A DNA stretch of 64,000 bases from an uncultured Geobacteraceae bacterium (GCA_903901875.1 CAIUSO010000142.1:9836-73835); one strand, 5' to 3'; positions 1 to 64,000 are shown, counted from the first letter of the stretch. Notes: generated from the letters alone by a model not told the origin. Made by a program: numbers and translations.

Positions 1-3000
1 TAGTTCTTCTCCGCAAGGGGTGTACCGGAGAAAGCCATTTCTCAAGAATGGTGGCTACCATATTCTTTTTGACCGGCTTTGCGATGTAATCATTCATTCC
101 GGCATTGAGACACCTATCGCGATCCTCTTTCATTGCATTGGCGGTCATGGCAATTATCGGCACATTATGATTAAGTATATCAGAACGGTCGGATCTGATT
201 ATTTCCGTTGCTTCAAAGCCGTCCATAACCGGCATCATACAATCCATCATCACCAGATCATATTCGATCTTGGAAAGCGCATCAATCGCCTGCAGACCGT
301 CAGCAACGGCATCAACGGTGTATCCGAGAGCTTTCAGCATATGTAACGCGACTTTCTGGTTAATGACATTGTCTTCAACCAAAAGGATATGTGCCGTGAG
401 GTCATCCAGTTTTTCTGCGGCATGCAGTGTGCTACTTTGCTGTTGACAGGTGCCGCTTTGTTTGGCGTTAAAAATTTTGGAATCCTGTTTCTCAAACCGG
501 AGTGTAAACCAGAACGTGGAGCCTGTTCCCACCTCGCTGGAAACAGCTATCTCGCCTCCCATCAGCTCGACCAGTTGCGTACAGATGGCCAGTCCCAGTC
601 CCGTGCCACCGTACTTACGGGTGGTCGTTGCGTCAACCTGGGTAAATGGTGAAAAAATTGCTGAAAGGCGCGATTCCGGTATGCCAATGCCGGTGTCACG
701 AACTGAAATCTTCACCGTTGCCATGCCATTCTGATCGGATACGAGCGATGCGTTAACAGTCACAGAGCCTTTGCTGGTGAATTTAAGGGCATTACTGACC
801 AGATTGGTGATAATCTGTCGCACCTTGCCGGGATCACCCTTGAGAGATAGCGGTACAACCGCGTCAATATGGTACTCCAGCTCAACTCCCGCATCATCGG
901 CCTTATATGCCAATAATCGGGTAACGTCATCCAATAACAGTTCCAGATCAAAGTCAATATGTTCCACATCAATTTTACCGGACTCAATTTTAGAAAAATC
1001 GAGGATTTCGTTTATTATCTCAAGTAAATTTTCTCCACTCTTCCTGACGATTTCGGCATACTCCCGTTGTTCAGGTAACAGGTCGGTTTCAAGCAAGATG
1101 CCGGTCATGCCGATGACACCGTTCATGGGAGTACGGATTTCGTGGCTCATGGTGGAGAGAAAAATGCTTTTTGACTCTGTGGCGGCAATGGCTCGGTCCT
1201 TTTCCAATTGCAATTCATTAAGAGCCAGCTTGAGGTCTGTTATATTTTCGTAGGAAACAACCGCATAGTCGTCGCCATTCAGTGAAAACGAGTTGATCCT
1301 GCAAGTAAACCATCGGCTTTGTTCGCCTGAGTAACAGGGGTACTCCCGGTTGAATTGCTTCAGAGTTCCACCCATAAACTCTCTGACAGCGTCGGTAAAC
1401 ACCTTTCTCTCTTCACAGGCGGCATAATCCCGGCAGAAGCACGCTTCAAGATAGTTGGAACCGATACCGCAGGTACCGTCAGGGGCATTATTCTCGCGGG
1501 CAAAGTTGTCCCACGCAAGATTCGTCATGACAATTAGTCCATTGACGTCGATCACGCAAATGTGGGCACCCAGACCGTCGATTGTGGCCCGGATGAACAT
1601 GCCTGCCTTATGCCTCTCCTCTTCCAGCTGTTTCTGTCCCGTGATATCGATAAAAGTTACAACCGTGCCGCTTATCTGCCCGTTACTGTATTGAGGGTAG
1701 GACCAGCATTCCATCGGAAACCAGCTGCCATCAGCTCGCCATGCTGTTTCGCTGGTTGAATGAACACCCTCTCCCGTACGGATTACCCGGGAAAGGGGCC
1801 ACTCATCGCCAGTGGGTGAGGAGAAGCCATTCCGCGGTTTGCGGTGAATCAGCTCATTCATGTTTTTTCCCACCAGCTCGTCGGTGTGTGTATAACCAAG
1901 CAGGCCCAAGCACGAGCTATTACAGAAGGTACAGTTGCCGTCCAGATCGGTACCGTAGATGGCCTCAAAGGTGGAATCAAGCAAGAGCCGGAGCTTGTCC
2001 TCAGTGTCCTGTAATACCTGAGTCCTCTCAAGAACTGTTTTCTCCAGCACTTCATTCATCTGAAGCACTTTCAATTCAGCCTCCTTGATACGGCTAACAT
2101 CAGCAAACAGGATGACGACTCCGTCAACCTTGCCGGCCGTTGACATGAAGGGGAGAATACGGATAAGGATGTGTCGGCTCACCGACGGATCAGAATCCTC
2201 TTCCTCAATGAAGATGCCGTTGGCAAGCACGGTGCGAATATCATCCATAAGCCGTTTTTGGTCTGTCAGTCGATAGGAAATATGGTCAATGGGACGTCCG
2301 ATGTCATGGGGAAGCAGGTTGAAGTACCCTGAGATAGCTGTGTTGAATTTTCGGATGCAGAGGCGTTTGTCGACAAAAACGGTGCCAATGTCGATGCTGG
2401 TCAGGAGGTTTTCCAAATCGAGATTCAGGCTGCTTAATTCGGTGTTTTTTCGCTCAAATTCTGAGTTCACGGTAAAGAGTTCCTCATTTACCGAATGCAG
2501 CTCTTCATTGGTGCTCTGGAGCTCTTCGTTTGAGGCAAGCAGCTCCTCGTTCGTGGCCTGAAGTTCCTCATTGCTCGCCTGCAGCTCTTCATTTGCTGCC
2601 TGCAGATTTTCCTTGGTTAGTTGCAAATCCTGTTCAAGATCATTGATGTGTTGCCGAAAAAGTGATCGTTCTTCAAAGGTTTGAGTTGAATCATCCTGTT
2701 CAAGAAAAATCAGGGGGATCGACTGGATTTCTTCCGAACGAAAGCTGATGAAAAAATGTACTACTTTTGATCGCGGTTCGGGGAGTGGCTTAACGGTGAC
2801 TTCAACCTTGAGTGCCGGACCATCTTTCTGAAAAAGCTGTACACCGCTCAACATGGCCTGTGCCTTATCACGTGCTGCCCGCTGGAGCGTCGTACTCACG
2901 GCCACGTGGAGATCTTCGGCAAGCATCGCCAGCATGTTGGTATCAGTACGCCCCGTTACCGGTATGATGTAGGGGTGCAGCTGGCCAAAAGAGTGCAGGA

Positions 3001-4603
3001 TATTATGGCTCTCATCAACCAGGATTCCGGAAGGAATATGGGCGTTTAAGAGAAGGTCATAGTCCGAGAGCAGGTGGCGGTCTATGGTGATCATACGTGA
3101 CTGGGACTGGACCGGTTTGGAAATGATATTAAAGCGTGTTGCCGACGTGGAGGTTCTAAAGTCAAGTGGAAGCCGCAACTCTCGTTTTTTACGGTAGAAA
3201 CGGAATGTGGCCTCGATTGTATCAAACTCCGAAGCGAGGGAGCCGAGCCCTTCACTGCTGCCCAGAAACATCACTCCTGATACTTTCAAGGCGTAGTGAA
3301 ATGTGGTAAGTACCCGTTCTTGTGCCTCTTGCTGTAAATAGATCAGCATGTTACGGCAACAGACCAGATCGGTTTTGGTAAAAGGGGGGTCGCTGATGAC
3401 ATTATGGGGGGCAAATACCACCAGCTTACGAATTTCGGGACTGATTCGCCAGCTATCACCCATATCCTGACGGAAATAGCGGGCCAGACGTTCGGGAGAA
3501 ACATTAGCCAGTCGATCACTGCCGTAGACACCGATGGATGCCGATTCCAGTGAGCGTTTATGAACATCCGTAGCAAATATGGTGATCTTTCCCTGATAGT
3601 TACAGGCGTCAGCTACTTCCTTAAAGGTAATAGCCAGTGAATAGGCCTCCTCTCCGGTGGCACAGCAGGCGGACCACACCCGTATTTCATCGGTGTCCCT
3701 GGTCAGGGAGATCAGCTCCGGAACCACAACTTTTTCAAGATAGTCAAATGCCGCCGGATCACGAAAAAACTCCGTAACTCCGATCAGCAGATCGTGGTAA
3801 AGGGCCTCCAGTTCATCCGCGTCGGAAGTAATGATCGGCACATAATCGTCTATGGAGTGGACGCCTTTCATCTCAAAACGTCTCAGGATACGCCTTGTTA
3901 CTGTGCCGGTTCGGTATTTGGAGAAATCTATATTAAAACTACGCCTGAGTAATGCAAATATCTGGGCATATTCACCATCTTCGGGAAACACATCTACCGA
4001 GTGAGATACTTTTGAGCGGATTTCTTCCGGATTTGTGACATATTCCATGAGCAAGGCAGGTATCTGGTCCGGGTTAAGCTGGAAATCGTAGTTGCCGCTG
4101 GCTATTGCGTTGCGCGGCATACCGTCAAATTGTGCCGAATCAGGTGTCTGGATAATAACCAATCCACCGGCTTCCTTGATCGCAACTATGCCCCGTGAGC
4201 CGTCCGAACCGGTGCCGGACAGAACGATGCCGATGGAACGTTTGCCAACGTCTTCTGCCATTGAACGGAAAAAAGTATCTATGCCAAGTTCCACCGGCGT
4301 GCCGATCGGTTTATCCCGCAGAACGATCCGGCCCGACACCAGCTTCATCTGAAAGCGTGGTGTGGAAAGATAGATGGTGTTCGGCAGAAGTTCTGCACCC
4401 TCTGTGGCCTGGAGGATGGTCATTCTGGTATGTCGAGCCAGCAAGTCATCCATAAGGCTCTTAAAATCAGGAGACAGATGCTGAATGACCACAAACGCCA
4501 TGCCACTATCGGCTGGCATGGCGGCAAAAAACTGTTCCAGGGCATTCAGCCCCCCGGCTGATGCACCCAGTGCTACAACATGAAATGTTTTATCCGAAGT
4601 CAT
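1..4603 (-). CDS. CheB-like methylesterase / CheR-like methyltransferase fusion with PAS domains, histidine kinase core and C-terminal receiver (hybrid sensor kinase). The 3' end runs off the window.
   Basis: The minus frame stays open by my manual translation from the ATG at 4603-4601 (AGGAG 7 nt upstream) to position 1. It is absent from the ORF track because it reaches the window edge. My translation starts [26 protein letters not shown] (CheB type). It then shows [11 protein letters not shown] and [16 protein letters not shown] (CheR type), a NEELQ heptad coil, PAS-like segments, [16 protein letters not shown] (H box), [10 protein letters not shown] (G2 box) and the receiver [12 protein letters not shown]...[14 protein letters not shown]. 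Confidence 0.85.
2459..2605 (-). repeat. Seven tandem 21-bp units encoding a heptad coiled coil inside the CheBR kinase
   Basis: The reverse complement reads [49 protein letters not shown]. Confidence 0.75.
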
Positions 4604-4779
4604 CTTCTACTCCTGACAGATAGAATCACATGCGCATAACTATAGGGTGAAACGTGGGATCGAGCTAGTCACAAAAATTCCTACAGAACTTTGTAAGACT
4701 ATTATGGCCGATACCGGCAACAGGGTGTGGTGGTTTGAAAGCTGATATACCGGACCGGTCTATTAATGTACTAAATCCA

Positions 4780-4801
4780 GGGAAAAGCCGCTCATTTTCC
4801 C
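4780..4801 (-). terminator. Hairpin just downstream of slyX
   Basis: GGGAAAA gccgctca TTTTCCC has a 7-bp perfect stem and starts 7 nt after the slyX stop. The U tract is weak. Confidence 0.35.
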
Positions 4802-4807
4802 TGACGG

Positions 4808-5011
4808 TCAATAGTGGGGAGGTGGCTCTTCCTGGTCCGGGTCCCGTGACACCGAGGGTGACACGGCGAGAAACTGCTCTTTCAGCAGTGTGAAATCACG
4901 CTTGAGTGCCTCTATGGTGACTTCCTGCCGACAGACAATTTCATTAAGTTCCTGAATGGTGCGCTCCTGCTGCATGAAGCAGAACTCCAGTTCGGTGATG
5001 CGCTCATCCAT
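4808..5011 (-). CDS. slyX: SlyX family protein
   Basis: A 67-aa coiled-coil protein, MDERITELEFCFMQQERTIQELNEIV..., with size and pattern typical of SlyX. Confidence 0.75.
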   Translation of the reverse strand: MDERITELEFCFMQQERTIQELNEIVCRQEVTIEALKRDFTLLKEQFLAVSPSVSRDPDQEEPPPHY

Positions 5012-5013
5012 CT

Positions 5014-5496
5014 TTATTTACCACAACACTTTTTGTATTTAACGCCGCTGCCACAGCTGCAGGGGTCATTGCGGCCAATTTTGGTTACGGTTAATGGTTT
5101 CTGTTTGACCATGGTCCCGTCGGTGAAAAACCATTTTCCCTCTTTCCGCTTGAACTGCCCCGCTTCGTGATGCTCGACAAGTTCCCCCTTTTCATTGAAA
5201 CGGGCGATAAATTCAACTTCACCGATTGATTCGTCAGGCCCACCCCTTCGGGTGCTGATAATCTCAAGCCCCAACCATTCGGCGGTTTCCGCCCAGGTCT
5301 TGGTGCCGGCATGGTCGTACCCTTCACGGTGTTCGGGGTGGGTACTTTCAAAAATGAAATCCATCTCGGCAAAAACGTATGCCGAGTAGCGGGCTCGCAT
5401 CAGTTGTTCGGCTGTCTGGGCAGATCGATTTCCGGTGATGATTTCTTCACAGCATTGCTGGTAGGAATTGCCGCTCCCACAGGGACAAAGTGTCAT
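5014..5496 (-). CDS. ychJ: YchJ family protein with SEC-C metal-binding motifs at both ends
   Basis: N-terminal [13 protein letters not shown] and C-terminal [17 protein letters not shown]. There is a 2-nt gap to slyX. Confidence 0.85.
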
Positions 5497-5660
5497 TGGT
5501 GATACTCCTTATTCGATATGGTATGTGGTTTCGTGACATATTTTCAGCCCACTTGTCAAATGTTATCTCAAAAGACGCTTCAAAATAGAGCTTGTTTGAG
5601 ATGCTATTTTTATGTATTTTAAAAAATTATCAATAAGATGAACTCAAGGGGAGGGAGACG

Positions 5661-5936
5661 ATGAAAATTTCCCGTAGTGACCTGCTCACGGCTCCGTTGA
5701 CAGCCGATGAGATGAAATGGGGGAGCAATCTTGCCGACAACTTGCCGGATGAGGTTGACCTGACATTTGAAGAATTGAAAATACTGACCAGGCTCTCTAT
5801 TCATGAGTGGCCCGATGCCTTGATTCTGAAAGTCAAGGACGCCATCGATGTGGAAGATTTTTTGCAGGAAAACGAGGAATCCATAATAAATCACCCCATG
5901 GGTGACGGAGAAGCTCCTAAGGAGATGTTTCATTGA
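5661..5936 (+). CDS. Hypothetical small acidic protein (91 aa)
   Basis: ATG preceded by GGGGAGGGAG. The stop overlaps the TTG start of the next gene (TTGA at 5933-5936). I recognise no family. Confidence 0.5.
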   Translation: MKISRSDLLTAPLTADEMKWGSNLADNLPDEVDLTFEELKILTRLSIHEWPDALILKVKDAIDVEDFLQENEESIINHPMGDGEAPKEMFH

Positions 5937-7042
5937 ATTATCGAAAAAAAATGTTGATTACTTCATTGCTTTGTCTGTTGATTGGCATAGTTACCGGATG
6001 CAGGGATAGTAAAGGAGAAGCACCTGGTGCTGCCGGGCGTAAAGCCGCCGATGTCGCCTTTGCCGCCACCACTGCTGCAACACGTAAGGCCGCAGTTTTT
6101 GCGGCAACCACCGCTGCGACCAGAAAAGCGGCTACCTTTGCAGCCCACACCACCGCAGTCCGCGCTGCTGGTCCAAAAATAAAATACAACTCCGGTGAAA
6201 GTCCCGAATTTGCCCTCCAGCATGGCTGGCCGGTAAAATGCCCGCCGCCGCTTCCCGGTTCGTTGCTGCCGGCCAAGCGAATTGTGGCCTATTACGGCAA
6301 CCCGCTTTCCAAGAAGATGGGTGCCCTGGGGGAGACTGCTAAAGATGACATGCTGAGACGTCTTAAAAGTGAAGTTGCCCGGTGGCAGGCAGCCGATCCG
6401 GCTGTTCCGGTGCAACCGGCACTCCATCTTATTGCCGTGGTGGCACAGGGTGCGCCCGGGCGGGATGGAAAGTACCGGATGATCATGCCGGACAAGATTG
6501 TCAATCAGGTCTATGGCTGGGCCAAGGAGGCGGGGGCGGTCATGTTTATTGATATTCAGACCGGCCATGACGATATCCGCTCCCTGCTCCCCCGCTTTGA
6601 ATGGATTTTGAAAAACCCGGATGTTCATCTCGGCATTGATCCCGAATTTAATCTGATCAAGAGCGGAAAAAAACCGGGGACAAAGATCGGTACCTACGAT
6701 GCCGTCGATATTAACTACGCATCCGGCTTCCTGAAGGACCTGGTAAAAAAATATAACCTTCCCCCCAAGGTGTTCACCGTACACCGGTTTACCCGTAACG
6801 GCGTCACCAACTCAAAGCAGATTACACTGCGCCCCGAAGTCCAGATGGTCATGCATATGGATGGGTGGGGGGCACCCTGGTTGAAGCGGGATTCCTATAA
6901 GGATTATGTGGTGGCAGAACCGGTGCAGTATACCGGATTCAAACTTTTCTACCATAATGATACCAAAAAAGGGGACCCGCTCTTGACACCACGGGAAGTT
7001 CTCAAGCTGAATCCGAAGCCGCTCTATATCCAGTATCAGTAG
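5933..7042 (+). CDS. Lipoprotein with an Ala/Thr-rich 13-aa repeat linker and a conserved C-terminal domain of unknown function
   Basis: TTG start with AAGGAG 8 nt upstream. Signal peptide LLCLLIGIVTGC (lipobox). Repeats are FAATTAATRKAAV / FAATTAATRKAAT / FAAHTTAVRAAGP. It then continues as a 270-aa globular region. Confidence 0.7.
   Translation: MNYRKKMLITSLLCLLIGIVTGCRDSKGEAPGAAGRKAADVAFAATTAATRKAAVFAATTAATRKAATFAAHTTAVRAAGPKIKYNSGESPEFALQHGWPVKCPPPLPGSLLPAKRIVAYYGNPLSKKMGALGETAKDDMLRRLKSEVARWQAADPAVPVQPALHLIAVVAQGAPGRDGKYRMIMPDKIVNQVYGWAKEAGAVMFIDIQTGHDDIRSLLPRFEWILKNPDVHLGIDPEFNLIKSGKKPGTKIGTYDAVDINYASGFLKDLVKKYNLPPKVFTVHRFTRNGVTNSKQITLRPEVQMVMHMDGWGAPWLKRDSYKDYVVAEPVQYTGFKLFYHNDTKKGDPLLTPREVLKLNPKPLYIQYQ
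6059..6175 (+). repeat. Three degenerate tandem 39-bp repeats (13-aa units) in the lipoprotein linker
   Basis: The units start with TTTGCCGCCACCACTGCTGC / TTTGCGGCAACCACCGCTGC / TTTGCAGCCCACACCACCGC, phased at 6059, 6098 and 6137. Confidence 0.7.
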
Positions 7043-7047
7043 CTGCC

Positions 7048-8574
7048 ATGCTGCTCATATTCCCCCCCCTGGCTAAAGCATGTGAACCGCCGGCCGGCAT
7101 TGCCCGGCTGGCGGCTTCACTGGCATTTCACGATATTCACTGCCACCTGCTTGACGCCAATCTTGAAGGGCAACTCTGGTTGCTTGATCGACCACCAACG
7201 GCTACCGATACCTGGAGTCGCCGGGCCTTTAAAGGGCGTTCGGCCAACCTTGCTGCCCTGAGAAACCGTGTAACTTACCAGAATTACGATAGATACAGCA
7301 GGGTTGTTAGCGACCTGGGCCGTGCCATGGCCCAGGCGGCTGCCGGTAACGGCGTTACTCTCGGGCTTGCCGACTATCACCATGATAGCCTGTCACCGGT
7401 GCGGAGTGCGGATTTACTGACCGCCGCACGGCAGCCGGAGTTGAACCCGTTTTATGGCTATTTCAGTCAACGTCTTCCCCCACTGCTTGAAGGCGATGAC
7501 ACCGTCGGGTTTTCTCTCAATTATCTCAGCCAGGCCCTCTGTACCTTTGCCATGGTCGGCTTTATCAAGACCCGCTATCCGGCCAAAAGGATCATTCTCG
7601 GAGGGGGGCTGGTGACATCCTGGATGAGTCGGCCCGATTGGTGCTCCCCCTTTGGTTCTCTGGTGGATGAGCTTATCGCCGGACCGGGGGAATCCCCGCT
7701 GCTGACCCTGCTGGGGGGGGCTCCTGCCACTCCTTTGTATACTCCACCCGATTACGGATCGTTGCCACTGGGGGATTATTTCTCTCCCGGAACCATTCTG
7801 CCTTACAGTGCCGCCAATGGGTGCTACTGGAATCATTGTTCCTTTTGCCCTGAATCTGCCGAGGGTAACGCCTATCATCCGCTGCCGGTGTCCCAGGTCG
7901 TGGCGGACCTTCGGCTGATGGGCCGTCAGACGAATACCACACTGATACATCTGCTCGACAATGCCGTCAGTCCGGCGTTGCTGCAGGCGTTGATCCGGGA
8001 GCCTCCCGGTATTCCCTGGTACGGGTTTGCCCGAATTGATGAACAGTTGGCCGATGGGGCCTTCTGCCAGGCACTACATCGATCAGGATGCGTGATGCTC
8101 AAGCTGGGGCTTGAGTCGGGTGATCAGCAGGTGTTGGACCGGATGAACAAGGGAATCACCGTCGGCATGGCTTCGCGGGTCCTCAATAATCTGGCTGCCG
8201 CCGGTATTGCGGTGTACTGCTATCTGCTGTTCGGTACTCCGGGGGAAAATTGCGATGCCGCGCTGCGAACCCGTGATTTTGTGGTGCGCCATGCAGGGGC
8301 CATAACCTGTCTCAATCTGGCGCTGTTCAATATGCCACTGTTTGGTACGGAGGCAAGCCACTATGGCAATGATCCGTTTTACGAAGGCGACCTGTCACTC
8401 TATACCCGGTTCCGCCATCCATCTGGTTGGGATCGCGCCCAGGTACGCACGTTTATTGAACGTGATTTCAAACGACACCCTGCCATAGCTGCCATTATCA
8501 GGAACGATCCACCCCAGTTTGGTTCAAATCATGCGGCACTGATGGGGGGGCATTTCCCGACGTTTAGAGAATAA
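7048..8574 (+). CDS. Radical SAM protein with a B12-binding-like N-terminal domain (class B-like)
   Basis: 508 aa. The cluster motif NGCYWNHCSFCPES has Cx4Cx2C spacing. Downstream are LKLGLESGDQQVLDRMNKG and LLFGTPGE, typical of the radical SAM barrel. It starts 5 nt after the lipoprotein gene. Confidence 0.8.
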   Translation: MLLIFPPLAKACEPPAGIARLAASLAFHDIHCHLLDANLEGQLWLLDRPPTATDTWSRRAFKGRSANLAALRNRVTYQNYDRYSRVVSDLGRAMAQAAAGNGVTLGLADYHHDSLSPVRSADLLTAARQPELNPFYGYFSQRLPPLLEGDDTVGFSLNYLSQALCTFAMVGFIKTRYPAKRIILGGGLVTSWMSRPDWCSPFGSLVDELIAGPGESPLLTLLGGAPATPLYTPPDYGSLPLGDYFSPGTILPYSAANGCYWNHCSFCPESAEGNAYHPLPVSQVVADLRLMGRQTNTTLIHLLDNAVSPALLQALIREPPGIPWYGFARIDEQLADGAFCQALHRSGCVMLKLGLESGDQQVLDRMNKGITVGMASRVLNNLAAAGIAVYCYLLFGTPGENCDAALRTRDFVVRHAGAITCLNLALFNMPLFGTEASHYGNDPFYEGDLSLYTRFRHPSGWDRAQVRTFIERDFKRHPAIAAIIRNDPPQFGSNHAALMGGHFPTFRE

Positions 8575-8663
8575 TATGGCAATTATCAGGCGGATTGTGT
8601 TAGAAAGACGCGGGTAATCTACGGTGGTTATGCCGTACGCACGGGACAGTGGGGGCAGTTCAT

Positions 8664-9107
8664 ATGGCAAAAGGAAATTTTGATTCGGCGGGGCTCTTTG
8701 CGCCCCTGATGGTGCGAATTCCCCTTGGGTTGATCTTCATGGCCCATGGCTCTCAAAAATTGTTTGGCCTGTTCGGAGGAGAGGGTTTAACCGCCACCTT
8801 CAAGACCTTTGAGGACAAGTTGGGTATTCCCCCCATCTTTACCCTGTTGGCAATTATTGCCGAATTTGGCGGTGGTTTCGGGGTGTTGAGCGGTTTTCTT
8901 ATTCGCCTTTCCGCCGCCGGAATTGCTTCGGTAATGCTGGCGGGTATTTACAAGGTACACTGGGCCCATGGTTTTTTTCTTAATGTGGCTTCCGTTGCCG
9001 GGCGGGGCAATGGTATTGAGTATGATATGGCCCTGCTTGGAATGGCACTCTACCTGTTGATCGCCGGTGGCGGGAGATGGTGTCTTGACCGGCTGGTATT
9101 CCGTTGA
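8664..9107 (+). CDS. DoxX family membrane protein
   Basis: MAKGNFDSAGLFAPLMVRIPLGLIFMAHGSQKLFGLFGG is typical of the DoxX N-terminus, with 4 hydrophobic segments. An alternative GTG start lies at 8649. Confidence 0.8.
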   Translation: MAKGNFDSAGLFAPLMVRIPLGLIFMAHGSQKLFGLFGGEGLTATFKTFEDKLGIPPIFTLLAIIAEFGGGFGVLSGFLIRLSAAGIASVMLAGIYKVHWAHGFFLNVASVAGRGNGIEYDMALLGMALYLLIAGGGRWCLDRLVFR

Positions 9108-9288
9108 AGCTGATGACGCAGGTAAAGAGTGTCATAGTGGCAGATGTGGTCGCTACGTGGTACACGCTTGGTTTCGTCCTTCAACCTTAGCCCTGTAGAG
9201 AGCAGAACCAGCATATTGTATCAGAGTCCCGTGCTTATAAAAAAGCAGTCAGTTGTACCGTTATTGCACTTAAAAGGAGTTACACCCT

Positions 9289-10872
9289 GTGGAACAGTTC
9301 AATCAGAGTGAAGTTGAAAAACGCCGTACCTTTGCCATCATCAGCCATCCCGATGCCGGCAAGACCACCATTACCGAAAAACTGCTGCTCTTTGGCGGTG
9401 CCATCCAGCAGGCGGGGGAAGTTCGTGCCCGGAAGAGTTCCCGCCATGCCACCTCGGACTGGATGGACCTTGAGAAGCAGCGGGGCATCTCCGTGACATC
9501 CTCCGTTATGAAATTTACCTACGATGGGTGCGAAATAAACCTGCTGGATACTCCGGGCCATAACGATTTTTCTGAAGATACCTACCGGGTTCTGACCGCC
9601 GTTGACTCGGTATTGATGGTCATTGACTCGGTCAAAGGGGTGGAGAGCCAGACGAAAAAACTCCTGGAAGTCTGCCGTCTTCGCCATACCCCCATTATGA
9701 CTTTCATTAATAAACTTGACCGGGAAGGGCAGGAACCCTTCGATCTGCTTGATGACATCGAAAAAAATCTTCATATACAAACGGCGCCCATCACCTGGCC
9801 CATCGGTATGGGGAAACGTTTTCGGGGAACCTATCACCTCTATACCAAGGAATTGACTTTTTTTGATGCCGATGCCGACAATGGCACCGGTGAGATAATT
9901 ACCGTCACCGGGCTTGACGACCCGCGCCTTGATGAACTGCTGGGGAGCCAGGTTGCGGAGCTGCGTAACGACATTGAACTGCTGGAGGGGGCCGCCCACC
10001 CCTTTGACATGACGGCCTATCTGGCAGGGACCCAGACGCCGGTATTCTTTGGCAGTGCCATCAATACCTTTGGGGTTCAGCAGTTGCTTGATGCCTTTGT
10101 CCAGTATGCACCACATCCACTTCCCCGTGAAGCCACCACCCGCTCCGTTTCCCCCTTTGAAGAACCATTCAGTGGGTTTGCCTTTAAAATTCAGGCTAAT
10201 ATGGATCCGGCCCACCGGGATCGGATCGCCTTTTTCCGTATCTGCTCCGGTAAATTTACCCGTGGCATGAAGGTACGCCATGTGCGTCTCGGACGAGAAG
10301 TACAGATTGCCAATGCCACTATCTTTATGGCCCAGGACCGGACCAATGTTGAAGAGGCGTGGCCCGGTGATATCATCGGCATCCATAACCATGGCACCAT
10401 CAAGATCGGCGACACGTTTACCATGGGTGAGGATCTCAAGTTTACCGGAATCCCCAGCTTTGCCCCCGAACATTTTCGCAAGGTACGGTTGTTAAATCCG
10501 ATGAAGTCAAAGGCATTGGAAAAGGGACTGGTGCAGTTGGCCGAAGAGGGGGCAACCCAGGTGTTCAAACCACTCATGGGTTCTGACTGGGTCATTGGTG
10601 CGGTCGGTCTACTCCAGTTTGAAGTGGTCATGCATCGCCTTGAGCATGAATACAGCGTGAAGGTTGCCTTTGAACCGGTCAGTTATGTGACCGCCCGCTG
10701 GGTGACCGGCGAGAGGAAGTCAGTTGAGGATTTTGAGCGGAAAGAGGCCATGCATGTATATATCGATGGTGAAGGAAAACTGACGTATATGGCGGGTAGT
10801 CAATGGCGACTGGACAATACCATTGAAAGCTGGAAGATGCTGGAATTCCATGAAACCAGCGAGCATAGCTGA
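9289..10872 (+). CDS. prfC: Peptide chain release factor 3
   Basis: GTG start with AAGGAG upstream. [33 protein letters not shown] and the 527-aa length match RF3. Confidence 0.95.
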
Positions 10873-11099
10873 TATATGGTTTTCTCCAGACAACGCACCG
10901 CAAAAAAACGGTATACTTTTGTGGCTACCGTGCGTGCCCTGTCCGGTATGTCCTACCAGCATTTTCCACTGATTCTTCCCGGAGTCCACCCTCTGGTGGC
11001 ACCGCTCATCATGTTTCGGCTCAAACGGCGAGGATATTCAAACTGTCGGGTGGAGGTTTCCGGCGGTGGTCTTGTGGTGTACGCTGATCGGTAGTGGTA

Positions 11100-11138
11100 C
11101 TGCCCCCCCTCCGGTGTGTCTTGCCGGAGGGGGGGCAG
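11100..11138. terminator. Bidirectional intrinsic terminator between convergent prfC and cheB
   Basis: CTGCCCCCCCTCCGG tgtgtcttg CCGGAGGGGGGGCAG has a perfect 15-bp GC-rich stem. It ends 3 nt from the cheB stop. Confidence 0.7.
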
Positions 11139-11141
11139 TTG

Positions 11142-12227
11142 CTACATAAACTTGGAAATCTCAAAGCCGATCTGCCCCAGGGGCAGAACTTCATCGGCCA
11201 CACCGCCATCAACACAGGCTTTCGGCATACCATAGATCGTCGAAGTGGCTTCATCCTGAGCGATGGTCAGTCCTCCCCGCTGCTTGAGCAGCTGCATTCC
11301 CTTGTAGCCGTCATTTCCCATGCCGGTGAGAATAACCCCCAGCATTGCTCCGCCGGTAGCCTCCGACATGGTTGAAATCAACAGGTCCACCGAGGGTATG
11401 TATACGTATTGTGGGTAGTCACTGGTCGGTTTGACCTTGACAACTATGTGGCTTCCCTGGCGGACCAGGGTGGTATGCATTCCCCCCGGTGCGATGAGGG
11501 CAACCCCTGGCTTGAGAACATCACCATCGACCGCTTCACGGATCGTCATGGAGCATTTTGCGTTGAGCCGATCCGCATAGGGGCCGGTAAACGCTTTGGG
11601 CATATGAATCCCAACCATGATGCCGTACGGGAAGTTGACCGGTATGCGGGAGAGGACTTCCTGAAGTGCAACCGGCCCGCCGGTGGAAGCACCGATGGCC
11701 ACGTACTGGATCTTTTTTCCGACAAACTTCGAGGTTGTTGGTCTATGGGTTGGGGGTGCCACAGGGGAGGTGACCCGAGCCACCGGAGATGGGGAGAGGG
11801 GTCTCCGTATGCGCGAAGCCACCGCTTCCTTGATTTTACGCATCAACTCCTGTCGGAAATGGTTTTGGGCATCTGCCGAATCGGTAACATTCTTTGGGAT
11901 ATAATCAATGGCTCCGGCATCAAGGGCCTCAAAGGTTGCCTTTGCCCCCTCATTGGTCAGTGTTGATACCATGATGACCTTGGTGGGGGCTTTGGCCATT
12001 ATCTGTTTGAGGGCGGAAATGCCGTCAAGACGTGGCATTTCTATATCCATGGTGATAAGGTCCGGCTTGAGTGCAATGGCCTTTTCAACCCCTTCAACGC
12101 CGTCAACTGCGGTCCCGACTATATCAATGGACGGATCTTTCGACAGGACGCTTCGAATGGCCATTCTCATGAACGAAGAGTCGTCAACAATCAAAATTCT
12201 GGTTTTGCCTTGCTGCGGAAGTATCAT
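11142..12227 (-). CDS. cheB: Chemotaxis response regulator protein-glutamate methylesterase
   Basis: Receiver RILIVDDSSFMR...DLITMDIEMPRLDG plus the methylesterase region AIGASTGGPVAL and GMGNDG. Confidence 0.9.
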   Translation of the reverse strand: MILPQQGKTRILIVDDSSFMRMAIRSVLSKDPSIDIVGTAVDGVEGVEKAIALKPDLITMDIEMPRLDGISALKQIMAKAPTKVIMVSTLTNEGAKATFEALDAGAIDYIPKNVTDSADAQNHFRQELMRKIKEAVASRIRRPLSPSPVARVTSPVAPPTHRPTTSKFVGKKIQYVAIGASTGGPVALQEVLSRIPVNFPYGIMVGIHMPKAFTGPYADRLNAKCSMTIREAVDGDVLKPGVALIAPGGMHTTLVRQGSHIVVKVKPTSDYPQYVYIPSVDLLISTMSEATGGAMLGVILTGMGNDGYKGMQLLKQRGGLTIAQDEATSTIYGMPKACVDGGVADEVLPLGQIGFEISKFM

Positions 12228-12261
12228 CAGGTCGTCGCCTTTTTTAACATAGTATGGTAAC

Positions 12262-13155
12262 TCAGGTGGTGCTGAAAATTGATGAAACCAGTGCTTTTAC
12301 ATCGGGAATTGCGTCGTCAAGTTCATAGCAGAAGCGCTCCACATCAAGATGCTCCAGTTCGGGTGATTTTGTTTTCAGTATGGCCCAGGCAACCTGTTCG
12401 TTCAGGTTGAAACTGACCCATTCGATCCCACCGTAATTGAGCTCCCGTACGGTGCAAAATAGATCGGACAGGTTGACGATGGCACACAGAATCGGATCAA
12501 CCGTCGCAGCAGCCGGATCGTGATGGTTGGCGATAATGTCACAGTAGGCATCGGGAAAATTCCATTTGCGGGCCATACAAAGGCCAATTTCGCAGTGGGT
12601 GGTGCCCAGGAGCAGCTTCTCGGCATCCCCCAGGGTAACCGGATGTACTTTTATGTAGTTCAATACTTCCATGAACTGTTCCCGGAGAAAATTACTCAGG
12701 AATACTTCACCAAGATCGTGAATGATACCAGCGATATATGCCTTCTCAAGATCCTGATAGCCAACTTTTTTTGCAATGATCTTGGATACCATTCCCACAC
12801 CAAAGGAATGTTCCCAGAACGCATTGAGATCAAGCGCGCCTGCCGTGCCATCAAAGGCACTTATTACCGATGTTGTCAGGGCTATTTCACGGACGTGACG
12901 CAGGCCCAGGTAGACAAGCGCGCGCTTCAGGGAGGTGATCTCCTGGGCAGGTTTGTAGACCGGTGAGTTAATCAGTTTCATTATCCGGGCCGTCATGACC
13001 TGATCGGTCAACATGAGGTCGGCAATCTCCTCCACACTCACATCAGGATCGTCAACCATTTGCAGTACTTTGGTTGCAACAGCGGGGATGGTTGGCAGGT
13101 CATCAACTGCTCCTACCAGTGCTTCTGCTCGTTCTATCAGCTGTTTTTTGTCCAT
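12262..13155 (-). CDS. HDOD domain signalling protein
   Basis: I take the start at MDKKQLIERAE (ATG 13155-13153, GAGAGG upstream). The track ORF start at 13329 would overlap cheR. The motif LPTIPAVATKVLQMVDDPDVSVEEIADLMLTDQVMTARIMKLINSPVY is classic HDOD. Confidence 0.8.
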   Translation of the reverse strand: MDKKQLIERAEALVGAVDDLPTIPAVATKVLQMVDDPDVSVEEIADLMLTDQVMTARIMKLINSPVYKPAQEITSLKRALVYLGLRHVREIALTTSVISAFDGTAGALDLNAFWEHSFGVGMVSKIIAKKVGYQDLEKAYIAGIIHDLGEVFLSNFLREQFMEVLNYIKVHPVTLGDAEKLLLGTTHCEIGLCMARKWNFPDAYCDIIANHHDPAAATVDPILCAIVNLSDLFCTVRELNYGGIEWVSFNLNEQVAWAILKTKSPELEHLDVERFCYELDDAIPDVKALVSSIFSTT

Positions 13156-13174
13156 GCTCAGTAAACCTCTCAGG

Positions 13175-14002
13175 CTATTTTTTGTAGCCAAATCCACCGG
13201 GAAAGTGGACTGTTTTAAATTTGTCATTAACGCCATGAAGGGATTCAGACTGTCCGACAAAGAAGTAACCGTACGGCTGCAGGTTGTTATAGAAATGCTG
13301 GACGACCTTTGATTTTGAAGCGGTGTCAAAATAGATTAACACGTTGGCGCAGAAGATGAAGTCAAAACTCTTCATGAAAATCATCTTTGAATCTTCGTAG
13401 AGGTTGAGTTTGTTGAATGTTACAAACTTTTTCACTTCGGGTGACAGGATAAACTTTCCGTTGTCCTCTCTGATATACTTGCGCTTGTATACGTCCGGGA
13501 TGTTTCTTACGGAGTATGCGTTGTAGATCCCCTCCTTCGCCTGAGCAATAACCGTTTCATTAATGTCGGTGCCGACTATTTCAATGATCCAGTCCTTAAG
13601 AAGGGTTGCCCGCTTTTCAAGCAGTATCATGGCCATGGTATATGCTTCTTCACCCGAAGAGGAAGCCGCGCTCCAGATACGCAACTTGCGGAAGCCCATT
13701 TTGTTTTTTATCTCGACAATTTCAGGCAGCAGCTTGTTTTCCAAGGCTGCAAGCTGGGGAACATTGCGGAAAAAATAGGTCTCATTGGTAGTAATTTCAT
13801 CCATGAGAAACTTCAATTCAACCGAACCGCGAGGCGATTTGATCAGCAGATAATAATCCTGATAGGTCTTCGATCCGGTCGCTTCCATGCGTCGCGTAAG
13901 CCGGCTTTCGAGGAAGTACTTTTTTGTCGTATGGAAATACATTCCGCAAATGTTGTAAATAAAATCGCGGAGCTGTTCAAAATCTTTATCGCTAATAGCC
14001 AC
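13175..14002 (-). CDS. cheR: Chemotaxis protein methyltransferase
   Basis: ETYFFRN and IWSAASSSGEEAYTMA are CheR SAM-binding motifs. 275 aa. Confidence 0.9.
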   Translation of the reverse strand: MAISDKDFEQLRDFIYNICGMYFHTTKKYFLESRLTRRMEATGSKTYQDYYLLIKSPRGSVELKFLMDEITTNETYFFRNVPQLAALENKLLPEIVEIKNKMGFRKLRIWSAASSSGEEAYTMAMILLEKRATLLKDWIIEIVGTDINETVIAQAKEGIYNAYSVRNIPDVYKRKYIREDNGKFILSPEVKKFVTFNKLNLYEDSKMIFMKSFDFIFCANVLIYFDTASKSKVVQHFYNNLQPYGYFFVGQSESLHGVNDKFKTVHFPGGFGYKK

Positions 14003-14063
14003 GTTTCACTCCTTGGGTGTAGATTCCTGGCACTTCAGTGTACGTTAATTTCGTAATGTCTGT

Positions 14064-15899
14064 CTATTCACAGGACTCGGACATGGCTACCGGATCAATA
14101 ATCAGTGCTACCCGCCCGTCACCGAGGATGGTGGAGCCGGCGATGCCCGGAATGTTGGCCAGGTAGTTACCGAGGGACTTGATGGCGACCTCCTGCTGTC
14201 CGACCAGACGGGTTACTACCAGTCCCATTCTTTTTTCGGCGGCACCGACGACAACCACGTAGCAGAAATGGTCAGCGTCACCCCGTGGTTGGACGTTGAA
14301 TACTTTTTGCAGGCGGACCAGCGGCAGCACAATGTCACGGAGTTTTAACACCTCCTGACCGCCAATCAGATGGAACTTGCGCTGATCCACCCGAAGGGTT
14401 TCAAGGACCGATGAGAGTGGAATGGAGTAAACTTCTCCCTCCACTTCAACAAGCAGCGATTGGATGATAGCCAGGGTAAGTGGCAGTCGCAGAATGAATT
14501 CCGAGCCCATATCTTTGACACTTTTGATTTCAATAAGCCCGTTGAGCTTCTTGATGTTGGTCTTGACCACATCCATGCCGACGCCACGCCCGGAAAGGTC
14601 GGTCGTTTTGTCCTTGGTTGAGAAGCCGGGAAGAAACAGCAGGTCAAAGACCTCCCGCTGCCCCATGGAGGCGAACTGTTCCTCGCTGATGAGCCCTTTT
14701 TCAATGGCCTTTCTGCCAACCCGTTCGGTGTCAATGCCCCGGCCATCATCCTTGATGCTGATGATGATCTGGTTTCCCTCATGGACGGCAGCCAGTACCA
14801 GAGTCCCGCAGCGCGATTTTCCTGCAGCCAGACGCTCCTCAGGTGATTCAAGGCCGTGATCCATGGCGTTACGGATGAGATGTATCAACGGATCGCCGAT
14901 TTCATCAACAACGGACCGGTCAAGTTCGGTCTCTTCACCAATGATCTGAAGATCGACCTCTTTACCAAGATCACGGGACATACTTCGCACGATTCGGGGG
15001 AATTTTTTGAAGACCTTCTCCACCGGAATCATACGCATTTTCAGTACCTGCATTTGCAGTTCCGAGGTAACGAAACTCATGCGCTTGGTGAGTTTGCCAA
15101 ACTCTTCATTAAAGTCATTTCTGTTAACATTGTTTTGCTGGAGATCCTGATTAATCTGGATCATCCGGTTACGCTCAAGCACCAGCTCCCCAACCTGATT
15201 CATCAGGTCGTCAAGCCGTTTTACATCGACCCTGACGGTGGAGTTGTCAGAAAGATCTTCTCCCCCTTTACTTTCCACCGATTTCGGTGGTGCGGTTTTT
15301 TTGGAAACAGCCGGTGCTGCCGGTTTGGCAACCGGCATCTGGCTGGCGACCGGAGCTGCAGGTGATGGTGTCGGGGTCGCTGTTCCGGTCACCGACGGTT
15401 GTTCTGGAGATATCGGTTCCACAGGGGAAGATTCGCTGGCAGCGACAGCTGCCGCCTCCGGGGCGACTTCCGGTTCCTTGACCGTTACCGGCGGTGGAGG
15501 GGGGGCTTCCGTGAGAAGCGGCAGAAGTTTCGCAATGGTACCCTCGGTTTCCCGCTCCTGAATGTCTCCCGCTTTTATATCGGCCACCAGTAGTTTAACC
15601 AAATCCGTTGCTTCCAGAATCACATCCATGATTTCGGACGTTACAAACAACTCTTTTTTACGCAGCCGGTTCAGTACATCTTCAGTCTTGTGGGCAACCT
15701 TGACCAGAAGATCAAAACCCAAGAAACTGGAAGCACCTTTAATGGTATGAATAGACCGGAAAATCCGGTTCATTAGATCGGTATCGTCCGATGATTTTTC
15801 AAGTGCGACAAGATCATCATCAAGTTTTTCAAGTAACTCGGTTGTTTCGGTTAGAAAACCGTCAAGAAGTTCCTGATCTTCGCAATCAATAGGGGGCAT
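14064..15899 (-). CDS. cheA: Chemotaxis histidine kinase CheA
   Basis: Hpt motif FRSIHTIKGAS, HATPase motifs DHGLE...DDGRGID...GRGVGMDVV, and a C-terminal CheW-like domain. ATG at 15899 with AGGAG 9 nt upstream. The track start at 15908 is TTG. Confidence 0.9.
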   Translation of the reverse strand: MPPIDCEDQELLDGFLTETTELLEKLDDDLVALEKSSDDTDLMNRIFRSIHTIKGASSFLGFDLLVKVAHKTEDVLNRLRKKELFVTSEIMDVILEATDLVKLLVADIKAGDIQERETEGTIAKLLPLLTEAPPPPPVTVKEPEVAPEAAAVAASESSPVEPISPEQPSVTGTATPTPSPAAPVASQMPVAKPAAPAVSKKTAPPKSVESKGGEDLSDNSTVRVDVKRLDDLMNQVGELVLERNRMIQINQDLQQNNVNRNDFNEEFGKLTKRMSFVTSELQMQVLKMRMIPVEKVFKKFPRIVRSMSRDLGKEVDLQIIGEETELDRSVVDEIGDPLIHLIRNAMDHGLESPEERLAAGKSRCGTLVLAAVHEGNQIIISIKDDGRGIDTERVGRKAIEKGLISEEQFASMGQREVFDLLFLPGFSTKDKTTDLSGRGVGMDVVKTNIKKLNGLIEIKSVKDMGSEFILRLPLTLAIIQSLLVEVEGEVYSIPLSSVLETLRVDQRKFHLIGGQEVLKLRDIVLPLVRLQKVFNVQPRGDADHFCYVVVVGAAEKRMGLVVTRLVGQQEVAIKSLGNYLANIPGIAGSTILGDGRVALIIDPVAMSESCE

Positions 15900-15941
15900 G
15901 GTGCACAACTCCTGATATATTTAAAAGAAGCAACGACACGA

Positions 15942-16439
15942 CTACATTCCGGTAAAGAGATTTCTCTCGTCACGGGAAAACATTTTTTCAAGATTAAGCA
16001 GTACGAGAAGGCGTTCGGCCTGGTTGATAACCCCGGCAATACACTCCTGATCAATGCCACCCGCCACCATTGCCGGTGAAGGCTGAATTTCGCTTCCTGA
16101 AATTCTGATGACTTCCGAAACTGCGTCAACGATGAACCCCATCAGCTCACCTTCCATATCCATAACCATTATCCGTGTCTGCTTGTCATTTTCCACTTGA
16201 AACAGGCCGAATTTTTTTCTCATACAGATAATCGGCACCACTTTTCCACGAAGATTTATAACCCCTTCAACGTAGTGGGGGGTATTGGGGACACGGGTGA
16301 CAATTGGCATACGAATAATTTCACGAACTTTCAATACATCTACGCCATACTCTTCCTGATCAAGGTTGAAACTTACCAATTGGATGAGTTCATTGTGAGT
16401 GCTCTCTGTCGTCTTCACCGGCACCAGTGCATTCTGCAT
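15942..16439 (-). CDS. cheW: Chemotaxis coupling protein CheW
   Basis: 165 aa, LVSFNLDQEEYGVDVLKVREI...INLRGKVVPI, with an AAGGAG RBS. Confidence 0.9.
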   Translation of the reverse strand: MQNALVPVKTTESTHNELIQLVSFNLDQEEYGVDVLKVREIIRMPIVTRVPNTPHYVEGVINLRGKVVPIICMRKKFGLFQVENDKQTRIMVMDMEGELMGFIVDAVSEVIRISGSEIQPSPAMVAGGIDQECIAGVINQAERLLVLLNLEKMFSRDERNLFTGM

Positions 16440-16735
16440 TGTTAATCTCCTTGAACAAAGATGGGTATATACTAACCGGAGTGGACGTTTCTTCTCCGTG
16501 ATGAAAGCAAATGTAAGCTTCGGCCCGAATTTGCAGACGATCAGGCATATTGCGACAATCTAACATGCATAACAATCTATATCAAGTAACATAGAATAAA
16601 ATGTTAAAAATGTTGGCTTGTCACGAATTTTCCAAAGTATCTTGTAGTTTTATCGATACGTCATTTTATTGACATTTATGCCAATTTATGTAATAGGTTT
16701 AACACGCTTCAATCTTTAGGGGGTTATTCCTGTTT

Positions 16736-18154
16736 ATGTATGAAAACGGCTCAATAATTATTGCTGATACTGACGGGAAAACACGGGATCTGGTGTCGGC
16801 TTTTTTGACATACCAGGGGTATAACATCGCTCCTGCCGAAACAGGTGTAACTTTTTTTGACACTATACGGAAGCATTCTGTAAATATTATTGTTGCCGAT
16901 CTCCACTACCTGCATACCATCACTCCTGATATTGTCGAACAAGCTTTACTCATTAATCCGTTGATGGTGTTGATAGGCTATGGGGACAGCACCCCGTTTG
17001 AATTGAAAAAGCCCCTTTCGGACAACATTTTTACCCTGCCCAAGCCCCTGAATCTTGATGAACTTGAGAGTCTGGTCATGCGGGCACGGGAATATCAATC
17101 CATAAAAATGTATGATCAGATGGTTGGAGAGTCATCTCCCCACCGGTTCCTTTCTACCACGATGATTGGCACCAGTCCGCCCATGCGGGCACTCTTTGAC
17201 ATGCTTACCAAAGTGGCCGCCTCAAACGCGACCGTACTTATTCAGGGCGAATCGGGAACCGGTAAGGAACTTGCCGCCCGGGCCATACATAATCTGAGTG
17301 ATCGGCATGCGAGGAACTTTGTGCCGGTGAACTGTGCCGCCATTCCCGATGACCTGCTGGAAAGTGAGCTGTTTGGTCATGTAAAGGGTTCCTTTACCGG
17401 TGCCTACGCCAACAGGGCAGGGCGCTTTGAAATGGCAGACAAGGGTACGTTGTTTCTTGACGAAATAGGGGATATGAAGGCAAACTTGCAGGTGAAATTG
17501 TTGCGAGTGCTGCAGAACAGGGAGTTTGAACCGGTAGGTGCTTCAAAGTCCCAGAAAGTTGATGTGAGGATCGTTGCTGCAACCAACAAAAATCTTGAGG
17601 AAATGGTAATAAATCGGGATTTTCGAGAGGATCTTTACTATCGGTTGTCGGTAATACCGATTATTATTCCACCGCTTCGCGATCGGCGGGAGGATATTCC
17701 CCCCATGATTCATGCTTTTCTGACACGCTTCAATAATGACAAGCGTCATGCCGTCAAGGGGATATCCCGGGACGCCCTGGAAATTCTCTGTGAATATGAA
17801 TGGCCCGGCAACGTAAGAGAACTTGAAAATCTGGTAGAAAGACTGGTAATATTAAAAGGGAGTGGTTTGATTGTTCCTGACGACCTGCCGGAAAAATATC
17901 TTTCGGGAAAGGGTACGGGGAGGCAGGTGTCGGTACCACCCCTGCAACCGGCCGTAGCTCCGTCCGAAAATATTCTTCCCACCGGGGGGATATGTCTTAA
18001 TTCGGCGGTCGATGAATTTGAAAACAACCTCATTTTGCAGGCTCTTACCCGTTCCGGCGGAAACAAGAAGGAAGCGGCCCTGCTGCTGAATTTGAAACGT
18101 ACGACGCTCATCGAGAAGCTGAAGAAAAAAAATCTTGCTTTCGGAGAGGATTAG
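16736..18154 (+). CDS. Sigma-54-dependent response regulator (REC, AAA+ and Fis-type HTH domains)
   Basis: GESGTGKELAARAIH (Walker A), GAFTGA-type loop KGSFTGA, ELFGH, and a C-terminal HTH GGNKKEAALLLNLKRTTL. Confidence 0.9.
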   Translation: MYENGSIIIADTDGKTRDLVSAFLTYQGYNIAPAETGVTFFDTIRKHSVNIIVADLHYLHTITPDIVEQALLINPLMVLIGYGDSTPFELKKPLSDNIFTLPKPLNLDELESLVMRAREYQSIKMYDQMVGESSPHRFLSTTMIGTSPPMRALFDMLTKVAASNATVLIQGESGTGKELAARAIHNLSDRHARNFVPVNCAAIPDDLLESELFGHVKGSFTGAYANRAGRFEMADKGTLFLDEIGDMKANLQVKLLRVLQNREFEPVGASKSQKVDVRIVAATNKNLEEMVINRDFREDLYYRLSVIPIIIPPLRDRREDIPPMIHAFLTRFNNDKRHAVKGISRDALEILCEYEWPGNVRELENLVERLVILKGSGLIVPDDLPEKYLSGKGTGRQVSVPPLQPAVAPSENILPTGGICLNSAVDEFENNLILQALTRSGGNKKEAALLLNLKRTTLIEKLKKKNLAFGED

Positions 18155-18160
18155 GCACTT

Positions 18161-18973
18161 ATGTCAATTTCGCTGGACAAGCTGTCACTGCTCGGCTCCC
18201 TTTCACCACTCCGTGTGAAAGCTGATAAAAATATATCTTCACCGGATACCACGTTCGCCGAGCACCTTGAACAGGCGTCCACCCTGCCGGAATATCACTC
18301 TGAAACGGTTAACAGCAAGGCGAAAGAACTGGCTGAATCACTTACCCTGCAGATGCTGCAAAGCTCAATTTCTTTGTCCGGAGAGCAAACATCCGAAGCA
18401 ACAGGCTCACCCACGACATCACTGATGTCGTCAGTTAACGCTCTGATGCAGGCTTATCGCTCTAATCTTGCCGAAGAGGGGAAGGCAACGTCTTCCCCCT
18501 CTGCCGATTCCCCGCTCCAGACCGTTTCCGCTTCCCAACCTGACGGTGCCGCCGCTCTTGTGATATCCCGTTCGGAGTCGGGGCGCGATACCAGCTGGCT
18601 TGAGCCAATTATTGCCCGTGCCTCACAAAAATACGGGGTTGACGTGGGGTTGATCAAGGCGGTAATCAAGGCGGAGAGTAATTTTAATCCCCAGGCGGTT
18701 TCCCACGCCGGAGCCCGTGGCTTGATGCAGTTGATGCCGGCCACGGCGCGCTCACTTGGTGTTGACAATTCCTTTGATCCCGAACAGAATGTTATGGCCG
18801 GTACCCGTTTTCTGAAGAATATGTTGCATCGTTACGATGGAAACGTTGACTCTGCACTGGCTGCCTATAACTGGGGACCGGGCAATGTGGACAGACGTCC
18901 CGACAGTCTGCCCCGTGAAACCCGTGACTATCTGGCCCGTGTCAAGAGTTTGTACGCTTCGTATACCGGCTGA
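18161..18973 (+). CDS. Lytic transglycosylase (SLT domain) protein
   Basis: AESNFNPQAVSHAGARGLMQLMPATA and AYNWGPGNV motifs. It starts 6 nt after the activator gene. Confidence 0.8.
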   Translation: MSISLDKLSLLGSLSPLRVKADKNISSPDTTFAEHLEQASTLPEYHSETVNSKAKELAESLTLQMLQSSISLSGEQTSEATGSPTTSLMSSVNALMQAYRSNLAEEGKATSSPSADSPLQTVSASQPDGAAALVISRSESGRDTSWLEPIIARASQKYGVDVGLIKAVIKAESNFNPQAVSHAGARGLMQLMPATARSLGVDNSFDPEQNVMAGTRFLKNMLHRYDGNVDSALAAYNWGPGNVDRRPDSLPRETRDYLARVKSLYASYTG

Positions 18974-19038
18974 ATCTCACCTCCGTCAGCTCCGTAATTA
19001 AATGTAATACCCACTAACCACCCCGTCTTGAGGACTCT

Positions 19039-21372
19039 ATGGCCCCACTCTTTATTGTCGGTACCGGACCCGGTGCCCCCTGTCACCTGACTGATGCCGC
19101 CAAGGATGCCATTGCGGCATCGGATGTTATCGTCGGTTACGGCAGCTACGTCGAGCAGGTACGTCCCCTCTTGGAGGGGAAGCAGATCATCGCCACCGGT
19201 ATGATGCAGGAGGTGCAGCGCTGTCGGGAAGCGATTCGGCTGGCCCGTTCCGGCGAAGCGGTTGCCCTCATTTCCGGCGGAGACTCGGGTATATACGGAA
19301 TGGCCGGACTGGTGCTTGAACTGGTGGAAACTGACAGATGTCAGAATCCGGCCGAACCGACCGTTGATGTAAGGATCATTCCGGGTATTTCCGCAGTTCA
19401 GGCGGCGGCATCACAACTGGGTGCTCCCCTGATGCATGACTTTGCTGTCATCTCTCTTTCCGATCTGCTGACCCCCTGGCCGTTGATACAAACCAGGCTG
19501 GAGGCGGCGGCGCGGGCCGATTTTGTCATTGCCATCTATAACCCCCGCAGTAAAACCCGCAGGACTCAAATAGAGGAGGCGCGCCGGATCATTCTGGCCC
19601 ACCGTTCACCCCTGACGCCTGCGGGGATTGTCCGCAATGCCTGCCGTGAGGGACAGGTCGTTGTGGTGACCACCTTGGGCGAGCTGCTTGACCATGAAAT
19701 CGACATGACCAGTATTGTCCTGGTGGGCAACGCCAGCACCCGCATTGACGGGGAGGGGCGTATGGTTACCCCCCGGGGCTATGCTGCAAAATACGCTGCC
19801 GTTTCTGAAGCGTCCGCTGGTGCGGATGGTGAAGTGGTCCCCCGAAAGCCGGGAGCTGTCATGTTCTGCGGTACCGCTTCAGACGTGGGGAAATCCATTC
19901 TCACCGCCGGGTTCTGCCGTTATCTGGTGAGGCAGGGCATGACCGTAGCTCCTTTTAAATCCCAGAATATGTCGTTAAATTCCTTTGTGACCCCGGAGGG
20001 GGGAGAAATAGGACGAGCCCAGGCGGTTCAGGCCGAAGCGTGCCTTATCCCGCCCCATACCGATATGAATCCGGTTCTCCTTAAGCCCAACTCCGATACC
20101 GGCAGCCAGATCGTGCTGCAGGGACGACCGGTTGCCAATATGTCCGTAACCGAGTATGACCGCTATAAGCCGGTTGCCTTTGAAAAAATTCGGGAAAGTT
20201 TCGAGCGTCTCCGTTCCGGGTACTCGTTTGTTGTTATCGAAGGGGCGGGGAGTATTTCGGAAATCAATCTTCGCAGCAAAGATATTGCCAATATGAAGAT
20301 TGCAGAGCTGGCCGACTGTCCGGTGATTCTGGTGGCCGACATTGATCGGGGTGGGGTCTTTGCCCAGATTGTCGGTACCATTGACCTGCTGGAGCCGGAA
20401 GAACGGGCACGGGTCAAGGGGGTCATCATTAACAAATTCCGTGGTGATGTTACTATTTTGACACCCGGTATCGAGTTTATCGAACAACGGACCGGTGTGC
20501 CGGTTCTTGGCATACTTCCCTGGCTTAAGGATATCCGTCTTCCTGACGAAGACAGCGTGGCACTTGTCCGTCAACGGAGCAGCCGCAGCGCAGAATCGAG
20601 TGATGGCAGGATACGAATCGGCGTCATCAGGCTGCCGAGGATCTCCAATTTTACCGATTTTGAGCCGTTACAGCGGGAAGACGATGTCCAGCTTTCCTAC
20701 ATCGAACAGCCGTCGGAAGTGGCTGGTCTTGATGTGTTAATAATACCGGGAAGCAAGTCAACCATCGCCGATCTTGCTTTCTTGCGGGAGCGGGGACTGT
20801 TTGAGGCGATTCGTACTTTTCCTGGGAAAATTATCGGCATTTGCGGTGGATTCCAGATGCTTGGCACCACCCTGCTTGATCCCCACGGAGTGGAATCCTC
20901 CGTGGCAGAAGCCCGGGGTCTTGACCTCCTTCCGTCCACGACTGAGCTCTTGCCGGAGAAAGCCACCCATCAGGTTCGCGCTCGTCTTACCGAGGCAGGG
21001 CGGATAGTCGCTCCCGAGGGGGAAGGGGAGCTTGTCGGGTATGAAATTCATATGGGTGTGACTACTCTGGCTGGGGGAACGGCACCCTTTTCACGGGTAA
21101 CACGCCGTGGCGACACTCCGGTGTCCATTGAAGAAGGTGCCATCACCTCCGACGGGCGGATTTTTGGCAGTTACCTCCATGGTCTCTGTGATAACGATGG
21201 TTTCCGGAGGAGTTATCTCAATGAAATCCGCCGTGGCAAGGGAATGCCGCTTTCCAGTGGCCCGGTGGTGGCGGTTTCCGATCCCTTCGATCAACTGGCG
21301 CGTCAATTGGAGGAACATCTCAACATGGCTGCCCTTTTGAACATCTGTGGACTGGATAGTGACGGTCGCTGA
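19039..21372 (+). CDS. Fusion of precorrin-3B/cobalt-factor III C17-methyltransferase (CbiH/CobJ-like) and cobyric acid synthase (CobQ/CbiP)
   Basis: The N-terminal 245 aa read FIVGTGPGAPCHLT...VIVGYGSYV...ISGGDSGIYGMAGL (tetrapyrrole methylase). After a roughly 20-aa linker comes MFCGTASDVGKSILTAGFCR...APFKSQNMSLNS...ICGGFQMLG (CobQ with its GATase domain). It is a single uninterrupted 777-aa ORF. Confidence 0.85.
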   Translation: MAPLFIVGTGPGAPCHLTDAAKDAIAASDVIVGYGSYVEQVRPLLEGKQIIATGMMQEVQRCREAIRLARSGEAVALISGGDSGIYGMAGLVLELVETDRCQNPAEPTVDVRIIPGISAVQAAASQLGAPLMHDFAVISLSDLLTPWPLIQTRLEAAARADFVIAIYNPRSKTRRTQIEEARRIILAHRSPLTPAGIVRNACREGQVVVVTTLGELLDHEIDMTSIVLVGNASTRIDGEGRMVTPRGYAAKYAAVSEASAGADGEVVPRKPGAVMFCGTASDVGKSILTAGFCRYLVRQGMTVAPFKSQNMSLNSFVTPEGGEIGRAQAVQAEACLIPPHTDMNPVLLKPNSDTGSQIVLQGRPVANMSVTEYDRYKPVAFEKIRESFERLRSGYSFVVIEGAGSISEINLRSKDIANMKIAELADCPVILVADIDRGGVFAQIVGTIDLLEPEERARVKGVIINKFRGDVTILTPGIEFIEQRTGVPVLGILPWLKDIRLPDEDSVALVRQRSSRSAESSDGRIRIGVIRLPRISNFTDFEPLQREDDVQLSYIEQPSEVAGLDVLIIPGSKSTIADLAFLRERGLFEAIRTFPGKIIGICGGFQMLGTTLLDPHGVESSVAEARGLDLLPSTTELLPEKATHQVRARLTEAGRIVAPEGEGELVGYEIHMGVTTLAGGTAPFSRVTRRGDTPVSIEEGAITSDGRIFGSYLHGLCDNDGFRRSYLNEIRRGKGMPLSSGPVVAVSDPFDQLARQLEEHLNMAALLNICGLDSDGR

Positions 21373-22330
21373 TCCGTCACTCATAGTACTCGCACTCTGC
21401 CTCGATCTGATTCTGGGAGATCCGGCCTGGCTTCCCCATCCGGTGGTGGGTATTGGACGACTGATCACTCAGCTTGATTCCGGCCTGCGGCAAACGTGGC
21501 TCAACGAGCGACTGGCCGGTGTGCTGATGCTGCTTCTGGTTACTTCCGCTGCCGGTGGCACCGTGTGGGCCATACTTCACTTCGTTTCAGACTGGTCGTC
21601 TGTCGCAGGCTGGCTGGTTGCCAGTATGATTTCCGCCACCTGCCTTGCCACCCGTTCCCTGCATCGGGAGTCTGGCCGGGTGGCCGATGCACTGGTGGCA
21701 GGCAATCTTCCGGAGGCGCGGAAATACCTCTCCTACATCGTCGGTCGTGATACGGGACATCTGGGGGAGGATGAAATCTGGCGGGGAGTAATCGAAACGG
21801 TGGCCGAAAACAGTTGTGACGGCATCATGGCACCCCTGTTCTGGTTGACAATCGGGGGACCGGTGGGGGCCATGGTCTACAAAGGGGTCAGTACCCTTGA
21901 TTCCATGGTAGGGTACCGCAATCCCCGCTATCTTCAGATCGGGTGGGCCTCGGCCCGCATGGATGACCTGCTTAATTTTATCCCGGCCCGTCTTACGGCA
22001 CTGCTGTTGATTCTTGCGGCACCATTTGCCGGCTGTTCCCCTGCTGCAGGCCTCAAGATCGTTCTCAGGGATCGGCATAATCACCCCTCCCCCAACAGCG
22101 GCCACCCGGAAGCGGCAGCGGCCGGAGCGTTGGGGGTACGTCTCGGTGGTGAAGCCTGTTACGGAGGGGTTCCGTCATGGAAGGAATACATCGGCGATCC
22201 CCTTTACCCCCACGATGAGCGGGCCTATCGCACCCTGATCAAGCTCATGTATATTTCGACACTGCTGATGGCGGCCATTTGCCTCACCGTTGCAGTTTGT
22301 CTGAGAGGATTCCATGTCCCGTATCTATGA
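21347..22330 (+). CDS. cbiB: Adenosylcobinamide-phosphate synthase (CobD/CbiB family)
   Basis: Membrane protein with LILGDPAWLPHPVVGIGRLI, IVGRDT and HPSPNSGHPEAA motifs. It overlaps the previous gene by 26 nt. Confidence 0.9.
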   Translation: MDWIVTVADPSLIVLALCLDLILGDPAWLPHPVVGIGRLITQLDSGLRQTWLNERLAGVLMLLLVTSAAGGTVWAILHFVSDWSSVAGWLVASMISATCLATRSLHRESGRVADALVAGNLPEARKYLSYIVGRDTGHLGEDEIWRGVIETVAENSCDGIMAPLFWLTIGGPVGAMVYKGVSTLDSMVGYRNPRYLQIGWASARMDDLLNFIPARLTALLLILAAPFAGCSPAAGLKIVLRDRHNHPSPNSGHPEAAAAGALGVRLGGEACYGGVPSWKEYIGDPLYPHDERAYRTLIKLMYISTLLMAAICLTVAVCLRGFHVPYL

Positions 22331-23396
22331 TCATGGTGGTAATGTTTTTGCCGTAGCCCGATCCCTCGGCGTTGCGCCGGAGCAGATCACCGATTTCTCT
22401 GCCAGTATCAACCCTCTCGGCCTCTCGTCTTCCGTGCGGGAGGCCATCATCGGCTCCCTGAACCGATTGGTCCATTACCCCGATTCGAGCCACGATCGGT
22501 TGAAACATGCGTTGGCGACATATCATCGATTATCCCCTGACCATTTCACCATTGGCAATGGTTCTACGGAGCTGATTTACCATATCCCCCTGCTGCTTAC
22601 CGCCGGAACCGCCCTGTTGATTTCCCCCTCGTTCAGTGAATATGCCAGTTCCCTTGCGCTCCATGGCTGGCAGGTGGGGCGGCTCATACTGGAACCCCAG
22701 CGAAACTTTACGATTGATCTGGAAGAGCTGGAACGGCGTCTGGCTACCGGTGTGGAGCTGCTGATTCTCTGCAATCCTGGCAGTCCGTCCGGCCGGTTGC
22801 ATCCACCAGAGGTCATCGGCCAGATTGCCGAACTATGCCGAGTTGCTGGTACCTTTCTGCTGCTTGATGAAGCGTTCATGGATTTCAGTGAACCTGCCTC
22901 GGCCAAACATCTGCTGGTGGGGTATGACCGGGCGATCATTCTCCGTTCCATGACAAAATTTTTCGGTATTCCCGGTCTGCGTCTCGGGTATGCCATCTCC
23001 AATGCAGCTCTTGCCGGGCGTCTCGATCTGCCCGGCGGTCCTTGGCGGGTCAATACCCTGGCTCTGGAGGCCGGTGTGGCGGCTCTTGAAGATCTGCAGC
23101 ATAATCGGGAAACCCTGGCATATGTTGAACGAGAACGGGAGCAGTTGTTCAGGGGGCTGTCCCGGTTTTCCTGGCTCAGACCGTACCGCTCCACGACAAA
23201 TTACCTTCTGGTGGAAATAGTCGGAGGTATGCCGGCCCGACTGCTCAAGGAACGACTGCTTTCCCACTTGATTTTGATACGGGACTGCTCCAATTTTGAG
23301 GGGCTTTCGGACTATTTCTTTCGGGTAGCGGTACGGACGGGTGAGGAAAATCGGCGGTTACTGGAATGTCTGGAGGCGGTTTGGTTAATGGCCTAA
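22314..23396 (+). CDS. cobD: Threonine-phosphate decarboxylase (CobD, class I/II aminotransferase fold)
   Basis: YDHGGNVF near the N-terminus, DFSASINPLG, and the SMTKFFGIPGLRLGY PLP-lysine motif. It overlaps cbiB by 17 nt. Confidence 0.8.
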   Translation: MSRIYDHGGNVFAVARSLGVAPEQITDFSASINPLGLSSSVREAIIGSLNRLVHYPDSSHDRLKHALATYHRLSPDHFTIGNGSTELIYHIPLLLTAGTALLISPSFSEYASSLALHGWQVGRLILEPQRNFTIDLEELERRLATGVELLILCNPGSPSGRLHPPEVIGQIAELCRVAGTFLLLDEAFMDFSEPASAKHLLVGYDRAIILRSMTKFFGIPGLRLGYAISNAALAGRLDLPGGPWRVNTLALEAGVAALEDLQHNRETLAYVEREREQLFRGLSRFSWLRPYRSTTNYLLVEIVGGMPARLLKERLLSHLILIRDCSNFEGLSDYFFRVAVRTGEENRRLLECLEAVWLMA

Positions 23397-23491
23397 ATTC
23401 CCGAAAAAACATACCTATGCCACGCCGGTGGATGTGTACCTCAAGGTTGCTGAGAATCTGTCGCTGACGCTTGGTTGGTTCAGTCATATAA

Positions 23492-23515
23492 CATTGCCAG
23501 ATTGAGTTGGCAATG
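23492..23515 (-). terminator. Hairpin downstream of the GGDEF-EAL gene
   Basis: CATTGCCA gattgagt TGGCAATG has a perfect 8-bp stem and lies 16 nt after the stop at 23531. The U tract is poor. Confidence 0.35.
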
Positions 23516-23530
23516 ATTCACCGTCACTTC

Positions 23531-26251
23531 CTACCCGGCAATTATGCCTTTCACACCAATAATTTGGGCCTGTTTAACCATGCGTATGACTTCCTCTGGT
23601 GAAATCGGCTTAGCAAGAGCATAGCCTTGAAACTCATGGCATCCTTCACTCTTAAGGAAATTAAACTGGTCAACATCCTCAGCTCCTTCTGCGATTACTC
23701 TCAGATTGAGGTTGCGAGCCATTGCAATAATCGTTCTGGTAATAGCAGCATCATCTTTGTTAACCATGATATCTTTTACAAATGAACGATCAATTTTGAG
23801 ACGATCAATAGGCAACCGTTTTAGATATTCCAGCGAGGAGTAACCGGTGCCAAAATCATCCAGAGCAATGCCTATCCCCACGTTTTTAAACTGCTGGAGC
23901 ACTGAGATGGTTTCTTCAACATGTGACATTAATACGGATTCAGTCAGCTCCAGTTCTAGTAGACCTGGGGGGATGTTGCTCTCACTGATAATGTTTTCAA
24001 CAGTCTCTACAAAATTGCTTTGCGCAAACTGTTTTGCGGAGACATTAACGGCAACACGTAATGATAAACCATCTTCATGGTACCATTTGGCTGCCTGACA
24101 ACAGGCGGTTTTAAGTACCCAGTATCCCAATTTGTTGATCAGCCCTACCTCTTCCGCAATAGAGATAAATTCATTCGGACCTACAACCCCCTTTTGTGGA
24201 TGACGCCATCTGACCAGAGCTTCAACACCGATGATTCTATCGCTGCTGAACTCTGCTTGCGGTTGATATAAGAGGAACAGCTCGTCAGGGATGGCAATAC
24301 GCAAGTCTGCCTCAAAGGTAAAGCGTTCCTGCGTCTGCTGGGCAATATGGGCATCAAAATACTGACAGTTGTTTTTTCCGGCGGCCTTAGCGCGATACAT
24401 GGCCACATCGGCATTCTGAAACAGAACAGCGGCCTCATTGCCATCATCAGGATAGATACATACACCGACGCTCGCTCCAACATGTACTCGAGATCCCTCT
24501 ATCATGATAGGTGCTGACACAGCATCAATTATCGCCCGAGCTATTCGTTTAACCGTGATAGTGTCAGAAATTTCTTCGAGGAGGATAATAAACTCGTCTC
24601 CACCCAAACGCGCAACGGTATCAGTACTGCGTAGGCAACTGACCAGCCGCTTGGAGACTATTTGAAGAAGTTCATCGCCCGCATGATGCCCAAGTGTGTC
24701 ATTTACTTTTTTAAAATCATCAAGATCAACGAGCAGGACTGCCAATTGTCTGCCATTGCGTTCTGCATTCAGTATTGCATGAGAAAAGCGATCATTAAAC
24801 AGCTGGCGATTAGGGAGTCCGGTTAAAAAGTCATAATGCGCAAGATGGTAGATCCGCTCCGAAGACTCTTTCTGCTCGGTAATATCCTCGTTTGTCCCTA
24901 TATAATAGAGGACTTCGCCGGAATTATTGCAAACGGAGGATATATGTAGAAGGCACGCAAATCCATCGCCGTTCTTTTTCCGATTCCATATTTCACCCAA
25001 CCATTCACCATTATTTATTAAGTTTTCCCAAAGCGTTTTATAAAATTCTGTTTCCTGTTTGTTTGATCTAAGAATACGCGGCGTTTTGCCGATTGCCTCC
25101 TCAGGAGAGTAGCCAGTCGCATCGGTAAAATATTTGTTGACCCGAAGAATGATGCCTTGAGGATCTGTTACCAACATGGATTGCCTGCTCTGTTCAAAAA
25201 CCTGCGCCGCAAGATCCAGCTCAGCTTGCTGGTCAATCAGTGCCTGATTTGAAGCCGCTAAAACAGACATATTGTGTATTCCATTTTTCCAGTCGCAATA
25301 TATCCAACGTGCAGCATAGAGCGTACTGAAGCAGAATATTGTTACGAGCAAGATGTTTTTGATCTGGTCACGGCACCAGGCTGATAGATATTCTTTCTTT
25401 GAGAGTCCAACTATAAGGTGAAAAGGAAACTTAGATAGTTTATTGTAATAGTATGTTCGCTCGACGTGGTCTGTAAGGGGAATGGCAGTGTAATAAACGT
25501 CGTCCCGTCCAGATGCCAAAATACGCTTCAAGCTGTCCGATAAATCCTTTTTCCCTACGGCACTCGCTCCTCCAGGCAGAACAGGATAGTGTGTAACAAT
25601 ACCAAGATCTTCGCCCCGTAAGGAAATTACACCATTTTTACCCAGTTTAATGGTTGAAAAAAGTTCATAAAAGGAGTCCAGATAAATTCCGGCTGCAACT
25701 ATTCCACCAAATGAACCATCAGGTAAACTAAAGCGACGGGACAGAAATATGGTCCACTTTCCTGTTGTACGTCCAATGAGGGGTTTTGAAATGACCAGCT
25801 GTGCGTTCGGATCATCATGCTGACGAATGAAATAGTCGCGATCACCAATGTTTATAGGTGGGCCGGCCCCCTCGTCAAACAACATGTTACCCCGACAGTC
25901 AGCTAGTCTTATAATGTCAACAAAAGGAATTTGTTCATGGATTTGTTTCAGATGAACAATGGTTGAATGCTCATCAATTCCAGTGGCCGTTTGTCTTTCG
26001 TAAATTTCATCTACCGCCCAACGAAGCGCAATATCAATTTTTTCGAATTTATTTATAAGAATCTGCTCAATGGCATTTGAAACATTTTTTGTGGAAATCT
26101 GAGCCTGCTCCTCATAGTTGGTCTTGGATTCGTACGCAGAGTGACACACTATCAGGATAACAAACAGGTCGACCAATAGTACTGCCCCGGCTAAGCGTGA
26201 GAGAAATGTCTTGGTAGACATTAAATAAGTTGTATTTCGTAATTTCATCAA
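23531..26251 (-). CDS. Membrane sensor with a periplasmic Cache-like domain, PAS, GGDEF and EAL domains
   Basis: N-terminal TM segment, about 270 aa of periplasmic region, a second TM segment, then PAS (TDATGYSPEEAIGK). Then RLGGDEFIIL (GGDEF) and EALVRW...ELTES...DDFGTGYSSL...KIDRSF (EAL). Confidence 0.9.
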   Translation of the reverse strand: MMKLRNTTYLMSTKTFLSRLAGAVLLVDLFVILIVCHSAYESKTNYEEQAQISTKNVSNAIEQILINKFEKIDIALRWAVDEIYERQTATGIDEHSTIVHLKQIHEQIPFVDIIRLADCRGNMLFDEGAGPPINIGDRDYFIRQHDDPNAQLVISKPLIGRTTGKWTIFLSRRFSLPDGSFGGIVAAGIYLDSFYELFSTIKLGKNGVISLRGEDLGIVTHYPVLPGGASAVGKKDLSDSLKRILASGRDDVYYTAIPLTDHVERTYYYNKLSKFPFHLIVGLSKKEYLSAWCRDQIKNILLVTIFCFSTLYAARWIYCDWKNGIHNMSVLAASNQALIDQQAELDLAAQVFEQSRQSMLVTDPQGIILRVNKYFTDATGYSPEEAIGKTPRILRSNKQETEFYKTLWENLINNGEWLGEIWNRKKNGDGFACLLHISSVCNNSGEVLYYIGTNEDITEQKESSERIYHLAHYDFLTGLPNRQLFNDRFSHAILNAERNGRQLAVLLVDLDDFKKVNDTLGHHAGDELLQIVSKRLVSCLRSTDTVARLGGDEFIILLEEISDTITVKRIARAIIDAVSAPIMIEGSRVHVGASVGVCIYPDDGNEAAVLFQNADVAMYRAKAAGKNNCQYFDAHIAQQTQERFTFEADLRIAIPDELFLLYQPQAEFSSDRIIGVEALVRWRHPQKGVVGPNEFISIAEEVGLINKLGYWVLKTACCQAAKWYHEDGLSLRVAVNVSAKQFAQSNFVETVENIISESNIPPGLLELELTESVLMSHVEETISVLQQFKNVGIGIALDDFGTGYSSLEYLKRLPIDRLKIDRSFVKDIMVNKDDAAITRTIIAMARNLNLRVIAEGAEDVDQFNFLKSEGCHEFQGYALAKPISPEEVIRMVKQAQIIGVKGIIAG

Positions 26252-26326
26252 TCAAATCTCCAACGTACACGAAACAAGAGGGTTTACATGATAGCCGACG
26301 ATATTATTGAGGACGTGTGCCACGGT

Positions 26327-29041
26327 TCAGACTGCAACGGATATGTAGGCAGAATACTCGCGATCATACTCCAACATATGTTTTTTTATAACTTCGTAAA
26401 CAAGAAACTCAAAAACGTCTCCAACATGAATTTCATTTGAGTTGAAATCTTCGGCCAGATCAAGAGCTCTTTTTTTGAGTTTTTCATGTTCGATGGCATG
26501 TTGCTTCACGAAAGGATACCCTATTGATTCGAGAATATGTTCCTCATCAATAAAGTGTTTCGTAATATCATCAAGCAGTTGAGAAATAATATTTGAAATT
26601 TCTTCCTTCGTGCTGGATTTAATAATTACATGTAATAGCTTGTTTGAATTAAGAAACAGAGTCTTATGCTGGTCATCAATCAACTCATTCCCCAGAGTAA
26701 ATGACTCCTGCCAGACAAGTTGCACGAAATTATCGTCTAACTGCTCAGGGTAAACATCATTGTACTCTATACGGTTACGCCCAAGAGCTTTGGCTTTATA
26801 AAGCAGTTCGTCTGCACGGGCTACAATTTCTGAAGCTGATTCTTCATTATGGCATACTATTGTAACAACCCCCAAACTGGCTGTTACACAATTCGCTGTA
26901 TCAGACCATTCATGGGGTATAGCAAGATTAATGATGCCTTGACGAATCCTTTCAGCGATAAGCAGGGCCCCGTGCTGGTCAGTATCAGGAAGGATACACG
27001 CGAACTCTTCACCGCCATACCGGGCGGCCAGATCACCGGGCCGAACAGCACTCTTATCAATCACTCCAGCAAGCTGTTGCAGACACTTATCGCCACTCAC
27101 ATGGCCATAGTTGTCGTTGAAAAGCTTGAAACAATCAATATCAAGCATTATGAGTGATAATTCTGATTCGGTACGAGCAAGTCGAGAATATTCTCTGAGC
27201 AGAACATCATCAAACTGACGACGATTAGCTATGCCGGTCAAACCATCAGTTGTGCTCAGCGAAACAAGTCTGCTGTTTGCCTCTCCTAACTCCGTATTCA
27301 AGTGTTCAAGCTCTTGCTGCACCTGTTTTATCTCGGTAACATCGGTTACCAATACATAAAATCCGACAATTTGGCCGTTATACAGGTCTGGGATATAGCT
27401 GGACTGGGAGTGGCGAATACCACCGCCATCGGGAACTGGTATGGCGCGCTCGAAGTGCTGAATCTCACCACGCAATGCCCCCTCAATATATGCCAGGTTA
27501 AGCTGATAGCGCTCTTCGCCAATCACTTCCCGGATATGCATACCAGGCATGGAGTCCGGATCAATGCCAAACCATTCACGGTATGCGTGGTTGCCGAAGC
27601 GGCACCGAAGGTCGTGGTTCCAGTAACCGATCATGGCTGGCATATTGTTGAGTATTAACTTCATATCCCGCTCGCGCTGCTCAAGCTTTTGATACGTCTG
27701 TTTGAGATTGGAAATATCAATGTGGGTGATAACAGCACCTCCGTTTTCCGATCGAAGTGGTTCAACCTTCATCAAGAACCAGCGCTTTACAGCTGGAGAA
27801 TGACACGGGTATTCCAGCGAAAATGAATCCGCCTTACCGGCAAGCACCGAACTGATACCATCCAGTGCTTCCAGCGCTTGATCAGAATAATCACCGTAAC
27901 TCCCACGGCATACATCGAGGTAACTGGTTCCCTCTCTGTAATGACGGGGAAGATTGCCATCTGCCGTGCGATTGGTCTCGGCAAAGTTGGTCCATGCATC
28001 ATTGACGGATACAATAACTCCGCTCTTATCAAGTATTGCTACGGGCGAATTAATTGAATCAAGTAATGCCCGGTTATATTCGGCAGTTCTGGCTAACTCG
28101 GTGCTACGTTGCAGCATTCTTCTGGTGATGAATATGCCTGATGAAGAGAGGAGCAGGTACAGCGACAGCTGTATAGCATAGTTGATTTTCCAGCGTACAA
28201 GCACTTCATTCAGATTACGACTGGCACCAACGATAAAATGTTTATCGACGCGAAGGTCCTTTGAAGAGTTGGTAATATAGGCAAAAACACGGTAATCGCC
28301 GGTCGTAGCACTCTGGCCACTCTGGATGGAAGCCGATTTGCCCTCTTGTACGTGCCGATACATGAGAGAACCTGGCTTCATAAGATTTTTACCGACAACG
28401 GAATTATTATCGTCCGGTATTGCAGTAAAAATAGTGCCTTCGGAATGGATCAGCGCAATCCGGTTGTCCGGGGCAAAAATGGTTGATTTAAGCAGAGTCT
28501 GAAAATAGTCCTGAGAGAGAGAAACAGTAATGACCCCTTTGAATTCACCCTGTGTTCCTTCGATTGGCCTTGTAATATTCATTATATAAGGGCCAAGAAC
28601 GGATTTGAACGGTGGCGACAGAAAGAGCATATTTTTGTCTGGAGCGTTTCGCGTTGCGACGAAGTAGTCACGATTACTGAAGTCTAATCCCACAAGCTCT
28701 TCCCGGTTAGAGTGGATGACGCTCCCCCACTCATCGATAACGAGAAGTGAACGTACACCAGGCATTCGGTTGCATTGGGTTTTCAGAAAGCTGTCAAACT
28801 TGTTGGAGGGAATATCGTTTAACTCGTGCGTAATATATTCGAGGGCCAATCTGGAGGTTAACAGATTTGAAGTGAGGTTTTCATCAACAACTCGTGCCTG
28901 AGCCATCAGACGTTCTTCGAGCTGGTGAACTTCCCAACGGTAATCAGCAATGGAGCGTACCACCAGTAGCAGTGCTATGGTTGCCATAACTGAGAGCACT
29001 AAAGCCCATATAGTTCGATGCGAGGAATTTGTAACTTTCAT
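26327..29041 (-). CDS. Membrane sensor with a Cache-like domain, two PAS domains, GGDEF and a C-terminal hemerythrin-like domain
   Basis: RYGGEEFACIL (GGEEF active site) with a candidate RxxD I-site motif. The C-terminal 130 aa read LVWQESFTLGNELIDDQHKTLF...HFIDEEHIL...HAIEHEKL...HMLEYDREY, matching the hemerythrin His/Glu/Asp ligand pattern. Confidence 0.85.
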   Translation of the reverse strand: MKVTNSSHRTIWALVLSVMATIALLLVVRSIADYRWEVHQLEERLMAQARVVDENLTSNLLTSRLALEYITHELNDIPSNKFDSFLKTQCNRMPGVRSLLVIDEWGSVIHSNREELVGLDFSNRDYFVATRNAPDKNMLFLSPPFKSVLGPYIMNITRPIEGTQGEFKGVITVSLSQDYFQTLLKSTIFAPDNRIALIHSEGTIFTAIPDDNNSVVGKNLMKPGSLMYRHVQEGKSASIQSGQSATTGDYRVFAYITNSSKDLRVDKHFIVGASRNLNEVLVRWKINYAIQLSLYLLLSSSGIFITRRMLQRSTELARTAEYNRALLDSINSPVAILDKSGVIVSVNDAWTNFAETNRTADGNLPRHYREGTSYLDVCRGSYGDYSDQALEALDGISSVLAGKADSFSLEYPCHSPAVKRWFLMKVEPLRSENGGAVITHIDISNLKQTYQKLEQRERDMKLILNNMPAMIGYWNHDLRCRFGNHAYREWFGIDPDSMPGMHIREVIGEERYQLNLAYIEGALRGEIQHFERAIPVPDGGGIRHSQSSYIPDLYNGQIVGFYVLVTDVTEIKQVQQELEHLNTELGEANSRLVSLSTTDGLTGIANRRQFDDVLLREYSRLARTESELSLIMLDIDCFKLFNDNYGHVSGDKCLQQLAGVIDKSAVRPGDLAARYGGEEFACILPDTDQHGALLIAERIRQGIINLAIPHEWSDTANCVTASLGVVTIVCHNEESASEIVARADELLYKAKALGRNRIEYNDVYPEQLDDNFVQLVWQESFTLGNELIDDQHKTLFLNSNKLLHVIIKSSTKEEISNIISQLLDDITKHFIDEEHILESIGYPFVKQHAIEHEKLKKRALDLAEDFNSNEIHVGDVFEFLVYEVIKKHMLEYDREYSAYISVAV

Positions 29042-29150
29042 GGATACCTCAGACGCTATCTATTCTGTGTAAATCAAAAGTAAACTTCCAATTTGCATTC
29101 AGTACATATCAGGATCCTGTCAAGTGTACTGAGGCAAATAGCTGATGTGA

Positions 29151-30473
29151 TTAATGGCCAATTGCAAGGCCCAGTAAAAACTTTGCTACCGGGATGCACT
29201 GAACTTTGCCACTGACTGTCTTGATTACATCTTCATAATCATTGGTCACAAGTATTAATTCCGCTGATTCATACTCTTCTGTCAATTTATTGAAGCAGGC
29301 CATTTCGCGTTCTGGAATACTGGTTACTGAAACGTCTTCATACCAGACCTGGATTCGCTTGCTGATCCTCATTCCTTCCTTTACCAGAAAGTCAGTATCA
29401 TTCCCGTTGGTGTGATAATAGACCTCTTCATGGTGTCGTTTCAGGTGGCAAAAGACTACATTCTCTACTAACCAGCCCATATCTTCGGAAAAAGCAAAGG
29501 CAACCCGGTTACGCAGTCCGGTGTCAATGGCGTACGGTTTGAACCCGGCTCGCATGGTATTCTTGAGCGAATAGGAAAACATCTGCAGCTGAAACAGCAG
29601 ATAACTCTCCATGATAGCCGAAACATAATTCTCGGTTTTATCCTGGGAGATGGTGAAATTGTTCTTCAACTTAGTGATACTGGTTAGTTTTGCGACGTTG
29701 GTCAACAGATATACAGCCAGATTACGCAGGTTTGAGACATCTCTGATTTCGTAGCGGGTAACGATGTCACGATAAAGGATATCCTCGAAATAGCTTTTAA
29801 GGAGGAGCTCTTTATCCTCAGCTGCGGTTCTGAGGACAACTTCCGGGAATCCACCGTACATTAAGTATTCGTTAAATGATTTTCTGATGGTCGCTCTCCG
29901 AGTCGTATAGTCAAGCTCGGTATTGATTTCCAGGTTGTTGAAGCGCAGATACTCCTGAAATGAGAGTGGGAATATTTCAAAAGACACATGTCTGCCGGTC
30001 AGTTTAGTGCCAATCTCGCGGGAGAGCATCTGTGATGATGAACCGGTGACGAATATCTTAATCTCCTCTGTTTCACTGCGCCCCCGTACCCAGCTCTCCC
30101 AACCTGGAATATTTTGAACTTCATCAATGAAAAGCCAACATTTGCCTTCTGGTTGAACACGTTCACGATAGGTACGGTATATATGCTCAAGCAGTTCTAC
30201 CGAGTATTCCGACGAAAAGAGCGGCTCCTCCAGGTTGACGCGTAGTAGAGAGGTCGGCTGCACATTGCGGGACAGAAGCTCTCGAATCACTTGTGCCATA
30301 ATGGTTGACTTCCCACATCGGCGGACTCCTTTGAGGACAACCACTTCTTTAGAATCAAGTTGCCTGAGACAGGTAGGGAGAATGTCTCTTTTTATACCGG
30401 CTTCAATGGCTCCCGTAGTCCAGTAGTGATTGTAGGAAGAAATGATTTCGAAAATTTTAGACGATTGCATCAT
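29151..30473 (-). CDS. AAA+ ATPase of the AAA_14/DUF4143 type
   Basis: VVLKGVRRCGKSTIM (Walker A), WLFIDEVQ (Walker B), 440 aa, with architecture typical of this orphan ATPase family. Confidence 0.8.
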   Translation of the reverse strand: MMQSSKIFEIISSYNHYWTTGAIEAGIKRDILPTCLRQLDSKEVVVLKGVRRCGKSTIMAQVIRELLSRNVQPTSLLRVNLEEPLFSSEYSVELLEHIYRTYRERVQPEGKCWLFIDEVQNIPGWESWVRGRSETEEIKIFVTGSSSQMLSREIGTKLTGRHVSFEIFPLSFQEYLRFNNLEINTELDYTTRRATIRKSFNEYLMYGGFPEVVLRTAAEDKELLLKSYFEDILYRDIVTRYEIRDVSNLRNLAVYLLTNVAKLTSITKLKNNFTISQDKTENYVSAIMESYLLFQLQMFSYSLKNTMRAGFKPYAIDTGLRNRVAFAFSEDMGWLVENVVFCHLKRHHEEVYYHTNGNDTDFLVKEGMRISKRIQVWYEDVSVTSIPEREMACFNKLTEEYESAELILVTNDYEDVIKTVSGKVQCIPVAKFLLGLAIGH

Positions 30474-30478
30474 GTTCC

Positions 30479-30524
30479 ACCGATATATAAAAAGTTTAAA
30501 CTAAAATACTACCGATATATCGGT
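30479..30524. promoter_or_regulatory. Candidate operator: a 14-bp perfect palindrome plus a repeated half-site at the ATPase gene start
   Basis: ACCGATATATCGGT lies at 30511-30524. ACCGATATAT recurs at 30479-30488, 32 bp away and 6 nt upstream of the ATPase ATG on the minus strand. Confidence 0.4.
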
Positions 30525-30842
30525 GAGTCAAGCAGTGCGACGGAAAATAAAAGTTCAAAGATACGCGCAGGTGAACGCAGAAAGAATTTCAAGGAGGAAA
30601 ACCAGGTGTCATCTGGGTTGGGCTGTCGATTCGTGTTGAAAGTCCATAGTTGGAAGCAGGGGTAAAGTCTTTCAGCTTTTGACGCTCCCCGTGCCGCCGT
30701 GGCTCCGTGTGAGATACGAAGTTGACACAATACGTAGACCGCATAAAAAGTACGTTGCACAGATTGAACCCGAGGAAGGAGGCGCGGGAAGTATTACTAT
30801 CGCTCTTCATTGCGACTATCGCTTGTTTTTGTAACTACAAAT

Positions 30843-30864
30843 CCCCCCCTTCGAAAAGGGGGGG
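30843..30864 (-). terminator. GC hairpin downstream of glgC
   Basis: CCCCCCC ttcgaaaa GGGGGGG lies 55 nt after the glgC stop. The minus-strand tail is AUUUGUAGUU. Confidence 0.45.
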
Positions 30865-30918
30865 ACGATGCTCACGGGGGGATACCAACAGTTTTTGAAC
30901 GGAGTTTGCGGACAGAAA

Positions 30919-32160
30919 CTACTTGTCCTTTCGGGGTACCACCACGATGCCTGATTCAGTGACCGTATAGCCATTTTTCAGGTCTTCCTCAATGTCATAA
31001 CCGATGGTTGAGTTATCCGCTATGACGACTCCCTTGTCAATAATGGCACGTCTCATCTTGACATGGCGCCCGACGGTGACATTTTCAAAGAGGATGCACT
31101 CTTCCACCAGACTGTAGCTGTTTATCTTGCAGAGCGGTCCGAGGATCGAGCGCCTGACCGTACTGCCGCTGGTGATGCAGCCGGCACAAACGTACGAGTC
31201 GATGTTCACACCCCGGCGGTCACTGTCATCAAAGACGGTTTTTGCGGGGGGCAGATTCCCCTGGTTGGTCAAAATGGGCCATTTGTAGTTATAAAGGTTC
31301 AACTGGGGGGACACATTGATCAGGTCCATGTTGGCTTCATAATAAGACTCGATGGTGCCCACATCCTTCCAGTACCCCCGTTCACCGGCCTTCATGCCGG
31401 GAATCAGGTTGTCATTGAAGTTATAGGCAAACACCCGGTCATTGGCCTGCAGCATCATCGGAATGACATGCTTGCCAAAGTCAAGGTCCTCATGGTGTTT
31501 TTTTCCTTCCAACAACACATCAATCAATTTCTTGGTTGAAAAGATGTAATTTCCCATGGAGGCCAAGCAGGTTTCACGCCCCGGAATGGTCTCCGGATTG
31601 TCCGGCTTTTCCGTAAAAGCGATAACCCGGGCATCGTCATCGACCGAAAATACCCCGAAACGGCTTGCTTCATCCTTGGGAACCTCAAGGGCGGCGATGG
31701 TAATGTCGGCCCGGTTCATGCGGTGGGCGTTGATCATCTGGGTGATATCCATCTTGTAAATATGATCTCCCCCGAAGATGGCCACGTAGTCGGCATCGGA
31801 TGATTCAACGAAACGGAGGTACTGGAGAATGGCGTCGGCGGTTCCTTTGAACCATTCTTCACTTTCACTGCTCGTTTCGGGGGAAATAGCCACATAGAAC
31901 TCCCCCAGGCCGGTCCATTTTCCCCATGATTCACGAATGTGCTTGTTCAGCGAGTAGGCACGGTACTGGGTCAGGATATAGACCTTTTTGATGCCGGAGT
32001 TGAAAAGATTACTCAGAACGAAGTCAATGATCTTGTACTTGCCGCCAAAGGCGACGCTCGGTTTGGCGCGACGCAGGGTCAAAGGACTGAGACGCTCCCC
32101 TTTTCCCCCTGCCAGAACCATGGCGATGGTATTTCTGCCCACATTGTCCAAGGAATACAT
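30919..32160 (-). CDS. glgC: Glucose-1-phosphate adenylyltransferase
   Basis: IAMVLAGGKGERLSPLTLRRAKPSVAFGGKYKIIDFVLSN and the left-handed beta-helix C-terminus. ATG at 32160 with GGGAGG 6 nt upstream. The track start at 32187 is TTG. Confidence 0.9.
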   Translation of the reverse strand: MYSLDNVGRNTIAMVLAGGKGERLSPLTLRRAKPSVAFGGKYKIIDFVLSNLFNSGIKKVYILTQYRAYSLNKHIRESWGKWTGLGEFYVAISPETSSESEEWFKGTADAILQYLRFVESSDADYVAIFGGDHIYKMDITQMINAHRMNRADITIAALEVPKDEASRFGVFSVDDDARVIAFTEKPDNPETIPGRETCLASMGNYIFSTKKLIDVLLEGKKHHEDLDFGKHVIPMMLQANDRVFAYNFNDNLIPGMKAGERGYWKDVGTIESYYEANMDLINVSPQLNLYNYKWPILTNQGNLPPAKTVFDDSDRRGVNIDSYVCAGCITSGSTVRRSILGPLCKINSYSLVEECILFENVTVGRHVKMRRAIIDKGVVIADNSTIGYDIEEDLKNGYTVTESGIVVVPRKDK

Positions 32161-32321
32161 GGCACACCTCCCAAATAGGTAACTCAAAACATATGGGTGA
32201 ACTTTACCGTATTACGCCGCGCTTGAACATATAAAAGTTACGATTATGATAAAAATTTACCCCATGGGACGCTATTAAACGTTATTGTTGCTATCAAGCG
32301 GTGCGACCGTTATTCTAGCCC

Positions 32322-32351
32322 TTGACATTTATTGCCGATCACAGCTAATGT
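32322..32351 (+). promoter_or_regulatory. Candidate sigma-70 promoter for the riboswitch leader
   Basis: TTGACA at 32322-32327, then 17-18 nt, then CTAATG/TAATGT. Confidence 0.4.
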
Positions 32352-32370
32352 GAAAATAATAAAACATTGT

Positions 32371-32506
32371 CTCTCTTTGTAAATGGCAAACTCAGGGTAA
32401 CCTGGGGACGCAAAGCCACGAGTCCGGTAAACGGATAGTCGGGCTGTCTGGAAAGAGGGTTATCTCTGACCCTTCTTAAGATGTATTTAGAAGGGTTTTT
32501 TATTTT
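32371..32506 (+). ncRNA. GEMM-I (c-di-GMP-I class) riboswitch: aptamer plus terminator expression platform
   Basis: 32385-32417 reads GGC AAAC TCAGG GTAA CCTGG GGACGCAAA GCC. This has the same layout as the Vc2 core GGCAAACCAUUCGAAAGAGUGGGACGCAAAGCC (5-bp helix, GNRA loop). A second hairpin lies at 32418-32446. Candidate P1 is CTCTCTTT (32371-78) pairing with AAAGAGGG (32452-59). The terminator follows. Confidence 0.8.
32469..32506 (+). terminator. Intrinsic terminator of the riboswitch expression platform
   Basis: ACCCTTCT ... AGAAGGGT has an 8-bp stem and is followed by TTTTTTATTTT. It ends 20 nt before the ATG at 32527. Confidence 0.7.
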
Positions 32507-32526
32507 ACTGAGCGGAGCAGCCAAAC

Positions 32527-35500
32527 ATGAAAACCATTGCACGCCCGCACCGGGTGGCGTTATTCAGTAACGTCGTGTTCCTGTTCTGCCTGTTTTTTAT
32601 TATCGCAGTAGCGGATTCCCGCGCCACAGAGACCGTGACGGAGGGCATTGCGCGTAAAGTTGTGGCAGTAATCCCCGCAGATTTGCCTCCAACCTATTTT
32701 CTGGATAAAAGTGGCAGACCGGCAGGTTTTGCCATCGATGTTATGAACGAACTGGGGCAGAGAAGCGGCCTGACCATTGAATATATAGTTACCAAGGGGT
32801 GGGATGAAGCTATTCAGCTCGTGCTGGATGGGAAGGCGGATATTATTCCGAGTCTGACCATCAATGAACAACGCACGAAGATCCTTGCTTTTACCAAAAC
32901 GATTGATTCACTGGTAATCAGTCTGGTTGTGACCAGTGGAAACACCGGGGTGCAGGGGATCACCCCGGGGCTTACCATCGGGGTGCTCAACGGGAGTACT
33001 CCCCATAATTTTCTTAAGAAAAACAGTTCTATTACTCTTGAAACCTATAATGATCTCAATTCCATGATCTTTGGTCTCCTCGCCGGCCATGTGGACGGTA
33101 TCGTTTCACTGACAAACTCTATCATGAAACTGGCAATGGATGCAGGCATTGACGAAAAGCTCAAGATTGTCGGCGAACCGGTCATAGAGGCAAAGCGTGC
33201 CGTTGCAACCAGAAAAGAAGAGACCGAGCTGCTTAACCGGTTAAACAGTGAAATCGATGTATTTGTTGATTCGCCTGAATATCAAAAACTCTATGTTAAA
33301 TGGTATGGTAAGCCGTCCCAGTATTGGAACGGCACGCGCATGGCCGTGTTGATTGTCGGGCTGTTGGTTGTTCTGACAACCGCCTTTTTGATCTGGCGCA
33401 AACGGTCTGTACAACTACTCTTGAACACCCGCACATACACAAGCAAACTGGAGCAACGTCTCTCTCTTGCCACATCTGCTGCCGAAATTGGTGTCTGGGA
33501 CTGGCTTGTCCCGGAAAATGTGCTGATCTGGGATGAGTGGATGTACCGTCTTTATGGTGTGAAGGAGGAGGATTTTTCCGGGGCCTATGAGGCCTGGGTG
33601 AAGGGACTTCATCCCGATGATGTTGAGCGGTGTGAGGCGGGAATCAGAGAGGCCCTGGTCGGGGAAAATGAATACCATATTGAATTTCGCGTCGTGTGGC
33701 CCAATGGTACCGTGCGGCATATAAAGGCGTTTGGTCTTGTTGAGAGGGATGTACAGGGAGCACCCCTGCGCATGATCGGCGTCAACTACGATATTACTAA
33801 TCTCAAACAGGCAGAATCGGCCCTTTTGCAGGCAAACGCCAAGACCACTGCCATCAATGAAACGCTGAACGCCATTATATTCACCATGTCAGACTGGGTC
33901 TGGGAATTGAACAGTGAAGGTGTTTATACCTATTCGTCTCCCCATGTTGAAGCGGTTTTGGGGTATAAACCTGAGGAGCTTATCGGTAAAAAATATCATG
34001 ATTTCATGGTGCCGGAGGAGGCTGAACGGCTTGGCTGGATCATAGACCGGGTGGTTCAGGGGAAAGAGAATGTCCGTAATCTGGAAAAGTGGAGTACCCA
34101 TAAGGATGGGCACCAGGTATTGCTGAATACCAATGCCGTTCCCGTATGTGACGAGTCGGGAAATTTGTGCGGTTATCGGGGTGTGGGGCAGGATATTACC
34201 GAGAACAGACGGATGGCCAGGGAGCTGCAGCGCAGCCACAATGAACTTGCTGCCACACTTGATACTATTCCTGATTTGCTGTTTAAGGTAGACAGGGAGG
34301 GTACTTTTTTACAAGTACATGCAGCCAATGAGAGTATGCTACTGATCCCCAAAACAGAACTGCTGGGTAAAAAACTTAAAAATCTGTTACCTCCCGAGGC
34401 GGTGGCAACAATATCTGCCGCCCTGAAGCAGGCCGAGGAAAGGGGCACGGACTACGGTCGTATCATGATGCTTCCTTTGGAGCAGGGGGAATACTGGTTC
34501 GAACTATCGGTGGCGTTTAACAATAAAATAGCCAATGAAGCCCCCTATTTCATCGTACTCTCCCGGGATGTCAGCGAGCGGAAACGCAATGAGCTGGAGC
34601 TCGAACGGGCTCGTTCGACCGCCGATATTGCCAATCAGGCCAAAAGCCGCTTTCTTGCCAATATGAGCCATGAAATCCGTACTCCCATGAATGGCATTAT
34701 CGGCATGGGATATCTGGCACTGGAAGAGGATTTATCCGATAAGGCATATGACTACTTGAACAAAATAACCTACTCCGCCGTGTCACTCATGGGCATTTTG
34801 AATGATATACTCGATTTTTCTAAAATCGAGGCCAATATGCTTGCCATTGAAGAAGTAGAATTCTCCACAGTCAAATTGCTCGAAAATATAAGCACGTTGC
34901 ACAGAATTGCTGCCGAGAACAAGGGGCTTGAGTTGATTCTTCCACACCCGGAATCTCTCCCCGCTCTTCTGATTGGTGATCCCTTACGCGTGCAGCAGAT
35001 CATCAACAATCTGATCAATAACGCAATCAAGTTCACTTCTGCAGGGTCGGTAACCTTGACAGCAGCGGTTAACGAGGAGAATGGCGGTGCTGATCGTCTG
35101 AAAATTGCGTTTACCGTACGGGACACCGGTATGGGCATTTCCCCTGAACAGCAGGAGTTACTATTTCTCCCCTTTACTCAGTCTGATACGTCTACTACCC
35201 GCGAGTTTGGCGGTACGGGCCTCGGACTCTCCATTTGCCAAAGTCTGGTTCATCTGATGGGGGGTGAGCTCACCGTATCAAGTGTTCCCGGAGCAGGAAG
35301 CAGCTTCAGTTTTTCGGTCTGGTGTGGTCGTCGTTCCGGTCAGGTTACCATTGAGGGTGACACTCTGTCAGAAAAAAAATGTACCGCCATACAGAATAGC
35401 AGTGTGCTCCCCGTTGGTGATGTCGCACCCACACATTCCCCCCATCGGATGAAACAGGCCTATCCCCAACGGGATAAATTTGCCGGTGTGCGTGTGCTGC

Positions 35501-36483
35501 TGGTTGATGACAATGCCATCAATACCCAGTTGGCATCGGAACTGCTTGAGCGGGTCGGTGTTACCGTTACCACGGCTGCCAACGGACGTGAAGCTGTGGC
35601 AAAAGTAACCGAAGGGGAGGGGGCATTTGATCTGGTACTGATGGACGTGCAAATGCCGGTGATGGATGGCTATACGGCCGCACGACAGATCAGGGAACGA
35701 TGGAGTGCTTCCCGGTTGCCCATAGTTGCCATGACAGCACATGCCATGTCGGAAGAACGTGAACGGTGTCTTGACTCCGGCATGAATGATCTGCTTACGA
35801 AACCGGTCAACCCGGATAGTCTGTTCAAAATGGTTGCCCTGATGACGGAACGTCACCCTCTGCCAGAATCGGTGTGCCGCTCTTCAGTGCCACCATCTTC
35901 ACTAACCACACTGCCGGTGGTTGATTTTGACGATGTGCTGAAACGGTGTATGGGGGAAACATATCTCATGATGAGAACGCTGACCAGCTTTTCAGAGGGG
36001 GGGCAGAAAACTGTCGATGATTTGCTTGTCGCACTGGAACGGGAGAAGCGGGATGAGATCAAAATACATGGCCACACATTAAAGGGGCTTTCCGGGAATA
36101 TCGGGGCTTTCCCGCTGAATTCGTTGTGTAAAGAGCTGGAGGCCCGGCTTCAGAGTGGGGGGACTTGCGAAGAACTCCATGATTTTGAAGGAACGATACG
36201 GGAGGAGATGGCGCGGATAATGGACGTAATTAAAGCTGCTTCCACCATGAATGGGGGGACAGCAGTGGAGCACGGTGCTGATGGTACAGTGACGGAAACG
36301 GTTGCAGCACTTCGTACTGCGCTGGAGGATATGGATTCAAAAGCCTTGCAATTGGCCCAATCCCTTGCTGGTCAGTTATCTGCTTCCACCGAGCTTGCCA
36401 GGCTCCTCCGTCAGGTTAATGCCATTGATTTTGACGGTGCGTTAGTGACACTTGATTCGATATCTCTTGAAAATGCGGGGTAA
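32527..36483 (+). CDS. Hybrid sensor histidine kinase: periplasmic solute-binding (SBP_bac_3-like) domain, PAS domains, HisKA/HATPase, receiver and Hpt
   Basis: Signal/TM segment, then an amino-acid-binding-like domain (IPSLTINEQRTKILAFT) and PAS repeats. Then [25 protein letters not shown], the receiver LLVDDNAINTQL...DLVLMDVQMPVMDG and the Hpt motif HGHTLKGLSGNIGA. Confidence 0.9.
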   Translation: MKTIARPHRVALFSNVVFLFCLFFIIAVADSRATETVTEGIARKVVAVIPADLPPTYFLDKSGRPAGFAIDVMNELGQRSGLTIEYIVTKGWDEAIQLVLDGKADIIPSLTINEQRTKILAFTKTIDSLVISLVVTSGNTGVQGITPGLTIGVLNGSTPHNFLKKNSSITLETYNDLNSMIFGLLAGHVDGIVSLTNSIMKLAMDAGIDEKLKIVGEPVIEAKRAVATRKEETELLNRLNSEIDVFVDSPEYQKLYVKWYGKPSQYWNGTRMAVLIVGLLVVLTTAFLIWRKRSVQLLLNTRTYTSKLEQRLSLATSAAEIGVWDWLVPENVLIWDEWMYRLYGVKEEDFSGAYEAWVKGLHPDDVERCEAGIREALVGENEYHIEFRVVWPNGTVRHIKAFGLVERDVQGAPLRMIGVNYDITNLKQAESALLQANAKTTAINETLNAIIFTMSDWVWELNSEGVYTYSSPHVEAVLGYKPEELIGKKYHDFMVPEEAERLGWIIDRVVQGKENVRNLEKWSTHKDGHQVLLNTNAVPVCDESGNLCGYRGVGQDITENRRMARELQRSHNELAATLDTIPDLLFKVDREGTFLQVHAANESMLLIPKTELLGKKLKNLLPPEAVATISAALKQAEERGTDYGRIMMLPLEQGEYWFELSVAFNNKIANEAPYFIVLSRDVSERKRNELELERARSTADIANQAKSRFLANMSHEIRTPMNGIIGMGYLALEEDLSDKAYDYLNKITYSAVSLMGILNDILDFSKIEANMLAIEEVEFSTVKLLENISTLHRIAAENKGLELILPHPESLPALLIGDPLRVQQIINNLINNAIKFTSAGSVTLTAAVNEENGGADRLKIAFTVRDTGMGISPEQQELLFLPFTQSDTSTTREFGGTGLGLSICQSLVHLMGGELTVSSVPGAGSSFSFSVWCGRRSGQVTIEGDTLSEKKCTAIQNSSVLPVGDVAPTHSPHRMKQAYPQRDKFAGVRVLLVDDNAINTQLASELLERVGVTVTTAANGREAVAKVTEGEGAFDLVLMDVQMPVMDGYTAARQIRERWSASRLPIVAMTAHAMSEERERCLDSGMNDLLTKPVNPDSLFKMVALMTERHPLPESVCRSSVPPSSLTTLPVVDFDDVLKRCMGETYLMMRTLTSFSEGGQKTVDDLLVALEREKRDEIKIHGHTLKGLSGNIGAFPLNSLCKELEARLQSGGTCEELHDFEGTIREEMARIMDVIKAASTMNGGTAVEHGADGTVTETVAALRTALEDMDSKALQLAQSLAGQLSASTELARLLRQVNAIDFDGALVTLDSISLENAG

Positions 36484-36491
36484 GGCTACCA

Positions 36492-39359
36492 ATGCCAGAA
36501 GTGACTGAAAAAATATTGCTTGTTGATGACTCTGTTATCGGGTTACAGACGTTGAGTGGTGCTCTTTCCGATGAGTATACCGTGTACCTTGCGACAAGTG
36601 GTGAAGTGGCACTTCGCCTGGCTGCTGCCAAACGCCCCGATCTTATTCTCCTCGATATTATCATGCCTGAGATGGACGGATATGAAGTCTGCCGTCGTCT
36701 GAAACAGCATGCCGATCTGGCGGATATTCCGGTAATCATGATTTCAGCACTGGATCATATAGATGACGAAATCCGCGGGTTGGAACTTGGTGCGATCGAT
36801 TTTATTTCCAAACCCTACAACATGGGGCTGGTTCGTATGCGGATACGCAACCAGATGCTGCTGAAACGGCAGAAAGAACAGATACTTCTTGATAAAGATG
36901 AGTTGAGGAATGAACGGCAGCGACTGTCGTATGTGATTGAGGGAACCCGTGCCGGCTCATGGGAGTGGAACCTGGAAACGGGGGAGGTTATTGTCAACGC
37001 CAGGTGGGCCCAGTTAATCGGCTATACACAAAAGGAGTTATCTCCCCTTACCTTTGGGAAATGGCAATTACTCTGCCATCCCGACGATGCTCAACGCAGT
37101 AACGCACAACTGGAAGCCCATGTACAAGACGAAGTGGATTACTACGAATGCGAAATGAGAATGCGCCACAGGGATGGCCATTGGGTGTGGGTACTGTCCC
37201 GGGGGAAAATAGCCTCTTGGAAAGAAGACGGAAAGCCGTTGTGGATGTTTGGTGCCATTACCGATTTGTCGGTCCGCAAGAATCTGGAAGAGAAGTTGCA
37301 AGATTCGCGAAAACGACTTCGTGACCTGTTTGAATCAACGCTCGACGCGATACTCATTATCGATTCAGAGAAAATTCTTAATTGCAATCCGGCGGCGGTT
37401 CGGCTCTTTGGTGCATGTTGCCGTGAAGATATCATCGGTCGGCGTCCAAGTGATCTTTCCCCCGAGCTGCAGTTTGATGGTGAAGACTCATTGAGTAAGG
37501 CGGAACGCCTGCTTGCCGGTGCGTTTTCAGAAGGGCTCCAGCACTTTGAGTGGCTTCACACCCGACTTGATACCGGGGGTACATTCATGGCAGAAGTACA
37601 CCTTCTGCCCATGGAGTTGGAACAACAGATGGTTCTGTCTGCCACGGTACGTGATATTTCCGCCCAGAAGCGGCTTGAAGCAGAGAATGCGCTGGCCCAT
37701 AAAGAGGTTGCGGAAAAGGCCCTCCAATACCAACAACTCTCTGAACGTTTTGCCTTTGCCACTGAAGCTGCCAAATGCGGTATCTGGGAATATGATGTGT
37801 CAACCGGTTATATGAGCTGGGATCGGCAGATGTACTTACTTTTTGGTCTGGAACGTGCTTTTTCGGAAGAGGTCTGTCACGTATTGCAGGGGATGGTTCA
37901 GCCGGAAGATCTTCTGCGTTTGAACGATGAGTTTGAGCGTGCACTGAAAGGTGAAGCTGCTTTCAATTCGGTTTTTACTGCTAACTGGACCAATGGTTCC
38001 CCCCACACGCTGAAAGCGGTTGCCGACGTAAAATATGATGAAGACGGTGCTCCCGCGAGAGTGATAGGAACCTGCTGGGATTGTACGGTATTCACCGAGG
38101 CGGAGAACAGCCTGCTTACCTTGGCGACCGAACTCGACCATATTAATATCGAACTGGCGGTCTCGTTGCAAAAAGCCGAGGAAGCCACCAGGGCCAAGAG
38201 TTATTTTTTATCCACCGTCAGCCATGAGATACGGACTCCGATGAATGGCGTAATTGGCCTCACAAGTCTGCTGCTCGATACCGAATTGTCTGCCGAACAA
38301 CGTGACTATGCCGAATCGGTAAGCCGAAGTGGTCATCATTTGTTGGAGTTGATTAATGACATTCTTGATTTTTCCAAGACTGAATCGGGAAAGATGGAGT
38401 TGGAACTGGTTGATTTTAACTTGAAACTTGTGGTTGACGATACTCTGGTGCCGCTTTCCACTTTGGCAAAGAAAAAAAATATCAGATTATCCAGCTCGAT
38501 TGCTTTGGAAGTACCAGCCTATCTCCATGGTGATCCAAGCAGGGTCAGGCAGATTGTGACAAACCTGACCGGTAATGCTCTGAAGTTTACAAAGGAGGGT
38601 GAGGTTTCCCTTACGGTGTCCATCGACCGTGAGGAGGGGGGTGATACGTACCTTCTGTTTGAGGTTAAAGATAGCGGGATTGGCATTCCGGAGTCGAGAC
38701 TGGCGGCCATTTTTGAACCTTTTACCCAGGAGAACAGCGCCACATCAACTACTTATGGGGGGACCGGCCTGGGATTGGCAATATGCAGGCAACTTGCCGA
38801 ATTGATGGGGGGCACCATTGGGGTGAAAAGTAAACGGGGCGAGGGGTCCACGTTTTGGTTTACCACCCGTTTCAGGCGCTGTACCCCTGAAGAAATCGCA
38901 GCGTTACATGGACCTGAGGTGGCAGTGGAATGTAGCGAAACCTCTCCTTCAGTTGCCAAAGAGAAGGTTCGAATCCTTTTGGCCGAAGATAATATTATTA
39001 ACCAGAAGGTGGCTAAAGGTATGTTACGCAGTATCGGGTATGACAAAGTTGATGTGGTCGCAAATGGCTATGAGGCATTACAGGCCCTTGAAACCATACC
39101 GTATGATCTCGTACTGATGGATTGTCAGATGCCCGAGATGGATGGGTTTGAGGCAACGGCCACCATCCGTGATTCCCAGTGGAAAATCCTTGATCCCACT
39201 ATCCCGATTATTGCCATGACGGCAAACGCCATGAGTGAAGATCGTGATGAGTGTTTGAAAGCCGGGATGGATGACTTTTTGACCAAACCGGTAAAAAAGG
39301 AAGTTATCGCGGCAATGCTTGATAAGTGGCTGAAGAGAGGCAGATGTGCCCATGACTGA
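36492..39359 (+). CDS. Hybrid sensor kinase: N-terminal receiver, PAS domains, HisKA/HATPase and C-terminal receiver
   Basis: ILLVDDSVIGLQ...DLILLDIIMPEMDG, PAS repeats, [25 protein letters not shown] and ILLAEDNIINQKV...DLVLMDCQMPEMDG. It starts 8 nt after the previous kinase. Confidence 0.9.
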   Translation: MPEVTEKILLVDDSVIGLQTLSGALSDEYTVYLATSGEVALRLAAAKRPDLILLDIIMPEMDGYEVCRRLKQHADLADIPVIMISALDHIDDEIRGLELGAIDFISKPYNMGLVRMRIRNQMLLKRQKEQILLDKDELRNERQRLSYVIEGTRAGSWEWNLETGEVIVNARWAQLIGYTQKELSPLTFGKWQLLCHPDDAQRSNAQLEAHVQDEVDYYECEMRMRHRDGHWVWVLSRGKIASWKEDGKPLWMFGAITDLSVRKNLEEKLQDSRKRLRDLFESTLDAILIIDSEKILNCNPAAVRLFGACCREDIIGRRPSDLSPELQFDGEDSLSKAERLLAGAFSEGLQHFEWLHTRLDTGGTFMAEVHLLPMELEQQMVLSATVRDISAQKRLEAENALAHKEVAEKALQYQQLSERFAFATEAAKCGIWEYDVSTGYMSWDRQMYLLFGLERAFSEEVCHVLQGMVQPEDLLRLNDEFERALKGEAAFNSVFTANWTNGSPHTLKAVADVKYDEDGAPARVIGTCWDCTVFTEAENSLLTLATELDHINIELAVSLQKAEEATRAKSYFLSTVSHEIRTPMNGVIGLTSLLLDTELSAEQRDYAESVSRSGHHLLELINDILDFSKTESGKMELELVDFNLKLVVDDTLVPLSTLAKKKNIRLSSSIALEVPAYLHGDPSRVRQIVTNLTGNALKFTKEGEVSLTVSIDREEGGDTYLLFEVKDSGIGIPESRLAAIFEPFTQENSATSTTYGGTGLGLAICRQLAELMGGTIGVKSKRGEGSTFWFTTRFRRCTPEEIAALHGPEVAVECSETSPSVAKEKVRILLAEDNIINQKVAKGMLRSIGYDKVDVVANGYEALQALETIPYDLVLMDCQMPEMDGFEATATIRDSQWKILDPTIPIIAMTANAMSEDRDECLKAGMDDFLTKPVKKEVIAAMLDKWLKRGRCAHD

Positions 39360-39388
39360 TCTCAGTGGAGTTCGATCAATTTTCCTCG

Positions 39389-40558
39389 CTATCGGATGAA
39401 CTGTATCCGATCGTCTATGTCTGTCAGTTTTTCGCCTCCGTTGTCTGTTACTGCAAAGGTGTTCTCAATTCCGATGACACCTCTGCCGGGAAAGACAAAC
39501 TTGGGTTCGATGGCGATTACGTGCCCCTCCTGTAGCGGCACTTTGAAACCCTGGGCAAGCACGGGAAATTCATCGAGCTCCAGACCGACACCATGGCCAA
39601 CGAACTTTGCCTGTTCTCCCGGCATCCCCATGAAATATGCACCAAGGCCACCGCTGTTTGCAATTTCTCCGGCCTGTGCAAACAGTTCTTCACAGATAGC
39701 ACCCGGTTTCAGGTTCCTCTGGAGGTGGTCTTGAATCTGCAAAGCCAGATCAAATGCCTGTTGCAGCTCCGGATCGAGTGTTCCGATGACAAATATTCGC
39801 GTCATGTCGGTAATGTAGCCATTGAACACGCCGGTAAAATCAATCATGATGGGACTGTTCTCACAGAGAATTTCGCGGGATGCACCATGTGGGGAAGCGT
39901 TGGAAAGCCCCTTGCCGGTTACCGCACCGTCAAAGAAACCATAGCTTGTTCCCCCGGAAGAGACAGCCAGACCTCCATAAATTTCCTGATTAAATGCTCT
40001 CATTCGAACATATCCCTCATTGCCGATTTTGCGCAACCGATACTCAAATTCAGCAGCTAGGTCAAGCTCACGCATGCCGGTCTTGAGGAACTCCGGTACC
40101 ATTGTAAAAACTGAGCTGAGACTCGTACCGGAGAGACGGAGCTGGTCGAGTTCGAATGCGGACTTAACGGAGCGAACCTGGCGATTTTCCGCCGATATAT
40201 CGATGAATTCACGTCCCGGCAACAGTTTTGAGTAATAATTCAGCTGCTGAACCGGGGCCACATCAAAGGTAAAGCCTATTTTCAGCACATCCTCACTGAA
40301 CAGTGCGGGAAAATCTTTGCTTGAGGGAAAAGGGCGAATGTCAGTCAGAGGACTTTCTTCTTTGGCGCGGAGCAATGACTTGCGTACCATCAGAACCGGC
40401 TCTCCATCTGCCGGTATCCAGAGAGTTCCGTTTTGACGTGTTCCGGAAAAATAATAGACGTCAATCGGGAAAATAAACAGCGCACCATCAACCCCTTTAC
40501 CCTGCAGCTGCGCCTGTATGGTTGCTATTCTTTCCATCATTTCATGGTGTGTTACCAT
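39389..40558 (-). CDS. M24 family Xaa-Pro peptidase
   Basis: Creatinase/prolidase N-domain plus the pita-bread motifs IDFTGVFNGYITDMTR and HGVGLELDEFP. 389 aa. Confidence 0.85.
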   Translation of the reverse strand: MVTHHEMMERIATIQAQLQGKGVDGALFIFPIDVYYFSGTRQNGTLWIPADGEPVLMVRKSLLRAKEESPLTDIRPFPSSKDFPALFSEDVLKIGFTFDVAPVQQLNYYSKLLPGREFIDISAENRQVRSVKSAFELDQLRLSGTSLSSVFTMVPEFLKTGMRELDLAAEFEYRLRKIGNEGYVRMRAFNQEIYGGLAVSSGGTSYGFFDGAVTGKGLSNASPHGASREILCENSPIMIDFTGVFNGYITDMTRIFVIGTLDPELQQAFDLALQIQDHLQRNLKPGAICEELFAQAGEIANSGGLGAYFMGMPGEQAKFVGHGVGLELDEFPVLAQGFKVPLQEGHVIAIEPKFVFPGRGVIGIENTFAVTDNGGEKLTDIDDRIQFIR

Positions 40559-40610
40559 TGATCATCCCTCCCTTTTATTCCATTGATTGTAGAGCCAGTT
40601 GCAAATAAAT

Positions 40611-40686
40611 TGTCATCCCCGAATGCCGTTATCGGGGATCCAGGTTTTTCAGACAGGTAGGATCTTAAAGCCTGCCGGAATGACAT
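40611..40686. repeat. REP-like palindromic intergenic element
   Basis: Hairpin ATCCCCGA atgccgtta TCGGGGAT lies at 40615-40639. Outer arms are TGTCAT (40611-16) and ATGACA (40680-85). It resembles the GTCATTCCCG...CGGGAATGAC class of extragenic repeats. Confidence 0.4.
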
Positions 40687-40756
40687 CGTTTTGAGTTCAC
40701 ACGGTGTCTGGTAACCTTCTTCGCCAGAGTGTGGTTTAGTGAAGGTGACTGGCACT

Positions 40757-40970
40757 GTATATTTTCATTAACGTAAATGTCAACATAAACAACGTAATAA
40801 ATATATCTAAAATAAATATTTATATTTCATTATTGTATTATAATATGATGACATTATAGATATTAATAATAAAATAATGTTATTTTTTATAAATTGACTG
40901 TTTAATTACACCATAAAAACCACAAAATAAAGGTCTTGAGAATAAATAATTTAAAGGAATACTCATTATG
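40757..40970. other. Strongly AT-rich intergenic tract
   Basis: About 210 bp is almost devoid of G/C runs (ATAAATATATCTAAAATAAATATTTATATTTCATTATTG...). It lies between the pirin stop and the M24 peptidase start, and the flanks are near 50% GC. Confidence 0.6.
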
Positions 40971-41045
40971 TTTCTGGTGAATTCAGGAGTGCGAGAGGTT
41001 TATGACAGGGGGAATGGATTATATGTATGTGGTATGATACTTACG

Positions 41046-41897
41046 TCACTGTTTGATAAAGGTCCCTTTTTCGTACTCTTTAAAGGCCAGTTGTAACTCT
41101 TCGCGGCTGTTCATAACGATCGGTCCGCCCCAGGCGACCGGTTCGCCAAGTGGTTTTCCGGAGACCAGTACGAAACGGACAATGCCATTTCCCGTCTCGA
41201 CTTTGACAGCATCACCTTCGCTTCCGAACAGCAGTACGGTCTCCTGGTGGTATTCTTTTCCCGATTCGTCGAATAAAGCCCCCCCCGAAAGCAGATAGAC
41301 GAATACCGTGTGACCTGCCGGCAGGGGATGCTCGTACAGCGTACCGGCAGGAATGGTAATATCCAGCATCTCCGGTTCGATGATGATGTCCTTCACCGGT
41401 CCTTCAACGCCATTAACCGATCCTGCGATGATCTTTACCGTTACGCCTCCCGTCAGGGTCACTTCCGGGATATCGGCCGCTTTCACATCCTGATACCGCG
41501 GCGGCATCATCTTGCGGTCGGCAGGCAGGTTGGCCCAGAACTGTAATCCCCACATCGTGCCGGTGGGGCTCTCCTGGGGCATTTCCTGGTGGATGACACC
41601 GCTGCCGGCGGTCATCCACTGGACGTCACCGGCCCCGATAGTCCCCGTATTGCCCATGCTGTCACCATGTTCAACCATTCCCTCCAACAGATAGGTGATG
41701 GTCTCGATCCCCCGATGGGGATGCCACGGAAAGCCGGCCAGGTAATCAGCCGGGTCAGACGAGTGGAAATCATCAAGCATCAGAAACGGGTCGAAGCGGG
41801 GAGCCTGCCCATGGCCAAAGCCACGTTTGAGGCGAACACCGGCCCCTTCCATGGTGGGGATGCTCTGCAATGCCTCCTTGATTTTACGATATGACAT
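41046..41897 (-). CDS. Pirin family protein
   Basis: GFPWHPHRGIETITYLLEGMVEHGDSMGN and QWMTAGSGVIHQE are cupin metal-site motifs of pirins. Confidence 0.9.
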   Translation of the reverse strand: MSYRKIKEALQSIPTMEGAGVRLKRGFGHGQAPRFDPFLMLDDFHSSDPADYLAGFPWHPHRGIETITYLLEGMVEHGDSMGNTGTIGAGDVQWMTAGSGVIHQEMPQESPTGTMWGLQFWANLPADRKMMPPRYQDVKAADIPEVTLTGGVTVKIIAGSVNGVEGPVKDIIIEPEMLDITIPAGTLYEHPLPAGHTVFVYLLSGGALFDESGKEYHQETVLLFGSEGDAVKVETGNGIVRFVLVSGKPLGEPVAWGGPIVMNSREELQLAFKEYEKGTFIKQ

Positions 41898-41906
41898 GAA
41901 TGACTC

Positions 41907-44372
41907 CTAGAATGCCGTCACAACGTGACTCGTTTTAAACCACGATGCCATGTGGGATAACTCGGCTGCAATCTTGCCAAGTTCATCTGATGCATGGTTT
42001 ATCTCGTGCATCGATTGTTCCGCTTTGTGGGTAATGCCGGCAATGTCTACCATACTGGAAGCAACCTGTTGGGCCGTGACCGATTCTTCCTCGGTGGCAG
42101 TGGCTATCCGGTTGACCATTGCTGCGCCACGGCCAGACGCTTCCACGATGTCATCAAGGGACTGACGTGCTTCATTTGCAAGCTTGACCCCATCCACAAC
42201 GCGACCATTGCCGATTTCCATAGCCACAACCGATTTGTTGGTTACCGCCTGAATGTCCAATATCATGTTGGATATTTGGGCGGTAGCCTCCGTAGTTCTG
42301 GTGGCGAGCTTGCGTACCTCATCGGCAACGACGGAGAATCCCTTGCCGACCTCTCCGGCACGGGCCGCTTCGATTGCAGCATTCAGGGCGAGCAGATTCG
42401 TCTGGTCAGCAATGTCGTTGATAACTCCAATGATAGAACCAATCTGCTCAGAGCTTGATCCAAGTGCCTTGATATGACCGGCCGCCTCTTCAACAGCGGC
42501 AGCTATCTGCTCCATTCCCTGAACGGCTCTACCCACCACATGACTACCGTTTGCCGCCTTGTCCAGGGCTAGTCGTGAAGCGTCGGCGGCACCAACTGCA
42601 TGGTCGGCAACCTCTGCGATTGTATGGCTCATATCGGTGAGCGCCGTTGCTGAGTTTGTCGTCTGACGACTCTGCTCCTGGGCCCCCGAAGACAGTTCCC
42701 GTGCTGTACTGGTCAGTTGTGATGAGTTTGAGGCAAGATTAGAAATAGTAATGGTTAGTTTATTTGCCATTTCAAGAAGCCGTTTGCTTGCCTGATTAAA
42801 GTGTATTCCCAACTCACCAAACTCATCTTTCCGGCTCTCATCGAGCAGTTTGGTAAAGTTACCATCGCCAAATTCACCGGCGAGAACAGTAAGCTCGTCA
42901 ATGGGGCGAAACAGGGTGCGGTTGAGCAATATGGCGAAGAAAACTCCGGTGAGCAGTGAGCCGATCCCTATCACGATAACAAGAATTATTGAGTTGCGAC
43001 TCATATCGTTTACCGACGCAATGGCCTTTTCCTGATCGCCAAGTGCAGCAGAAATAGTTAAACGACCTTTTGCTGCCTGAGCATCAATCTGCTGTCGTAC
43101 CCTGGTATTGAGTCGCACCGCCTCCTCGGTCATGGCAATTCTTTTTCGAACTTTTACAATATAGCCCTCTTCACCACTGATGTTCTGCCGGGCGGTCTGA
43201 AACGATGCGACGGCATTTCTCAAAAGCCCGACCTCTTTCTGTGCGGAAAGACGGCCAAGGAGCTGCTCCATGTTTTTACGAAGGACATCGGCCCGTGCAA
43301 AAGCAATATTCAGCTCATTTTGAGCCGAATCCACATCATTACTCCCTTTTGCCAGTGCCAGATGATCTGCCATATGGGCCAGCGTAATGCTGAGGGAAAG
43401 AAATTCAGCCATACCCAGGCGGATATTTGTTGCCGTATTGGCAGCACCATAGCTCATGCCCAATTGATCATCTTCCCGTTTGTTTTTGTCGGTAAAGGCC
43501 GTTGTGGTCTGATCAATTTCAACTTGAATAAGAGAGTTTTTTTCTCCGAGTTCTGCATTAATAACATCGATACGGGACTTTGCAGTCACATCACCCGTCG
43601 CGGCATTTTTGAGTTTGATCAGTTCGTCAACAAGCTCGGCCATTTTCTTTAATTCGTCTGTAAGTTTACGGGAGTTTTTCGGATAACTGCATTGATAGGC
43701 TTTTGAGAGAGCAACGCTGTAACGGCTCCGCGCAAGCAATACTCCTTTACGGTCTGCCGCCTTCTGGACATCGGCTATGGTATGGAGAAGTTCGTTGAGA
43801 TATATCTTAAACGTTTCAACATCACGCAGATGGGTGACGGAAATCTTGCTCTCCTTCAGTGAGCCGGAGTAGACCGAACTTCGGTCTTCCTGAAGTTTTT
43901 TGATACGGCCGTCAAGTTCCTTAATGTTGGTTTCTACCTTATCAAGCACCTCATAGAGTTTGGTATCCGCATCGGAAGAATCCGCTTCCGCCTTAAGGCG
44001 GCTTTCAGTTACGCTGAATAATTCGCGGGCACTCTTCTCCATCTCATTGTACGCGGTATTGTCGTCACTCTTGAGTGCCTGCAACTGTTCATTACTCGTC
44101 TTTAGCTCATTCAAAGCCTTGTCTGCCTGTACCCGTGCTTCCTGGTATTCCTTATTGCTGCGGGTGATCGAAGTCTCTACCAGTTCACCGCCCACTCTCT
44201 GGAGTGCTCGCTGGAACTCTGCAGTCCGCGTCTGATAAGGGGCACTCTGCTGGGTAAGATAGGTAAGCTTGCTCCTCACAAAGGACATGCCGACCACACT
44301 TGATGCTACCACGGCGGTGATGACCACGGAAATCATAAGCAGGTTCAGATGAAGTTTAGTCCGTATTCTCAA
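41907..44372 (-). CDS. Methyl-accepting chemotaxis protein with a long helical N-terminal sensor region
   Basis: TTG start with AAGGAG upstream, two TM segments and HAMP. The signalling hairpin reads [37 protein letters not shown]. 821 aa. Confidence 0.9.
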
Positions 44373-44427
44373 TGGTAGTTCTCCTTAAATCATATACCGT
44401 GCAACACGTCATTGTGCTTCATACGGA

Positions 44428-45189
44428 CTATTTGATGATGTATTTAGTGCCGGCACCACTGACATATGAGAGGAGCTTTTGAACTTTAGCGGTCGGTTTA
44501 CCCTTGGTGACGACGATAACATCGGAACTTAACGGCGGTTCAGTGGCAATCGTTTTCACCGTACCATCGACGCCCAGCGCAAACGGGTCAATGCCGATTG
44601 CCTCGGGGGTTGCCGCCACCGTGTCCTTAATGCCAAAATAATCGGTCGTATCAATAATGTCTTTCAAAACCGGTTCACCATCAAGAATTATCTTGCTGAA
44701 CTGGGCATTTTGACCCGGAGTAAGCTTGCCCCACGCAACGAGAATCGGTGTGTCAGAGCCGCCAACCTCTTTCCAGCTCACTATTTTTCCGGTGAAAATC
44801 CCCTTCACCTGCTCCTTTGTCAACGCTTGCACAGGGTTTGAGGGGTGAACCAGCAAAACCGTACGATTTTTAGCCACGACCCTGCTCTCCAGCAATGCGG
44901 TATCGACTTTTACCCCTTCTTTTTCTGCACCCTTCACCATTGAGTCGAAGGGGACTGCTGCCGTAGCAATATCCACCGTACCATTGAGAAGATCGATCAA
45001 GCCGTTCTTGGGGGTACTTTGTGCAATAACCATGATTCCCCCGGTATCCTTTTCAAAATGGGCTTTAACCGGTCTGAAAACCGTAGCCATGGAAGCACCG
45101 CCACCGCCAACCCTGACTTCATCGGCTCCAAACAGAGCCGTGGCGGACATTGCACCGACCAACAGAGTTATCATTGTTGTACGAATCAT
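44428..45189 (-). CDS. Periplasmic PstS-like (PBP_like_2) substrate-binding protein
   Basis: Signal peptide, GGGASMATVF, VDIATAA, and IFTGKIVSWKEVGG typical of phosphate-binding-fold proteins. AAGGAG RBS. Confidence 0.7.
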   Translation of the reverse strand: MIRTTMITLLVGAMSATALFGADEVRVGGGGASMATVFRPVKAHFEKDTGGIMVIAQSTPKNGLIDLLNGTVDIATAAVPFDSMVKGAEKEGVKVDTALLESRVVAKNRTVLLVHPSNPVQALTKEQVKGIFTGKIVSWKEVGGSDTPILVAWGKLTPGQNAQFSKIILDGEPVLKDIIDTTDYFGIKDTVAATPEAIGIDPFALGVDGTVKTIATEPPLSSDVIVVTKGKPTAKVQKLLSYVSGAGTKYIIK

Positions 45190-45340
45190 AGCATTCTCCT
45201 TTGTTTGCTTTATTTAAATTTATTTAATTAAATTTATATTGTATACACCATTGTAGGTAAAGAAAGCATTTTTGTAAAGTTCAAATTTTATTCAGTTGTG
45301 TCCGGTTAGAAAATTGCACGGCGAAAAAATCTGCCTTATC

Positions 45341-45438
45341 CCCTCATCGGGCCTTCGGACACTTTCTCCCGGGGGGAGAAGGGTTGCGTTTTTTTCCTTC
45401 TCCCTCTGGGAGAAGGTGCCCGTCAGGGCCGATGAGGG
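45341..45438. repeat. Compound palindromic element: outer stem enclosing two TTCTCCC/GGGAGAA hairpins
   Basis: Outer stem CCCTCATCGG (45341-50) pairs with CCGATGAGGG (45429-38). Hairpin A is TTCTCCC ggg GGGAGAA (45364-80). Hairpin B is CCTTCTCCC tct GGGAGAAGG (45396-416). A T7 run lies between them. Confidence 0.5.
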
Positions 45439-45502
45439 CGAACAGTGGCCCCACGGAAAATCTGAACAACGCTGAATTTGAGTAGTAGTAGCTCAAAAAC
45501 TC

Positions 45503-45531
45503 TTGACAGACAGAATAAAAATGCATATGGT
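45503..45531 (+). promoter_or_regulatory. Candidate lexA promoter
   Basis: TTGACA at 45503-08, a 17-nt spacer, then TATGGT at 45526-31. Confidence 0.5.
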
Positions 45532-45545
45532 AGTCATATGACTAC
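45530..45545. promoter_or_regulatory. Candidate LexA operator (perfect 16-bp palindrome)
   Basis: GTAGTCATATGACTAC overlaps the -10 end and the lexA ATG (45538). Confidence 0.55.
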
Positions 45546-46164
45546 CTACGAAAGAAAAAATCAGGATGAACTCACTCAGCGCCAACGGCAGGTACTGCAG
45601 TTCATCACGACATTCGCGGACAGCAACGGTTATCCTCCCAGTCAGCGGGAAATTGCCGCACACTTGAATGTGTCCGGCACCTTGCCCGTTATGAAGCATC
45701 TTGACGCCCTGGAGCGGAAGGGATATCTGAAACGAGACAGCTTGAACCGCGGGATCACACTCAAAGTGCAGGGGAGTCGTCACCTGTCATTGCCGATAGT
45801 TGGAACCGTTCGCGCCGGACAACTCTCCACCGCAATTGAAGACGTTCAGGGGTATTTTTCTGTCGATCAGATGGCGGTCAAGGGAAACGATTGTTTCTTT
45901 CTGAAGGTGAGTGGTGACTCCATGATTACTGCGGGCATTCTGGACGGAGATCTGGCACTGGTCCGCCCCCAGGTCACCGCAGAGAACAAGGATATAGTGG
46001 TTGCCATGCTTGACGGGGAGGCAACCGTCAAACGGTTTTTCAAGGAACATGACCATATTCGTCTCCAACCGGAAAATCCCACCATGAAACCAATCCTCAT
46101 TTATCCTGAAGATGGTGAGATGAGGGTGGTCGGCAGGGTAATAGGCATTTACCGGCAACTGTAG
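45538..46164 (+). CDS. lexA: LexA repressor
   Basis: LTQRQRQVLQFI...GYPPSQREIA (winged HTH), cleavage-site region VRAGQL (Ala-Gly), and the S24 peptidase motifs VSGDSM and ATVKRF. I take the start at MTTYERK inside the track ORF because the promoter lies within the longer ORF. Confidence 0.9.
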   Translation: MTTYERKNQDELTQRQRQVLQFITTFADSNGYPPSQREIAAHLNVSGTLPVMKHLDALERKGYLKRDSLNRGITLKVQGSRHLSLPIVGTVRAGQLSTAIEDVQGYFSVDQMAVKGNDCFFLKVSGDSMITAGILDGDLALVRPQVTAENKDIVVAMLDGEATVKRFFKEHDHIRLQPENPTMKPILIYPEDGEMRVVGRVIGIYRQL

Positions 46165-46243
46165 CATCTGGGAAAAATACGATCTTGTTTCCTCTCGGAG
46201 TTTCCGGTTGGAACCTATCTTAACGAATAACAGGAGGAGTCTC

Positions 46244-46435
46244 ATGGAACCGATTACACTGTGTGGACTGGTAATTGTCATATTTGGATTTTGGATTGAG
46301 TGTGAACCGGTGGTAGCGATGATTGTTAAAAAGACCGGAAAGTGGCGTAAGTTGTGTGAAAATGCTGCTCGCTCGACAAATCAAAAAACTGTGTATGTAC
46401 GAAGAATGCCCATATGCGTAGCTAAAGGGTTGTGA
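46244..46435 (+). CDS. Hypothetical small membrane protein (63 aa) between lexA and recC
   Basis: AGGAGG lies 6 nt upstream of the ATG. MEPITLCGLVIVIFGFWIECEPVVAMIV is hydrophobic, followed by the basic tail KKTGKWRKLCENAARSTNQKTVYVRRMPICVAKGL. Confidence 0.55.
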   Translation: MEPITLCGLVIVIFGFWIECEPVVAMIVKKTGKWRKLCENAARSTNQKTVYVRRMPICVAKGL

Positions 46436-46485
46436 GTTTGCTACCATGATACTCTGAGCCGATCCCACATAGTCAGGAACTACCC

Positions 46486-49400
46486 ATGTCCCTTCGCATC
46501 TACACCAGCAACCAGATGGAAAAACTTGTTGAGGCACTTGCCGATAGCCTTACGGAACCTCTTTTATCTCCTCTTACTCCGGAAGTGATTGTGGTACAGA
46601 GCAAGGGAATGCAGCGATGGTTGGCCATGGAACTGGCGAAAAAGCTCGGTATCTGGGCTAACTGTTGCTACCCTTTTCCGAACAAAATGGTCTGGGATCT
46701 TTTTTGTTGTACTCTCCCCAAAATTCCTGACATTTCATTTTTCTCACCGGAGGTTATGACCTGGAAAATTATGGAGGTCCTGCCAACGTATCTTGAACGG
46801 GAAGAATTTGCACCCCTGAGATACTATCTCAATGGGGATAGCGATGGACTCAAACGATTCCAGCTTGCGGGCAAGATTGCGGATGTTTTTGACCAGTACA
46901 CGCTTTTTCGCCCCGAGATGGTTATCGAATGGGAGCGTGGTGACGGAACAACGTGGCAGGAAATCCTCTGGAATGAGTTGGTATCATGTGGATCGGGGAA
47001 ACATCGGGCCAGACTGAAATCTGAGTATACGCAGCTTCTTGCCCAACATCCTTCAAACAAAGAAAAACTTCCCGAGAGGATAACCCTCTTTGGTATATCC
47101 TACCTTCCTCCGTTTCATCTTGATATGCTCGTCGAACTGTCAAGCTATACGGACGTTAACTTATTTCTCGTGAGTCCCTGCCGGGAGTATTGGGGGGATA
47201 TCGTCAGCGCGCGCGCTAAAGCCCGCAGAAACCCCGCAGATCGCAGCTACCTTGAGGAGGGAAATCCGTTGTTAGCCTCACTTGGCAAGCTTGCCCGCGA
47301 TTTTTCGAATATGGTTATCAACTGCGCCACTGTTGCGGTTTCAGACCATGATCTCTACGCGAATCCGGGTGAAGGCACTCTGTTGACCTCAATTCAGTCG
47401 GACATACTCAACCTGCGAAAAACCGGGGAACTACAAGAAAAACAGTTGGTCTCTTCCGAAGATACGTCAATACAGATCCACTCATGCCATAGCCCCATGC
47501 GAGAAATTGAAGTGCTGTACGATAACCTGCTTGCACTGCTGGAACGGGTTGAGGGTATTACGTTCCGCGATATAGTTGTGATGACCCCTGACATTGAAAT
47601 ATATGCACCTTACATATCGATGGTTTTTGAAGCATGTCAAGATCCGGCACAAAAGATTCCTTACTCAATCGCGGACCGTAACCCTGCCAGTGAGGGGACC
47701 GTTGCCGATGTGCTGTTAAAACTGCTCGGGCTTCCGGGAAGCCGTCTGACGGCCACCAGCGTATTTGATCTCCTTGAAGCAGAACCGGTGAGTAATCGTT
47801 TTGGTTTTGATTCGAATGATATTGAGCTTATACGTGGCTGGATAGAGGATACCCGCATCCGCTGGGGGTATGATGAAGTACATAGGGAAAGTTTTGGCTT
47901 ACCCCCGTACCGTGATAACAGCTGGGCTGCCGGTCTTGAGCGGCTCATACTGGGGTATGCGATGTCAGAAGAAGGAGATATGCTCTTTAATGGCATCCTG
48001 CCGTTTGACGAAATGGAAGGTTCCGTTACCGGGACACTTGGTAAATTCGCCGATTTTATCCAGAGAGTTGTTACTCTGAAAAATGAACTTGCGTATGGGC
48101 GAACTCTTGGTGAGTGGCGTACAACAATCCGCGCACTGCTCACAGATTTCATCGCAACAGATAACGAGAGCGCATTTGAATTTGCATCGGTGACCGCCGT
48201 GGTGGACGACCTTGCGGGGTTTGGTGAGAAAGCGGGGTTTGCTGAAAAAGTTGAACTGGTACTTGTTCGCTCGTGGTTTACGTCCCGTCTTGCCGCTGAG
48301 CAGAAAAGCGTTGGCTTTATCAACGGAGGGGTTACTTTCTGCGCAATGCTGCCGATGCGCAGTATTCCGTTCCGTGTCGTAGCTCTTGTGGGGATGAGTG
48401 ACAACGCTTTTCCGCGACAGAGCCGTACACCCGGATTTGACCTTATGGCTGATAGTCCGCGACCGGGGGACCGCTCACTGCGCGATGAGGACCGTTATCT
48501 GTTCCTGGAAGCCATCCTGTCGGCCAGAGACTATCTGTACATCAGCTATATTGGCCAGAGTATCAAGGATAACAGTTCAATCCCTCCGTCCGTACTGGTG
48601 AGTGAATTTATAGATTCCATTGGTCAAAGTTATTGTGCGGAAAAAGTGAACATGGAGCAGCGACTTGTTACCACACATCGCCTCCAGGCGTTCAGTAAGA
48701 GCTATTTTGACAACGATTCAGCACTTTTTAGTTATTCAAGTGATAACTGTGCTGCCTTGATCGAAGCCACCTGCAGCACTCGAAAAAAAACCGTTTTTAT
48801 GGCAACTCCACTGAAGGAGCCACCGGTTGAGATGAAAGAAGTCTCCCTTGAACAGCTTCTGCGCTTTTATACAAACCCGACAAAGCATCTTCTCGTCAAT
48901 AGACTTCAGATCAGGCTGGAAGAAATAGCCACCCCGCTTGAAGAACGGGAAACCTTTGCCGTTGGTGGCCTTGACGCCTATAATTTGCACCAAGAGCTGC
49001 TGGAAAGGCGTTTGAAGGGGGGAACAGACGAGAATTTCCTTGCCGTAGCCACCTGCCGTGGCTTTTTACCACCTGTCCGGCATGGTGAGGCTGTGTTTGC
49101 GGCGGCAGCAGCTGAAGTCGATGAGTTACTCATAAAAATTAAGGACAAGACAGCTGAGGTACTGCAGTTTGAACCGTTCCACTTTGAAGAGATGGTCGGC
49201 GATTTTAAATTGTTTGGCAGGCTTGGTGGCATCTGGCCGGAGGAAAAAATCAGTTATCGCTGCGCCAAGCTGAAGGCCAAGGACGAGATCCGTACATGGA
49301 TTGAACATCTGCTGCTTAATGCCTTTACTCCCGATGATTATCCACGGGAGAGCCTGCTGCTCATGAAAGATGCTTCCGTAACGTATACACCGGTGAGTGA

Positions 49401-49676
49401 TGCAAAAGAGTTGCTCGGCACGCTGCTCGCCTGGTACTGGCACGGGCTGAAAACGCCACTCCGTTTTTTTCCTGCAACCTCCCTGGAGTTTGTATCGACG
49501 GGCGGTAATCTGGAGAAAGCACGGAAAAAATGGCAAAGTGGCTTTATGTTCACCGGTGAGGAAGACGACCCGTATTACCGGCTCTGCTTCGGCCAGGAAG
49601 ATGATCCGCTCACCGGTGATTTTAGCCAGCTGGCCGATGAATTGCTTTCACCTCTGCTTGCCCACAGAGTAAAGGA

Positions 49677-49680
<4 letters not shown>
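46486..49680 (+). CDS. recC: Exodeoxyribonuclease V gamma subunit
   Basis: 1064 aa. MSLRIYTSNQMEKLVEALA...VVQSKGMQRWL is typical of the RecC N-terminus. The stop overlaps the recB ATG (ATGA). Confidence 0.9.
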
Positions 49681-53318
<3,638 letters not shown>

Positions 53319-53321
53319 AAC

Positions 53322-55139
53322 GTGAAACTCCTTTTTGAACTAACTGCTACCGACCGGCATTTTGCCGCATTTATACAAAATAAGGCGATAGAACCCCCAC
53401 CATGGTTGGAACTGCTGGCGGAACTTGCGAGTAATTCTGTTGGTAGCGGCAATATCTGTCTTAATCTGGCGGACATCGCAGATACAGATGTTATGGTGGA
53501 TGGTTTTGAACGCCGGGTGCCTCCACTCAAGGTTATTCAGCAGGAAATAGTTACAACTACGATAGTTGGTATTCCGGGAGAGTTTAAGCCACTCGTTCTC
53601 GATGGGGCTGGCAGACTGTACCTCTACCGGTACTGGAAATACGAGTGCGATCTGGCACGGATTATTGCGGAGAAGGGTGCGGCGCAGGATATCCCTCTGG
53701 ATGAGCTCCTGTTACGTGACGGTATCCAGCGATTTTTCCCTTGTGGAGCAGGAGAGGGGACCGACTGGCAAAAAATCGCCGCCTTGGCTGCCGTACAAAA
53801 AAGGTTTTGCGTTATATCGGGAGGGCCGGGAACGGGCAAAACTTCGACCGTCGTGAAAATTCTTGCCATGCTCCTGGAACAGGCTCACGGAGGTACCCTG
53901 CGCATTGCCCTTGCGGCACCGACCGGAAAGGCTGCCGCGCGGTTGAAAGAGTCCATTCGAGGTATGAAGGATCGGCTTGATTGTACCGTTGCCATTAAAG
54001 ATCAGATCCCGGAAGAAGTAACAACGATTCATCGTCTTCTGGGTGTTCAACCTGGCTCGGCGCGCTTTCGGCATTCGGAGGGTAACCGGTTGCCACATGA
54101 CGTGGTAATCGTAGACGAAGCTTCAATGGTTGCGCTTCCGCTGATGGCAAAACTTGTAACCGCTCTCCGAACAGACGCACGCCTCATACTTCTCGGGGAT
54201 AGGGACCAGCTTGCGTCCGTTGAAGCGGGTGCTGTCCTTGGCGATATCTGCGGAGGTGGTCGTCAGGAAGCGTATTCTGTCCGTTTTGTGGATTTTATAC
54301 ATACCATCAGTGGTGAAACTATTGTGGATCAACCGATGGTCCGTGACCAAGGTGTCCTCGTGGACTCATTGGTGGTACTCAAAAAAAATTACCGCTTTGG
54401 AGCCGATAGTAGTATCGGTGCTGTTTCACAAGCGGTAAATAGTGGCAATGGCAGGGGGGCACTTTCAGTGCTGAAAGATGAAAGCCGAGCTGGCAGCCGT
54501 TGGCACGATGTGCCTCACCACGAGAAGCTTAAAAAGGCCATGGAACATATAGTTACCACGCAGTACCGCAGTTATCTTGCGGCTGAAACACCATCTGAAG
54601 CACTGAAGCTTTTCGACAATTTCAGAATTCTCTGTGCCCTGCGCAAGGGGCCCTATGGGGTAATGGGAATAAACACCATGGTAGAGGAAATCCTTACTGA
54701 GAAAGGGCTGATTGAGCAAAATAACCGCTGGTATTCCGGGCGTCCGGTGATGATTACCGTGAATGACTACCATCTGAAGCTTTTCAATGGTGACATTGGA
54801 ATAGTACTTCCCGATTCTGAAAATGAGGGGAACCCGCGCGTATGGTTTCCTGCTTCCGATGGTGGCCTCCGAAATGTGGCTCCCGTGAGACTGCCAGCCC
54901 ATGAGACTGTCTACGCAATGACCGTACATAAAAGTCAGGGGTCAGAGTTTGAACGGGTTCTCTTGCTTTTGCCTGAAAATGATTCGGAAGCATTGGCACG
55001 TGAGCTTATATATACCGGCATAACACGGGCTAGGAATGACATCGAAGTGTGGGCACACAAGGACGTTTTTGTTGCTGCGGTTTCGCGGAAAATCGACCGG
55101 AAATCAGGGTTGGAAAACGCGCTCTGGAAAAAAGCATGA
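53322..55139 (+). CDS. recD: Exodeoxyribonuclease V alpha subunit
   Basis: GTG start with GGAGGA 7 nt upstream. ISGGPGTGKTS, VIVDEASMV, LGDRDQLASVEAG and MTVHKSQGSEF. Confidence 0.9.
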   Translation: MKLLFELTATDRHFAAFIQNKAIEPPPWLELLAELASNSVGSGNICLNLADIADTDVMVDGFERRVPPLKVIQQEIVTTTIVGIPGEFKPLVLDGAGRLYLYRYWKYECDLARIIAEKGAAQDIPLDELLLRDGIQRFFPCGAGEGTDWQKIAALAAVQKRFCVISGGPGTGKTSTVVKILAMLLEQAHGGTLRIALAAPTGKAAARLKESIRGMKDRLDCTVAIKDQIPEEVTTIHRLLGVQPGSARFRHSEGNRLPHDVVIVDEASMVALPLMAKLVTALRTDARLILLGDRDQLASVEAGAVLGDICGGGRQEAYSVRFVDFIHTISGETIVDQPMVRDQGVLVDSLVVLKKNYRFGADSSIGAVSQAVNSGNGRGALSVLKDESRAGSRWHDVPHHEKLKKAMEHIVTTQYRSYLAAETPSEALKLFDNFRILCALRKGPYGVMGINTMVEEILTEKGLIEQNNRWYSGRPVMITVNDYHLKLFNGDIGIVLPDSENEGNPRVWFPASDGGLRNVAPVRLPAHETVYAMTVHKSQGSEFERVLLLLPENDSEALARELIYTGITRARNDIEVWAHKDVFVAAVSRKIDRKSGLENALWKKA

Positions 55140-56056
55140 TCGAATGGAATTGGAAAGGTGTTATTGGCTCAGCAGATCTCTTTGGAGGAAACGTGAATAC
55201 GTTTATCTGTATCTTGGTGGCTTTCTTCTTCACGCTCAGCGCAGGTTGCGCTGAAATATACGCACATCCTCTTCCGCAGCAGGCAATGCCGAAAATTACC
55301 TGGTATACCGGCGGCAAAGGAAAACTTGACCTCAAACAGCTTGAGGCTGGTAAGGATCCCTGGATTGATTTAGCCGGGGTTACGTCGGGAAAGACATTGA
55401 TCATTAAGGTGACCAAGAGCGGTGGTGCCCCCCGAAGTAATCCCATACCTCTCGATACGAACGGTTCTTTCAATGTTCGTTACTTGCTGAAAGATGGTCC
55501 GGGAACATATACCGTTACCTTGTTCGGCAGCGATGCCCCCCATGCTCTTAGCTATCAGGGGTTGGGGGCTTTCACAATGATCGTTGCAGAGCCTCTTGCT
55601 CCCCATGATCGGACCCTTGAATTAAACCCTCGTATCATTTCCTTTGTCAACAAAGTGCTTGGAAAAACCGTTGGTCGTGGAGAATGCTGGGATCTGGCAC
55701 AGCAGGCACTCGATGCCAACCTCGCAGACTGGTCCCGTCCCACCAGTTTTGGTATCCCGTTGAATCCTGCCGTTGATACCATCAAAGCTGGCGATATAAT
55801 TCAATTTCGCTCCGTTATACTTACTGAAGAGCTGCCTCATGGAGGCAGACGTGTGAGTACCGTAGGAGCTCCGGATCATACCGCCGTTATATATAACGTA
55901 GTGGGTAAACTACACTACACGCTGGCCCAGCAAAATGTTGGCGGTAACCGCAGCGTCATCACGGAAAAAATGAATCTTGGCACCATAACCGGCGGCCATT
56001 ATCAGATTTATCGCCCAACAGCATTGATGATACAAAAAGCCATTGTGGCCGAATAG
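55136..56056 (+). CDS. Lipoprotein with a C-terminal papain-like (CHAP/NlpC-P60 superfamily) Cys-His domain
   Basis: The ATG overlaps the recD TGA (ATGA at 55136-39). The signal reads FICILVAFFFTLSAGC. The C-terminal domain has GRGECWDLAQQAL (Cys), AGDIIQF and PDHTAVIYNV (His). The track start at 55049 lies inside recD. Confidence 0.65.
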   Translation: MIEWNWKGVIGSADLFGGNVNTFICILVAFFFTLSAGCAEIYAHPLPQQAMPKITWYTGGKGKLDLKQLEAGKDPWIDLAGVTSGKTLIIKVTKSGGAPRSNPIPLDTNGSFNVRYLLKDGPGTYTVTLFGSDAPHALSYQGLGAFTMIVAEPLAPHDRTLELNPRIISFVNKVLGKTVGRGECWDLAQQALDANLADWSRPTSFGIPLNPAVDTIKAGDIIQFRSVILTEELPHGGRRVSTVGAPDHTAVIYNVVGKLHYTLAQQNVGGNRSVITEKMNLGTITGGHYQIYRPTALMIQKAIVAE

Positions 56057-56062
56057 ATGGTG

Positions 56063-56755
56063 TTAACAGACTCCTGTCTCACAGATCGATTCTCTCGCAA
56101 CTTTGACTGCATGTTCCGCATTATCGGCCCACAGATCAGCACCAACGGTACGCCACAGCTCCGGTGATGCGTTGAATGGCACTCCACCTACCATTAACAG
56201 GGGGGTGTCCTTGGGAAAGGCACTTCTTATGGAGGTGATGAGTTCGGTAACTTTTGGTACATGGTAGGACATGGTTGCTGAAAGGGCTACCAGATTGGGT
56301 CTTTTCTCCTTGATGGCATAGATGAGCTGATCATCGGAAACACCGGACCCTAGATACCAGGTATCCCAGCCATCCATTTCAAAGAAATCGGTTACCATGC
56401 GTACACCCATTTCGTGTAGTTCGGGGCCGACACAAGCTGCAATCAGTTTTGCCCCCGAACCATTGGATGATATGATCTCCGGGTAGAGCTCCAGCATGAG
56501 AGACTGAGTGGCCGCCGTACAAAAATGCTCTTCAGCAACGCTGATCTTGTTAATAAGCCAGAGACGCCCCACTTCGTACTGCACCTGCTGGAAGATGTCG
56601 ATATATAGATCCCGAATGGACAGGCCGTCCTTCAGAGCATCCCGGATTTTCTGATACGCTTTTTGTCGCTCACCTGTCAGAAGAAACTCCAGATAGTCGC
56701 TCGCAAGTTTTGGAAGCTGGATCGCCCCATGGGCACATATTTCCTGATTGGTCAT
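56063..56755 (-). CDS. Standalone cobalamin-binding protein (B12-binding_2 helical bundle plus B12-binding Rossmann domain) of the CarH/AerR type, with no DNA-binding domain
   Basis: The ATG at 56755 is preceded by AAGGAGAG. The Wx9EH motif is present in GRLWLINKISVAEEHF, and the ExHxxG lower-ligand motif in GPELHEMG. Then comes LVALSATMSYH...LLMVGG. Confidence 0.8.
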   Translation of the reverse strand: MTNQEICAHGAIQLPKLASDYLEFLLTGERQKAYQKIRDALKDGLSIRDLYIDIFQQVQYEVGRLWLINKISVAEEHFCTAATQSLMLELYPEIISSNGSGAKLIAACVGPELHEMGVRMVTDFFEMDGWDTWYLGSGVSDDQLIYAIKEKRPNLVALSATMSYHVPKVTELITSIRSAFPKDTPLLMVGGVPFNASPELWRTVGADLWADNAEHAVKVARESICETGVC

Positions 56756-56831
56756 TTCACTCTCCTTCTCCATTAGAAGCGAAGATATTGTGCCGTCTGG
56801 GGGGGGCTCTACCTCAAGATGAATGTGTGAA

Positions 56832-58100
56832 TCAAGATCTGTCGAATAATAGTGAACTGTCCAGTAGTGCAAGTACCCTGTTCAGCTCATCTTTTGTCAA
56901 AACGGATGTTTCTTCCAGCCAACTCATCAACAACGCTCTACACTCAGGCATACCAGCGATACGATCGATCTGGCTTCCAACCAGTATGTGCGGCAGGTCA
57001 GGGAATTCAATACCGGTTGCAGAAGGTATGGCATGAGACAGCACTGCGCAGAGTTTGTCGAAATTATCTTGAGTGATGATACTGCATCGTTGATTGTACA
57101 TCTCCGTAGCAACTGCCTGGAGTGCCTCGACTGACACGGTGCCTTTTAACTGTTGCAGGTTTTCGACAAGCAGCTGTACCTGACGTTCCAGTAACAACAG
57201 CGGCATACCGCGGCTTGAGAGTACCCTGCCGAGCCACAACACTTGATTCGAAACAATCTCTACGGATTGTCCCGACAGTGCCGCAAGCCATGCAACATCG
57301 CTGTTCGTAAATTTCTGTCCCCGTTCGCCATAGTGCTTTCCATAATAGGAAAATTCATCACGACACTGTTGCCCAGCTTTTATGGCAGCATTCAGCTCAT
57401 CTCTGCTTTGTGGAACGGGATGGTCGCCCGCTTCCGGGTTCAGGGAAGATGCGGTAATTCCAATGTGTTCGGATGAAAAGGGGTAGAGTGCTTCATGAAA
57501 TAGCTCTAAAGCTTTATAGATGTCAACGGTACCCTGTTCTGCAGCACCTCTCGCTGAACTATCAGCATCATTCATTACGGCACGGAACTCTTCCCAATGT
57601 GATTCGGTAGCATCACCGTAGCCACGGTAAAAGGAAACTCCCTGCTCATCTTCAAGGTTGAAGCAACGAACTATGTCGGGCAGATGTACTTGATTACCCC
57701 GAGTGGTTCCCTCCAGAACATACAAATAGCCGAGAAGCCTGTCAGGATCAGTGGTGGCCTCTGTGCGTATCTGTCGTGCAAAATCCAGTGCCAATCTGAT
57801 TGCAGGGACAACATCCGGTACCGATGTGGCTGCAAAAAACTCAAGATCAGCACAGAGCATTTTAAATCTTGATTTTAAAATCGGTTTCAGGCGTTCAATT
57901 ACGGGAGATTGAGATTCTGCCACGGCATGTTCCACGGTTGAAAGTATTGCTGCCAATCCACGCAACTGGCCAATATAACTTTCAAGTGGAAGTGTACCAT
58001 TGGTCATGGCGACAACAAACGGAAGTTTCTCGAAGGTCTCATGACGATGCCAGGTAACCGATCGGAGGTGGTCCACAAGTGGTAGCGTCGTAGTACTCAT
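56832..58100 (-). CDS. Two-domain protein: N-terminal heme-oxygenase-like domain plus a C-terminal helical domain of unknown function
   Basis: LRSVTWHRHETFEKL...ESYIGQLRGL...LGYLYVLEGTTRGN matches the heme oxygenase family pattern. I cannot assign residues 215-422 to any family. Confidence 0.65.
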   Translation of the reverse strand: MSTTTLPLVDHLRSVTWHRHETFEKLPFVVAMTNGTLPLESYIGQLRGLAAILSTVEHAVAESQSPVIERLKPILKSRFKMLCADLEFFAATSVPDVVPAIRLALDFARQIRTEATTDPDRLLGYLYVLEGTTRGNQVHLPDIVRCFNLEDEQGVSFYRGYGDATESHWEEFRAVMNDADSSARGAAEQGTVDIYKALELFHEALYPFSSEHIGITASSLNPEAGDHPVPQSRDELNAAIKAGQQCRDEFSYYGKHYGERGQKFTNSDVAWLAALSGQSVEIVSNQVLWLGRVLSSRGMPLLLLERQVQLLVENLQQLKGTVSVEALQAVATEMYNQRCSIITQDNFDKLCAVLSHAIPSATGIEFPDLPHILVGSQIDRIAGMPECRALLMSWLEETSVLTKDELNRVLALLDSSLLFDRS

Positions 58101-58200
58101 TAAAATCTCCTCTTGAATTGAAAAATATTACTCTTATAAATCAGGCATATTGCAGAAATTACGGCAATATTTTACACTGTATTGGCACCTCTGTCCATTA

Positions 58201-58221
58201 TTAATTACTACAGAGTAATAA
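58201..58221. promoter_or_regulatory. Imperfect palindrome, candidate operator in the divergent control region
   Basis: TTAATTACT ACAG AGTAATAA. The core ATTACT-N4-AGTAAT is perfect. Confidence 0.3.
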
Positions 58222-58250
58222 CTACACATGTATCATGCTCAAAAAAAGTA

Positions 58251-58279
58251 TTGACACCATCTGTTTTAATATTATATAA
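58251..58279 (+). promoter_or_regulatory. Candidate sigma-70 promoter of the Rrf2-cysK leader
   Basis: TTGACA at 58251-56, 16-17 nt, then TATATA/ATATAA. Confidence 0.45.
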
Positions 58280-58320
58280 GACCTATACATTTTATATACA
58301 AATGACTGACTGGAAAAACC

Positions 58321-58350
58321 AGAGGTCAAGGGAGAGTACCCTTGACCTCT
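58321..58350 (+). terminator. Perfect 12-bp stem hairpin with a T tract in the leader of the Rrf2 gene (attenuator or operator)
   Basis: AGAGGTCAAGGG agagta CCCTTGACCTCT is followed by TTTTATTT. It ends 17 nt before the Rrf2 ATG at 58368. Confidence 0.5.
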
Positions 58351-58367
58351 TTTTATTTGGTGCATCT

Positions 58368-58829
58368 ATGATCTCTAAAAAAACAAAATATGCGCTCAAA
58401 GCTATGGAGTATCTGGCCCAGCATTCAAATGGCAGGCCAGTTCTGATCTCCGAACTTGCTGCAGAAGAAAAGATACCCAGAAAATTTCTGGAGTTTATTC
58501 TGTTGACATTGCGAAAAGCTAATCTGCTGACGAGTCGAATCGGTAAAGGAGGAGGGTATAATCTGGCTCGTGATCCTTCGGAAATAACACTCGGGAGCAT
58601 AATCAGAATACTTGAGGGTGGCCTCTCGTTGGTTCAATGCGTTAATGGAGATGGGGTGAAGCTGTGCGAGGATGGCAATGATCCGTCATGTTGTGGGATT
58701 CATCTGGTGATGACAGATCTGAAAAACTCCATTAATTCCGTGCTTGATGAAACTACTCTTGCAGATATTATTAATAAGAAGGCAACGGCCAATTTGCTTA
58801 AGCTGAACATTCTGGACTACACTATTTGA
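58368..58829 (+). CDS. Rrf2 family transcriptional regulator
   Basis: I take the start at [17 protein letters not shown] (typical Rrf2 N-terminus). The HTH is [26 protein letters not shown]. Cysteines sit in [22 protein letters not shown]. Confidence 0.85.
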
Positions 58830-58852
58830 GGGTCATTACGAAAGGAGATAAC

Positions 58853-59806
58853 ATGAGTAAAATTTATGCAGATAACTCGCAGTCGATTGGTAACACGCCA
58901 CTGGTAAAGCTGAACCACATCGTTGGTAACTCAAAAGCGATAATCCTGGCCAAAGTCGAAGGTCGAAATCCGGCCTATTCGGTTAAATGCCGCATTGGTG
59001 CTAACCTGATCTGGGATGCAGAACAGCGTGGCGTTTTAAAACCGGGTGTTGAGATTATTGAGCCAACTTCCGGTAATACGGGTATCGCTCTGGCATATGT
59101 TGCCGCTGCGCGCGGTTATAAACTGACACTGACCATGCCCGAAACCATGAGTATTGAGCGTCGCCGGGTGCTTGCAGCCTTAGGTGCCCATTTGATCCTG
59201 ACTCCCGGTGCTGAAGGAATGAAAGGTGCCATCAATCGGGCTGAGGAAATTGCCGCTGCTGAGCCGGAAAAATACTTCCTTCCTCAGCAATTCAAGAACC
59301 AGGCAAACCCGCAGATCCATGAAAAAACTACCGGACCGGAAATATGGGATGATACGGATGGAGCCATTGATGTACTGGTGTCCGGAGTCGGCACCGGCGG
59401 TACCATCACCGGAATCTCACGCTTTATTAAAAACAGTAAGGGCAAGAAGATTATTTCGGTAGCTGTTGAGCCGAAAGAGAGCCCCGTTATCACACAAAAA
59501 CTGGCCGGTCAGGAGATAAAGCCAGCCCCGCATAAAATACAGGGGATTGGTGCCGGATTTATTCCCGATACACTTGATCTTTCAATTATTGACAGGGTAG
59601 AGCAGGTAACCAGTGAGGACGCTATCGAATTTGCCAAGCGTTTGGCAAAGGAAGAAGGTCTGCTGGTCGGGATTTCCAGTGGTGCAGCGGTCGCAGCGGC
59701 GGTTCGGCTTGGGCAGCTGGATGAATTTGCAGGTAAAACAATAGTCGTCATTCTCCCCGATGGAGCCGAACGTTATTTGTCGACTGCACTCTTTGAGGGT
59801 ATTTGA
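58853..59806 (+). CDS. cysK: Cysteine synthase A (O-acetylserine sulfhydrylase)
   Basis: [21 protein letters not shown] (PLP lysine), [12 protein letters not shown] and [20 protein letters not shown] before the ATG at 58853. Confidence 0.92.
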
Positions 59807-59807
59807 T

Positions 59808-59990
59808 ATGGCGGTCATTCAGCCAGATCCCTGGAACCGTGAGTTGGAAAAAATCATTAAGGACGCTCTCAAGTCTGTCCGCTTCGGAACGGTCACACTC
59901 GTGGTACAGGATGGGAGAGTAATCCAGGTTGACAAGAACGAGAAAATCCGCATTGACAGAACCGGACATATTTATGGCAGTGGCATTTAG
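59808..59990 (+). CDS. YezD-like small protein (DUF2292)
   Basis: FGTVTLVVQDGRVIQVDKNEKIRI is the DUF2292 signature. The ATG lies 1 nt after the cysK stop. Confidence 0.75.
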   Translation: MAVIQPDPWNRELEKIIKDALKSVRFGTVTLVVQDGRVIQVDKNEKIRIDRTGHIYGSGI

Positions 59991-60037
59991 AGTCTGTACG
60001 CCTGAAAATTGATTATGTGCTGACCAGAAAAACTGGA

Positions 60038-60068
60038 GGCCGAGGGGAAAAATTCCCTCGGCCTTTTT
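60038..60068 (+). terminator. Intrinsic terminator after the cysK-yezD unit
   Basis: GGCCGAGGG gaaaaatt CCCTCGGCC followed by TTTTT. Confidence 0.75.
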
Positions 60069-60093
60069 ATATGTGAAATCAAGGAGAATATTT

Positions 60094-61278
60094 ATGGCTG
60101 CAAAGACACATCTCTTTACCTCCGAATCGGTGACCGAAGGTCATCCCGATAAACTGGCGGATCAGATTTCTGATTCGGTGCTTGATGCTCTGTTAGCGAA
60201 AGACCCACTTGCACGAGTCGCGTGTGAAACCGCCGTAACCACGGGGCTTGTCGTCATTATTGGTGAAACATCCTCCAAGGCCCAGATAAATGCCGTACGT
60301 ATTGCCCGTGATACCATCGCTGACGTTGGCTACACCAGTGCCGAACTCGGTCTGGATGCAGAGCACAGTGCCGTACTTGTTTCGCTGGATCAGCAGTCAC
60401 CGGATATAGCACAGGGGGTAAATACCGCCCTTGAACATCGTAACGGAGGTAATCACGATGGCTTTCTGGATTCAGTCGGTGCCGGCGACCAGGGAATGGT
60501 GTTTGGCTATGCCACCGATGAGACCTCTGAATATCTGCCTGCCAGTATTGCGCTGGCCCATGCTCTGACAAAGAAGCTGGCCACATCCCGGAAAAGCGGA
60601 GAGATCGGTTATCTGCGTCCCGATGGCAAAAGCCAGGTCACCGTTGAATTTGAGAATGGAGTTCCCAAGCGGATTGATACAATCGTCATTTCCACCCAGC
60701 ACAATCCCGATGTTGAGCTTGAGCAGATTCGCAAGGATGTGATTGAAAAAATCATCCAACCGGTGATCCCGTTCAATTTGCTTGATGACCGAACCCGTTT
60801 CTTTATCAATCCAACCGGCCGCTTTGTCGTTGGCGGGCCCCATGGTGACGCCGGTTTGACGGGACGAAAGATCATTGTGGACACCTACGGTGGCGTTGCC
60901 CGCCATGGCGGTGGTGCGTTCTCCGGAAAAGATCCAACGAAGGTCGACCGCTCGGGAGCATATGCCGCTCGCTATGTCGCAAAAAACATCGTTGCGGCGG
61001 GCCTGGCAAAAAAGATTGAGATCCAGATTGCCTATGCCATCGGAGTTGCCCGACCGGTTGCCGTGTTTGTAGAGACCTTCGGCACCGGAACCGTCAGTGA
61101 TGAGCAGCTTTCCCAATTGATCGCCGATAATTTCGATCTTCGCCCCGCTGCAATCATTGAACAGCTTGACCTGCGGCGTCCTATTTACCGCCAGACCGCA
61201 TCCTACGGTCATTTTGGCCGAACCGACCTGGATCTCCCCTGGGAGCGGCTCGATAAGGTTTCGAGCCTGACTCGATAG
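60094..61278 (+). CDS. metK: S-adenosylmethionine synthase
   Basis: [27 protein letters not shown] and [22 protein letters not shown] lies 8 nt upstream of the ATG at 60094. Confidence 0.95.
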
Positions 61279-61313
61279 ACCATACAACCACAGCTTTCAC
61301 AAGGAAATCTGAT

Positions 61314-62561
61314 ATGTCAGATCAGCAGCTGCATACACACGAAATAGATACTCCCAAGGGACTGATTTCAAGCTTTCTGATCCTGAATATTGTTTCAGGT
61401 ACGGTGGGTGGGGCGATGCAGATTATCGTGCCGCTCTATGCCATGAGCTTACATGCGACGACAGCACAAATAGGTGTTATCAGAGGTATTTCCGGGCTGG
61501 GTATGCTCCTGCTGGTGATTCCAGCCGGTTTTTTGGTGGATCACTTCGGTTCTAAAAAGTTGTTTCTCGTTGGCAGTTTTTCCGGTTTTCTTTCGACTCT
61601 TGGCTTGACGCTGGCCAAGGTTCCGATTGCCATGATCGTATTGATGGGTATATCCGGGCTGTTCGGTTCCCTGAAGATGACCGCCCTGAATGCGTCATTT
61701 TTTAAAAATCTCAAAAACATGGGGCTTGATAAGGCGGGATGGTTCAAGGGCTCCATGTCAATTGGCCTGACTTTTCTGGGGCCCGCCTTCGGCGCATATC
61801 TGGTAAGTGTGGCAGGTTATATTTCTATCTTCTATTTCCTGTCCGCACTGACGTTGATTCCGGCCACCCTGGTGTTCTTTTTTCACAGCGAACCGGCACG
61901 ACGGGGACCGGTCAATGAACTCAACGGTATTATTCGCAGACAGCTTACCGAGTTTCGTGTGCTGTTCGGTCAAGGAAACCTGTATCTGCCGCTCTTGACT
62001 GAAACGCTCTCCACGGCATGCTTTGCCACCTTCAGCACCTTCATTGTCGTTATTTCAATCCAGATCCTGCATCTGCAGCCATCGGCCGCCTCGATTTTGA
62101 TGACTGCGGAAGGGGGCGTGTTCATTCTGACCGTATTTGCAGCCGGTCCGCTGATCAATCGACTGACCCAGTTTCAACTCTACCTGTTGAGTGTGACCGT
62201 AACGTCGGCAGGGCTTGCCATGGTCAGTTTCTCGACAAGCTTTGTACTTCTTGCGGTGAGCGCAGTCGTTTTGGGGCTCGGCCTGGGATTGATCAATCTG
62301 GTGACGTCATCACGAATCGGCAGCATGGAAGGTGAAAAGGGGAAGGTCGTTGCACTGTTTGCCGCCTCGGTTGGAGCAGGTATTTCACTGGGGCCTATTC
62401 TTGGTGGGATTGCGGGGCAGTTTTTTGGCACACAAAATATTTTTCTGATTTTTATACCGCTCTTTGTGGTGCTTGTGGCACTGGCATACCGGACCGACAT
62501 ACTGACGGTAACGTTACCGGATACTGGCGTGGTGCCGGAGAAAGGAGTTGCGATCGAATAA
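61314..62561 (+). CDS. MFS transporter
   Basis: A 415-aa polytopic protein of about 12 hydrophobic segments, with the motif-A-like loop GFLVDHFGSKK. Confidence 0.8.
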   Translation: MSDQQLHTHEIDTPKGLISSFLILNIVSGTVGGAMQIIVPLYAMSLHATTAQIGVIRGISGLGMLLLVIPAGFLVDHFGSKKLFLVGSFSGFLSTLGLTLAKVPIAMIVLMGISGLFGSLKMTALNASFFKNLKNMGLDKAGWFKGSMSIGLTFLGPAFGAYLVSVAGYISIFYFLSALTLIPATLVFFFHSEPARRGPVNELNGIIRRQLTEFRVLFGQGNLYLPLLTETLSTACFATFSTFIVVISIQILHLQPSAASILMTAEGGVFILTVFAAGPLINRLTQFQLYLLSVTVTSAGLAMVSFSTSFVLLAVSAVVLGLGLGLINLVTSSRIGSMEGEKGKVVALFAASVGAGISLGPILGGIAGQFFGTQNIFLIFIPLFVVLVALAYRTDILTVTLPDTGVVPEKGVAIE

Positions 62562-62689
62562 AGAGAAGCATGTTTTTCATGACAATGACGGCAATTGGAA
62601 GTGAGCGGAACCCCGCAGCTAAGTGTATTCACTACAAATTCCTTACTGATCAGACAACTGAAGGAAGCAAATGACAGGAGGAAGTAGTT

Positions 62690-64000
62690 ATGAAGGTTCG
62701 TTCAAATTTGAGTGTGCTTGTATTGGCAGCACTGCTGGCCAGTACGGCGGCCTACGGAGAAGATACCGTACCCGGAGCAGAAACGGCACCGGCAGAGACA
62801 AAAACCATATCACAGGAAAATTCCCCACCGGGAGAGGGTTTACAGATCCCGGAGAAAGATGAACCATTTGATGGCTCAGTTCCGGTGACACAGAGTGATA
62901 TAGATGGTGTCAGGGGTGAAGTCCAGCTGCTGCGCGACCAGTGGCAGAAAGGACTTGACCGAACGGTTGTACAAACCACACGTCTTATGGCCATTAGTGG
63001 TACCGGAACTTTCAAGTATTCCAAGGGTAATCAGTTTATCAACGATAATCAGGCCGCTGCCACCCCTGACTCTTTCAGTACCCCGTCGATAATCCTCAAT
63101 TTTAACGGCAATCTGTACAAGGACTATTTGGAAGGCAAAAATCTTAATTACTCACTCGGTCTGTCAACTTCCGATAAAGGTGCCATCAGCATCCAAAACG
63201 CCAATTTGACCTACAGTATTCTCAATACTCTTAATCTTGAAGGAGCGCAGCTAAGTATCACCGGCGGTCAGCAGAAGAAAACCTTCGGTATTGAAGCAAC
63301 CGCTGCGGAGGCTTTCAAACCGACGGTCAATGGAGCTCAGTTTACCAGCAAGTTGGGGTTGGATGCCCGCGATATCGGCTTTGTGCTGGCGGGGGATTTT
63401 TTCCCGACGGTTGACTATGGCTACAATTATCGTGTGCCCGCTGTTCAGTACTGGTTCGGACTTGTCAACGGTACCGGTGCCAATGCGGCTGAAACCAATA
63501 GCAGCAAGGATGTGTTTACCCGTATTCAGTTAAATGCACCGGTCAATTATGATCACCTGCTGCGAGGTCTCTCCCTCGGTGTGTCATACCTGACCGGCAA
63601 GACCGATTATACGGTGACCAATACAAAGTCCGATACCGCAACGTTTCTGAATACGTCAGGTACTACCTCATCCGTCTCCACCTCGTCAACTACAACCAAT
63701 ATTATCCAGGCGGGAACAAAGGAACGCTGGGGTGTTGATCTCGCCTATGTCAACACTCCGATCGGCTTTACTCTGGAATACGCCCATGGTCAGGATCTTA
63801 TTCCGACCAACGGTTCGGTTGCCACCAAGAATGGTGCCAACCCGGTAACCAAGCCCTACAGCTTCAAGGATACGAGTGAGGAAGGGTACACATTTACCCT
63901 CTTTTACAGCTTTGGCGACCAGTTCGTAAACGCCGCCAAGAATCAGGAACGCTTTGATGATTACTGGCCAAAGACCTATCAGCCCTTTGTCCGCTTTGAC
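62690..64000 (+). CDS. Outer-membrane porin (phosphate-selective porin O/P-like). The 3' end runs off the window.
   Basis: The ATG at 62690 has AGGAGGAAG upstream. The signal peptide is MKVRSNLSVLVLAALLASTAAYG. The frame stays open to the window end, with alternating beta-strand-like sequence rich in aromatic/Gly (YGYNYRVPAVQYWFGLVNG). It is not in the ORF track because it reaches the edge. Confidence 0.65.
   Translation, partial: MKVRSNLSVLVLAALLASTAAYGEDTVPGAETAPAETKTISQENSPPGEGLQIPEKDEPFDGSVPVTQSDIDGVRGEVQLLRDQWQKGLDRTVVQTTRLMAISGTGTFKYSKGNQFINDNQAAATPDSFSTPSIILNFNGNLYKDYLEGKNLNYSLGLSTSDKGAISIQNANLTYSILNTLNLEGAQLSITGGQQKKTFGIEATAAEAFKPTVNGAQFTSKLGLDARDIGFVLAGDFFPTVDYGYNYRVPAVQYWFGLVNGTGANAAETNSSKDVFTRIQLNAPVNYDHLLRGLSLGVSYLTGKTDYTVTNTKSDTATFLNTSGTTSSVSTSSTTTNIIQAGTKERWGVDLAYVNTPIGFTLEYAHGQDLIPTNGSVATKNGANPVTKPYSFKDTSEEGYTFTLFYSFGDQFVNAAKNQERFDDYWPKTYQPFVRFD

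Follow-up and report, generated by a model that had tools for sequence, protein, structure and literature searches.

A GEMM-I-fold leader with a C92U binding pocket and a predicted OFF switch upstream of a two-kinase operon in a Geobacteraceae genome

Which cyclic dinucleotide, if any, is read by the leader of a two-kinase operon in an uncultured Geobacteraceae bacterium, and in which direction would it switch the genes behind it? The locus lies in a single stretch of 64,000 nucleotides (GCA_903901875.1, CAIUSO010000142.1:9836-73835; hereafter the window). An earlier note on this DNA had placed a GEMM-I second-messenger riboswitch with a terminator ahead of two tandem hybrid histidine kinases, had called it an OFF switch, and had left the ligand between c-di-GMP and 3',3'-cGAMP.

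An Rfam 15 scan of the whole 64 kb window (cmscan, gathering thresholds) returned one match, at 32376-32452 on the plus strand, to RF03168 (68.1 bits, E 1.2e-12), with an alignment that covers the full model. One further family of CL00126, the c-di-GMP-I clan, also passed its own threshold there, the clan filter showing the best family only. A permissive rescan of 32200-32600 gave no extra matches except noise, all with E > 0.5. By covariance-model score (68.1 bits against a threshold of 65.9 for RF03168), the element belongs to the c-di-GMP-I clan; the family claim of the earlier note stands at that level and falls for RF01051 as best family, since RF03168 scores best. The aptamer core reported earlier is present at 32385-32417, where the sequence reads GGCAAAC, a 6-bp helix with a GUAA loop, and GGACGCAAAGCC. 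The MFE fold of 32362-32512 (-48.9 kcal/mol, z = -3.45; none of 200 shuffles folds as well) comprises P1, the GUAA-loop hairpin, a hairpin at 32414-45, and a strong hairpin at 32468-97 followed by U6-A-U4. In Vc2 numbering, which was anchored with PMC5049679 and PMC3764141, the parts of the aptamer are as follows.

32371-32379, plus strand: P1 5' strand CUCUCUUU with G14, the closing base of P1; 32371-78 pairs with 32452-59 in the MFE fold.
G32379-C32448, plus strand: closing pair G14-C93, placed by homology to Vc2 (PMC3764141, PMC5049679) and by the C13-G14 / C93-G94 pattern in 60 relatives.
32380-32385, plus strand: J1/2, UAAAUG, with G20 as its last base (32385), placed by the cmscan alignment; 6 nt lie between G14 and G21, as in Vc2 and the relatives.
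32386-32411, plus strand: first hairpin (P2/P1b of Vc2), with G21-C46, C22-G45 and C44 (32409), from the cmscan alignment and MFE fold.
32412-32414, plus strand: J2/3, AAA, that is A47 (32412), A48 and A49, invariant in the alignment of relatives.
32414-32445, plus strand: second hairpin (P3 of Vc2), including G83 (32438), the partner of C44, from the cmscan alignment, MFE fold and relatives.
32446-32448, plus strand: J3/1, G91-U92, with C93, from the cmscan alignment; UGUC here is homologous to UACC in Vc2 and UGCC in Geobacter.
32452-32459, plus strand: P1 3' strand AAAGAGGG, from the MFE fold, preceded by a 3-nt bulge at 32449-51.

The second hairpin and the P1 candidate that had been picked out by eye are thus both recovered. 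The stem of the first hairpin is 6 bp long (32391-96 with 32401-06) and is capped by the GUAA tetraloop at 32397-32400. All bases with tertiary or stacking roles (PMC3764141) are in place, namely A18 (A32383), the C44-G83 pair (C32409/G32438), A47-A49 (A32412-14) and the GNRA loop. One irregularity counts against our best explanation: positions 13 and 94 of P1 form a U-U mismatch, and the bulged A95 of most relatives is missing.

Compensatory change was assessed in an alignment of 60 U92-type aptamers. The pairs named above are standard in 93.6% of cells against 75.4% in shuffles, and 169 cells carry double changes against 51 in shuffles. When the partners are slid by one to three columns, pairing falls to 31-48%. 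Every pair of the first stem (6/6) covaries; the lower helix of the second hairpin is paired in 99.8% of cells, an invariance that is partly imposed by the search pattern. P1 and two hairpins in a three-way junction with covariation, as expected of RF01051, are therefore seen in the MFE fold and in the 60 relatives. We conclude that the 5' leader of the kinase operon contains a well-formed cyclic-dinucleotide aptamer of the GEMM-I fold, within the c-di-GMP-I clan.

The binding pocket departs from the canonical one at a single base. As read from the sequence, it is G20/A47/U92, a natural C92U variant with the canonical G at position 20. C92U is tolerated as a natural variant of c-di-GMP-I; Smith et al. 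reportedly found in 2010 that G20A and C92U are the natural variants met most often and that c-di-GMP is still bound by both, by C92U through a wobble pair. The assignment follows from the register. In Vc2, P1 is closed by G14-C93, J1/2 runs from C15 to G20, the next helix is closed by G21-C46, A47 stacks between the two bases of the ligand, J3/1 contains C92, and C44 is the partner of G83 (PMC5049679, PMC3764141). The corresponding positions in the window are G14 = 32379, G20 = 32385, G21-C46 = 32386 with 32411, C44 = 32409 and A47 = 32412 and, on the 3' side, G83 = 32438, U90 = 32445, 91 = G32446, 92 = U32447 and C93 = 32448. The same register fits the 60 relatives, with C13-G14-(6 nt)-G21 on the 5' side and U90-G91-U92-C93-G94-A-A on the 3' side. 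Set against RF01051, the window has the expected G at position 20 (G32385) and lacks the expected C at position 92 (U32447); the A20 and C92 that define GEMM-Ib (c-AMP-GMP) are both absent. The earlier note had located its uncertainty about the ligand in a purine of the 5' junction. The alignment to Vc2 makes that purine the canonical G20; the deviation, missed at the time, is U92.

The G20/U92 pocket is not peculiar to this locus. A metagenome scan with the pattern GCAAA...GACGCAAAGCCACG...CGGGYUGUC, position 20 being left free, found 62 loci; there are 64 pattern matches with U92, counting the window and the two contigs that duplicate it, and of these 60 have G, 3 have A and 1 has U at position 20. 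The pattern used for the genome scan, GACGCAAAGCC...GGGYTGTC, was too loose, and among at least 119 stretches it gave at least 27 full-motif matches at 22 or more loci. Among the genome-scan matches listed, G20/U92 occurs in Geobacter, Geopsychrobacteraceae, Bdellovibrionales, Myxococcales, Solirubrobacterales, Chloroflexia, Nitrospirae and others. Because G20 predominates among U92 matches and the genome-scan matches are spread so widely, we regard G20/U92 as a recurrent natural pocket across many phyla. Four of the genome-scan matches listed (L023, L028, L069 and L100) were rejected as U92 aptamers, being actually C92 with a chance UGUC downstream. A scan of viral contigs for the U92 share of GEMM-I yielded 2 real aptamers among 120 stretches, too few for a frequency. 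The genes that follow other U92-type aptamers encode a multiheme cytochrome, an RHS protein, subtilases, a rhomboid protein, a HisKA_3 kinase and a PAS protein.

Several loci carry more than one aptamer. In L174, two GEMM-I aptamers (404-480 and 558-632) stand in tandem about 80 nt apart. Solirubrobacterales MAGs have series of two or three U92-type aptamers at about 900-nt intervals, each preceding a short ORF; serial or tandem loci include L019 (128-233, 959-1049, 1893-1990), L056 and L061.

The genes under the leader were identified with Pfam, as were two genes for cyclic-dinucleotide turnover nearby.

32527-36483, plus strand: gene 1, a hybrid histidine kinase of 1318 aa, SBP_bac_3-PAS-PAS-HisKA-HATPase_c-REC-Hpt.
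36492-39359, plus strand: gene 2, 955 aa, REC-PAS-PAS-HisKA-HATPase_c-REC.
23531-26251 and 26327-29041, opposite strand to the leader: Cache-PAS GGDEF genes, about 3-9 kb away.

Both the tandem kinases and the neighboring Cache-PAS cyclase/phosphodiesterase genes had been called in the earlier note and are borne out. The kinase genes are 8 nt apart and are therefore probably cotranscribed. The nearest homolog of the first kinase (P0002) is just 54% identical to it. The second has an ortholog (P0242, 79% identical) beside glgC in the closest relative (sample ERZ1426815; GlgC 97% identical), where the spacer between glgC and the ortholog is 528 nt and the SBP-domain kinase is absent. Two further contigs (L120, L121) have the same sequence as the window across the leader, and an Rfam scan found no GEMM aptamer at a paralogous kinase locus (L124) in the same MAG. 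The divergent gene upstream of the leader is glgC, whose product is 88-93% identical to proteins of Geobacter pelophilus, Geobacter sp. OR-1, Trichlorobacter, Oryzomonas and Geobacteraceae MAGs; given these identities and the presence of the kinase gene on contigs of MAG GCA_903944105.1, the window comes from a Geobacteraceae genome. As listed, the glgC ORF starts at TTG 32187 and encodes 422 aa. The homologs have 413 aa, and GGGAGG precedes an ATG at 32160, which is therefore the probable true start.

The earlier note had suggested a feedback wire between these GGDEF/EAL genes and the leader. Between the leader and the GGDEF genes lie glgC and an ATPase gene, and the GGDEF genes are part of a strain-variable insertion. 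This block (23531-30473) holds a GGDEF-EAL gene, a dCache-PAS-GGDEF-hemerythrin gene and an AAA_14/DUF4143 ATPase gene, and sits between an aminotransferase-cobD-cobQ block and glgC. It looks like a strain-specific insertion of about 7.5 kb, because glgC abuts aminotransferase-cobD-cobQ in related Geobacteraceae contigs (L187, L188, L189). The window also contains cheA (14064-15908), a sigma-54 activator gene (16736-18154), a fused precorrin methyltransferase/cobQ gene (19039-21372) and a complete recC-recB-recD operon (46486-55139). The Rfam scan found no cobalamin riboswitch in the 64 kb.

One of the loci rejected as a U92 aptamer is a homolog of the window leader. L028, from an uncultured Geobacteraceae MAG, has its leader at 2175-2310 and a gene at 2358-7655. 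Its aptamer is identical to that of the window at 57 of 70 positions between G14 and C93, and both stems show compensatory changes, C-G to A-U at 32393/32404 and G-C to A-U at 32426/32432 in window coordinates. Its pocket is A20/C92, the classical cGAMP type. The downstream gene encodes a 1765-aa CheB-CheR-PAS-HisKA-HATPase-REC-REC protein. The earlier note had thought kinase targets unusual for this class; given the L028 gene, together with the HisKA_3 kinase and PAS genes behind U92-type aptamers, control of sensor kinases by the GEMM-I class is not unusual.

What, then, does the G20/U92 pocket bind? In the canonical aptamer, G20 recognizes the alpha guanine of c-di-GMP by a Hoogsteen-edge contact, and the beta guanine is Watson-Crick paired to C92 (PMC6140456, PMC5888326). 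In Vc2, the C92U change weakened the response to c-di-GMP in vivo and left it in place, and G20U/C92U abolished it (bioRxiv 10.1101/617340). Because G20 is intact and all the stacking and tertiary bases are present, c-di-GMP is the default ligand, and we consider it, with moderate confidence, the most likely one. It would be recognized through the Hoogsteen contact of G20 and a G-U wobble with U92, probably with a lower affinity than that of a C92 aptamer; U92 removes the Watson-Crick contact to the beta guanine, so that the affinity for c-di-GMP may be too low to matter. In both GGDEF genes of the window, the canonical GHxxGD residue stands where the cGAMP-making Hypr enzymes have Ser (PMC8835794), and one of the two has an RxxD I-site.

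An alternative is that the same RNA, with the same OFF mechanism, responds to 3',3'-cGAMP, or to cGAMP and c-di-GMP alike. The dinucleotide would then sit in an orientation opposite to that in GEMM-Ib, its G facing G20 at the alpha site and its A Watson-Crick paired to U92 at the beta site. The host lends this reading some weight, being one of the Geobacteraceae, in which cGAMP is the ligand of most GEMM-I aptamers; of the 17 GEMM-I riboswitches in G. sulfurreducens, most sense 3',3'-cGAMP via A at position 20 (PMC8835794, PMC6456294). So does the homologous L028 leader (57/70 in the core), which differs at both ligand-reading positions (A20/C92) and keeps the platform. U also pairs better with A than with G, and an engineered G20A/C92U aptamer binds c-di-AMP (PDB 3MUV, as cited in PMC7288161), which shows that U92 can read adenine. 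However, G20/U92 is found across Actinomycetota, Chloroflexota, Planctomycetota, Nitrospirota and other phyla, where nothing in our analysis points to cGAMP; no cGAMP binding by a G20/U92 pocket is reported in the literature that we reached; and the nearby GGDEF genes encode canonical diguanylate cyclases. We therefore consider this alternative unlikely. Its more specific form, in which G20/U92 would be a mirror-image cGAMP sensor built on the scaffold of A20/C92 Geobacteraceae leaders, with an OFF switch shutting the phosphorelay operon as the dinucleotide rises, we consider more doubtful still.

The second part of the question concerns direction, and for c-di-GMP or any other ligand it would be decided downstream of the aptamer, where the following elements were identified along with a candidate promoter upstream.

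32322-32351, plus strand: candidate sigma-70-type promoter, TTGACA (32322-27), an 18-nt spacer and TAATGT (32346-51), read from the sequence.
32453-32477, plus strand: antiterminator hairpin, 32453-62 with 32467-77, U32473 bulged; the MFE structure at transcript ends 32478-32490.
32468-32506, plus strand: intrinsic terminator, stem 32468-76 with 32489-97, inner pairs 32478-79 with 32486-87, loop 32480-85, from the sequence and MFE fold.
32514-32529, plus strand: Shine-Dalgarno GGAG (32514-17), nine bases upstream of ATG 32527, from the sequence and ORF call.

The candidate promoter has a perfect -35 and a weak -10 and is absent from the promoter scanner list; transcription from it would start near 32355-60, some 10-15 nt before P1. 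On the minus strand, a sigma-70-like site (TTTACA-16-TATTAT, 10/12 matches; 32356-32383) overlaps the 5' side of the aptamer and could be the divergent glgC promoter, in which case two transcription units would share DNA. The terminator that the earlier note had put 20 nt before the start codon is there, its tail U6-A-U4 running to 32506, 20 nt before ATG 32527. A simple terminator scanner did not list it, probably because of a U-U mismatch inside the stem. Both the Shine-Dalgarno sequence and the ATG come after the terminator, and neither is sequestered; control should therefore be purely transcriptional, and no translational control is expected.

We folded growing transcripts from 32362 stepwise, and three states followed one another. 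Transcripts that extend up to 32470 fold with P1 as the MFE structure (-36.3 kcal/mol). At ends 32478-32490 the antiterminator takes over as the MFE structure, at -39.7 and -41.7 kcal/mol compared to -36.3 and -37.3 with P1 forced, and so beats P1 by 3.4-4.4 kcal/mol. From 32497 on, P1 together with the terminator is best (-48.6, -48.9 kcal/mol, compared to -45.9 with the antiterminator forced, a difference of about 3 kcal/mol). The competition arises from near-copies: the P1 3' strand AAAGAGGGU and the terminator 3' arm AGAAGGGU compete for the pyrimidine arm ACCCUUCU, and the antiterminator (32453-62/32467-77) excludes both P1 and the terminator. The OFF call had been based on the P1 3' strand pairing with the 5' arm of the terminator; in these folds that pairing is real and longer than first described. 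An antiterminator of this kind is what an OFF riboswitch calls for, and the stepwise folding yields it computationally; the competition between P1, antiterminator and terminator thus supports the OFF prediction, as a prediction.

We propose that bound ligand would lock P1 (32371-79 with 32448 and 32452-59). Locked P1 would leave the pyrimidine-rich segment 32468-77 free to pair with 32489-97, so that the terminator forms and transcription stops before the kinase genes. With no ligand, the P1 3' strand would pair with 32467-77 once that segment is transcribed, giving the antiterminator and read-through. The leader would thus be a kinetic OFF switch, in which unlocked P1 is displaced during the 20-nt interval before the terminator is able to form. 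A transcriptional OFF switch on the two-kinase operon is the most likely behavior predicted by these folds.

The homologous leader is built in the same way. L028 has a purine-rich P1 3' strand AAAAGAGGGUU, a spacer, a pyrimidine-rich arm GCCCUUCU, a 3' arm GAAGGGU and a U tract, and in stepwise folding it passes through the same P1, antiterminator and terminator states as the window leader. The conservation of the window leader rests on this one paralogous example.

The aptamer could also be real and the switch ON or lacking, the leader being a constitutive attenuator, a 5' processing signal or a site of ligand-favored read-through. P1 and the terminator coexist in the full-length MFE fold, where thermodynamics alone forces no choice between them, and the characterized Geobacter GEMM-Ib elements are ON switches (PMC6456294); the OFF direction predicted here is the opposite, which counts against our best explanation. 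Against an ON switch or none, the P1 3' strand is separate from the terminator and complementary to its 5' arm, an arrangement typical of OFF switches; at the decisive transcript lengths the MFE structure is the antiterminator; and L028 has kept the design despite its sequence changes. On balance, we judge an ON switch or no switch to be very unlikely. Taken as a whole, the explanation that we prefer, a C92U GEMM-I leader that would turn its two-kinase operon OFF in response to c-di-GMP, is one that we advance with moderate confidence.

The Rfam label itself suggests another ligand. RF03168 is c-di-GMP-I-UAU, a pocket variant within the clan, which Weinberg et al. 2017 reportedly put forward as a candidate for a different, unidentified signaling molecule. 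The label does not track the pocket. Relatives that share the G20/U92 pocket, in an Rfam scan of the genome and metagenome aptamers, have RF01051, RF03167 or RF03168 as best family, unrelated to their pocket bases, and L028, with A20/C92, also scores best as RF03168 (66.8 bits). In the window, A47 and U92 agree with RF03168 (A32412, U32447), and model position 10, consensus U and equivalent to position 20, aligns to G32385. We conclude that the label records likeness of the backbone (the GUAA loop and the short GCCACG...CGGG hairpin) and is not diagnostic of the pocket. The sole true U20/A47/U92 aptamer among the 64 pattern matches is L163 (1842-1921), whose P1 and flanks are common to a large soil group with G20 or A20 at the same place. 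An orphan UAU ligand was considered and set aside as the main reading, given the G at position 20 and a model, RF03168, that is not pocket-specific. That the window holds a true c-di-GMP-I-UAU member sensing the ligand of that class is highly improbable: RF03168 does score best (68.1 bits against 65.9), U92 and A47 fit the class and the backbone is near the model consensus, but the conserved U is G here, A20/C92 (L028) and several G20/U92 aptamers are likewise best as RF03168 with other G20/U92 aptamers going to RF01051 or RF03167, the genuine U20 aptamer L163 itself scores just 72.0 bits, and G20U, which on top of C92U kills c-di-GMP binding in Vc2 (bioRxiv 10.1101/617340), is absent from the window. 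What probability remains beyond c-di-GMP, cGAMP or a dual ligand, and the orphan ligand falls to a non-responsive element.

Among known systems, the leader resembles RF01051 and its Vibrio cholerae prototype Vc2 in its three-helix junction, GNRA tetraloop hairpin, GCAAAC...GGACGCAAAGCC core, G14-C93 closing pair, G20, A47-A49, the C44-G83 inter-helix pair and control via P1 (PMC3764141, PMC5049679). Unlike Vc2, it has U92 for C and G91 for A, a GUAA loop, a short second hairpin, no 11-nt receptor, and a 3-nt UGG bulge in place of the bulged A95. RF03168 (c-di-GMP-I-UAU) provides the best covariance model and shares the backbone, A47 and U92; in contrast to that class, position 20 of the window is G and not U, the score is 2 bits over threshold, and the model also captures non-UAU pockets. 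With the Geobacter GEMM-Ib elements (Gs1761 / pgcA) the leader has family, fold, G91 and terminator-based control in common (PMC6140456, PMC6456294), yet those are A20/C92 and ON whereas the window is G20/U92 and predicted OFF.

As one more GEMM-I riboswitch, already detectable by Rfam models, the locus adds little. It does serve as a worked example that the variant labels within the clan, RF03167 and RF03168, do not report the binding-pocket bases, so that an automatic annotation as c-di-GMP-I-UAU would mislead. If the model holds, the leader would tie a cyclic-dinucleotide signal directly to the expression of two-component phosphorelay proteins. The best lead lies in the two homologous leaders, in the window and in L028, which share an expression platform and differ at both ligand-reading bases, and which form a natural experiment on the retuning of cyclic-dinucleotide specificity.

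What the first reader, a model, noticed from the sequence alone, without database searches (positions are those of the whole stretch)
56063..58100. Standalone Wx9EH cobalamin sensor module paired with a heme-oxygenase-like two-domain protein
The 230-aa protein carries both hallmarks of AdoCbl photoreceptors of the CarH family. Wx9EH appears as WLINKISVAEEH in the helical bundle. ExHxxG appears as ELHEMG in the Rossmann domain. It has no MerR or other DNA-binding domain, like the short cobalamin-binding antirepressors AerR and PpaA.

Its upstream operon partner, 76 nt away on the same strand, fuses a heme-oxygenase-fold domain to an unassigned 200-aa helical domain. The partner is not a PpsR/CrtJ-type repressor.

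A tetrapyrrole-cleaving or tetrapyrrole-binding domain next to a corrinoid light or redox sensor suggests an undescribed two-chromophore sensing or tetrapyrrole-homeostasis module. This sits in an apparently anaerobic genome that also encodes cob genes and a B12-type radical SAM in the same window. An Rrf2 regulator is divergently transcribed.
Basis: partly seen in the sequence, partly recalled or inferred. Interest (0 to 1): 0.7.

Follow-up and report, generated by a model that had tools for sequence, protein, structure and literature searches.

The report
Split B12–biliverdin photoreceptor gene pair
Two co-transcribed genes encode a vitamin-B12-binding sensor protein and a heme oxygenase fused to a bilin-binding globin, which together look like a two-piece version of the recently described 'photocobilin' light sensors with its own pigment-making enzyme; the module is real and widely conserved, but its kind is already catalogued.

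Summary
On the minus strand, 56832-58100 encodes a 422-aa protein with a canonical heme-oxygenase (HO) domain plus about 200 unassigned helical residues. After a 76-nt gap, 56063-56755 encodes a 230-aa standalone CarH-type cobalamin-binding domain (CBD) carrying GxxWx9EH and ExHxxG.

The "unassigned" domain is largely assignable. Residues ~217-341 are homologous to photoglobins, the bilin-binding globins (profile-profile probability 93-95%, E 6e-8 to 3e-7). The two key biliverdin contacts of the photocobilin SasPcob, Asp270 and Trp296, map to family-invariant D268 and W289. The last ~80 residues remain unassigned.

The CBD's best solved relative is SasPcob (E 1e-19), far ahead of CarH (E 1e-3).

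The pairing is strongly conserved. It occurs in 54 of 73 loci across many phyla, always on the same strand, and four natural HO-globin-CBD fusions exist. A histidine kinase usually sits in the same gene string, but not in this window.

Best reading: a split photocobilin that makes its own biliverdin. Relevant prior work is Schneider 2022, Rockwell 2023 and Zhang 2024. The divergent Rrf2 gene is not a conserved neighbour. No member with this architecture has been tested experimentally.

The parts
58169..58197 (-). Promoter-like site (TGGACA-17-TAAAAT, 10 of 12 matches) about 70 nt upstream of the HO-globin start codon
   Evidence: This is a consensus match only; the total number of such sites in the region is no higher than in shuffles.
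56832..58100 (-). Gene for the 422-aa HO-photoglobin fusion protein
   Evidence: ORF. An identical protein is called in public assemblies (P0001). AF2 model has pLDDT 93.5 and pTM 0.88 and is all-helical.
57486..58100 (-). Heme oxygenase domain (residues 1-205). Carries proximal His20, Glu24, Tyr127, Gly131 and Gly135. The distal Asp of canonical HOs is Thr132 here.
   Evidence: Pfam PF01126, E 3.9e-14. PDB sequence hits to Leptospira and Synechocystis HO. Foldseek TM-score (normalised by target length) about 0.8 to HmuO, Synechocystis HO-1 and mammalian HO-1/2. Invariant residues; numbering.
57408..57452 (-). Conserved extended linker LNPEAGDHPVP (residues 217-231; N221, E223, G225 and H227 invariant). 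Role unknown.
   Evidence: Alignment A1. Non-helical in both AF2 models.
57078..57404 (-). Photoglobin/BBAG-like five-helix bilin-binding globin (residues ~233-341). Contains the motif RYGERGxxFTxSD268xAW and QVxW289LGRVLxxR297GMP300.
   Evidence: hhalign against 54 globin domains of globin-CBD proteins gives 93-95% probability, E 6.5e-8 to 3e-7, over 117-118 columns. Those globin domains hit allophycocyanins (E 9e-7) and SasPcob residues 253-318. Weak Foldseek hits to globins and phycobiliproteins.
56844..57071 (-). Family-specific four-helix C-terminal extension (residues ~344-419; D379, G383 and W394 invariant). Unassigned.
   Evidence: No similarity to photoglobin, to the first half of the region, or to the CBD (hhalign probability <=1.1%). 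No Pfam or PDB sequence hit. Also present in standalone ~215-aa versions of the module.
56756..56831 (-). 76-nt intergenic spacer with a Shine-Dalgarno sequence (GGAGAAGGAGAG) before the CBD ATG. No terminator-like site.
56063..56755 (-). Gene for the 230-aa standalone CarH/photocobilin-type cobalamin-binding protein
   Evidence: An identical protein is called in public assemblies (P0121).
56495..56698 (-). B12-binding_2 four-helix bundle (residues 20-87) with G63xxW66x9E76H77, the cap over the adenosyl ligand
   Evidence: Pfam E 5e-12. Aligned to SasPcob Trp61 and Glu71-His72. Motif positions.
56108..56449 (-). B12-binding Rossmann domain (residues 103-216) with E112xH114xxG117. His114 is the predicted lower axial Co ligand.
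   Evidence: Pfam E 4e-19. Aligned to SasPcob His108.
56038..56050 (-). Terminator-like hairpin plus T-run 13 nt after the CBD stop codon
   Evidence: Weak: 5-bp stem.

Best explanation
The two genes form one operon that encodes a split, self-provisioning photocobilin-type photoreceptor.

Inferred chemistry: the N-terminal heme oxygenase domain cleaves heme with O2 to give biliverdin IXalpha. The globin domain fused to it holds the biliverdin non-covalently, with Asp268 binding the pyrrole nitrogens and Trp289 packing on ring D, as Asp270 and Trp296 do in SasPcob.

The separate 230-aa protein binds adenosylcobalamin base-off/His-on through His114. Trp66 and Glu76-His77 cap the adenosyl group.

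The two proteins dock so that the bilin lies next to the corrin, as in the single-chain photocobilins. Green light absorbed by AdoCbl, or red/far-red light absorbed by biliverdin, then breaks the Co-C bond. This changes the oligomeric state or the complex and alters the activity of a partner.

In most relatives that partner is a soluble histidine kinase encoded in the same gene string. In this genome the kinase is not in the operon and the partner is unknown.

Shown here: the domain identities, the conserved ligand-binding residues, the conserved gene pairing and the natural fusions. Inferred: cofactor binding, HO turnover, complex formation, the light response and the output.
For: 1. CBD identity. 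B12-binding_2 plus B12-binding. GxxWx9EH and ExHxxG are present in the window protein. They occur in 55 of 57 and 57 of 57 neighbouring CBDs respectively. The best solved relatives are the photocobilins 8J2W/8J2X (E 1e-19) and 8J2Y (E 3e-13), against CarH at E ~1e-3. The CBD is 46-60% identical to the CBD of ~320-365-aa globin-CBD proteins, some of which carry precomputed PF00502 phycobilisome hits.

2. HO identity. Pfam E 4e-14. Canonical HO fold with TM-score (normalised by target length) ~0.8. The proximal His20-Glu24 pair, Tyr127 and Gly131/Gly135 are conserved.

3. Globin identity. hhalign gives 93-95% probability, E 6.5e-8 to 3e-7, over ~118 columns to photoglobin domains. The second half of the region serves as an internal negative control at about 1% probability. 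The template domains are phycobiliprotein-like. The photoglobin Asp and Trp align to SasPcob chain D264 and W290, which are Asp270 and Trp296 in the paper's numbering (PMC10979010). Through hhalign these correspond to the invariant D268 and W289. The 'RGMP' motif resembles the 'RGMC' motif reported for the biliverdin-binding BBAG-2 proteins (PMC10151467).

4. Functional linkage. A same-strand CBD gene is adjacent, one gene away, or fused in 54 of 73 loci from many phyla. Natural HO-globin-CBD fusions are L038, L048, L066 and P0095. Partner distance matrices correlate (Mantel r = 0.70; 0 of 2000 permutations reach it).

5. Signalling context. A gene of the histidine-kinase/receiver cluster lies in the same co-directional string in 51 of 66 loci. 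Pfam confirmed a sample of these. The contexts of P0002 and P0012 agree.

6. Published biochemistry of relatives. Photocobilins bind AdoCbl plus biliverdin and respond to green and red light (PMC10979010). BBAG-2 globins bind biliverdin (PMC10151467).

7. Cofactor supply. Cobalamin biosynthesis genes lie in the same window.
Against: - No biochemical data exist for any HO-globin fusion.
- The globin assignment rests on profile-profile comparison. The C-terminal profile found nothing in PDB sequences or Pfam. Foldseek on the isolated domain gave only non-significant globin and phycobiliprotein hits (best E 1.4; best TM-score normalised by target length 0.56). The built-in comparison with the small alignments gave only 43% probability (E 2.5e-4).
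- Both cysteines used by related globins are absent: CxxD is TxxD here, and RGMC is RGMP. Binding would therefore have to be non-covalent, as in SasPcob.
- The distal Asp of canonical HOs is Thr/Ser in the whole family, so turnover is unproven.
- Two of the four SignatureFinder 'light-responsive' elements deviate: GxxxH instead of GxxH, and GxxxS instead of GxxxP (PMC11796333).
- HO needs O2, and most hosts carry the names of anaerobic lineages (Desulfuromonadales, Desulfobacterales, Syntrophobacteraceae).
- No output partner is encoded next to the pair in this window. Kinases elsewhere in the window match only in the generic catalytic core.
Confidence: 0.65

Rival explanations
1. The parts are the same but the input is not light. 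The module would report O2, redox state, or heme/B12 status in the dark. Biliverdin can only be made when O2 reaches the HO domain, so bilin loading of the globin (or the Cbl oxidation or ligand state, as for OH-Cbl in AerR) would switch the complex and the partner kinase.
For: Hosts are mostly labelled as anaerobic or sediment lineages. HO chemistry requires O2 (established HO enzymology; discussed in PMC10151467). In this family HO is fused to the sensor, not merely nearby. Two light-signature elements deviate in the window CBD.
Against: The adenosyl-capping Wx9EH motif, which is specific to light-sensing CBDs, is conserved in 55 of 57 partners. The closest solved relatives are demonstrated photoreceptors. 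Many source samples are lake water columns and bogs, where some light is available (record names).
Confidence: 0.2
2. A tetrapyrrole homeostasis or iron-acquisition module. The HO would degrade heme for iron or detoxification, the C-terminal domain would chaperone heme or biliverdin, and the CBD would be a corrinoid carrier or B12-status sensor. No signalling role.
For: HO enzymes are used for iron acquisition in many bacteria (established knowledge). Cob genes lie in the window. No kinase sits next to the pair in this genome.
Against: No heme uptake, TonB or iron-regulated genes are conserved around the pair. The conserved third gene is a histidine kinase. The CBD carries the photoreceptor motif, not an enzyme or transport signature.
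Confidence: 0.07
3. The 230-aa protein is a methyl-corrinoid carrier (MtbC/MtaC/MtgC type) of a methyltransferase system, and its adjacency to the HO gene is incidental.
For: The best NCBIfam matches by name are MtbC and MtgC corrinoid proteins (E 1e-14). JGI annotates many homologs as 'methanogenic corrinoid protein MtbC1'.
Against: Those matches score 51-54 bits against cut-offs of 350-370. No methyltransferase genes are adjacent. Wx9EH is present. Pairing with HO-globin is conserved and fusions exist.
Confidence: 0.03
4. An AerR/PpaA-type cobalamin antirepressor that acts on a PpsR/CrtJ-like or other transcription factor.
For: A standalone CBD without a DNA-binding domain, as in short AerR (PMC9144470). 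An Rrf2 regulator is divergently encoded.
Against: No PpsR/CrtJ gene is in the window. Rrf2 adjacency is not conserved in any other locus. The Rrf2 heads a cysK-DUF2292-metK string, which suggests cysteine/SAM regulation. Similarity to photocobilin CBDs is far higher than to anything else solved.
Confidence: 0.03

Closest known systems
Photocobilins SasPcob and AbDPcob (Zhang et al. 2024, Nat Commun, PMC10979010; PDB 8J2W/8J2X/8J2Y)
   Same: CarH-type CBD with Wx9EH and (E/D)xH. A five-helix phycobiliprotein-like globin whose Asp and Trp bind biliverdin non-covalently next to the corrin. These are the best solved relatives of the window CBD (E 1e-19). Asp270 and Trp296 are conserved as D268 and W289.
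   Different: Here the CBD and the globin are separate polypeptides. The globin is fused to the biliverdin-producing enzyme and carries an extra ~80-aa four-helix extension and a conserved LNPEAGxHPVP linker. The output in relatives is a separate histidine kinase, not a fused diguanylate cyclase. Nothing has been tested experimentally.
Photoglobin family and its B12-binding 'regulatory bundle' (Schneider et al. 2022, CSBJ, PMC8717448)
   Same: A bilin-type globin coupled to B12-binding_2 plus B12-binding, either by fusion or by adjacency, embedded in two-component systems. The paper explicitly lists 'biliverdin-producing heme oxygenase' proteins (e.g. WP_045221611.1) and a Heme_oxygenase architecture among photoglobin proteins.
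   Different: The conserved photoglobin Cys (C-x-x-D) is Thr265 in the window protein. I could not retrieve WP_045221611.1 to confirm that it belongs to the same subfamily. The paper is purely computational.
BBAG-2 globins with B12-binding proteins and HO (Rockwell, Martin and Lagarias 2023, PNAS, PMC10151467)
   Same: [quoted passage not shown] They are specific for biliverdin when expressed in E. coli. Their RGMC motif resembles the invariant RGMP here.
   Different: BBAG-2 sits in a three-gene cluster with a pre-PcyA bilin reductase, and it is not described there as fused to HO. Its Cys is Pro300 here. The link is inferred from the published motif, because no BBAG-2 sequence was available to align.
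CarH/LitR AdoCbl photoreceptor repressors (PDB 5C8A etc.)
   Same: Same CBD fold and the same Wx9EH / ExHxxG cofactor motifs.
   Different: No MerR DNA-binding domain here. Sequence similarity is much weaker (E ~1e-3). There is a bilin partner.
bphO-bphP operons of bacteriophytochromes (my own knowledge, not tested here)
   Same: The logic is the same: a heme oxygenase gene is co-transcribed with a biliverdin-using photoreceptor that signals through a histidine kinase.
   Different: The photosensory module is unrelated (PAS-GAF-PHY with covalent biliverdin, against globin plus CBD). No cobalamin is involved, and the HO is a separate protein.
AerR/PpaA cobalamin-binding antirepressors (PMC9144470)
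   Same: Standalone cobalamin-binding sensor that acts through protein-protein contacts.
   Different: Their partner is CrtJ/PpsR in photosynthetic bacteria. There is no globin or HO partner and no such repressor here.

Membership tests
CarH-type light-sensing cobalamin-binding domain | B12-binding_2 four-helix bundle followed by a B12-binding Rossmann domain | tested here: met
   Pfam PF02607 at residues 20-87 (E 5e-12) and PF02310 at 103-216 (E 4e-19), both above gathering score.
CarH-type light-sensing cobalamin-binding domain | Wx9EH adenosyl-capping motif and (E/D)xHxxG lower-ligand motif | tested here: met
   W66-x9-E76-H77 and E112-L-H114-E-M-G117. Aligned to SasPcob Trp61, Glu71-His72 and His108.
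CarH-type light-sensing cobalamin-binding domain | SignatureFinder four-element signature GxxW, EH, GxxH, GxxxP (PMC11796333) | tested here: inconclusive
   GxxW and EH are met. The window protein has G-P-E-L-H (Gx3H) and L-G-S-G-V-S, with Ser140 in place of Pro. In the partner family Pro occurs in 37 of 49 and Ser in 10 of 49. Gly at position -4 is the rule, also in the globin-CBD fusions.
CarH-type light-sensing cobalamin-binding domain | AdoCbl binding and Co-C photolysis | not testable with these tools
   Needs UV-vis spectroscopy of the reconstituted protein.
Canonical heme oxygenase (PF01126) | HO helical fold with proximal His and the Gly-rich distal helix | tested here: met
   Pfam E 3.9e-14. 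Foldseek TM-score (normalised by target length) 0.75-0.83 to HmuO, Synechocystis HO-1 and mammalian HO-1/2. H20, E24, Y127, G131 and G135 align to the canonical positions.
Canonical heme oxygenase (PF01126) | Distal Asp (human D140 / HmuO D136) that organises the catalytic water network | tested here: not met
   The position is Thr132 in the window protein and Thr/Ser throughout the family. Whether this abolishes turnover is unknown; from my own knowledge, some bacterial HOs lack this Asp.
Canonical heme oxygenase (PF01126) | Conversion of heme to biliverdin | not testable with these tools
   Needs an enzyme assay.
Photoglobin / bilin-binding globin (BBAG, phycobiliprotein-like) | Sequence homology to the photoglobin domain | tested here: met
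   hhalign of 119 C-terminal domains against 54 globin domains of globin-CBD proteins: 93.2% probability, E 3e-7, 117 columns. First half only: 94.6%, E 6.5e-8. Weaker with small alignments: 43%, E 2.5e-4. The templates hit allophycocyanin (E 9e-7) and SasPcob (E 0.15).
Photoglobin / bilin-binding globin (BBAG, phycobiliprotein-like) | Bilin-binding Asp and ring-D Trp (SasPcob Asp270, Trp296) | tested here: met
   They map to D268 and W289, both invariant in 35 homologs.
Photoglobin / bilin-binding globin (BBAG, phycobiliprotein-like) | Conserved Cys of the C-x-x-D motif (photoglobin/phycobiliprotein) or of RGMC (BBAG-2) | tested here: not met
   T265-N-S-D268 and R297-G-M-P300. SasPcob also binds biliverdin without a Cys linkage (PMC10979010).
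Photoglobin / bilin-binding globin (BBAG, phycobiliprotein-like) | Globin fold | tested here: inconclusive
   AF2 of the isolated region is confident (pLDDT 89.9). Foldseek against PDB gave no significant hit (best E 1.4). About 20 of the top 50 weak hits are globins or phycobiliproteins, for example smURFP with a TM-score normalised by target length of 0.56.
Photoglobin / bilin-binding globin (BBAG, phycobiliprotein-like) | Fusion or adjacency to B12-binding_2 plus B12-binding genes, within two-component contexts | tested here: met
   54 of 73 loci have a same-strand CBD, and fusions exist. 51 of 66 loci have a kinase/receiver gene in the same string. In this window the CBD is adjacent but no kinase is.
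Photocobilin (single-chain CBD-globin photoreceptor) | CBD and biliverdin-binding globin in one polypeptide | tested here: not met
   Two separate genes with a 76-nt gap. Fused relatives do exist: P0095, L038, L048 and L066.
Photocobilin (single-chain CBD-globin photoreceptor) | Simultaneous AdoCbl and biliverdin binding with optical coupling | not testable with these tools
   Needs spectroscopy with green and red light.
Methyltransferase corrinoid proteins (MtbC/MtaC/MtgC) | Score above the NCBIfam equivalog cut-off; adjacent methyltransferases | tested here: not met
   51-54 bits against cut-offs of 350-370. No methyltransferase neighbours.
AerR/PpaA antirepressor system | PpsR/CrtJ partner and a photosynthesis gene context | tested here: not met
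   None among the window's annotated ORFs.

The most novel reading that the evidence does not exclude
In these largely anaerobic hosts the HO-globin/CBD pair may act as a coincidence detector for oxygen and light. The sensor's second chromophore, biliverdin, can only be made in cis when O2 reaches the fused heme oxygenase. Red-light sensitivity, or even assembly of the globin-CBD complex, would then appear only after oxic exposure. The unassigned ~80-aa four-helix extension and the invariant LNPEAGxHPVP linker would couple HO turnover or bilin hand-over to the partner kinase. This would be an enzyme-gated photoreceptor with no described precedent.
Probability: 0.15. Interest if true: 0.75.

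Novelty: new member of a known kind. Interest (0 to 1): 0.45.

Why it matters
Photocobilins were described only in 2024, and only as single-chain proteins from actinobacteria. This locus belongs to a large family in which the bilin-binding half of such a sensor is fused to the enzyme that makes the bilin, and the B12-binding half is a separate, co-evolving protein. The family has at least 849 clusters at 50% identity and spans Desulfuromonadales, Desulfobacterales, Holophagaceae, Verrucomicrobiota, Planctomycetota, Rhodoferax and Competibacter, among others.

If the family behaves as predicted, three things follow. B12/bilin photoreception would extend to many non-phototrophic, mostly anaerobic bacteria. 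It would offer a genetically self-sufficient two-gene green/red-light module for optogenetics that needs no external biliverdin. It would also raise a testable question: how does an O2-dependent chromophore synthase serve a sensor in anaerobes?

For the scan itself, the main result is that the 'unassigned' domain and the pairing are explained by existing literature.

Tried and rejected
- C-terminal domain profile (A2) against PDB sequences and Pfam: no meaningful hits.
- Foldseek of the full model: only HO hits in the top 50, so it says nothing about the C-terminal half.
- Foldseek of the isolated C-terminal model: nothing significant. The fold assignment therefore rests on profile-profile comparison and residue mapping.
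- The built-in profile comparison with the small alignments was weak (43%). Larger alignments were needed.
- The last ~80 residues were tested as a second globin, an internal repeat, or a CBD-like piece. All were rejected.
- Single-linkage clustering of neighbouring ORFs merged all kinases and receivers into one cluster. I therefore verified a sample by Pfam.
- A search for a cognate kinase in the window found only generic catalytic-core matches to unrelated hybrid kinases.
- Rfam scan: no cobalamin riboswitch or other RNA element at the locus.
- The Rrf2 neighbour was considered as a partner and rejected, because the adjacency is not conserved.
- I could not retrieve WP_045221611.1 or any BBAG-2 sequence. 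No supplements are held, and the cluster look-up did not surface them. Those two links therefore rest on the papers' text.
Full report
**Observation**

The minus strand carries two ORFs at the reported coordinates. ORF 56832-58100 encodes 422 aa. The second gene is best read as 56063-56755, encoding 230 aa that start MTNQE. Its ATG follows a GGAGAAGGAGAG Shine-Dalgarno sequence. The gap between the genes is 76 nt and holds no terminator-like site. A promoter-like site lies upstream of the first gene (58197-58169), and a weak terminator-like hairpin follows the second (56050-56038).

Pfam places PF01126 Heme_oxygenase on residues 8-183 of the large protein and nothing significant on the remaining ~220 residues. 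It places B12-binding_2 (20-87) and B12-binding (103-216) on the small protein. The small protein has G63xxW66x9E76H77 and E112xH114xxG117.

Identical proteins and the same gene order are present in public assemblies, including NCBI GCA_903944105.1 contig CAJAQP010000024.1 and ENA lake metagenomes.

**The cobalamin-binding protein**

Against all solved structures, the best relatives are the photocobilins SasPcob (8J2W/8J2X, E 1e-19) and AbPcob (8J2Y, E 3e-13). The corrinoid proteins 4JGI, 1Y80 and MtbC-like chains come next, and CarH reaches only E ~1e-3. The alignment puts W66, E76-H77 and H114 on SasPcob Trp61, Glu71-His72 and His108.

NCBIfam matches to methyl-corrinoid proteins score 51-54 bits against cut-offs of 350-370, so that assignment is rejected.

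In the large protein database, the closest relatives (up to 85% identity) are standalone proteins of 220-245 aa. At 46-60% identity come ~320-365-aa proteins that have an extra N-terminal domain of ~115-140 aa. Several of these carry precomputed PF00502 (phycobilisome protein) hits.

Two of the four SignatureFinder 'light-responsive' elements are met exactly (GxxW, EH). The other two deviate: Gx3H, and GxxxS instead of GxxxP (PMC11796333). Gly at -4 is typical of the whole clade. Ser for Pro is found in a minority that includes the window protein.

**The heme oxygenase domain**

An AlphaFold2 model built from 35 homologs is confident (pLDDT 93.5, pTM 0.88). Its N-terminal half superposes on HmuO, Leptospira HO, Synechocystis HO-1 and mammalian HO-1/2, with TM-scores (normalised by target length) of about 0.8.

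His20 (the proximal ligand), Tyr127, Gly131 and Gly135 are invariant, and Glu24 aligns to its canonical position. The distal Asp of canonical HOs is Thr132 here and Thr/Ser in the whole family. Catalysis is therefore plausible but unproven.

**The 'unassigned' C-terminal region**

A profile of this region found nothing in PDB sequences or Pfam. A confident AF2 model of the isolated region (pLDDT 89.9) gave no significant Foldseek hit. About 20 of the 50 best weak hits are globins or phycobiliproteins, for example smURFP with a TM-score (normalised by target length) of 0.56.

The link came from the literature and from profile-profile comparison. The PDB hits led to Zhang et al. 2024 (PMC10979010), where photocobilins are a CBD plus a five-helix 'photoglobin' that binds biliverdin next to the corrin. 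I took the extra N-terminal domains of the globin-CBD relatives found. As a profile, these hit allophycocyanins (E 9e-7 and weaker) and SasPcob residues 253-318 (E 0.15), so they are photoglobins.

hhalign of the window family's C-terminal region against 54 such domains gives 93% probability (E 3e-7, 117 columns). Using only residues ~200-341 gives 94.6% (E 6.5e-8). The last ~80 residues give about 1% against the globin, the first half and the CBD, which serves as an internal control. With small alignments, the built-in tool gave a weaker 43% (E 2.5e-4) over the core 77 columns.

The shared motif is plain to see. It reads RYGERGRRFTxSDxAWL...QVxWLGRVL in the HO fusions and RYGxxGRxKCxxDAxRHLxYL...DYVxWxKxL in the photoglobins.

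A pairwise alignment of one photoglobin with SasPcob places the conserved Asp and Trp on chain residues D264 and W290. These are Asp270 and Trp296 in the paper's numbering, because chain W55 corresponds to Trp61. Asp270 and Trp296 are the two key biliverdin contacts (PMC10979010). Through the hhalign alignment they correspond to D268 and W289 of the window protein, both invariant among 35 homologs.

The photoglobin Cys is Thr265 here. The invariant R297-G-M-P300 resembles the 'RGMC' motif that Rockwell et al. report for the biliverdin-specific BBAG-2 globins. I could not align a BBAG-2 sequence, so this last link is an inference.

The resulting architecture is:
- HO domain, residues 1-205
- conserved LNPEAGxHPVP linker, 217-231
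- photoglobin-like domain, ~233-341
- unassigned four-helix extension, ~344-419, with invariant D379, G383 and W394

**Conservation of the pairing**

A scan of one genome per species returned 80 loci. They come from Desulfuromonadales/Geobacter, Desulfobacterales, Syntrophobacteraceae, Holophagaceae, Verrucomicrobiota, Planctomycetia, Rhodoferax, Competibacter, Omnitrophica, Chlamydiota, Spirochaetota and others. One cultured strain is among them, Desulfogranum marinum DSM 2058.

Of the 73 loci in which the C-terminal domain was detected, the CBD gene is arranged as follows, always on the same strand:

| Arrangement of the CBD relative to the HO-globin gene | Loci |
|---|---|
| Immediately downstream | 28 |
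| Immediately upstream | 7 |
| One gene away | 16 |
| Fused (HO-globin-CBD) | 3 |
| None detected | 19 |

That makes 54 of 73 loci with a CBD. Of the 19 without one, 12 are truncated contigs.

A fourth fusion, P0095 (662 aa), was read directly. Pairwise distances of the globin-extension domain and of the partner CBD correlate across 45 loci (Mantel r = 0.70; 0 of 2000 permutations reach it). This shows stable co-inheritance, although it is not corrected for species phylogeny.

An exhaustive profile search found 849 clusters at 50% identity (422 at E<=1e-30). Among the 150 listed, most are ~420-aa HO fusions. There are also ~215-aa standalone versions that include the extension, and one tandem duplication.

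**Output**

The gene between or after the pair is usually a soluble histidine kinase of ~375-470 aa, made of an unassigned N-terminal region followed by HisKA and HATPase_c, sometimes with a receiver domain. A kinase/receiver-cluster gene lies in the same co-directional gene string in 51 of 66 loci.

The closest homolog (P0002, 74% identity) has the order REC, kinase, hybrid kinase, HO-globin, CBD. P0012 has HO-globin, REC-kinase, CBD, kinase, hybrid kinase. This matches the two-component context that Schneider et al. describe for photoglobins.

The window itself has only the two-gene operon. Kinases elsewhere in the window match only in the catalytic core. The divergent Rrf2 gene heads a cysK-DUF2292-metK string and is not found next to any other family member, so it is probably unrelated.

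**Mechanism**

The best-supported model is a split photocobilin that supplies its own bilin.
- The HO domain makes biliverdin from heme and O2.
- The fused globin binds it through D268 and W289.
- The CBD binds AdoCbl through His114 under the W66/E76-H77 cap.
- The two proteins dock as the domains do in SasPcob.
- Green or red light then cleaves the Co-C bond and changes assembly, which modulates a partner (a kinase in most relatives).

Domain identities, ligand residues, synteny and fusions are shown here. Cofactor binding, HO activity, docking, photochemistry and output are inferred from the published behaviour of photocobilins and BBAG-2.

The main rival (about 0.2) keeps the same parts but makes O2/redox or cofactor status the input instead of light. 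It rests on the anaerobic lineages of most hosts and on the O2 requirement of HO. The heme/iron homeostasis, methyl-corrinoid carrier and AerR-type antirepressor readings are each poorly supported.

**Comparison with the known, and novelty**

The module works like a photocobilin but is not a member in the strict single-chain sense. Its globin belongs to the photoglobin/BBAG lineage by homology and by its bilin-binding residues, but it lacks both cysteines used by relatives.

The architecture is already in the literature at the bioinformatic level. Schneider et al. 2022 list HO-annotated proteins and a Heme_oxygenase architecture among photoglobins, and note that standalone photoglobins sit next to B12-binding genes. 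Rockwell et al. [quoted passage not shown] I therefore file it as a new member of a known kind.

Several things remain unaddressed in those papers as far as I could read them: the ~80-aa extension, the invariant linker, the breadth of the family in anaerobes, and what it means to fuse an O2-dependent chromophore synthase to the sensor. Interest is moderate (0.45). A specialist would not be surprised by the parts, but the family is large, untested and readily testable.

Noticed in passing
window 32376-32452 (+): A c-di-GMP-I (UAU variant) riboswitch aptamer (68.1 bits, above the gathering score) lies about 75 nt upstream of a 1318-aa hybrid sensor kinase (SBP_bac_3, PAS, HisKA, HATPase_c, REC, Hpt). 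A second 955-aa hybrid kinase follows. A c-di-GMP riboswitch controlling a phosphorelay kinase is an unusual pairing.
   Followed up: partly
window 58321-58350: A perfect 12-bp inverted repeat with a 6-nt loop (AGAGGTCAAGGG-AGAGTA-CCCTTGACCTCT). It lies between the HO-globin promoter region and the conventional start (58371) of the divergent Rrf2 gene. It scores as a bidirectional terminator-like hairpin but could equally be an Rrf2 operator.
   Followed up: no
window 19039-21372 (+): A 777-aa ORF fuses a tetrapyrrole methylase domain (TP_methylase, residues 4-216) to a CobQ/CobB-type amidotransferase (CbiA plus GATase_3). CobD/CbiB (21347-22330) and a class I/II aminotransferase (22314-23396) follow. 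This is a cobalamin biosynthesis cluster with an uncommon fusion.
   Followed up: no
window 7048-8574 (+): A 508-aa radical SAM protein whose first ~255 residues have no Pfam match at E<=0.01. The preceding 369-aa ORF (5933-7042) also has no Pfam match.
   Followed up: partly
window 26327-29041 (-): A 904-aa dCache-PAS-GGDEF protein with a C-terminal hemerythrin domain, a candidate O2- or iron-responsive diguanylate cyclase. It sits next to a dCache-PAS-GGDEF-EAL protein (23531-26251).
   Followed up: no
window 55049-56056 (+): The gene convergent with the operon encodes a ~306-335-aa protein with an AIM3/BBC1 cysteine-proteinase-fold domain (PF25459, E 2.5e-20), a family named after yeast proteins. 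Its start overlaps the end of recD.
   Followed up: no
loci L012, L053 and P0035/P0166 (same-length contig): The CBDs of L012 and of the second CBD gene in L053 lack Wx9EH. Locus L053 carries two CBD genes. At least one HO-globin appears to share a contig with a globin-CBD fusion (inferred from equal contig lengths, not checked directly), which would mean two globins per system. Subfamily variation was not explored.
   Followed up: no
P0241 (632 aa, from the representative search): One family member has the HO domain followed by two tandem copies of the globin-plus-extension module.
   Followed up: no
window 56832-58100, residue C246: A Cys in the first globin helix (AGxxC246xxEF) is conserved in most but not all homologs (Ala, Gly or Thr in a few). 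It could be an alternative covalent bilin attachment site, or irrelevant.
   Followed up: no
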